Origin: Candidatus Caldarchaeum sp. | GTDB taxonomy: Archaea; Thermoproteota; Nitrososphaeria_A; Caldarchaeales; Caldarchaeaceae | Assembly: GCA_038844785.1 (NCBI GenBank) | Contig: JAWBRA010000025.1 | Location: 1-24,842, forward strand | DNA: 24,842 nucleotides | Direction of reading: 5' to 3' | In this document: positions 1 to 24,842 of the stretch, in pieces | How the letters are laid out: every line of letters begins with the position of its first letter | Position numbering within the stretch: the stretch's first letter is position 1 | Translations under genes and position numbers: made by a program | Notes under the pieces: generated by a model | Told to the model about the DNA's origin: nothing | The model's database searches: none | What the model saw: the letters and a program-made list of their open reading frames with translations, nothing else

Positions 1-85
1 CCACGAAAACGTTGATGGGTTTTGTGTCGAGCTTCATCTCGCCGATGCCTCTGAAGTTCTCCACATCCAGCCTGTTTATCCACAC
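1..85 (-). CDS. N-terminus of an AAA/SMC-like ATPase (runs off the window)
   Basis: Manual translation from GTG at 85: VWINRLDVENFRGIGEMKLDTKPINVFV(G). This fits the 'I..l.i.NFRgi...l....inv.vG' start that precedes Walker A in AAA_15/AAA_21/SMC-like ATPases. Not in the ORF track. Confidence 0.75.
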   Translation of the reverse strand, partial: MWINRLDVENFRGIGEMKLDTKPINVFV

Positions 86-94
86 GTCCAGCCC

Positions 95-136
95 ATCTAT
101 TGGCTGTGTCTACCAGATATTAATCTATTGGCTGTG
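95..136. promoter_or_regulatory. 14-bp direct repeat (ATCTATTGGCTGTG x2) flanking a TATA-like element upstream of the ATPase gene
   Basis: Exact copies at 95-108 and 123-136, with ATATTAAT (117-124) between or overlapping them, about 33 nt upstream of the minus-strand GTG at 85. The regulatory role is inferred. Confidence 0.5.
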
Positions 137-191
137 GACATTCTCAAGGGATGCTTTAGGTATGGTGGCTGGGGAACGCTGAGACATGCTG

Positions 192-656
192 TCAACCTCG
201 GCTCATCTTTTTCCTGCCTCTTAAAAGAGATGGATGGGTTTTCTCACGCAGGACTGCTAGGTTGAGCAGGAATGCTGAGAAGTAGAACCAGAATACTTGG
301 GGTGCGTCCGTCCTGTTCCATGGGCAGTTGCAGAAGGAGAAGGTGAGCAGGAGGTTGAGGGCTATGAAGGCTCCTGCAGCGGCTGCAGCCCTTGGGAAAA
401 AGCCGAGGACGATCATCACTCCGACAATCGTCTCCGCGGCTGTTACCGCTAAAGTTACGGCCTCCCAGCTCTGCGCGGCTTGTCTGAGGAGGTCTCTGTA
501 GAGGGGCAGGTAGTTTCCATCGGCAGCGGTTTCGAGAAGCGGCTTGACCCATGCTCTGTCCAGCCATCGCTGGCTTGCGAAGAAGAGCCAGAAACCACCC
601 ACCGCTAGACGGAGAAGAAGAGTCCAGAGGTTTGAGAGGGTTGACGAGAGGCTCAT
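192..656 (-). CDS. DoxX/DoxD (TQO small subunit)-like membrane protein
   Basis: LLLRLAVGGFWLFFA start, AETIVGVMIVLGFFPRAAA motif and four hydrophobic segments; contains an unusual CNC motif. Confidence 0.75.
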   Translation of the reverse strand: MSLSSTLSNLWTLLLRLAVGGFWLFFASQRWLDRAWVKPLLETAADGNYLPLYRDLLRQAAQSWEAVTLAVTAAETIVGVMIVLGFFPRAAAAAGAFIALNLLLTFSFCNCPWNRTDAPQVFWFYFSAFLLNLAVLREKTHPSLLRGRKKMSRG

Positions 657-699
657 GGTTTTGGACGCGGTTGTGTGAAGCTATAAATCTATATTTGAT

Positions 700-1170
700 G
701 TGGACGCGGGTGTGGCTATGGTTGGTACGGCCCTGCAGGGGTTTGTTGCTGGGCTGGCGTCGACGGCGCTGATGAGCATCGTCCAGTTCCCTTTCTGGCT
801 GAAATGGTCGACTGTGGGGATTTTAGAGTGGCATGAGAACGTTTGCATCGCCGCCAAGCTGTTGCGGAGAAATGCTGAGGGCTTGCTGGCTCCAAGCTTC
901 GTGCTTCATTTTCTCAACGGCGGCTTGGCTGCGATGTTCTACGCGCTTGCGCTGGATTATTTCAGTTTTTTACAATTTTTGGATGTGTGGGTTTTGGGCA
1001 TTCTGTTAGGAGGGTTTCTTTGGATAGCCACGCTCGCACCCATACACCGGCCCATCACAGGAGTGTCGATAACACGCCATCCGCTTGGAGCAGGGCCTGT
1101 CATGTTGAGCATCGCTGTCCACATGCTTTACGGCCTTTCCACAGCCTACATTACGGATTACATCATATAG
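700..1170 (+). CDS. Conserved-type multi-pass membrane protein of unknown function
   Basis: Four TM-like segments with GLASTALMS, LHFLNG and HMLYG motifs seen in archaeal DUF membrane proteins. Start is GTG 700 or ATG 718. Confidence 0.7.
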   Translation: MDAGVAMVGTALQGFVAGLASTALMSIVQFPFWLKWSTVGILEWHENVCIAAKLLRRNAEGLLAPSFVLHFLNGGLAAMFYALALDYFSFLQFLDVWVLGILLGGFLWIATLAPIHRPITGVSITRHPLGAGPVMLSIAVHMLYGLSTAYITDYII

Positions 1171-1209
1171 CTGCCTCGAAATACATGTTCTACTCATTAG
1201 AAATATATT

Positions 1210-1665
1210 GTGAGCAGGCCGTATGCTGGCATGAAGCCGTTGGTTTACGGAGGGCTGGCTGCAGCAGTCCTCGCAGCAGGCCTGACGGTGATTTTGTTTC
1301 TTCTGCCTTTTCCTCGTGCCGACAGAGGGGGAGAGGTCTTGCTTACGCTGAGCAAGACGGAGCTATACAGGGGTGAGAGAACCCTTACATACACGATAGT
1401 CAACGACTCAAGGTATGTGGTTAGCTTTGGCGAGCCCTACGACATCCAAATCAAGAGGAACGGTGAGTGGGTTTCGGTCGAGTGGATGAAAGACCGTGTG
1501 TGGATACTGATTCTCCACATGCTTGAGCCGGGGCAGGTGTTCAGCAGGAAGGTGGAGCTCCCTCAAGACGTTGAGACGGGAACCTACAGGCTTGTGAAAG
1601 AGGTCGTGGTTGAAGCGACGGGAGAGAAGATGGTCCTCACCGCCGAGTTTGAAGTGGTGAGCTGA
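1210..1665 (+). CDS. Membrane-anchored Ig-like domain protein
   Basis: N-terminal TM helix, then a beta-rich domain (TIVND...FGEPY.IQ...GEW...LEPGQ...GTYRLVKEV...LTAEFEV). Confidence 0.75.
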   Translation: MSRPYAGMKPLVYGGLAAAVLAAGLTVILFLLPFPRADRGGEVLLTLSKTELYRGERTLTYTIVNDSRYVVSFGEPYDIQIKRNGEWVSVEWMKDRVWILILHMLEPGQVFSRKVELPQDVETGTYRLVKEVVVEATGEKMVLTAEFEVVS

Positions 1666-1675
1666 CGATTTACCG

Positions 1676-2545
1676 CTACAGCAGGCCCATACAGGCTTCG
1701 TAGACATACTTCGCCATGCCCAGCGCTTCTTCGGCGTCGGACCGGGTGTAAAGCCTCTCAGGCGGAGTTCCCGTCTCCTCGTCCCCATACATGCTTGGCT
1801 CACGTTCTCTCCGCAGCTTCCTCGAATAGGACGCAAGAGTGTCGATTTTTTCGCTGAAGCCGGGTTTGAACCTGTGACGCTGTTCTTTCAGCAGTGGGCC
1901 TACGTCATGCCATTTGGGAGGCTCGATGCCCGCAAGCCTCAGAGCTGCTTTCAAGCTCAGCTCAACCACTTCCTGACACTGCCTGATTACGTAGGCATGG
2001 CTGCCTTCAGCCAAGGCTTCTTCGGCGTGTTTTATCGGCTCGGCCGCCTGCCTCAAATAGGACTCGGCCATGTCTCTGCTATTTAGCCCGAGTTTGAGGT
2101 CCCAGTACCATAGCCTTCCCCGTCTCACACGTTTTGCACCAAGCTCTTCGAGACGTTTCCTCAGCCGGCTGAGAACCACTGTGAAGAAGCCGTCTCTGTC
2201 GTAGACTATTACTGCGTCGTGAACCATGTCAAGGTAAAGCGGCCTAATCCTGCTTGCTTCATCCCTGTCCAAAAGGATTGGTGAAAAATCTGAAGCCAGC
2301 CCTCTTCTCCGCAGGTCGTCTATCAAGGGCTGCAGGCTTGATTCGGCTTGCATGAAGAGTTCATGGCGGCGTAGCCTGCTCTCAGGCAGCCGGTCAGCAA
2401 CTATGAGAACGTCTATGTCGCTGTCGCTTCTTTCCTCTCCTCTGGCCACGCTGCCATAGAAGACGACCGAGACAAGCCTTTCTCCGAAAAACCTCTGCAG
2501 CTGTTCGACGAGCTTGTCGGCGAGCTGTTTGTATTCTTCCTTCAA
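1676..2545 (-). CDS. Fused minimal nucleotidyltransferase (MNT)-HEPN protein
   Basis: N-half has YGSVARG...SDIDVLIV (pol-beta MNT). C-half has AESYLRQA...QEVVELSLKAAL...PPKWHDV...RREREPSMYG (HEPN). One continuous frame. Confidence 0.85.
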   Translation of the reverse strand: MKEEYKQLADKLVEQLQRFFGERLVSVVFYGSVARGEERSDSDIDVLIVADRLPESRLRRHELFMQAESSLQPLIDDLRRRGLASDFSPILLDRDEASRIRPLYLDMVHDAVIVYDRDGFFTVVLSRLRKRLEELGAKRVRRGRLWYWDLKLGLNSRDMAESYLRQAAEPIKHAEEALAEGSHAYVIRQCQEVVELSLKAALRLAGIEPPKWHDVGPLLKEQRHRFKPGFSEKIDTLASYSRKLRREREPSMYGDEETGTPPERLYTRSDAEEALGMAKYVYEACMGLL

Positions 2546-2613
2546 CCTTCCCGGCCATGTATGCGTAGGCCATGGTAAAACCTTTTTTCCTCCCGCGCAT
2601 CCGTGATTAGCTT

Positions 2614-2700
2614 CTACATCCGAAGAGCGGAGACAGCCACCGCTAGGCCGACGACGACTAAGAGTAGGCCTACAAGCTCGACCAAAAGCCTCCAGCTCAT
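2614..2700 (-). CDS. 28-aa single-TM small protein
   Basis: ATG 2700 preceded by GGGAGGGTG (SD-like); MSWRLLVELVGLLLVVVGLAVAVSALRM*. Confidence 0.45.
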   Translation of the reverse strand: MSWRLLVELVGLLLVVVGLAVAVSALRM

Positions 2701-2788
2701 CGCAACACCCTCCCGATCTTCACAGCATTGTAAAAGTGTTCGCGGAGATAAACCTATAATAGCAAAGCTGTGGGTTGATGTTTGTGGG

Positions 2789-2907
2789 GCGGGGGTAGCC
2801 AAGCCTGGTCAAACAAGCACAGCAGCAAGCTGGCCACGGCCAGCGGCGGCAGGCTCAAGACCTGCTCCCGCAGGGGTTCGTGGGTTCGAATCCCACCCCC
2901 CGCACCA
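2789..2907 (+). tRNA. tRNA-Leu(CAA) with a non-canonical D-loop intron and encoded CCA
   Basis: Acceptor GCGGGGG/CCCCCGC, discriminator A2904, CCA 2905-2907. Anticodon arm GCAGG-CTCAAGA-CCTGC (CAA at 2856-2858). Long variable arm; T arm GTGGG-TTCGAAT-CCCAC. There are 31 extra nt in the D-loop. Confidence 0.95.
2813..2843 (+). other. tRNA intron at about position 21/22
   Basis: Relaxed bulge-helix-loop: GGTC(2807-2810) pairs with GGCC(2838-2841), with 3-nt bulges AAA and AGC. Removal gives a normal D-arm GCCAAGCCTGGTCAACGGC. Borders may be off by 1 nt. Confidence 0.75.
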
Positions 2908-3310
2908 AGGGAGCAGCGTTCACGTACCCGGCGTCTGTGATTTTAGCACTCGAGTGTTGTTGTTTTGTTATACAATCGATGACTTTTGTTTTTAAAGCCG
3001 GTAAGAATGTTGACTAGAGATAGGGTTCTGTGGGAGAAAGATGGTGGGGGTTGGTTGAATGGTTTTTAGAGATTTTTTAGGCAGGAATAACACGTAAAAA
3101 CCTACTCAAAGAAGGGAAGGTTGTGAAATAGCTGGTTGACAACATCTTGGGCCTTTTGGTTCATCTGGCTGGCGAGCTTAATTCTCATCGACTACTTTAA
3201 AATTGCCCGGAAGAGGAAAAAATGGGGGAGGGTTTGACTGGTGGCCCTCTTCCGGGCGTCGTCGGCGGTCATCGGAGTCGTTGTTTTCTCCGCCCAAGGC
3301 TTTCTCCGGG

Positions 3311-3550
3311 TAGCTTGGCAGGCTCAAGACTTGACACCCTATTTGCCGTCGACGGCGCGGGGTTCCGCCGGCGGCCGGGGTGTCTCGGCTGCTCCATCCG
3401 AGGTCATGGGAGAAAGGTTCATAAGCCGCAAACCACCCAAAGCCCCCGGGGGCTCCGGTCCCCGGGTGGTTGGGTGGCCTTCGGCCTCCCCAACCCCTCC
3501 CAGGGATGGTATTCCCCCTTGGAGGCTTTGGGCGGGGGTCTCGCTTGCTT
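3311..3550 (-). ncRNA. Putative omegaRNA/reRNA overlapping the tnpB 3' end
   Basis: GC-rich nested inverted repeats: AACCACCC(3431-3438)/GGGTGGTT(3464-3471), the AGCCCCCGGGGGCT palindrome (3441-3454), GGCCTTCGGCC and GCCGTCGACGGC. Its position at the tnpB 3' end matches known TnpB guide RNAs; boundaries are approximate. Confidence 0.55.
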
Positions 3551-4267
3551 GTTTTCCTAGTTTTGTGCTGGACAGTGTCTGTTCATATTTTCGGAGTTCT
3601 TGTCCTAGGTTGTTGGTTAGGTATTGTAGTCCGCTGGCTACGGCAGCTGTTCTTGCTAGGTTGACTATTGCTATGTTGTCTCTGTCGTCGTTCATTCCGC
3701 AGAACGTGCACTGGACTCTTCGTCTTCCGGCGTCAATCATCATCCTGCTGCATCGTGGGCAGATATGGCTGCTGTACTGGGGTGGAATTTTTAGTATCGG
3801 TATGTTTTTGTTGACGCAGGCTGCTATGATTCTTCTCTGTAGTTTCGCCGGCATCCATGTCGAATACCTAGCTGACGTGTCTGGGTCTTTGCTCTTCAGC
3901 TTTCTTTTCAACGCTTCGTTGTTAAGGTCTTCTATCACTACTGCATCCACCTTTTTTCCAGCAGCCACAACCGCGTGTACGGTGTCGCTAACCCACTGAT
4001 GTTCTCTCGCCTTCAGATACTTGAGCCAGCTACTCGCAGGACGTTTGTGGATGCGCATCGAACGTCTGTTGACTCTTCTGACGAATGATATCAGATGTAC
4101 TGGTCTATGAATCCTCGTTCTGTTCAACACCCTCAAGTAGTCGCCGAGCTCTATCAAGCCTAACGCTACATCGCAGACCCCTATGTCGACTGTCAGCAGC
4201 AGAAGTCTTCCTTTCCCCGCGTATGTTGTCAGTAGCGTTGGCAACGTTCTCGAGGGTGAGAAGCCGT
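3331..4267 (-). mobile_element. Non-autonomous IS200/IS605-like element (tnpB only, ~937 bp)
   Basis: Minus strand reads TTGAC|ACGGCTTCTC...GAGAACGT (TAM-like motif plus a weak hairpin) ... GCCGTCGACGGC palindrome (3345-3356) ... GGTGTCAA|. Removing 3331-4267 joins 3241-3330 in frame with the methyltransferase fragment at 4268. The left boundary is less certain than the right. Confidence 0.55.
3339..4244 (-). CDS. tnpB: N-terminally truncated TnpB (RuvC plus zinc ribbon)
   Basis: RuvC-I LLTVDIG, RuvC-II VVIEDL, PQYSSHICPRC...CTFCG zinc finger and RuvC-III DRDNIAIVNL. RuvC-I begins at about residue 16, so REC/WED are absent. The low-complexity tail overlaps a structured RNA region. Confidence 0.85.
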   Translation of the reverse strand: MPTLLTTYAGKGRLLLLTVDIGVCDVALGLIELGDYLRVLNRTRIHRPVHLISFVRRVNRRSMRIHKRPASSWLKYLKAREHQWVSDTVHAVVAAGKKVDAVVIEDLNNEALKRKLKSKDPDTSARYSTWMPAKLQRRIIAACVNKNIPILKIPPQYSSHICPRCSRMMIDAGRRRVQCTFCGMNDDRDNIAIVNLARTAAVASGLQYLTNNLGQELRKYEQTLSSTKLGKQASETPAQSLQGGIPSLGGVGEAEGHPTTRGPEPPGALGGLRLMNLSPMTSDGAAETPRPPAEPRAVDGK

Positions 4268-4516
4268 GTCAAGCTGTTGGACAGGAAGAAGCCGCTTATC
4301 ATCCAAGGGACCTACCGCTACGTTAGACATCCGCTATACTTAGGCGTGGTGCTGCTGGCGTTTGGCTGTTGGCTGCTGCTGGACTACAGTTTTCTGGCAG
4401 TCTGGGCCGTGCTGTTGCTACTGTGGTTCAACTTCGTTATAGCTCCATTCGAGGAAGCTGAGCTGAAAGCCATCTCCGGCGAAAGTCCCCAAAATGATCC
4501 ACTTCGCAAAAAGTAG
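4268..4516 (+). pseudogene. Isoprenylcysteine carboxyl methyltransferase/PEMT-family remnant
   Basis: LIIQGTYRYVRHPLYLG...PFEEAEL motifs. There is no own start. The C-terminal KVPKMI lies in another frame directly after 'GE', indicating a small deletion or frameshift. Confidence 0.75.
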
Positions 4517-4592
4517 CCCACGCTAAACCGGCTTCGAACATGCACAGATTATCTCACAGCGCAGCGCTGGTGCTGTGAGAGGATGCAGTAGC

Positions 4593-4615
4593 TTAAACCC
4601 GCCAACAGGTTTAAA
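4593..4615 (+). promoter_or_regulatory. Inverted repeat TTAAACC-N8-GGTTTAA overlapping a TTTAAA TATA box
   Basis: Arms at 4593-4599 and 4608-4614; TATA at 4610-4615 lies about 26-30 nt before the HEPN GTG. Candidate operator. Confidence 0.5.
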
Positions 4616-4640
4616 CGGGGCTGTTGGGTTTTCACAGCTG

Positions 4641-5045
4641 GTGGTGGAGCTGGTCTCCAGGGCTAGGGATTGGATGAGACAGGCTGTCAGGGACTTGGCT
4701 CACGCTGAAGCGTCTTTAAGACAAGGTGATTATGAATGGGCTTGTTTCGCTGCTCAGCAGGCTGCTGAGAAGGCTGTCAAAGCCCTGTATGAAAGCAGGA
4801 ACATGGAGGCTTGGGGACATTCTGTGTCCAGGCTACTGGAACATCTTCCAGAAGACCTCAAGCCAGCCCCATCGTTGCTCGACAAAGCCAAGGAGCTGGA
4901 CAGACACTACATCCCCACGAGATACCCCAACCTCCACAGCGAAGGCGCTCCACTAGACTATTATACCAGGAGCGATGCTGAGAGAGCGGTTGAGCAAGCC
5001 CGCGAGGTCGTCGAATTCTGCAGAAGTAAGGGTGTTCAAGCTTGA
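4641..5045 (+). CDS. HEPN domain protein
   Basis: DWMRQAVRDL.HA...YEWACFAAQQAAEKAVKA...WGHSV...LDRHYIPTRYP. Start adjusted to GTG 4641/4644. Confidence 0.92.
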   Translation: MVELVSRARDWMRQAVRDLAHAEASLRQGDYEWACFAAQQAAEKAVKALYESRNMEAWGHSVSRLLEHLPEDLKPAPSLLDKAKELDRHYIPTRYPNLHSEGAPLDYYTRSDAERAVEQAREVVEFCRSKGVQA

Positions 5046-5400
5046 CTACGACGCTGTGATGGGGAAGGTTAGGGACTATGCTCGAAAGCTTGTTGACGGT
5101 GGTTTGGCGGAGCTTGTGGTTTTAATCGGCTCGCTGGCGAAGGGAACCTACACCCCGTTCTCCGACATAGATTTGGTGATAGTGGTGAGGGAGTCGGCGG
5201 AGAAGCCTGTCGACAGAATCCCGCGTTACATCGACCCCAGCCTCCCCCTCGACGTCGAGCCTCTCGTCTTCACGGTTGACGAGTTCATCCAAACACTGAG
5301 AACCAAGCCTTTGTTCAGAGCTGAAGTGACTGAGAATGGACTGTTCTTAGCTGGCGACAGAAGCATGCTACAGAAAACCGCTGAACCAAGCCGTTCTTAA
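4975..5400 (+). CDS. Minimal nucleotidyltransferase (MNT) partner
   Basis: LIGSLAKG...SDIDLVIV...DVEPLVFT; overlaps the HEPN 3' end. Start uncertain (4975 or 4990). Confidence 0.9.
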   Translation: MLRERLSKPARSSNSAEVRVFKLDYDAVMGKVRDYARKLVDGGLAELVVLIGSLAKGTYTPFSDIDLVIVVRESAEKPVDRIPRYIDPSLPLDVEPLVFTVDEFIQTLRTKPLFRAEVTENGLFLAGDRSMLQKTAEPSRS

Positions 5401-5494
5401 ACAACTTGCACTTACATCATAGTTTTTACTTTTTGGAGCGAATAATGACAAAACCTAATATACGGAGGTTACGTATTCTACTTGGGTCTGCCTC

Positions 5495-6031
5495 TTGTTT
5501 TTTGAAGTTGTTCTCCTCGGGAGGGGCGGCCAAGGAGTTGTTACTACGAGCACGATACTTGCTGACGCATTCCTGCGGGATGGAAAATCTGTCCAAGCCT
5601 TTCCTGAGTTCGGCCCCGAGAGAGCCGGCGCCCCTGTGAGAGCGTTTGTCCGCGTCTCAGACCAGCCCATAGAGGTTTACACTCCCGTGGAACAGGCTGA
5701 CGCCGCAATCGTTTTCGACGCCAACCTGCTGAAAAAATTTCCACCGAACAAGATTTTGAAGGACGGGGGGATACTTGTGCTGAACGCTGACGCATCAAGC
5801 CTGGAGCATGAGGATGGCTACAGAGTTTGCAGAATCCCGGCGGCCGCTATAGCAAAGTCTCTTGGAAAACCCCTATCCATCGGCGTAGCCTTGCTGGGTG
5901 CTTTCTCAGCCTTCTCCCGGATAATTCCGGTTGAGAAAGTCTCCGAAGCCGTGGCTGAAAGGCTGAGCGCCGAAGATGTCAGGGTTGTTGAGAGAGGGTT
6001 TGGCGAGGTGGTTGCCGTTGCGGCGGAGTGA
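5495..6031 (+). CDS. porC: Pyruvate/2-oxoacid:ferredoxin oxidoreductase gamma subunit
   Basis: GRGGQGVVT, QAFPEFGPERAGAPVRAFVR. Confidence 0.92.
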   Translation: MFFEVVLLGRGGQGVVTTSTILADAFLRDGKSVQAFPEFGPERAGAPVRAFVRVSDQPIEVYTPVEQADAAIVFDANLLKKFPPNKILKDGGILVLNADASSLEHEDGYRVCRIPAAAIAKSLGKPLSIGVALLGAFSAFSRIIPVEKVSEAVAERLSAEDVRVVERGFGEVVAVAAE

Positions 6032-6281
6032 AACCCTTTCAGCAACCGTCATGGAGCCGGGTTCAACCCGGAACATCGACGTAAGCACATGGCGTACATC
6101 CAAGCCTGTGATAAACTATGAAAACTGCACCAACTGCCTCATCTGCTGGATATACTGCCCCGAGCCAGCCATCCTAGTTGACTCTTCTGGAAAAGTAGCC
6201 ATCGACTACGTGCACTGCAAGGGATGCGGGATATGCGCCGCCGAATGCCCTAGAAAAGCCATAGCTATGGAGGTGGAGTAG
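6018..6281 (+). CDS. porD: Pyruvate/2-oxoacid:ferredoxin oxidoreductase delta subunit (2x[4Fe-4S])
   Basis: EPGS...WRTSKPVI, CTNCLICWIYCP, CKGCGICAAECP. Start set at TTG 6018 after GAGGTG (ATG 6051 is an alternative). Confidence 0.9.
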   Translation: MRRSETLSATVMEPGSTRNIDVSTWRTSKPVINYENCTNCLICWIYCPEPAILVDSSGKVAIDYVHCKGCGICAAECPRKAIAMEVE

Positions 6282-7460
6282 ATGCAGAAGCTTGTCTCTC
6301 CTGTTTTGCTGGCTGGGAACGAGGCCGTAGCGCTTGCCGTGAAGCAGAGCGATGTGGATGTGATAGCAGCCTATCCGATAACGCCGCAGACGACGATAGT
6401 TGAGAGGCTGAGCAAATACGTAGCTGACGGAGAGCTTGCAGCAAGGTTTGTGTCCGTTGAATCAGAGCACTCAGCCCTGAGCGCATGCGTCGGAGCCTCA
6501 GCAGCTGGAGCTAGAACCTTCACAGCAACATCCAGCCAAGGCCTTGCGCTCATGCATGAAGTCATGTACATCGCCGCTGGGATGAGGCTGCCCATAGTAA
6601 TGGCTGTGGCAAACCGAGCCCTCTCAGCCCCCATCAACATACACGGAGACCACTCCGACATAATGGGTTCGAGAGACGCTGGATGGATACAGATTTTCTG
6701 CGAGAACGTGCAGGAGGCATACGACAGAACAATCCAAGCCTACAGGCTCGCCGAAGACGAAAGAGTCCTCCTCCCCGTCGCGGTAAACATAGACGGCTTC
6801 ACACTCTCCCACTGTTACGAGCAAGTCACACCGCTGGAAGACCAAAACGTCGAGAAATATCTTCCAAGAAGGCCGAGACCTGTGCTAGATTTTGAAAACC
6901 CAGTCACCATGGGAGCGTTCTCCTTGACCAACACTTATTTCGAGATCAAGCTCGGGCAGGCGAAGGCGCTTGAGGCTGTGAAAGATGTCTTCAAGAGCGT
7001 TGTGGAACAATATCCCGGCAACAAACATGGCATGGATATGTTGAACGTCTTCAACTCTGAAGCATCCGTCAAGCTAGTTTGCATGGGAAGCATGGCTGGC
7101 ACGCTCCGCCACACCATCAAAACATACGGATACAGGGATTTCGGCGTCGTCAGCGTTAAAATGTTCAGGCCATTCCCGCGCGAGAAGCTTCTCACAGCCC
7201 TGTCTAACGCTGAGCTTATCGCAGTGTTTGACAGAGCGGTTTCGCCCGGCGGAGCAGCCAATCCTCTGGCCTACGACGTGAAAGCAACGCTCTACGACGC
7301 AGGTTTGCGAACCCCTGTCTGGAATGTTGTCTACGGCCTCGGCGGCAGGGAGACAACGACCACCGCTGTGAAATCTCTTCTCACGGAATTGGCTGAGGCT
7401 AGGAGGGAGGGGTTGCAGGCCAGCAGAACCGTTTATCTTCAAGGGGTGGGTCAGCCGTGA
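6282..7460 (+). CDS. porA: Pyruvate/2-oxoacid:ferredoxin oxidoreductase alpha subunit
   Basis: AAYPITPQT, ESEHSA, TATSSQGL, NRALSAPINIHGDHSD, YGLGGR. Confidence 0.95.
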   Translation: MQKLVSPVLLAGNEAVALAVKQSDVDVIAAYPITPQTTIVERLSKYVADGELAARFVSVESEHSALSACVGASAAGARTFTATSSQGLALMHEVMYIAAGMRLPIVMAVANRALSAPINIHGDHSDIMGSRDAGWIQIFCENVQEAYDRTIQAYRLAEDERVLLPVAVNIDGFTLSHCYEQVTPLEDQNVEKYLPRRPRPVLDFENPVTMGAFSLTNTYFEIKLGQAKALEAVKDVFKSVVEQYPGNKHGMDMLNVFNSEASVKLVCMGSMAGTLRHTIKTYGYRDFGVVSVKMFRPFPREKLLTALSNAELIAVFDRAVSPGGAANPLAYDVKATLYDAGLRTPVWNVVYGLGGRETTTTAVKSLLTELAEARREGLQASRTVYLQGVGQP

Positions 7461-8383
7461 AACCGGTGCAAAGGCTTGACGAGCTTGTTGGAAGAGAGCT
7501 GATAAGCCCGGGCCACAGCGCTTGCGCGGGATGCGGCGCCATGATAGCTGTCCGCCAGATACTTCTCGCCGCACCCACGCCTCTCATAGTAGTCAACGCC
7601 ACAGGATGTGTGGAAGTGGTTACTACACAGATACCTTACACTGCTTGGAACACCCCATACATACACGTAGCCTTTGAGAACGCTGCAGCTGTTGCGTCTG
7701 GCGTTGAAGCAGCGTTAGACATCCTCGAGAGCAAGGGTCTTGGGCGGAGGCATAACATCCTCGTCATAGCAGGCGATGGCGGAACAGCTGACATAGGGCT
7801 TCAAGCCCTGTCGGGAGCTTTTGAAAGAGGCCACCGTTTCCTCTACGTGTGCTACGATAACGAGGCTTACATGAACACTGGGATTCAGCGGAGTTCACTC
7901 ACCCCGCTCGGTGCTTGGTCGAGGACGACGCCTAAGGGAAAGCTCGAGGAGAAGAAAGACCTCGTAGCAATCGCGGTAGCACACAACATCCCCTACGCAG
8001 CCACCGCCACAATATTCTTCTGGAAAGACCTTGTGAACAAGGTCAGGAAGGCTTTCACCTTCAACGGCCCCTCGTTCATCCACGTCTACGCACCCTGCAA
8101 CAGAGGCTGGTACTTCAACCCTGAAGAAACAATCAAGCTCTCGAAGCTGGCTGTCGAGACGAGATACTTTCCTTTGTACGAGGTTGTAGAAGGCGTCTAC
8201 AGGATAAACTATTTCGTCGCAAACCCGAAGCCTCTCGAAGAGTTTCTAAGACCGCAGGGAAGGTTCCAGCATCTCCTCAAGCCTGAGAACCAGCATCTCC
8301 TCCAAATGCTCAAAGAACACGTCAACAAAAGATGGGAGGCTCTCGTGCGTCTGTCGCAGGTTTCGGCGAAGCCTAAAGCCTAG
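7457..8383 (+). CDS. porB: Pyruvate/2-oxoacid:ferredoxin oxidoreductase beta subunit (TPP)
   Basis: GHSACAGCG, NATGC, GDGGTADIG, YDNEAYMNTGIQRS, APC. Confidence 0.95.
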   Translation: MKPVQRLDELVGRELISPGHSACAGCGAMIAVRQILLAAPTPLIVVNATGCVEVVTTQIPYTAWNTPYIHVAFENAAAVASGVEAALDILESKGLGRRHNILVIAGDGGTADIGLQALSGAFERGHRFLYVCYDNEAYMNTGIQRSSLTPLGAWSRTTPKGKLEEKKDLVAIAVAHNIPYAATATIFFWKDLVNKVRKAFTFNGPSFIHVYAPCNRGWYFNPEETIKLSKLAVETRYFPLYEVVEGVYRINYFVANPKPLEEFLRPQGRFQHLLKPENQHLLQMLKEHVNKRWEALVRLSQVSAKPKA

Positions 8384-8718
8384 TCTGCGGCCATCGTGCT
8401 CTCGACGTTAAACTCCACATCTGTCTGCGAAACGCCAGCGTGAACCCTGTGGCCAACATGATACACTAGCTCATCCCTGTACATGTATTCTCTGCAGTTT
8501 TCACACCAGTAAAACTCCACCCCGGGAATTCCAGTCACGCTGAACTCGGCCAGCCCAAAGAATTCGCAGGGTGTTTCATCGCCGAACCTGACCCTGTCAT
8601 AGTTTAGGCTGGCGGGGTTTGAGCATGTCCCAACACTCCTAAGTAATGGGTAGGGGAGGAAGTGTATACAGTCGCGGCATTGGAAGCTTTTTCCAGCCAC
8701 GGTTCTATAAATGTTCAC
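8380..8718 (-). CDS. Small Cys/His-rich putative metal-binding protein
   Basis: CRDC..F...GTC...PCEFF and CENC...H..H clusters. Its stop overlaps the porB stop (CTAG). Confidence 0.7.
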   Translation of the reverse strand: MNIYRTVAGKSFQCRDCIHFLPYPLLRSVGTCSNPASLNYDRVRFGDETPCEFFGLAEFSVTGIPGVEFYWCENCREYMYRDELVYHVGHRVHAGVSQTDVEFNVESTMAAD

Positions 8719-8734
8719 GCCGGCTATAATTCTA

Positions 8735-9835
8735 TCAGTTTGTTAGATTATTTCCAATATTGTTCCTAGTCCTAAATTCGAAGGACGGCAAACCCATCCT
8801 TATGCCGCACAGCTCGTCCAGCTTCCTCAAAAGACCTACCAGCCTCTCGTCTTTCATCAACATCTCCACGCTTCTCACAAGCCTGAACGTTGTGAGAAGC
8901 TTTCGCAGCAGCCTCGGCCCAAAAGGCGTAAGCCTGAGCGACTTGTAGAGAAAGGCTTTCTCCTCGCTGGTTAACTCTCTGCCGTAGTTCTCCTTGAAGT
9001 AAGTCTCCATTTCGACGAGGAGATGCTGCAGACATTTCTCCTCGCTGCTGTAGCCGTAGAAACAGTTGCGGCAGTTGGGTGAGAAAACCTCCCTCATAGG
9101 TCCTTGCAGGCTTCTCCTGCTGTAGCTCACCCTCACTATCTGGTTGGCTTTCTTAAGCCTCTGAACTATTTTGTAAACCGCTCCTATGCTCAGCCCGTAG
9201 GACCTTACCTTCAGGAATATGTCTTCGACGGAGGCGTATGTTTCGGCGCAGAGAGACGCCATAACCAGCTCCTCGCTCCAGGTAGGTATGTTCCTTACCA
9301 AGTGTTCTAAGGCTTCTGAGAAATGCTTCCGCCCAGCCTTCAGCGTCTCGGAGTCCACCAGCTTTTCACCGTTCAAAAGCCTGGCTAAAACCTCTCTACA
9401 TTTAGCCGGGTCCAAGCCGCTTAACTCCGCAACCATGCTGAGCGGTGTGTTCCCCCATCCTTTCGCATGCGCTACGTACAAAGCAGACCAGACAATACGA
9501 ACCTCTTCATCCTTCCAGCTCCTCCTGACAAGCCATAGGAAGTTTCGAAAGGCTTTGAAGCACTCGCTTCTCTGGATAAGGTATGATGGGGGAGCTGTTT
9601 TATGCTTCTTCAGCCCCAGCATCTGTACGAGGTTATCAAGAACAAGCTCTGCTTCAGAACGTTCGGGCAGCAGGAGAAGCTTTTCATCAAACTCTTCAAC
9701 TCTGTAAAGAGGTGATTGGATAAATTTGTCCTCACTCCACGCCGACGGCGGGGAGGACGTCAGAAGAGCCATCAGCAAGTCAGCTTGGGCGGTGCTGACC
9801 ACGTTAATATGTAGTCTTGGCTCGGATTTATGCAT
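8735..9835 (-). CDS. Putative tandem winged-HTH regulator with a CxxC-x9-C motif
   Basis: HTH-like TPLSMVAELSGLDPAKCREVLARL and SVEDI...GLSIGAVYKIVQRLKKANQIVRV, followed by CRNCFYGYSSEEKC. Divergent from the kor-hdr operon. Start moved to ATG 9835; function is inferred. Confidence 0.6.
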   Translation of the reverse strand: MHKSEPRLHINVVSTAQADLLMALLTSSPPSAWSEDKFIQSPLYRVEEFDEKLLLLPERSEAELVLDNLVQMLGLKKHKTAPPSYLIQRSECFKAFRNFLWLVRRSWKDEEVRIVWSALYVAHAKGWGNTPLSMVAELSGLDPAKCREVLARLLNGEKLVDSETLKAGRKHFSEALEHLVRNIPTWSEELVMASLCAETYASVEDIFLKVRSYGLSIGAVYKIVQRLKKANQIVRVSYSRRSLQGPMREVFSPNCRNCFYGYSSEEKCLQHLLVEMETYFKENYGRELTSEEKAFLYKSLRLTPFGPRLLRKLLTTFRLVRSVEMLMKDERLVGLLRKLDELCGIRMGLPSFEFRTRNNIGNNLTN

Positions 9836-9920
9836 TTTTGGACCTGGTACAATATTTAACACGGTATAATAAACACCCAACCATTAACCGTTTTGAGGAG
9901 CTGTGGGAGGTTTTCAAGCC
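9836..9920. promoter_or_regulatory. Divergent promoter region
   Basis: AT-rich gap with ATATTTAA and TATAATAAA elements between head-to-head genes; SD GGGAGG at 9905-9910. Confidence 0.5.
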
Positions 9921-10184
9921 TTGAAGATTTTACGCGAGCCGATAAACCTTGCACAGTTCCGCAGACCTTTGGGACAGGTTTACATCATCCCCGAGAGATG
10001 TAAGGAATGTAGTTTCTGCTGGACTTTCTGCCCCATGGATGTTTTGATGAGGTCTGACGAGTTCAACTCCAACGGCTACAGGTATCCCAAGGTCAAGCCG
10101 GGGAAAGAAAACGACTGCGTAAACTGTAAGATGTGCAGCCTGATCTGCCCCGAGCTCGCAATCTACACCGTTGAGGTGAGCTGA
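9921..10184 (+). CDS. korD: 2-oxoacid:ferredoxin oxidoreductase delta subunit/ferredoxin
   Basis: CKECSFCWTFCP, FNSNGYRYP, CVNCKMCSLICPELAI. Start TTG 9921 (GTG 9903 is an alternative). Confidence 0.85.
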   Translation: MKILREPINLAQFRRPLGQVYIIPERCKECSFCWTFCPMDVLMRSDEFNSNGYRYPKVKPGKENDCVNCKMCSLICPELAIYTVEVS

Positions 10185-10188
10185 AGAG

Positions 10189-11334
10189 ATGAGCAACGGG
10201 TTGCCTAAGCCAGGCATCCACTTCATGATGGGAAACTTTGCATGCGTCGAAGCCGCCATACTTGCGGGATGCAGGTTCTTCGCCGGATACCCCATCACAC
10301 CCTCCAGCGAGATATTCGAGAGAGCCTGCGTTAGGTTTCCGCAGGTAGGCGGCATAGCGGTTGAGATGGAGGATGAGATGGGGAGCGTAGCCGCTTTAGT
10401 AGGTGCTTCCTACGCGGGCGCTAAGGCGATGACAGCAACCTCAGGGCCTGGGTTTAGCTTGATGATGGAGAACATAGGCCTGGCTTTCATCATGGAGGCT
10501 CCCATAGTCATAGTAAATGTCCAGAGAGCGGGGCCGAGCACGGGAATCCCCACCTTGGTCGGGCAGGGTGACATGATGCAGGCTAAGTGGGGTTCCCACG
10601 GCGACGTCGAGATGGTTGCATACTGTCCCAGCAGCGTCCAAGAGTTCTTCGACCTAACAATCAAAGCATTCAACACAGCAGAACGTTTACGCACACCCGT
10701 CATCGTGCTAGCCGACCAGGTTATTGGGCTGATGTGGGAGAAGCTGAGAATCCCCCACCCCGAGGAGGTTGAGGTTGTAGAGAGAAAAGTAATGGACAAA
10801 TCATATCTCTCCAACAAGCTTCCGTTCGACTATTCTGAGGATGTAAACCCGATGCCGTTGGCTGGGACGGGATGCAGGGTCAACATCGACAGCCTCACCC
10901 ACGACGAGAGAGGCTACCCCACGACAAGCCACGACGCCTCCGACAAAATGATAAGATATCTTCTCAACAAGATTCGTAACCATGCGCGTGAGCTTTGGCT
11001 TTACAAAGAGTTCATGACAGACGACGCGGAGGTCGTGGTGGTTGCTTACGGGTCTGTGGCGAGGTCTGCTCTAAACGCCGTCAAGCAAGCCCGCTCACGC
11101 GGGATAAGGGCTGGGTTTCTCCAGCTCATCACGGCATGGCCCTTCCCAACAGACGTAATCGAGAAAATCAGCCAACGAGCCCACACGCTTGTAGTTCCCG
11201 AGATAAACTTCGGCCAGCTCGTACATCCAATCAAGGAGTATGCAAAATGTCCTGTAATCGAGGTTAACTGGGCGCCCGGCTCCCTCATAGAGCCCAGCGT
11301 AATCCTTGATGCTGTGGAGGTGGCTGCGGCGTGA
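10189..11334 (+). CDS. korA: 2-oxoglutarate-type 2-oxoacid:ferredoxin oxidoreductase alpha subunit
   Basis: FFAGYPITPSSE, MEDEMGS, TATSGPGFSLM, VQRAGPSTGIPT, WGSHGD. Confidence 0.93.
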   Translation: MSNGLPKPGIHFMMGNFACVEAAILAGCRFFAGYPITPSSEIFERACVRFPQVGGIAVEMEDEMGSVAALVGASYAGAKAMTATSGPGFSLMMENIGLAFIMEAPIVIVNVQRAGPSTGIPTLVGQGDMMQAKWGSHGDVEMVAYCPSSVQEFFDLTIKAFNTAERLRTPVIVLADQVIGLMWEKLRIPHPEEVEVVERKVMDKSYLSNKLPFDYSEDVNPMPLAGTGCRVNIDSLTHDERGYPTTSHDASDKMIRYLLNKIRNHARELWLYKEFMTDDAEVVVVAYGSVARSALNAVKQARSRGIRAGFLQLITAWPFPTDVIEKISQRAHTLVVPEINFGQLVHPIKEYAKCPVIEVNWAPGSLIEPSVILDAVEVAAA

Positions 11335-12185
11335 CGCAGGTTATAACTGTTCAGAGGCATCCGCGGGACAGGCTTCTCAGGTATGAGAGGCTTCCCCACA
11401 TCTGGTGTCCCGGCTGCGGGATAGGCATAGTCATGGCGGCTTACGCGGAGGCGATCGAGGCTTCGGGAATTCCGCCCGAGAAACATGTCTGCATCTCCGG
11501 GATAGGGTGTACAGGGCGTGTTGCTGGCTACATGAACCTCGACTCATACCATACAACGCACGGGAGGCCCATTGCGTTCGCCACAGGCCTTTCCCTCGTC
11601 AAGCCCGACTTGGAGGTGACCGTCATCTCGGGCGACGGCGACATCTGCACCATAGGCGGAAACCATCTCATTCACGCGGCACGGAGAAACGTGGACATCA
11701 ACGTGATAATGGTGAACAACTTCAACTATGGGATGACGGGTGGCCAGCACGGCGGAACAACCCCGCTCGGAGCAAAGACATACACAACACCCTACGGAAA
11801 CATCGAAACACCTTTCAACATCCCATATCTTCTAGCCGCCGCAGGCGCCTCGTTCGTCGCCAGATGGACAACACTCCACGTAAGACAGCTAATCAACGCG
11901 ATCAAACACATGATGACTGTCGAAGGCTTCGCATTCATAGAGGTTATATCCCCGTGCCCGCCAACTTTCGGAGAGTTCAACAAATTCCCCGAAGCGGTCG
12001 ACATGATGGAATACTTTAGGAAACACTGTGTGATAGACCACAACGCCGACCTCAGCAAAATAGGCATAGAGTTGAAGGGTGAGCCGCTGGTTGTGGGGAA
12101 CTTCGTAGACAGGAGAAGGCCGAGCTATCAAGAGCTTGTCCAGCAGCTCATAAGCAGAGCCATGGAAGGAGGTGGGGAAGTTTGA
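11331..12185 (+). CDS. korB: 2-oxoglutarate-type oxidoreductase beta subunit
   Basis: HIWCPGCG, SGIGC, HTTHGR, GDGD...IGGNH, YGMTGGQ, SPCP. Confidence 0.93.
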   Translation: MTQVITVQRHPRDRLLRYERLPHIWCPGCGIGIVMAAYAEAIEASGIPPEKHVCISGIGCTGRVAGYMNLDSYHTTHGRPIAFATGLSLVKPDLEVTVISGDGDICTIGGNHLIHAARRNVDINVIMVNNFNYGMTGGQHGGTTPLGAKTYTTPYGNIETPFNIPYLLAAAGASFVARWTTLHVRQLINAIKHMMTVEGFAFIEVISPCPPTFGEFNKFPEAVDMMEYFRKHCVIDHNADLSKIGIELKGEPLVVGNFVDRRRPSYQELVQQLISRAMEGGGEV

Positions 12186-12736
12186 GGTATGAGGTTAGGA
12201 TAACTGGTCTCGGCGGGCAGGGTGCGATAACCGCTGGACACATCCTCGGAAGAGCTGCCGTGATATACGACGGCAGAGAAGCCGTCGTCACAGAAGGATA
12301 CAGCCCATACATAACAGGCGGCTGGTCGAGGGCGGATGTGATAATCTCCGACGAGCCGATAGACTACCCGCTAATGACGAAACTCGACGTCTTAGCCACC
12401 ATGTACGATGATGGGTTTGTCCAGAACATCAAGTATGTCAAACGCAACGGAATCGTGGTCACGGAGAAAGAGCTCGTCAAACACACATTCCACAGAGATG
12501 TTCGAATAATACCTATTCCTGCGATACAGGTGGCCGACAGCTTGGGCAGGAGAGTTGTCATGAACATCGTGATTCTCGGCGCTGTTGTGGCTGCTCTTGG
12601 AGGAGTGCCGTCGCTCGAGTCTGTTGCGAAGGCTTTGGCTGACCGTTTCCCCAAAGCCGCTGAGCTCAACCGCAAAGCCCTCCACGAAGGCTACAGCATA
12701 GCCTGCGAGCATTTGACGGCTAAGGAGGTGGTGTGA
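12182..12736 (+). CDS. korC: 2-oxoglutarate-type oxidoreductase gamma subunit
   Basis: EVRITGLGGQG, GGWSRADVIISDEPIDYP, NIVILGA. Confidence 0.9.
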   Translation: MRYEVRITGLGGQGAITAGHILGRAAVIYDGREAVVTEGYSPYITGGWSRADVIISDEPIDYPLMTKLDVLATMYDDGFVQNIKYVKRNGIVVTEKELVKHTFHRDVRIIPIPAIQVADSLGRRVVMNIVILGAVVAALGGVPSLESVAKALADRFPKAAELNRKALHEGYSIACEHLTAKEVV

Positions 12737-15700
12737 AAATGGCTGACGCGGTTCTCGTGATCGGCGGCGGCATAGCCGGGGTTCAGGCATCGCTCGACCT
12801 CGCCAAAGCCGGTGCGAAAGTCTACCTCGTGGAGAAAAGCCCCGTGATAGGCGGGAGGATGGCTGCTCTCGACAAAAACTTCCCCACGATGGACTGCTCC
12901 ATCTGTATGCCTGGAGACACCGATATAATACTCGGCGACGGCTCAATAGTTCCTATTCGGGACCTAGTTGAGAGGTTCGAGCATGGAGATTTCAACCCCC
13001 ATCCACCTGAAACATTTTCTTTTGACGGAAACACGGTTAGTTTACGTCCTATAGTGGCTGGACAAAAGCTACCCTACTCCTACAACCTCATCGAGATAAC
13101 TACTGCGACAGGAGGTAGGCTTCGCTTTACTCCCGACCATAAGATACTTGTCGACGATGAAAATGGCCCGGCTTGGAGAGAAGCCAGTAAACTTAGGGTC
13201 GGTGACATGCTCTATGCCCCGCGGAAGCTTGGCCCCAAAAAATCGCAGCCTCGCTACGTAATAGACCTTTTACCAAAAGAGTTCATTGTAGTTGACGACG
13301 ACATCAACAATCGCGTCAGGAAAGAACTTAAGAAGAAATTCGGAAGCCTCACTAAAGCGGCGGTGAAACTCAGTTTAAAGCGCGGCCATCTAGACAGTAG
13401 ACGTGGGCTCTCAATAAGCGAGCTAGAAAGAGTAGCCGAAGCCCTTGGCTTTAGCTGGGAAAATCTTAAGGTAAGGGTCAAAAGCATCACGTATCAGGGG
13501 GCCCACGGACCGGTTAGGCTACGCAAAACACGCATTGATGAAGACATGGCTTACCTACTGGGTCTCTTGGCGGCAGACGGCAGCTTATCCAGAAAAGAGA
13601 TAAAGTTCTATAACACGAACAAGAGTTTGATCAGGATATACGTAAAGATTTATCGCAGGCTCTTCCCAGGGAAGCGGTGTTGGATAAATGTCCAGACAGG
13701 AGGGGGGAAGAGATGGAAGAAAAGGATGGCTGTGAGATGCAAGAATAGAGTTTTGCTCAGCATTGCGCAGAAGCTTGACATAGGAGGCGGTCTTAAACCT
13801 CTCTTCCCGCTTGATGAGAAAATTGTGAGCAGCTTCCTAAGAGGATACTTTGATGGGGATGGGACGGTAAAGATAACTAGGTGGAGAGGCTGGTCGTCCT
13901 TCAAGATCACCTTCAACTTAGGTAAAGACCGTTATGAACATGCAAAGGGCTTACAGCTTCTCCTTAAGAGACTGGGCATCATCAGCAAACTTTACACGTA
14001 TGAGGACAGGGTTCTGCTGGATATATCAGAAAGGGAGGATGTGGCGAGGTTCTCATCTATAGTACGCTCGAATCATCCTTTTAAGCGGCGTAGGCTGCTG
14101 GAGGCGAATAAGGCCTCTAAGCTTCCAAGGAAAATGGGAGGCCTCTTTGAGCAGCTCCCGCTGGAGTGCGGGCGGCTGATCCGGTTTTTGATGGATAGGT
14201 ACAGAATACCCCTTAAAAGGCTCCCTTTGAGTCGCTCAAATCTTCTACGAGTAACGAGACAGGAATGCAGAATAACTAGGGTTAACCTTCGTCGTGTAAT
14301 AAATGTCCTGAGACGCTATGTTAGACCTGATGACAAGGATTTCATAAAGCTTAACCAACTATGTAATTCTAGCTTCTTCCTAGACCAGGTAAAGGAAGTA
14401 AAGGTCGTTCCCTCAAAGGAGGATTATGTATATGATATAACGGTTGATGGTGTCCATAACTTCATTCCGGAAGGCATTTTCACCGTAAGTAACTGTATAG
14501 AGGCGCCGAAGCTGAGCGAGGTCATGCAGAGCAGGAACATCAAGGTCCTGACGTTGAGCGATGTTGTAGAGGTTAGCGGAGGTCCTGGAAACTTCCGAGT
14601 CAAGGTTCGTCAGAGACCTCGTTACGTCACAGACGAGTGTACCAGATGCGGGGACTGTGTGCCCGCATGTCCTGTCATATTGAAGAACGAGTTTGACGTG
14701 GGCATGGGTGCGAGGAAAGCCATCTACCTACCGTTCGACCAAGCAGAGCCGGGAGCATACGTCATAGACATTGAAAACTGTTTGAACAAGCCTCCCAACT
14801 ACCTTCCATGCAACAGATGTGTTGAGGCATGCGGGCCTAAATGCATAGACTTTGAGATGAAGGAAAAAACCCACGAGCTTGAGGTTGGAGCCATCATAGT
14901 TGCAGCCGGCTCAGACCTGTTCGACGCCTCCCTCATCCCCGAGTTCAGCTACGGCAGACATCCAGACATTCTGACCGCGATGGAGCTGGAGAGGCTGCTG
15001 CAGTCGAGCGGGCCCTCGAGAGGCGAGGTGATAAAGCCCAGCGACCACCAACATCCAGAAAAAGTCGCCTTCATCCTCTGCGTGGGAGCACGTGACAAAA
15101 GGTTCTACAGCTTCTGCAGCAGGGTCTGCTGCATGTACAGCATCAAAGAAGCCCTGCAGCTGGTTGACCATGGAATCAAAAACGTCACCGTCTTCTACAT
15201 GGACATAAGAGCTTACGGGAAAGGCTTTGACGAGATGTTTGAGAGGGCGAGAAACAGCGGCGTCAGGTTTGTGCGAAGCAGGCCGGGAAGGATAATCCCC
15301 AACGGCCACGGCATAGATGTCTTCTACGAGGACACTACGTCAGGAGAGCTGAGACGTGAAACGTTTGACATGGTTGTTCTCTCAACAGCCCTCACACCTT
15401 CGGAGGAGCTGAGAAAGCTGGCTGACACGCTGGGGATAGAGGTTGGAGAAGACGGTTTCATAAAGTCCTACGAGGTTGACGGCGACTTCGTCGGAACTTC
15501 GAGGGAGGGCATATACGTATGCGGCTGTGCAAGCGGCCCCAAAGACATCCCCGACAGCGTCACCGAGGCAGGGGCTGCAGCCGCAAAAGCGCTCACACAT
15601 CTCACCGCGAAAAGCCTCGAGCCTGAAGTCTACGAGGAAACGATAGACCCTTCAGGAGAGCCGAGAGTAGGTGTTTTCATCTGCCACTGCGGCTCCAACA

Positions 15701-17697
15701 TAGCCGGAGTCGTCGACATAAAAGCAGCCGCCGAACAGGCGAGGAAGCTACCCTACGTCGCCTACGTGGACGACCAGAAGTTCTCATGCTCAGGCGCTGG
15801 AACAAAGTATATCGAGAACGTGATAAGGGAGAAGAAGCTTAACAGGGTTGTTGTCGCCGCCTGCTCGCCTAAAACACACAGCCCAACCTTCATGAGAGCC
15901 TGCGCACGCGCCGGCCTCAACCCATACCTCTTCGAGATGGCCAACATACGCAACCTCAACTCATGGGTTCACAAAAACCAGCCCGCTGAAGCGACGGAGA
16001 AAGCGGTGGACCTTATAGGGATGGCCGTCAGAAAAGTGGCCCTACAAACCCCGTTGACCAAGCTGAAGTCAAACGTCGTGCAAAAGGCCTTGGTAATAGG
16101 AGGCGGCGTGGCAGGCATGACCGCAGCCACGGTCTTGGCGAACATGGGCTTCGAAACACATCTCGTCGAAAAAGAGAGGCAGCTGGGCGGGCTTCTCAGA
16201 TACTTGAAAGAGATAGCGCCTTCAGGGTTGGATGCTCAACGCTTCCTCCGCTGGAAGATGATGCAGCTGGAGAGGTCTGGTGCGAAAATCCATCTTGGCA
16301 CCGAGGTGACTTCGGTGACAGGGTTTGTGGGCAACTATCATGTCACGCTCTCCAACGGTGAAGAGCTTGACGTAGGCGCTGTGATAATTGCGACAGGTGG
16401 GAAACCCCATGAACCCAGCTGGCCCGGCACAGCAGCGAACGGCATGCATGTTACGACGCTGATGAACTACGAGCTGGAAGGAGTGCCCGACAACGCGCGG
16501 AACATAGCTTTCGTGGGATGCGTTGGCTCACGCAACCAGAACAGAGGCTGCTCAAGATACTGCTGCCAAACCATCATCTACCACGCCCTCAAGCTCAGGA
16601 GAGCCGGCAAAAACGTCTCAGTCTTCGTCAAAGACGTTAGGACGTACAGCAGGGGTGCTGAAGAGCTTTACAGAAAGGCCTGCGAGGAGGGGGTGAGGTT
16701 TATCAGGGTAGGTCAAGAGAAGCCGATAGAGGAGCTGGTTCAGATAGGTGACGGGAGTCTGACCGCTTACGACATCGTTTCAGGCGAGACGGTAAGCATA
16801 CCCGCCGACTATGTTGTCTTAGCGACCGCGCTAGACCCGCCGGCGGAGATAACAGCAGCGCAGCATCTCCGAGTCGCCAAAGACTCGGAAGGATTCTTCC
16901 TCGAGCTCCATCCAAAGCTGGGGCCTGTCGAATCCATAACGGGCGGAGTGTTCCTCGCAGGGGTTGCCCAAGGGCCGAAGGACGTGAGGGAGAGCGTGTC
17001 GCAGGGCTTGGCGGCCGCCGCTAAAGCCGCAGCGCTTCTTTCGTCTCCACAGCTTGAGAAAGAACCCTTCATCCCCGTCATCAACACGCAGAGATGCACT
17101 AAATGCATGCGATGCGCCGAGGTCTGTCCATACGGAGCAATCAAAGGCGAGAGGGGGAAGTGGATAGAGGTTGTGCCAGGGCTGTGCGAGGGATGTGGAG
17201 CTTGCGTCGCCGAATGCAACGTCGAAGGCGCGATAACGATGCCAGGCTTCACAGACGAGCAGATAATAGCCCAGATAGACGCAGCCCTAGCCGAGAACCC
17301 GCAGGACAAAGTGATAGTCTTCGCATGCAACTGGTGCAGCTACGCGGGAGCAGACCTCGCAGGCATCCTCAAGATACAGTACCCAGCCTCAAACAGGGTC
17401 ATACGCACGATGTGTTCGGCGAGGGTTTCGCAGAAGTTCATCCTCCACGCCTTCGAGAAAGGAGCTGGAGCCGTGTTCGTCACAGGCTGCTGGCCACAGG
17501 ACTGCCACTACAACTACGCCAACCTCAACACAAAGAAACGCTACGAACGCTGGCTGAGAATCATACAAGCCCGTAAGATAGACCCGAAGAGATTGCAGCT
17601 GCACTGGATAAGCGCGGCCGAGGCGAAGAGGTTTGCTGAGAAGATGAACGAGGCCCATCAGGTGGTGATGAGCTTGAAGAAAGAGGTGAGCGGCTAA
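12733..17697 (+). CDS. hdrA: Intein-containing tandem HdrA-like flavo-Fe/S protein fused to an MvhD-like domain (1654-aa precursor, ~1124 aa spliced)
   Basis: Two FAD Rossmann motifs (GGGIAG, GGGVAG), DKNFPTMDC, ferredoxin motifs, CSRVCC/CSRYCC and an HdrA N-domain (GVFICHCG...ACSP...MANIR) in the middle. The C-terminus is MvhD-like (FACNWCSYAGAD...MCSARV...GCWPQDCHY). Confidence 0.93.
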   Translation: MKMADAVLVIGGGIAGVQASLDLAKAGAKVYLVEKSPVIGGRMAALDKNFPTMDCSICMPGDTDIILGDGSIVPIRDLVERFEHGDFNPHPPETFSFDGNTVSLRPIVAGQKLPYSYNLIEITTATGGRLRFTPDHKILVDDENGPAWREASKLRVGDMLYAPRKLGPKKSQPRYVIDLLPKEFIVVDDDINNRVRKELKKKFGSLTKAAVKLSLKRGHLDSRRGLSISELERVAEALGFSWENLKVRVKSITYQGAHGPVRLRKTRIDEDMAYLLGLLAADGSLSRKEIKFYNTNKSLIRIYVKIYRRLFPGKRCWINVQTGGGKRWKKRMAVRCKNRVLLSIAQKLDIGGGLKPLFPLDEKIVSSFLRGYFDGDGTVKITRWRGWSSFKITFNLGKDRYEHAKGLQLLLKRLGIISKLYTYEDRVLLDISEREDVARFSSIVRSNHPFKRRRLLEANKASKLPRKMGGLFEQLPLECGRLIRFLMDRYRIPLKRLPLSRSNLLRVTRQECRITRVNLRRVINVLRRYVRPDDKDFIKLNQLCNSSFFLDQVKEVKVVPSKEDYVYDITVDGVHNFIPEGIFTVSNCIEAPKLSEVMQSRNIKVLTLSDVVEVSGGPGNFRVKVRQRPRYVTDECTRCGDCVPACPVILKNEFDVGMGARKAIYLPFDQAEPGAYVIDIENCLNKPPNYLPCNRCVEACGPKCIDFEMKEKTHELEVGAIIVAAGSDLFDASLIPEFSYGRHPDILTAMELERLLQSSGPSRGEVIKPSDHQHPEKVAFILCVGARDKRFYSFCSRVCCMYSIKEALQLVDHGIKNVTVFYMDIRAYGKGFDEMFERARNSGVRFVRSRPGRIIPNGHGIDVFYEDTTSGELRRETFDMVVLSTALTPSEELRKLADTLGIEVGEDGFIKSYEVDGDFVGTSREGIYVCGCASGPKDIPDSVTEAGAAAAKALTHLTAKSLEPEVYEETIDPSGEPRVGVFICHCGSNIAGVVDIKAAAEQARKLPYVAYVDDQKFSCSGAGTKYIENVIREKKLNRVVVAACSPKTHSPTFMRACARAGLNPYLFEMANIRNLNSWVHKNQPAEATEKAVDLIGMAVRKVALQTPLTKLKSNVVQKALVIGGGVAGMTAATVLANMGFETHLVEKERQLGGLLRYLKEIAPSGLDAQRFLRWKMMQLERSGAKIHLGTEVTSVTGFVGNYHVTLSNGEELDVGAVIIATGGKPHEPSWPGTAANGMHVTTLMNYELEGVPDNARNIAFVGCVGSRNQNRGCSRYCCQTIIYHALKLRRAGKNVSVFVKDVRTYSRGAEELYRKACEEGVRFIRVGQEKPIEELVQIGDGSLTAYDIVSGETVSIPADYVVLATALDPPAEITAAQHLRVAKDSEGFFLELHPKLGPVESITGGVFLAGVAQGPKDVRESVSQGLAAAAKAAALLSSPQLEKEPFIPVINTQRCTKCMRCAEVCPYGAIKGERGKWIEVVPGLCEGCGACVAECNVEGAITMPGFTDEQIIAQIDAALAENPQDKVIVFACNWCSYAGADLAGILKIQYPASNRVIRTMCSARVSQKFILHAFEKGAGAVFVTGCWPQDCHYNYANLNTKKRYERWLRIIQARKIDPKRLQLHWISAAEAKRFAEKMNEAHQVVMSLKKEVSG
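12904..14493 (+). mobile_element. 530-aa intein with LAGLIDADG homing endonuclease
   Basis: Block A CMPGDTDI, block B LRFTPDHKIL, LAGLIDADG motifs YLLGLLAADG and FLRGYFDGDG, block F/G YVYDITV...HNF...VSN followed by +1 Cys. Removal restores DCSI-CIEAPK. Confidence 0.95.
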
Positions 17698-17698
17698 A

Positions 17699-18838
17699 AT
17701 GATGCCTGCCTACGAGGAGCTCCTCAACGACAAATCGCTGTCTGAAAGCATAAACGCATGCTTCCAGTGTGGAGCATGCACAGCGGCATGCCCGCTCAAC
17801 ATGTTCAACGGTGTAAGACTAAGCCCTCGGCAGATGCTTAGACGGATGCAGCTGGGTCTTCCCACAAACATCGACCCATACCTCTGCATGATGTGCAGGG
17901 CGTGCGAAGCTGTTTGCCCGAGAGGCGTTAAGGTTTCAGAGGTAATCACCGCGTTGAGGAAAATCTGGTTCAAGCAAAACAGAACCCCCGCACCGCTCAC
18001 GCAGGCCCTTTGGAGGGTCTATGAAGAAGGCAACCCATGGGGATATTCCTCCCGCCTGAGAGGACGCTGGCTAGACGGCCTTAACGCAAACATAGCAGGG
18101 AGAAAGAGCGAAACACTCCTATACATCGGATGCATATCATCCTACGACATACGTCTCCAGCGAATAGCCAAGGCCGTAGCCCAGCTGTTGCTCAAAGCTG
18201 GAGTTGACTTCACGGTTCTAGGCCAGGAGGAGAGATGCTGTGGAGACTCGATCTATAACACAGGCGAGACAGACTTTCTCGAAGAACTCGTACAGGAAAA
18301 CATCGGCAAATTCAACGCATACGGCGTCAAGAGAATCATCGCAATCTCACCCCACTGCCTGAGAATGTTCCGCGACATATACCCGCGATACGGCGGGGAA
18401 TACGAAGCACTACATTATACAGAGTTTCTCACCGAACTCCTCGACAGCGGCCGGCTAGTCGTCAACGCCAGCCTTATCGTTAAAGCAACCTACCACGACC
18501 CCTGCTACCTCGGCAGGTACATGAAGATATACGAGCAGCCGAGAAAGCTCATAGAAAACGTCAAAGGACTGTCGTTCGAGGAGATGAAGCTGTCGAAGGA
18601 GCTGGCCCTCTGCTGCGGCGGTGGAGGAGGCCGTATACTGATGGAGTCCAAGCCTGAGGAAAGGCCGTCAAACCTAAGGGTGAGACAGGCTGCGGAGACG
18701 GGTGCGGAAATCCTTGTGACAACATGCCCCTACTGCATAGTAAACTTCGAAGACTCGGCGAAGATCCAGAGAACACCCGTAAAGGTGATGGATTTGGCTG
18801 AGCTTCTCTACGGGGCGGCGGGCGGTCAGCTTGGGTGA
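17699..18838 (+). CDS. HdrD/GlpC-like Fe-S oxidoreductase (2x[4Fe-4S] plus 2 CCG domains)
   Basis: CFQCGACTAACP, CMMCRACEAVCP, GNPWG, ERCCG...SPHC, YHDPC...CCGGGGG...TCPYC. Confidence 0.9.
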   Translation: MMPAYEELLNDKSLSESINACFQCGACTAACPLNMFNGVRLSPRQMLRRMQLGLPTNIDPYLCMMCRACEAVCPRGVKVSEVITALRKIWFKQNRTPAPLTQALWRVYEEGNPWGYSSRLRGRWLDGLNANIAGRKSETLLYIGCISSYDIRLQRIAKAVAQLLLKAGVDFTVLGQEERCCGDSIYNTGETDFLEELVQENIGKFNAYGVKRIIAISPHCLRMFRDIYPRYGGEYEALHYTEFLTELLDSGRLVVNASLIVKATYHDPCYLGRYMKIYEQPRKLIENVKGLSFEEMKLSKELALCCGGGGGRILMESKPEERPSNLRVRQAAETGAEILVTTCPYCIVNFEDSAKIQRTPVKVMDLAELLYGAAGGQLG

Positions 18839-19805
18839 GATATGGACCTTCGTGGAGATAGGGCCTGAAGGCGTTGAAGACGTCTCGCTGGAGATAATGG
18901 GGAAGGCCGCTACGCTGGCGGCTGAAAGCGGTAGGAAGACAGCTGCGGTCGTTACAGGCTGGAAGGTAGATGAAATCGTCCAAGAGGCCGCGAAATACCC
19001 CGTCGACAAAGTCTTCTACGTAGAACACAGCTCGCTCGCCACATACGACCCTTCTAAACACGCCAAAGCCCTACACCAGCTAGTCGAGAAAGAAAAACCT
19101 GAGATGATATTCTTCGGAGCAACCTACACGGGGGCCGACATAGCCTCACGTCTCGCCGTAAGGACTGGGGCAGGCCTGATAGCCCATGTAACATACCTCG
19201 GCATAGACCCCGTCGACGGAAGGCTTGTCGGCCACGTTCCAGGCTTCGGAGGAAGCATCGTAGCCGTCTGCAAATGCAGGCCAAACACCCTGCAGATAGC
19301 CACAGTCAGGCCGGGCGTCTTCGAGAAACCCAAAACAACCAACAAAACAGCGGAAGTTGTAAAATTCACTCCAGGACTCGACCCAGCTGAACCGGGGTGG
19401 ATAGTCCTCGACAGAAAGGTTGCGAAAACGGTTGACGTCACGAGAGCTGAGAAAGTTGTTGTAGCAGGCATGGGGACTGGCGGAGACCTGACGTTAGTCA
19501 AAAAGCTTGCCGACAGGCTGGGGGCTCAGCTGGCTGTGACAAGACCGCTTGCAGACATCGGCGTAGCTCCGAGAGACGTTCAGGTCGGTTCGACAGGAAT
19601 AAGCTTGAGGTCAAAAGCCGCTCTAGTCCTCGGCGTCAGCGGAGCATCACATTTCGTCTCAGGCATCCAAGACGTAAAAACAGTAATCTCAGTCAACACC
19701 GACAGAAACGCCCCGATATTCCAGTTCTCCGACTACTGTGTTCAAGCCGACCTGTTCAAAATCGTTCCAAAGCTCATCGAACACGCTGGGAGGGGAGGTG
19801 GATAG
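18831..19805 (+). CDS. etfA: Electron transfer flavoprotein alpha subunit
   Basis: PGFGG, ATVRPG, TRP..D, QVGSTG, GVSGA, NTDRNAPIF..SDY...DL. Confidence 0.9.
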   Translation: MGEIWTFVEIGPEGVEDVSLEIMGKAATLAAESGRKTAAVVTGWKVDEIVQEAAKYPVDKVFYVEHSSLATYDPSKHAKALHQLVEKEKPEMIFFGATYTGADIASRLAVRTGAGLIAHVTYLGIDPVDGRLVGHVPGFGGSIVAVCKCRPNTLQIATVRPGVFEKPKTTNKTAEVVKFTPGLDPAEPGWIVLDRKVAKTVDVTRAEKVVVAGMGTGGDLTLVKKLADRLGAQLAVTRPLADIGVAPRDVQVGSTGISLRSKAALVLGVSGASHFVSGIQDVKTVISVNTDRNAPIFQFSDYCVQADLFKIVPKLIEHAGRGGG

Positions 19806-19806
19806 G

Positions 19807-20592
19807 TTGAACATAGTTGTCTGCGTCAAAGTCGTTCCCAAAGTTGACCAAGTCAGGTTCGACCCTGTCACGAAAACTGTTGACAGAACGTCGGCTGAGA
19901 ACGAGCTCAACGAAGCTGATAAAAACGCCTTGGAGACGGCGTTGCAGCTCAAAGAGAAACATGGTGGGAAGGTTGCTGTTGTGTCTATGGGGCCGCCTTT
20001 CTTCGAACCCTTCCTCAAAATATGTGTGGCCATGGGAGCTGACGACGCGGTTCTTTTGTCCGACAAAGCCTTCGCAGGAGCCGACACCTACGCCACATCA
20101 TACGTGCTAGCCCAAGCGGTAAAGAAGCTGAAACCCGACCTCGTGCTATGCGGTGAAAGCACGTCGGACTCCGGAACAGCTCAGGTCCCGGCCCAGATGG
20201 CTGAATGGCTTAGATACCCAAACATCTCCTACGCGTCAAACGTAAGCGTTGACAACGGGTTCGTCGTGGCCAGACGTACCGTGAAAGGAGGGTATGAGGT
20301 TGTAAAAGCCCCTCTGCCAGCCGTGGTGTCTGTGGAGCTGGGCTCCAACACGCCGAGGTTTCCCGACTTCAAGAGGAAGAGATGGGCTGAAAGAGAGTTC
20401 AAAACAACCGTCTGGACATCCGCAGACCTCGAGCTCGACCTCTCCCTCGCAGGAAGGGCTGGGTCGAAGACCGATGTTGTGGAGCTTCAGTCCATAGCTC
20501 CGCCGCAGAGGCTTAGAAAGTTCTTGGAAGGCTCCGAAGACGAGATAGCCCAGACCATACTGAAGATAATCAAGGAAGCCGTCACGGAATAG
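19807..20592 (+). CDS. etfB: Electron transfer flavoprotein beta subunit
   Basis: NIVVCVKVVP, SMGPP, DKAFAGADTYATS, DSGTAQVP, NTPRFP. Start TTG 19807 (or GTG 19798) rather than the track's 19738. Confidence 0.92.
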   Translation: MNIVVCVKVVPKVDQVRFDPVTKTVDRTSAENELNEADKNALETALQLKEKHGGKVAVVSMGPPFFEPFLKICVAMGADDAVLLSDKAFAGADTYATSYVLAQAVKKLKPDLVLCGESTSDSGTAQVPAQMAEWLRYPNISYASNVSVDNGFVVARRTVKGGYEVVKAPLPAVVSVELGSNTPRFPDFKRKRWAEREFKTTVWTSADLELDLSLAGRAGSKTDVVELQSIAPPQRLRKFLEGSEDEIAQTILKIIKEAVTE

Positions 20593-20745
20593 CTACCTCA
20601 TACTACGCACAGCAACCCCCGTAAGCCTGTCCAACAACACATACCTTCCCGTCAGCGCGTCAAAGAGCTGTGAAAGCTCTTTCCCCCTGTCGTAGAGGTC
20701 TCTCCGGTCGGTTTTAGGCCCTGGCGAGAAGACGTCAGGTAACAC
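20593..20745 (-). pseudogene. Internally deleted archaeal ATPase remnant (50 aa)
   Basis: Manual translation VLPDVFSPGPKTDRRDLYDRGKELSQLFDALTGRYVLLDRLTGVAVRSMR*. The first part resembles the archaeal ATPase N-terminus (F.P.PK....DL(F/Y)DRE.EL) and the last part its C-terminal wing (G.Y...D); no Walker motifs. Confidence 0.6.
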
Positions 20746-20924
20746 CCCTGTTACCTACTATTATGCCTTCCTAACCGAACACTTGCAGAATTCCATAAAT
20801 TTAGGACAGCGGACAACACCCGTAAGAATCATTCAAGCTCATTTTGTCCACCTAACAACTCTTGAATTTTTGTTAGATGGATTAAACCATATTTTCGCAC
20901 AACTTCGTAAAACTGTAGCTCATG

Positions 20925-21938
20925 TTAGTCAAGGTACGGTTTAATGTCATCGACTACGATATATTCTGTACGTATCCTGTATCTGGTTTCTTCTAACGTG
21001 TTCAACAAAAGGTCAATAACTCCTCGAATTCGCTCTTCGTTTATATCAAGGATGCTAGCGATTTGTTCTGCGTGGGCTGTATTGTGAGGGATTATTGGTT
21101 CTAACTCAAACGGGTAGAAAGGCAAAGTGTTTAATTGTGTTCTATATTCCATTCTCTCGATGATTTGTGTGGTGAGTTTCTTGCCGGGCAACTGCCATAA
21201 TAGTGATATGGTTTGATAATAGCACAAAGCTAGGTTTACGTAAGCTTCGTATAATTGTCCAATGGTCGTGTTTATGGTATTTTTGTGCTTGTCGTAATAC
21301 GTCATCAATAATTTCCAAATGCTTCCGCAAATAAGAAGCGGTTACGGAATTGACATACTGATAATAGATAATCTTGATTAAACGTCCAACTTCGCCTATG
21401 TAATACTTGTCTGATTTTCCTAAACGATATTTTGGTCTCAGGTTTGACACTGAAATTCTTCATATTTTCCAACCCTTCGAGCACTATGTGAAAGCCCTGC
21501 TAAAGTTAGATTGGTAGGCCCATAATACTTCCCATGGTGAAAAATTCTTTCCGACGAACAAGCATGGAAAATATAACGAACTTAGCATGGTTAAGAAATT
21601 GCCCAGAGGGTAGAATGTAACCACATAACAGCTGCTCCGAAGAGAATTAAGCGCATGCCGTTGCAAGTCTCTGATTTTGCCCCAAAAGTAGTCAGGCGCG
21701 TTCGTACTTATTAGGCATATTACGTTACGGAGTGATAAATGAACCATGTTTGTAAGTCATTCTATCAAATTTGCATTATAATGAATTACTGATGGTGAAA
21801 TATTGAGAGTCGATATATAGAAAACTGCAGTAAAACATGTCCTAGCCTATGGCAAAAATTTATTCTTGTTTCTGTTCTATCAAACATGTTCCATAAATTT
21901 TCCAAAGTGTTATTGCTTTGAGGCTGCTTGATGAGCAC
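20925..21938 (-). pseudogene. AT-rich degraded gene(s) of unknown family
   Basis: Visibly AT-richer than the flanks. A run of same-strand ORF pieces (21786-21938, 21484-21747, 21142-21450, 20925-21308) is broken by stops and frameshifts. TTTTATATAA at 21961-21970 precedes GTG 21938. Confidence 0.45.
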
Positions 21939-22071
21939 GATGGTAGCTAACGGAGGAAAGTTATATAAAATTTCTACATGAGTTAAACAGCAGTTTCCAT
22001 CTCGTTCGTTTCCTAGGCGGCCGTGCCTCCAGTAACCACTTTTAACCGACTTCATGTGTCTATGGTGGGTT

Positions 22072-22764
22072 ATGGAGTGTTTTGTGGGGACTTCGGGCTG
22101 GTTTTATTCGTGGAACCCCGACGGAAGCCTCGACTGGTTCGTCAAAAACTCTGGTCTTAACGCTGTCGAGCTCAACATGAGCTTCTACCGCTTCCCCTTC
22201 CCAAGCATGGTTCGCTCGTGGGCTGTGAAGGGCGGTGGGCTGAGATGGAGCGTAAAAGCCAGCAGGTTGATAACCCACAACTATAAGTTCGGCGGGAAAG
22301 CTGAAAACCTTTGGGAAAAATTCAGAAAACTTTTCACACCGTTGGAGCAGCGGATAGATTTCTACCTCTTCCAGCTCCCTCCCACCATGACGCCCAAACA
22401 CCTGCCCGTCATCACAGCCTTCATCGAGAAAACAGGGCTAGGCCGCCGCTTCGCCCTCGAACCCCGCAACATCAAATGGTTCGACAAAACCGTCATCGAG
22501 AAAATCTCCACGCATCAAGCTACGTGGGTGAGCATAGACTCCCCCGACCATCCCCTCGACATCTACAACACAAACGGCATCGTCTACCTGCGGATGCACG
22601 GAAGAACAGCATGGTACTCCCACCACTACACCGACGAAGAACTCATCGAGGTCGTCGAAAAGATACACGTAGCAAAACCTGAGAAACTCTACGTGTTTTT
22701 CAACAACAACCATGCGATGCTCGCCAACGCCCGTAGGATGCTTGAGCTGTTGTCAGGGGTTTAG
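22072..22764 (+). CDS. DUF72 (YecE-like TIM barrel) protein
   Basis: VGTSGW.Y, VELNMSFYRFP, VKASRLITH, LFQLPP, ALEPR, YLRMHG, VFFNN. Confidence 0.92.
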   Translation: MECFVGTSGWFYSWNPDGSLDWFVKNSGLNAVELNMSFYRFPFPSMVRSWAVKGGGLRWSVKASRLITHNYKFGGKAENLWEKFRKLFTPLEQRIDFYLFQLPPTMTPKHLPVITAFIEKTGLGRRFALEPRNIKWFDKTVIEKISTHQATWVSIDSPDHPLDIYNTNGIVYLRMHGRTAWYSHHYTDEELIEVVEKIHVAKPEKLYVFFNNNHAMLANARRMLELLSGV

Positions 22765-23376
22765 GCCGAGTTTTGTGAGGATTTTTGTCCAGTCGAGTCT
22801 TGTCAGAAGGTAGACAGCCGCCAAGGCTGCGGCTGCCGTCGCCACCGCTATAAGGGTTACGTTGAGTATGTTGACTTCGCCGACTATGCATTCGACGATG
22901 TAGCATGCAAGGTCTCTCCAGTAAAGTGAAAGGTAGGCGACGGCCGTTGTGATCAACAGCTTTCCCATGAAGACTGTTGGGAGGAAGAGCCTGCTGCTGT
23001 AGTTGGCTAAAGCCAATAGAACGAAGACTACGTCGTCTGGCAGAGGTGTAGCGGCGGCGCCCACAACCGCCAGCCAGCCGTGCTTCGACACAATCCTCTC
23101 CAAAGGCTCCATCCTTCTACGCGTTTCATCGCTCAACAACACACGCCCGCTCTTGAAGAACCGGAAAAGTATCAGCTTGGCTAAAGCAGCTCCAGCCGCG
23201 CTAGACAAAGCCGTGGGAAGAGGCTCAAGCCGTCCAGCCATCACCGCTATTATTATCGGCGGGATGTAGGGGCCTGAGACGAAGGGGAGAAGGCTTCCCA
23301 AAAGGCTGGCTCCGAAAACGCCCGCATACCCGTAAGCCGTCAGACCGTTCCAGAAATCAGCAGAGAAGAAATCCAT
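22753..23376 (-). CDS. VTT/DedA (SNARE-associated) family membrane protein
   Basis: YGYAGVF.ASLLGS.LPF...PY, AATPLPDD, F..TVFMGK. Confidence 0.85.
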   Translation of the reverse strand: MDFFSADFWNGLTAYGYAGVFGASLLGSLLPFVSGPYIPPIIIAVMAGRLEPLPTALSSAAGAALAKLILFRFFKSGRVLLSDETRRRMEPLERIVSKHGWLAVVGAAATPLPDDVVFVLLALANYSSRLFLPTVFMGKLLITTAVAYLSLYWRDLACYIVECIVGEVNILNVTLIAVATAAAALAAVYLLTRLDWTKILTKLGLNP

Positions 23377-23533
23377 GCCAGCCTTTACAGCTGGGTTCGG
23401 CCCAGCGGCTATTAAAGACTATCTGAAACATATTAAAGACCAGCTAACTTTAAGGCTGTAGAACTCTCAATCTTTTAGTGTCAAATATTTGCCAGTTATC
23501 TCTCATACGATATATTCTCCAGGCTTCGATAAA

Positions 23534-23567
23534 CCCCTCGACGCCGGTTCGAACCCGGCCCGCGTTA
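23534..23567 (+). other. Degenerate tRNA 3'-half (Gln-like); possible att-site remnant
   Basis: CCCCT-CGAC-GCCGG-TTCGAAC-CCGGC-CCGCGTT-A reads as anticodon 3' strand, 4-nt variable loop, intact T arm and acceptor-like strand. No 5' half upstream. Confidence 0.6.
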
Positions 23568-23702
23568 CTGCATACAATAAAGTTGGTGAATAACGGTCTA
23601 AAAAGACGATAAAACCGTTGAAGCCGTTAAGCCATAAACTCCCAATTTTTTATACATCCCATAATCTCGGGAGAGCCCGTCCCGTTCAGCCTTCATTGAT
23701 GT

Positions 23703-24280
23703 CTAGGCCGTGAGGTATCTTAGCTGAACGGCTAGTAGAAGGTGTATGAACCCGGTGACGTAAAGTAGGCCTGAGGTGATGGCGTGTGCGCTGTGCCACA
23801 ATCTGAAGGCTCTTCTCCTTTTGGCTGCTTTACGGTAAATGTATCTTCCGAAGAACCCGCTGGCTATCAATGCTAGGACCAGCCACGATGCCACACCCTG
23901 CAGGCCCACCAAGCCAAAGACTCCCAGCTCCGGATACATGCGTGGGAGCGTCCAGTAGGCGAACGAATAGGGGAAACCTGCATGGACCAGAATCAATACC
24001 CCTCCCACCGTGGTGAGCTGGCAGTGGATGTCTAGCCAAGCGAGCTTGGAGAGTAACCCTGGCCTGAACAGATATACCTGAGCGGTTAGGAGCAGCACGG
24101 CCCCCGCATACCCTAGTCTATAACAAGCCAGCCATCTCCTTTAAGGTCCATAGACCTGAGACCGACAACATGCCCTTCAGTGAGGGATCCAAAGCCCACT
24201 ATCAAAAAATAGGCTATCACGCTGATAAACACCACTAAGACAGCTCGGTAAACCTTCAGCTGGCTAAGCGGGCCTGCCAA
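23703..24280 (-). pseudogene. Frameshifted His-rich multi-pass membrane protein (cytochrome b/ferric-reductase-like TM domain)
   Basis: The 5' part from TTG 24280 (LAGPLSQLKVYRAVLVVFISVIAYFLIV...DGWLV) shifts frame at about 24121 into YRLGYAGAVLLL...WLDIH...LVHAG...SGFFGRYIY...WHSAH...IHL. One missing base; could be a sequencing error. Confidence 0.65.
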
Positions 24281-24348
24281 CCGGCATCACGTATACAGGA
24301 AGCTCGGCCTCATTTATCCCAAGAATATGGCGTAGCTATGCATCCTCC

Positions 24349-24420
24349 AACAGTTTCATCTACAGCTACCATTCTCCTCCGTCTACACTCAGGCTTGAAG
24401 ATACTCCTAAGCCTATGAGC
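24349..24420 (-). mobile_element. IS6-family DDE transposase fragment
   Basis: Manual translation AHRLRSIFKPECRRRRMVAVDETV resembles the first catalytic Asp region (..RR.iAvDET) of archaeal IS6 transposases. Very short. Confidence 0.5.
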
Positions 24421-24630
24421 AAAAGAAACTAATGTCCCTCTCCTTCAACATCTTGGCGATGGTGTTCCCCCACTACAGGCCCCGCAACAGGCATGCGCTT
24501 AGGCTCTGGAGCGAATAGCTCTATTTCTACAAGTCCTCTAACACCACGCTCACACAATAATGAGAAAGCAGCCTCATAAGGTGCGGCTGGACATTTGAAC
24601 AGCACACGTGTCACGGGTATGACGATAACA
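24421..24630 (-). pseudogene. Sulfide:quinone oxidoreductase/FAD-dependent oxidoreductase internal fragment
   Basis: FKCPAAPYEAAF...RGVR..VEI..FAPEP..MPVAGP.VG, continuing after a frameshift as NTIAKMLKERDISF. No FAD-binding N-terminus. Confidence 0.7.
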
Positions 24631-24678
24631 CCATAGAGAACTAATGTATGTGTTGGCTCTGCGTAACCGTTGATTGTT

Positions 24679-24707
24679 GTAATACTTATTAGATAGCGGT
24701 GTATTAC
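24679..24707 (+). promoter_or_regulatory. GTAATAC-N15-GTATTAC inverted repeat around the TATA box; likely antitoxin operator
   Basis: Arms at 24679-24685 and 24701-24707, with TTATTA between them, just before the RHH gene. Confidence 0.6.
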
Positions 24708-24714
24708 GGAGTAT

Positions 24715-24842
24715 GTGAGCGTCATAAGCTTCCGAGTCGATAAGAGGCTTAAAGCTAGGATAGACAGGCTCCGCCATATAAACTGGAGCGAGCTACTTAG
24801 ACGATATGTTGAGGCTGTTGTGGAGCAGGAGGAGCGTAGGAT
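24715..24842 (+). CDS. RHH (VapB/CopG-type) antitoxin, 5' part (runs off the window)
   Basis: Manual translation VSVISFRVDKRLKARIDRLRHINWSELLRRYVEAVVEQEERR; the INWSE motif is typical of archaeal VapB. Not in the ORF track. Confidence 0.8.
   Translation, partial: MSVISFRVDKRLKARIDRLRHINWSELLRRYVEAVVEQEERR

Follow-up and report, generated by a model that had tools for sequence, protein, structure and literature searches.

The window, 24,842 nt in length, covers positions 1 to 24,842 of the forward strand of contig JAWBRA010000025.1 (assembly GCA_038844785.1), from the hot-spring archaeon Candidatus Caldarchaeum sp. (Thermoproteota; Nitrososphaeria_A; Caldarchaeales; Caldarchaeaceae). On its + strand, from 9921 to 20592, open reading frames and profile matches delineate eight tightly packed genes, korDABC, hdrA, hdrD, etfA and etfB. 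The Kor genes encode a 2x[4Fe-4S] delta subunit (korD, 9921..10184), the alpha subunit of a 2-oxoacid:acceptor oxidoreductase (korA, 10189..11334; above the NF006412 cut-off), a TPP-binding beta subunit (korB, 11331..12185; below the NF007207 cut-off) and a gamma subunit (korC, 12182..12736). They are followed by hdrA (12733..17697), hdrD (17699..18838), etfA (18831..19805) and etfB (19807..20592, with an alternative GTG start at 19798). As an earlier note on this DNA had described, the genes are co-oriented and overlap or lie a few nucleotides apart: the gaps are 4 nt (korD-korA) and 1 nt (hdrA-hdrD and etfA-etfB), three consecutive junctions (korA/korB, korB/korC and korC/hdrA) overlap by 4 nt, and hdrD/etfA overlap by 8 nt. 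Metatranscriptomes were compared with positions 5001-23000; two contig sets covered the operon in short, low-depth pieces (26/30 and 13/30 bins), and the other two runs, as raw reads, yielded zero reads. A promoter and terminator scan stayed at chance level with a sigma-70 model, which is unsuited to archaea.

The gene order is not due to chance: 18 of 80 GTDB loci, from distant archaea and Chloroflexota, have it in full, and the operon is present in 15 of the 61 genomes of the order Caldarchaeales (the two sets overlap, and the counts are not additive). Seventeen of the complete loci were called by fixed identity thresholds and the last is L066, whose korC is 32% identical; 13 further GTDB loci fit the order but are cut by contig or flank ends. 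The Kor-linked HdrAs form a single clade (support 100/100). Synteny thus bears out the idea of one conserved unit. Its occurrence is patchy: the operon was not found in two 99%-complete congeneric genomes, and in another genome (G021) it is reduced to a remnant. Neither the operon nor any HdrA intein is described in the literature searched; what comes closest, going by the part consulted, is a single line naming an HdrA/MvhD gene cluster for MAGs of Caldarchaeales (PMC10547907). The present gene set may be listed in the HdrA-module review of Appel et al. (2021) or in the extended data on BamD homologues of bioRxiv 10.64898/2026.04.10.717634. In bioRxiv 10.1101/390617, going by the portion consulted, the arrangement is a different one.

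The hdrA product is a BamE/BamF-like fusion of the type HdrA-HdrA-ferredoxin-MvhD, a 1654 aa precursor of about 1124 aa after splicing. Its fold was predicted on an intein-free relative, and the order in the spliced protein is FAD domain 1 with an inserted ferredoxin, an HdrA N-terminal-type domain, FAD domain 2, a C-terminal ferredoxin and MvhD. Judged by sequence, the features of a bifurcating HdrA are there (a lysine at FAD N5, an adjacent [4Fe-4S] cluster, the CxxC, the inserted ferredoxin and MvhD), and the HdrA-type bifurcation centre proposed earlier is supported. The putative bifurcation lysine, Lys275 in spliced numbering (15145..15147, FAD domain 1), aligns with that of methanogen HdrA and is conserved in 32/32 aligned rows. 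Within the family, the lysine occurs in FAD domain 1 in 26/26 rows and in FAD domain 2 in only 5 of the 25 rows read; the latter domain retains its Fe-S cluster. The fused MvhD [2Fe-2S] domain (17311..17676; PF02662), the likely input port, keeps its five cysteines, and mean column conservation of MvhD (0.74) and of the C-terminal ferredoxin (0.67) is on par with the rest of HdrA. The inserted ferredoxin domain (14614..14868, approximate limits) carries a Pro-rich loop in 35/35 Kor-linked rows vs 0/26 unrelated HdrA rows. This domain is described as the low-potential outlet, bound by BamC in class II benzoyl-CoA reductase (bioRxiv 10.64898/2026.04.10.717634) and by FmdF/VhuB in methanogen complexes (PMC13518236).

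In this genome, hdrA is interrupted by an intein with a LAGLIDADG endonuclease (12904..14493, + strand; 530 aa, precursor aa 58-587), which lies between the redox CxxC cysteines (spliced C55/C58); the pair is restored only through splicing. The hallmarks of a class 1 intein are present (Cys1, a TxxH block that reads TPDH, a terminal Asn, a +1 Cys and two LAGLIDADG motifs), with Ser instead of His as the penultimate residue. Relatives carry intein-free alleles, GC is 47% in the intein vs 56% in the exteins, and inteins in 15 HdrA protein clusters use the same CxxC insertion site; a phage collection gave zero matches. The intein is a recently arrived homing element, outside the conserved design of the operon. 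In the precursor, an N-extein Cys at -3 forms a CxxC with intein Cys1. The Pyrococcus abyssi MoaA intein, as its review account has it, is alike in having an N-extein Cys near Cys1 and in residing in an oxygen-sensitive Fe-S enzyme; there, an extein Cys-Cys1 disulfide stops splicing under oxidation (PMC10663303). Here, on the other hand, the host is HdrA, and the +1 Cys is a redox Cys of the bifurcation relay. Activation of the enzyme in this lineage may be gated by such a redox-trapped intein. The intein also gives a natural means of probing the CxxC pair, to which the Hdr and BCRII structures have yet to assign a role.

HdrD is a soluble BamD-like Fe-S protein, itself an HdrC+HdrB-type fusion, with two cubanes and two CCG clusters, of which one is intact and the other degenerate; it has no predicted membrane segment, and the fused cytochrome b domain of the EMO/EtfD type is absent. 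The intact CCG keeps its His and five Cys in 31/31 rows. The degenerate one, which is the first CCG, is short of one Cys or more in every row: Ser replaces the first Cys of its CxxC in 31/31 rows, and further Cys are lost in several. CoM-S-S-CoB heterodisulfide reductase (HdrABC/HdrDE) has two intact five-Cys non-cubane clusters. HdrD departs from this, its distal CCG being degenerate as in BamD, and the disulfide or sulfur partner that had been suggested is not supported. By analogy, HdrD is presumed to be the docking site of Etf. Nor does the Etf look like a second bifurcating module or an NAD site: the DGDTAQVGP motif of EtfB, reported to mark bifurcating EtfAB (PMC9232219), occurs in 0/31 operon rows, and EtfA has Val or Thr in 31/31 rows where bifurcating Etfs have the Arg that contacts the bifurcating beta-FAD. 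A bulky residue at the Gly123 site is given as the mark of canonical AMP-binding ETF (PMC12630350); the operon rows have Ser, Ala or Gly there, and with so small a residue beta-FAD is not sterically excluded, so that the beta site may hold either AMP or FAD. The closest sequences to EtfA and EtfB are bifurcating Etfs of the Car/Bcd/Lct type. These last two observations would suit a heterodisulfide, sulfur or NAD-linked reductase, or a set of co-regulated but physically separate enzymes, and operon order by itself is no proof of a complex. Both ideas are very improbable in view of a gene order that is invariant across phyla, a family-specific loop and tail, a controlled fold and the degenerate distal CCG; a disulfide or NAD partner lacks support because the lysine is kept in the first half of HdrA, HdrD is BamD-like and the Etf is without bifurcating motifs.

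The observed gene order, conservation and motifs can be set beside those of known complexes. By its motifs, the operon corresponds to class II benzoyl-CoA reductase stripped of BamBC and BamGHI, leaving the BamDEF-ETF core, and the resemblance to the Bam cluster noticed earlier has proved to be a close one. The comparison rests on the description of Geobacter metallireducens Bam[(BC)2DEFGHI]2 in bioRxiv 10.64898/2026.04.10.717634 and not on a BamE sequence alignment. According to that description, both have an HdrA dimer fused into one chain, in which a single bifurcating FAD has the lysine and a CxxC serves as relay (CxxC 59/62 and Lys280 in BamE, 55/58 and Lys275 here); both also have MvhD as adaptor, an HdrD-like subunit whose distal cluster is disrupted and, on the high-potential side, an ETF that does not bifurcate; a BamE-type dimer, a BamD-type partner and an ETF thus appear to occur together. 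Unlike Bam, the operon lacks the BamB/BamC tungsten module and the BamGHI input module (HydBC/NuoEFG-like), its MvhD is fused and free of Sec, and it encodes a four-subunit Kor, predicted to sit at the position of BamC. The methanogen complexes (Hdr-Mvh/Vhu/Fdh-Fmd/Fwd; PDB 5ODC, 7BKB, 8RVU; PMC13518236), as described, share the HdrA fold and clusters, and in them a ferredoxin-type subunit links a CO2-fixing enzyme to the inserted ferredoxin domain, as is predicted here; they have a Cys/Sec pair where the intein splits HdrA.

How is Kor connected to HdrA? OorDABC and the M. marinus OGOR use free ferredoxin or flavodoxin, and beta-Arg63 of the latter is presumably the mark of the 2-oxoglutarate type. 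The operon's Kor shares with both the subunit order D-A-B-C and the Arg at the beta-63 site (32/32 KorB rows read, aligned to PDB 6N2N and 8YS5), and the best PDB match of KorB is among them. The host's second, two-subunit OFOR has Lys at this site and could serve the oxidative direction. KorD differs from the known enzymes by an extra conserved N-terminal tail (R-x-P-I/V-N), predicted to bind HdrA; H. pylori OorD is without it, since its alignment begins only at profile position 20. The predicted complex of KorD with HdrA 1-908 (C-terminal ferredoxin and MvhD left out) scored 0.69, the best of three controls 0.00; the score mark is reached by 116/157 solved complexes vs 2/215 mismatched pairs. 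Contacts agreed by at least 77% between runs, with a partner pLDDT of at least 83, and involve HdrA 112-130, 152-163 and 199-240 with the KorD tail. FwdF and MvhB are the best PDB matches of KorD, and the score may echo likeness to solved HdrA-FmdF/MvhB complexes. What is new here is this controlled fold, which predicts that KorD docks at the low-potential outlet of HdrA, its inserted ferredoxin domain. The earlier note had reduced ferredoxin from 2-oxoacid oxidation feeding the complex; with KorD modelled at the outlet, in a job that did not contain the MvhD port, this becomes the less likely wiring. In that scheme Kor, directly or via ferredoxin, feeds MvhD, and bifurcation yields reduced Etf and an electron of very low potential, which would go to the product of a gene outside the operon, such as pyruvate synthase, AOR or benzoyl-CoA reductase. 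It would account for the lack of any other donor found and agrees with the reported donation to class II BCR by KGOR-reduced ferredoxin (bioRxiv 10.64898/2026.04.10.717634); a pyruvate-type oxidoreductase, porCDAB (5495..8383, + strand), adjoins the operon in 9/15 carrier genomes, and the host has an intact AOR on another contig and class I BCR-like genes. However, KorD is confidently placed at the opposite port in the model, and BCR subunit C-like genes occur in only 3/15 carriers, which leaves this wiring doubtful.

The reading we prefer, at somewhat less than an even chance, is that Kor(DABC)-(HdrA)2/MvhD-HdrD and its own non-bifurcating Etf form one soluble complex, a bifurcating 2-oxoglutarate synthase with the Etf as high-potential sink. 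A donor of mid to low potential would deliver electrons to the C-terminal ferredoxin and MvhD, from where they would move to the first-half FAD of HdrA and the pair would split. The high-potential electron would pass over HdrD to Etf, which would in turn reduce the quinone pool via an ETF:menaquinone oxidoreductase-like protein (in the host, 671 aa with predicted membrane segments, on another contig, C14; EMO-like CCG proteins of 669-708 aa occur in 13/15 carriers and are common in non-carriers too). The low-potential electron would pass from the CxxC through the inserted ferredoxin domain to KorD and there drive the reductive carboxylation of succinyl-CoA to 2-oxoglutarate; both direction and substrate are proposed by analogy, with Kor taking the place that BamBC has in class II benzoyl-CoA reductase and Fwd/Fmd has in methanogens. 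When Kor is set at -520 mV, the reaction in this direction comes out exergonic for 14 of 15 combinations of donor and Etf.

The same wiring could run in reverse, with Kor oxidising 2-oxoglutarate, Etf bringing in high-potential electrons from acyl-CoA dehydrogenases and the pair leaving through MvhD at about the level of NAD or H2. Such confurcation agrees with the predicted docking of KorD. Acyl-CoA dehydrogenases are found in 15/15 carriers, four of which (all one genus) have such a gene about 8 kb or less from the operon, and NiFe hydrogenases are found in 6/15. Yet the dehydrogenases are also found in 8/8 non-carriers tested, the reaction is uphill with every acceptor below about -320 mV, and the complex appears to have no NAD site (the Fe-S cluster is retained in FAD domain 2, and the bifurcating motifs are missing from the Etf). 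In the 95%-complete host genome, moreover, no NiFe hydrogenase was found anywhere and no NuoF/HydB either (PF01512; 1/15 carriers), and confurcation is on balance unlikely. The absence of a hydrogenase supports one half of the earlier picture of a module without HdrBC or hydrogenase; the other half applies only to separate genes in the operon, because HdrD is an HdrC+HdrB-type fusion and an sHdr-like hdrC/hdrB/hdrA cluster lies on host contig C6. Among hydrogenase, BCR-like, NuoF/HydB and acyl-CoA dehydrogenase genes, none tracks the operon as an obligatory partner.

Searches of the host genome for hydrogenase, NuoF/HydB and free small ferredoxin (the last by patterns and Pfam, in an assembly that can miss small genes) gave no donor for the MvhD port. 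This, and the fact that the host respires, would fit a plain downhill conduit, a ferredoxin-independent 2-oxoglutarate:Etf oxidoreductase in which electrons from Kor cross HdrA and then HdrD, reduce Etf and end in the respiratory chain with no energy coupling; in vitro, class II BCR is reported to reduce ETF with electrons taken up at its low-potential port (bioRxiv 10.64898/2026.04.10.717634). Such a wire, however, would waste about 0.5 V and needs neither the conserved MvhD and C-terminal ferredoxin nor the invariant bifurcation lysine, and it is doubtful as well. The host looks, from its genes (heme-copper oxidases, six acyl-CoA dehydrogenases), like a heterotroph and facultative aerobe. 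Facultatively aerobic heterotrophs usually oxidise 2-oxoacids, a point against a bifurcating synthase.

In favour of the synthase, a reversed oxidative TCA cycle has already been proposed for Caldarchaeales, and citrate synthases are encoded in the host genome. The source of electrons low enough for reductive carboxylation is given as an open question in reverse-TCA organisms (PMC10052474), and in the main text of a 2026 review of 2-oxoacid oxidoreductases (PMC13768988) a term search met no mention of Hdr partners. If the bifurcating synthase is correct, this might, tentatively, be a widespread enzyme that couples bifurcation directly to C-C-forming CO2 fixation with Etf as the sink. Its electrons may come not from free ferredoxin but from the pyruvate oxidoreductase next door or from a small Cys/His protein, and it is possibly gated by the intein in this lineage. 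Being compact, Sec-free and thermophilic, the eight-gene complex would make HdrA-type bifurcation with an Etf acceptor tractable to test.

The porCDAB product is a candidate electron source for the complex. The small Cys/His-rich protein (8380..8718, - strand) belongs to no known family, and its gene adjoins the operon in 8/15 carrier genomes and at three further loci (L051, L071 and L123). Next to it, a divergent winged-helix protein (8735..9802, - strand) has three invariant Cys after its helix-turn-helix. An Atlas search returned no named family for either protein; the latter matches winged-helix structures weakly (best E 8e-4, low TM scores). Its gene lies divergently upstream of the operon in 13/15 carrier genomes, the remaining two being cut by contig ends, and its product, encoded beside the operon wherever the flank can be read, is a candidate regulator that senses redox state.

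Every module of the korDABC-hdrA-hdrD-etfA-etfB operon is already known, and the Bam core was solved in 2026 in the class II benzoyl-CoA reductase (BCRII) (bioRxiv 10.64898/2026.04.10.717634). The combination of this core with a four-subunit 2-oxoacid oxidoreductase (Kor) was not found in the openly accessible literature searched, and a 2026 review on PFOR (PMC13768988) has no such combination in its main text. The operon system is neither BCRII, nor a heterodisulfide reductase, nor a bifurcating Etf system. The eight co-oriented genes described in the earlier note are confirmed: all lie on the + strand at 9921-20592, where neighbors overlap by 4-8 nt or leave 1-4 nt between them, and are named by Pfam and NCBIfam as korD, korA, korB, korC, an HdrA-type gene with FlpD/MvhD, a Fer4-CCG protein (HdrD), etfA and etfB. 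The nearest named record is Candidatus Caldarchaeum (97-99% amino-acid identity). Since each product has at most one weak hydrophobic segment, the complex would be soluble.

The gene run is kept together well beyond this contig. With HdrD as the query, a close orthologue was found inside the same run in 15 of the 61 genomes from the order; all eight genes are complete in 12 of these carriers, and in the other three the contig ends cut off part of the run. In a sixteenth genome, G021, only an hdrD remnant (L045, 6857-7144) is left where close relatives hold the whole operon, and this fragment is a deletion scar. In a scan of GTDB representatives, a set that overlaps the 61 genomes, the best 80 of 467 confirmed loci comprised 18 with the whole run in order, 13 that were consistent but incomplete, and 49 with HdrD relatives in other settings. 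Among these best 80, the complete runs belong to Caldarchaeales, other Nitrososphaerota, Bathyarchaeia, Thermoplasmata, a Desulfurococcaceae archaeon and records labelled Halobacteriales, and, in bacteria, to Anaerolineae. In a tree of the first HdrA half (29 rows), all 11 Kor-linked rows group as a single clade (100/100). At two loci, L034 (9233-12846) and L071 (6524-9950), hdrA is split into two ORFs, which may be an assembly error or a real break. Directly after etfB lies a low-GC island (20700-22000; 37.5% GC in 21001-22000) with short ORFs of no known family, and relatives have other genes at the same place.

The likeness to Bam modules that had been noticed from the sequence is supported. 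Spliced HdrA has the layout of BamE, except that MvhD is fused on; its CxxC (55/58) corresponds to BamE 59/62 and its Lys275 to BamE Lys280 (bioRxiv 10.64898/2026.04.10.717634). Lys275 lies five residues past the Cys-Cys of the FAD-proximal cluster, aligns with the methanogen HdrA lysine and was found in 32 of 32 rows, whereas the equivalent position in the second HdrA half is Lys in just 5 of the 25 family rows read, as would be expected if one FAD bifurcates and the other is structural. The predicted fold of an intein-free relative (mean pLDDT 86, pTM 0.89) was confident except around the CxxC and matches solved HdrA structures. In all 31 operon rows, HdrD retains the His and five Cys of one CCG domain and lacks at least one Cys in the other. 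BamD, which is reported to bind ETF rather than a heterodisulfide, has the same intact/degenerate pattern (bioRxiv 10.64898/2026.04.10.717634). By analogy, the operon complex would work like the BCRII core.

EtfA and EtfB are nearest in sequence to bifurcating Etfs. The suggestion that they form a bifurcating module is nevertheless not supported, since the DGDTAQVGP motif and alpha-Arg that define such Etfs (PMC9232219) are absent from all 31 operon Etf rows. At the Gly123 site (PMC12630350) the operon Etf has a small residue, so the beta-site ligand may be either AMP or an inert FAD. Of two further Etfs in the genome, one neighbors an EMO-like membrane protein and the other a FixCX-like gene, so the operon Etf looks dedicated. 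Elsewhere in the genome, contig C6 (L129, 3534-9695) has sHdr-like hdrC/hdrB/hdrA accompanied by a QmoC-like gene and one for a lipoate-protein ligase.

What does Kor act on, and where does it dock? The best solved relative of KorB is the OorB of a D-A-B-C enzyme. All 32 operon rows read by pattern have Arg at the site of Arg63 in M. marinus OGOR, where the Sulfolobus enzyme and the host's own two-subunit OFOR have Lys; we presume that Arg at this beta-63 site selects 2-oxoglutarate. KorD has an N-terminal tail, missing in solved OorD, in which Arg5 and Pro7 are nearly invariant. In HdrA systems, electrons are described as entering via the C-terminal ferredoxin and MvhD, and low-potential electrons as leaving via the inserted ferredoxin domain, the binding place of FmdF, VhuB or BamC. 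When HdrA 1-908, a piece that ends before the C-terminal ferredoxin/MvhD input port, was folded with KorD, the score was 0.69 (best control, 0.00); 116 of 157 solved complexes, but only 2 of 215 mismatched pairs, attain that mark. Runs had no less than 77% of contacts in common, with partner pLDDT of at least 83, and the predicted contacts run from the KorD tail and second cluster to HdrA 112-130, 152-163 and 199-240, a region made up of the inserted ferredoxin plus its flank. Binding of KorD at the low-potential outlet is supported by this model, which may however reflect resemblance to HdrA-polyferredoxin complexes already solved. Independent of the fold, a nine-residue Pro-rich loop in the inserted domain occurs in 35 of 35 Kor-linked rows and 0 of 26 unrelated HdrA rows, the rows being kin and partly duplicated. 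The wiring proposed in the earlier note, in which reduced ferredoxin from 2-oxoacid oxidation feeds the complex (on our reading, at MvhD), is unlikely in light of this placement, and it is very improbable that the operon products form no complex.

If the low-potential outlet is taken by Kor and the high-potential outlet by Etf, three flows are possible. The one we favor, at somewhat short of an even chance, is forward bifurcation, in which a donor at MvhD would reduce Etf and drive reductive carboxylation at Kor. With Kor set at -520 mV, a potential we assume, this flow comes out exergonic for 14 of the 15 pairings of a donor at -320 to -500 mV with an Etf at +16 to -125 mV. Confurcation by the same wiring in reverse is feasible only with an acceptor at the NAD level or above, and is doubtful. 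A downhill leak from Kor to Etf, as measured for BCRII (bioRxiv 10.64898/2026.04.10.717634), would leave the conserved MvhD unexplained and seems improbable.

The weak point of forward bifurcation is the third partner. In the 95%-complete genome, no hydrogenase or NuoF/HydB was found and, despite at least six OFORs, no gene for a free small [4Fe-4S] ferredoxin; none of the partner families tested across carriers tracks the operon. Candidate donors are an adjoining porCDAB (9 of 15 carriers) and a small Cys/His protein of 112 aa (8 of 15 carriers and three distant loci). Among the host's other enzymes are citrate synthases, oxidases, six acyl-CoA dehydrogenases and seven molybdopterin enzymes. 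For the order, a TCA cycle of the reversed oxidative type has been put forward (PMC10547907).

Why does HdrA carry an intein? The element is inserted after Ile57, directly ahead of the CxxC's second Cys. In the precursor an extein Cys therefore stands at position -3 relative to intein Cys1, and splicing restores the pair. The intein has both LAGLIDADG motifs, a GC content of 47% (exteins, 56%), and 99.4% identity to the copy in genome G004, where neighboring genes are 96-98% identical. Within the operon family it occurs in 2 of the order's 15 carriers and in 1 of 18 complete named loci among the best 80 of 467. An intein search over the top 7998 candidates (909-2895 aa) gave 37 proteins, 15 of them HdrA, all with the intein at the same site. 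These HdrA inteins group as a single clade (100/99), and their host proteins fall into several separate HdrA clades, a distribution that indicates homing into a conserved site. Its patchiness argues for a selfish element first. The Cys spacing resembles that of the disulfide-trapped MoaA intein (PMC10663303), and redox control would be a putative side effect. Papers found on inteins together with heterodisulfide reductase concern other subjects, judged by title and abstract. Other relatives occur in acetyl-CoA synthase beta subunits and one radical-SAM protein (P0016-P0019, P0022, P0028-P0030, P0033); one of the former sites again immediately precedes a CxxC's second Cys, and the radical-SAM site lies ahead of a cluster Cys.

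Contig C24 (L127, 6127-16001; L139, 550-8804) has a class I benzoyl-CoA reductase-like cluster that also holds an AOR, another OFOR, and genes resembling those for dienoyl-CoA hydratase, hydroxyacyl-CoA dehydrogenase and a ring-opening hydrolase, and Ca. Caldarchaeum may thus degrade aromatics anaerobically; subunit C-like matches occur in 5 of 61 genomes, every one below the family cut-off. In the window, the stretch 2789-2906 (+), missed by ARAGORN and Rfam, looks on visual inspection like a tRNA-Leu(CAA) gene whose D-arm has an insertion of about 30 nt at a non-canonical intron position. Just downstream is a TnpB/Cas12f-like ORF of 301 aa (3339-4244, - strand; PF07282), probably a truncated IS200/IS605-type element. 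Two HEPN/nucleotidyltransferase pairs lie at 1676-2545 (-) and 4575-5400 (+), and in one pair both parts are fused into one ORF.

Follow-up and report, generated by a model that had tools for sequence, protein, structure and literature searches.

The window, i.e. the whole 24,842-nucleotide stretch of contig JAWBRA010000025.1 that was analysed, comes from hot-spring metagenomes and carries an HdrA-type gene whose frame is split by an intein (Table 1). The host open reading frame (12733 to 17697, + strand) runs continuously over 1654 aa and encodes an HdrA-HdrA-MvhD fusion of a hot-spring archaeon. Its probable start codon is ATG 12739, 9 nt past AAGGAGGTG, and not GTG 12733. The N-extein aligned to residues 145-196 of 5odc_A HdrA, and the C-extein contains, in this order, the rest of HdrA module 1, an N-terminal-type Fe-S domain, HdrA module 2, a 2x[4Fe-4S] ferredoxin and MvhD/FlpD. 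The precursor passed the family profile NF040770 for HdrA2 (1144.5 bits, cut-off 1100) and stayed under the cut-offs of the canonical HdrA models of NCBIfam (NF041778, 716 against 1400; NF041891, 709 against 1300). The initial annotation had placed the host at the centre of its operon as the Fe-S flavoprotein, and the Pfam and NCBIfam matches agreed with this, with OFOR, HdrA, HdrD-like and EtfAB genes in a tightly packed row. Within the genus the operon is accessory: two of the 13 genomes of genus g1 (G000 counted) were found to have the host gene. Three COX1-type oxidase subunits of haem-copper terminal oxidases were found above the cut-off in the genome. In a public copy, the HdrA gene is called from a Met 5 residues ahead of the intein, and annotators should be warned that this call drops the N-extein of an intein-split HdrA.

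Table 1 Positions of the intein, its splicing and homing motifs, the host gene and the neighbouring genes in the window
Feature	Position	Strand	Remarks
OFOR (2-oxoacid:ferredoxin oxidoreductase) genes, upstream	9903..12736	+	abutting/overlapping the HdrA gene; OFOR set in Pfam: Fer4, POR_N/PFOR_II, TPP_enzyme_C, POR
OFOR delta	9903-10184	+	Pfam, OFOR set
OFOR alpha	10189-11334	+	Pfam, OFOR set
OFOR beta	11331-12185	+	Pfam, OFOR set
OFOR gamma	12182-12736	+	Pfam, OFOR set
N-extein	12733..12903	+	57 aa from GTG 12733; GxGxxG FAD-binding beginning of HdrA module 1; last residues ...NFPTMDCSI
Cys-3 codon TGC	12895..12897	+	host residue in conserved DCSxC; followed by TCC, ATC
Class-1 intein with LAGLIDADG homing-endonuclease domain	12904..14493	+	530 aa; profiles, empty alleles, fold model
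Cys1 (TGT), N-terminal splicing nucleophile	12904..12906	+	invariant in 18/18 allelic HdrA inteins
Block B, TPDH	13129..13140	+	Thr133 and His136 (precursor numbering) invariant in allele alignment
LAGLIDADG motif 1, LLGLLAADG	13555..13581	+	Asp282 kept; same Asp replaced in 4/18 aligned alleles
LAGLIDADG motif 2, FLRGYFDGDG	13834..13863	+	Asp376 kept
Block F, D568...H575 within VYDITVDGVHNF	14434..14457	+	D568 and H575 invariant in allele alignment
Intein C-terminus, Ser-Asn (AGT AAC)	14488..14493	+	S586 and N587 invariant in 18/18 alleles; terminal Asn for cyclisation
Cys+1 (TGT), C-extein nucleophile	14494..14496	+	junction between N587 and C588, invariant in 18 alleles
C-extein	14494..17697	+	including stop codon; Pfam and NCBIfam matches
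N-terminal-type HdrA Fe-S domain ahead of module 2	15658..16068	+	precursor residues 976-1112; presumed partner of Cys+1
Module-2 counterpart of C-S-I-C, A-Q-R-F	16234..16245	+	BLASTP of module 1 of P0002 against module 2; neither Cys present
HdrD-like gene, downstream	17699-18838	+	Fer4 plus 2x CCG; Pfam CCG, Fer4_8
EtfA-like gene, downstream	18831-19805	+	Pfam ETF, ETF_alpha (EtfA/EtfB pair)
EtfB-like gene, downstream	19738-20592	+	Pfam ETF, ETF_alpha (EtfA/EtfB pair)

The insert is a class-1 intein and not a chance match. The intein alone reached 63.8 bits with Pfam Intein_splicing (PF14890, cut-off 35.8) and 65.2 bits with LAGLIDADG_3 (PF14528, cut-off 22.5; two stretches matched), and the NCBIfam models TIGR01445 and TIGR01443 gave 50.4 bits (cut-off 24.5) and 23.0 bits (cut-off 15.6). 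Since a sequence search of the PDB returned weak matches only (at most 33.6 bits), a fold search was needed. The AlphaFold model of the intein had a mean pLDDT of 85.7, with the N-extein beside the junction (residues 38-56) modelled below 50, and its top Foldseek matches were the intein endonucleases 2cw7 (E 1.6e-20), 7qss and 1dq3. The DNA and the profiles bore out the homing intein of the initial annotation and its split of DCSI↓C (arrows mark splice junctions). The two LAGLIDADG motifs look intact, the junctions are DCSI↓C...VSN↓C, and the codons were read as a Cys-3/Cys1 pair in CxxC spacing with the conserved Cys as the +1 nucleophile. The span of 12895-14496 given in the initial annotation starts at the Cys-3 codon, and its end includes the +1 codon; the intein itself covers 12904-14493. 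An intron or an insertion sequence was ruled out by the continuous frame, the intein blocks and RNA-library contigs with intein sequence. Within the intein these contigs map to 12876-13045 and 13705-13847 (X17) and to 14033-14418 (X16). The one that spans the N-junction reaches just 28 nt into the extein, short of the 31 required, and may stem from carried-over DNA. The penultimate residue of the intein is Ser586, and the usual His is absent. Inteins lacking the penultimate His can still splice. As Ser is common to all 18 alleles and to most of the related inteins listed, including that of A-type ATPase subunit B, an essential gene, its presence in place of His is probably tolerated.

Empty alleles, which the initial annotation proposed to look for among HdrA homologues, were found in 119 of the best 120 matches of the C-extein, the homologue set used here. 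These 119 proteins are 1026-1166 aa long without the insert, and their motif is DCSIC in 117 cases, DCSTC in one and DCSVC in one. The eight closest homologues listed read NFPT(M/L)DCSICIEAPK, and empty sites were also located at the DNA level in two sister genera (L021 and L022; G017 and G016), L021 being identical to the present gene at 70 of 90 nt around the site. Because the 119 intein-free homologues have an unbroken DCSxC, removal of the intein would give back the native HdrA sequence. No intein-free joints, and hence no sign of an intein-free allele in the same strain, occurred in the metagenome contigs, which drop rare variants.

The site is not unique to the present intein: 16 other HdrA-type protein clusters (P0121, P0122, P0271-P0284) carry allelic inteins of 35-47% identity there, and one of them bears the JGI name 'heterodisulfide reductase subunit A-like polyferredoxin/intein/homing endonuclease'. 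Their junctions read DCS(I/A)↓C...VSN↓CI(E/L), and their lengths range from 456 to 532 aa. The HdrA inteins form one clade in the tree (SH-aLRT 100), with hosts spanning three architectures. C1, the T..H of block B, the D..H of block F, the terminal SN and C+1 are invariant over the 18 allelic sequences, and a LAGLIDADG Asp is lost in five of the 18 aligned rows, with both kept in the present intein. The literature search gave no paper describing an HdrA intein, and supplementary tables of intein surveys could list one; the sole shared match concerns a ribonucleotide reductase intein.

Among the 401 sampled genomes of the phylum, six have an intein at the HdrA site, including four of 17 in one distant genus. 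GC content is lower in the intein (0.44-0.49) than in the host gene (0.52-0.59). Between G000 and G004, nine differences were counted in the 1590 nt of the intein and 63 in 4206 nt of the flanks (binomial p=0.003). The ratio of synonymous to non-synonymous strain-level variation was 8:11 in the intein and 15:6 in the host genes, a difference that is not significant (Fisher p=0.11). The patchy distribution, the low GC, the single clade at one site and the lower divergence than in the flanks are indirect signs that the endonuclease may cleave empty alleles and home.

Cys+1, residue 1 of the C-extein query, aligned to position 197 of 5odc_A HdrA. According to the available text of PMC9012536, Cys197 is a ligand donated by one HdrA copy to the [4Fe-4S] cluster in the N-terminal domain of its partner, and in fused HdrAs Cys197 and the N-terminal domain are complementary in presence. 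In the present protein, module 1 has the Cys197 equivalent and no N-terminal domain; module 2 has no Cys197 equivalent and is provided with an N-terminal-type domain, which aligned to 5odc_A 3-139 (E 9.5e-42) and retains the cysteines of CHC, C and AACSP. Cys+1 is thus presumed to ligate the cluster of the N-terminal-type domain in its own second module, a role carried over by homology from the HdrA of methanogens to a fused protein in an organism that is not a methanogen. Since the +1 Cys aligns to Cys197 and its partner would be its own second module, which lacks that Cys, the host CxxC is probably a metal-ligand motif rather than a redox-active dithiol. A redox dithiol of the thioredoxin-reductase type was rejected in favour of such a motif, the second Cys matching an inter-subunit [4Fe-4S] ligand. 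'Cys194', the counterpart of Cys-3, does not occur in the available text of PMC9012536.

We consider it rather probable from these sequence comparisons that a genuine, mobile and selfish intein, probably splicing-competent, occupies the Cys197-equivalent site of HdrA, and that a redox stall would be a latent side effect and not an evolved switch. The steps of this explanation are proposed from motifs and homology. The intein would have settled at a site that ranks among the most conserved in HdrA-type proteins, the peptide bond ahead of the Cys197-equivalent cysteine. Translation would then yield a 1654-aa precursor with the FAD domain of module 1 interrupted, in which Cys1 would undergo the N-S acyl shift, Cys+1 would attack the thioester, and the terminal Asn would cyclise, leaving the exteins joined as ...NFPTMDCSICIEAPK... 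Only after splicing would Cys+1 be available to complete, with a fourth ligand, the [4Fe-4S] cluster in the N-terminal-type domain of the second module. Because Cys+1 could ligate the cluster only afterwards, the ferredoxin-side electron path would not mature without splicing. The nearness of Cys-3 to Cys1, and likewise of Cys1 to Cys+1, would result from the arrival of the intein in a metal-ligand CxxC of the host. By analogy with the Pyrococcus abyssi MoaA intein, a disulfide formed under oxidising conditions would probably bring splicing to a reversible halt. Two reviews (PMC10663303, PMC3922620) report, after Callahan et al. (2011), that a native Cys-3/Cys1 disulfide blocks the first splicing step of that intein, and their available text agrees with the precedent as given in the initial annotation. 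Redox-stalled splicing of the HdrA intein is plausible on this analogy, since the Cys-3/Cys1 spacing is that of the MoaA redox trap and terminal oxidases are encoded.

A stronger claim would be that the stall is an evolved switch: a Cys-3-Cys1 disulfide would lock the precursor when oxidised, the O2-labile complex would mature in the reduced cell, and selection would keep the gating. This appears unlikely, although several observations point towards it. The haem-copper oxidases show that the organism does meet oxygen, so that it would profit from a redox checkpoint; the host contains many Fe-S clusters, and with three COX1-type subunits encoded the redox state would vary. The C-x-x-C1 spacing is found, as far as the available text of the reviews goes, both in the engineered Ssp DnaE trap and in the native Pyrococcus abyssi MoaA intein, and the C-x-x-↓C1...↓C+1 arrangement recurs in the Tes intein of this genome, within a radical-SAM CxxxCxxC motif. 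Furthermore, Cys stands at -3 in 10 of 73 junctions among the intein's relatives, whereas the remaining six positions from -7 to -1 together have 2 in 438, and this enrichment could reflect selection for a redox trap instead of a by-product. However, the initial annotation took the CxxC geometry as a pointer to a redox-gated switch, and Cys-3 turned out to be host sequence which was present in all 119 intein-free homologues examined and predates the intein. Because every empty homologue has it, the geometry follows automatically from the insertion site and gives no sign of an evolved switch, and selection for gating is not needed to explain it. The motif C-S-I-C also lacks the Pro-Gly of the engineered trap, and the archaeal cytoplasm is normally reducing. 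The strain-level variation described above would, if anything, hint at relaxed and not added constraint in the intein.

A wider form of this idea extends to other metalloenzymes. Related inteins were found at metal-binding CxxC motifs of a NuoD-like/[NiFe]-hydrogenase large subunit (RICGI↓C), a NuoB-like small subunit (DCGS↓C), acetyl-CoA synthase (FYSCxL↓C) and the radical-SAM protein Tes (CWY↓C). A guild of Ser-Asn LAGLIDADG inteins may have repeatedly colonised the metal-ligand CxxC motifs of oxygen-sensitive redox enzymes and given rise to a Cys-3/Cys1/Cys+1 triad in every host. The triad would then be a general redox/metal checkpoint which withholds a cofactor ligand, and with it the insertion of the cofactor, until the cytoplasm is reduced. 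We regard this as speculative and quite doubtful; if true, conditional splicing would commonly take part in the maturation of metalloenzymes in hot-spring archaea.

It is improbable that splicing is governed by another cue, namely a Cys1-Cys+1 disulfide of the Pab PolII type, metal or Fe-S binding by the Cys triad, or high temperature, which would tie maturation to cofactor supply or growth temperature. The reviews document, in their available text, that a Cys1-Cys+1 disulfide prevents splicing of the Pab PolII intein and that splicing can be controlled by temperature, salt and metal ions. Three cysteines are gathered at the two junctions here, and the sequence is of hot-spring origin, but the case is one of pure analogy, and nothing in the sequence tells it from constitutive splicing. 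A decayed, non-splicing insert, with the gene inactive and the operon working without HdrA or with the intein as a relic, would fit the missing penultimate His, the higher non-synonymous share in the intein and the accessory nature of the operon, but is very improbable, given that the 1654-aa frame is unbroken and without gaps in G000, G004 and one independent metagenome contig, that no nucleophile or block residue varies among alleles of such low identity, and that Ser-Asn also ends many related inteins whose host genes, for example that of A-type ATPase subunit B, are essential.

The preferred reading, a selfish intein with a latent redox stall, has several implications. HdrA-type flavoproteins form the core of flavin-based electron bifurcation, and the intein withholds the one Cys predicted to bridge the electron path of both modules, so the enzyme would need a post-translational event in order to mature. 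The hosts known for inteins now also include a protein of central anaerobic redox metabolism. With its Cys-3/Cys1/Cys+1 triad and 16 allelic variants, the locus offers a natural and easily cloned test case for the question whether inteins are regulators or only parasites.

Among known systems, the allelic HdrA inteins share site, similar length and clade with the present one. After excision, their host proteins would be either HdrA with a single module, of about 615-680 aa, or HdrA-MvhD of about 810-820 aa, whereas the present host is a tandem HdrA-HdrA-MvhD. The intein of the tetraether lipid synthase Tes (NCBIfam NF045703) in the same genome lies between the second and third Cys of CxxxCxxC and has the same Cys-3/Cys1/Cys+1 triad and ...VSN↓C end; it differs in host and cluster type, and gave no match at E<=1e-10 when its genome was searched with the HdrA intein. 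PI-TkoII (2cw7), the Tli/Pho VMA inteins (7qss, 7qst), PI-PfuI (1dq3) and PI-SceI resemble the predicted fold, with Hint, a two-motif LAGLIDADG domain and extra DNA-binding parts (Foldseek E 1.6e-20 to 1.5e-15), but have 12-18% identity to the HdrA intein and reside in DNA polymerase, ribonucleotide reductase or ATPase.

On the host side, the fused or tandem HdrAs covered by the available text of PMC9012536 (ANME HdrA3/4 and Moorella thermoacetica HdrA) likewise have two modules per chain, with Cys197 in one and the N-terminal domain in the other. That text reports no intein for them; their module order is the reverse of that found here, where the Cys197-bearing module comes first, and the C-terminal MvhD fusion and the neighbourhood of OFOR, HdrD-like and EtfAB genes are particular to the present protein. 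As for splicing control, the host here is an HdrA-type flavoprotein whose +1 Cys is itself a predicted cluster ligand, and redox dependence is proposed only by analogy with the Pyrococcus abyssi MoaA intein. As described in the available text on the latter, the two have in common the Cys-3/Cys1 spacing, the class-1 type, an oxygen-labile Fe-S host enzyme and an archaeon of a hot habitat.

The initial annotation placed an intein in the HdrA flavoprotein at the junctions DCSI|CIEAPK (bars mark splice junctions), with the third-last N-extein residue (Cys-3) at 12895 and the first intein residue (Cys1) at 12904, and this placement was borne out by the DNA reading and by profile searches. With the insert taken alone, the Pfam intein splicing domain scored 63.8 bits (curated cut-off 35.8), LAGLIDADG_3 scored 65.2 bits in two stretches (cut-off 22.5), and the N- and C-terminal TIGRFAM intein models were both above cut-off. 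The class-1 splicing set (Cys1, block B, block F D...H, terminal Asn and the first C-extein residue, Cys+1) was complete in the DNA reading, with Ser instead of His at the penultimate intein position as the sole deviation. No close solved structure was found for the intein by sequence alone (best match 33.6 bits). An AlphaFold model was built from 18 allelic sequences (mean pLDDT 85.7, pTM 0.81); its top Foldseek matches were intein homing endonucleases, with PI-TkoII (2cw7) first at E 1.6e-20, then the Tli VMA intein (7qss), PI-PfuI (1dq3) and PI-SceI.

Features of the HdrA intein and the surrounding gene row in the window
Feature	Position	Strand	Remark
Second OFOR pair	6282-8383		alpha-like 6282-7460, beta-like 7457-8383; just upstream of the row
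OFOR delta, alpha, beta, gamma	9903-12736	+	first genes of row
HdrA-fusion ORF with intein	12733-17697	+	after OFOR gamma; single uninterrupted frame, 1654 aa
N-extein end ...NFPTMDCSI	12895-12903	+	codons TGC TCC ATC
Intein Cys1, start CMPGDTDIIL...	12904 (TGT)	+	DNA reading; insert length 530 aa
Block B T-P-D-H	13129-13140	+	DNA reading
Intein end ...GIFTVSN	14493	+	DNA reading
Cys+1, host resumes CIEAPKLSE...	14494 (TGT)	+	DNA reading
HdrD-like, ferredoxin domain and two CCG domains	17699-18838	+	
EtfA-like	18831-19805	+	
EtfB-like	19738-20592	+	

Empty alleles, for which the initial annotation had recommended a search, were found in proteins and in DNA. Precursor residues 585-1100 were searched against a 5.8-billion-protein collection and the 120 best matches were examined. 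The intein domain was absent from 119 of them (lengths 1026-1166 aa), in which the junction read DCSIC (117), DCSTC (1) or DCSVC (1). In the closest intein-free homologues (P0002-P0007, 79-89% identity) the site was NFPTMDCSICIEAPKLSE, exactly the product predicted after ligation of the exteins. The one intein-bearing protein among the 120, P0001, belongs to a public Candidatus Caldarchaeum MAG and is 99% identical; its annotated start is the Met five residues upstream of the intein (MDCSIC...), and the annotation omits 52 N-extein residues, the FAD-binding GxGxxG among them. At the DNA level the site was empty in genomes of two sister genera, G017 (89% protein identity) and G016 (81%), and in the former the 90 nt spanning the insertion point had 70 identical positions and encoded the same peptide. 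In a hot-spring metagenome run with the intein allele (X9), loose contig ends lie at window positions 12871 and 12905; in these short contigs the match is limited to the 35 conserved nt that precede the insertion point, after which they continue unbroken into ...CIEAPKMSEV, being intein-free HdrA homologues from other organisms of the same community.

The NCBIfam HdrA2 model scored 1144.5 bits on the precursor (cut-off 1100), and the host consists of two HdrA modules in tandem with an MvhD/FlpD domain at the C-terminal end. The N-extein aligns with residues 145-196 of the HdrA reference chain 5odc_A, and the C-extein begins at residue 197. The numbering of PMC9012536 was assumed to be that of 5odc_A, which the alignment match at 197 supports. 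According to passages of that paper, Cys197 in the thioredoxin-reductase-like domain of one HdrA copy is a ligand of the [4Fe-4S] cluster in the N-terminal domain of the other copy, this cluster lies on the ferredoxin-side electron path, and Cys197 and the N-terminal domain show complementary presence in tandem or fused HdrAs. In its sequence the tandem HdrA matches this pattern: module 1 has the Cys197 counterpart and lacks the N-terminal domain, an N-terminal-type Fe-S domain precedes module 2 (residues 976-1112, E 9.5e-42 to 5odc_A 3-139, cysteines kept), and module 2 has A-Q-R-F at the position of C-S-I-C in module 1. By homology, the +1 nucleophile of the intein is thus predicted to be the only Cys197-type ligand of the mature protein, and intein excision would complete the inter-module Fe-S site of the fusion. 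The two cysteines of the 'CxxC motif' in the initial annotation therefore stand, but probably as a metal-ligand motif, not a demonstrated redox dithiol, since the second aligns with Cys197; for the first, no role in HdrA was found in the passages of PMC9012536.

The neighbouring genes of the OFOR-HdrA-HdrD-Etf row adjoin or overlap, from which we infer co-transcription. The HdrA gene likely starts at ATG 12739, nine bases downstream of AAGGAGGTG. The genome (G000; 1.74 Mb in 57 contigs, completeness 95%) has genes for three COX1-type oxidase subunits above cut-off, so the organism probably meets oxygen. The host HdrA gene is accessory in the family, being present in 4 of 18 family genomes (E<=1e-60) and, among the 13 genomes of the window's genus, in G000 and G004 only; both copies carry the intein (99% identity).

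Allelic inteins are found beyond this genus as well. A search with the window's intein for inteins at the same HdrA site, another suggestion of the initial annotation, returned alleles 35-47% identical to it in 16 more HdrA-type clusters (clustered at 90% identity), all at the identical insertion site, DCS(I/A)|C...VSN|CI(E/L), in single-module HdrA, HdrA-MvhD and tandem hosts. The HdrA inteins grouped as a single clade (SH-aLRT 100) when 49 full-length relatives were placed in a tree, and the window's intein branched near the base of that clade. Of 401 genomes sampled evenly across the phylum, 12 gave intein matches (E<=1e-40); the six checked were at the HdrA site, namely G000, G004 and 4 of the 17 genomes of one distant genus. 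Whole or part of the window was present in 17 hot-spring metagenome runs from nine studies, six of which runs may be the source sample, and 13 runs contained at least half of its sampled words; an independent contig (X7) covers 12300-15300 gap-free, differing at 26 positions. The HdrA-site intein was undescribed in the literature searched, supplementary tables not covered, yet it is in public databases and was auto-named once, by JGI, as 'heterodisulfide reductase subunit A-like polyferredoxin/intein/homing endonuclease'.

GC content was 0.44-0.49 in the intein versus 0.52-0.59 in the host gene. Between G000 and G004 (loci L008 and L020), 9 of 1590 nt differed in the intein (12904-14493; 0.57%) versus 63 of 4206 in the flanks (11404-17199; 1.5%; binomial p=0.003), which, for this one genome pair, hints that the intein copy may have spread more recently than its flanking genes. 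Strain variants (synonymous to non-synonymous) were 8:11 in the intein versus 15:6 in the host genes, a non-significant difference (p=0.11). Both LAGLIDADG Asp residues are kept in the window's intein, and one is lost in 5 of 18 aligned rows. The replacements in P0276, P0277, P0280, P0282 and P0283 (SNG, SGG, FDGAG, FDGHG, FDGGG), together with the lack in P0282 of roughly 75 residues between its splicing domain and its endonuclease domain, look like endonucleases that have decayed to different degrees.

G000 has four inteins, in HdrA, Tes, SufB and aIF2/IF5B, and the first three of these hosts are Fe-S-related proteins. The Tes intein (contig C13, L003:991-3210, ~46205 onward; NF045703 intein-containing form, 836.7 bits, partial ORF) lies within the radical-SAM CxxxCxxC, where it separates the second Cys from the third, C-DLH-C-WY|C...VSN|C, and has the same Cys-3/Cys1/Cys+1 triad as the HdrA intein. 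The SufB intein (C19, L001:577-2991) has junctions ...DANIG|CLDPD...VHN|SKV and a LAGLIDADG remnant, and the aIF2/IF5B mini-intein (C3, L005:1087-3123) has ...HGK|CVSPE...LHN|TSL. The database proteins P0123, P0128, P0133, P0130, P0141, P0149 and P0155 carry relatives of the HdrA intein; some lie in the metal-ligand CxxC motif of a NuoD-like/[NiFe]-hydrogenase large subunit, a NuoB-like small subunit or acetyl-CoA synthase, and further hosts are OFOR alpha, OFOR beta, Cbf5 and A-type ATPase subunit B.

The initial annotation had interpreted the intein as a candidate redox-gated splicing switch. Its intein and junctions are confirmed, but this interpretation holds only in part, with Cys-3 host-encoded in empty alleles and the site shared with 16 clusters. 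We favour, with moderate confidence, a mobile intein whose excision would be obligatory for the inter-module Fe-S site, and whose splicing would probably be redox-sensitive as a side effect without selection behind it. Among 69 related inteins, Cys occurred at -3 in 10 of 73 N-junctions and at the other six positions from -7 to -1 in 2 of 438 (Fisher p=1e-7, the rows being related and not independent). The ten junctions represent five host sites: HdrA, NuoD-like large subunit (RICGI|C, PF00346), NuoB-like (DCGS|C, PF01058), acetyl-CoA synthase (FYSCxL|C) and Lhr helicase; on the intein tree the Cys-3 label must have changed at least four times. Either of two explanations fits this recurrence: inteins may settle where a Cys is best conserved, and in redox enzymes such positions are the metal-binding CxxC motifs, or a redox or metal checkpoint may be favoured by selection.

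An evolved switch maintained by selection appears less likely: the Cys-3/Cys1 spacing is that of the MoaA redox trap, but Cys-3 is host sequence, present in every empty allele examined, so the geometry comes free to any intein using the motif's second Cys as +1. For a redox sensitivity of splicing, known inteins offer two comparisons. As passages of reviews describe, in agreement with the precedent named in the initial annotation, splicing of the Pyrococcus abyssi MoaA intein is stopped at its first step by a Cys-3-Cys1 disulfide under oxidising conditions (PMC10663303, PMC3922620), and the Pab PolII intein is blocked by a Cys1-Cys+1 disulfide. The HdrA intein has the same Cys-3/Cys1 spacing as the MoaA intein, and by this analogy a reversible oxidative stall of its splicing would be chemically plausible.
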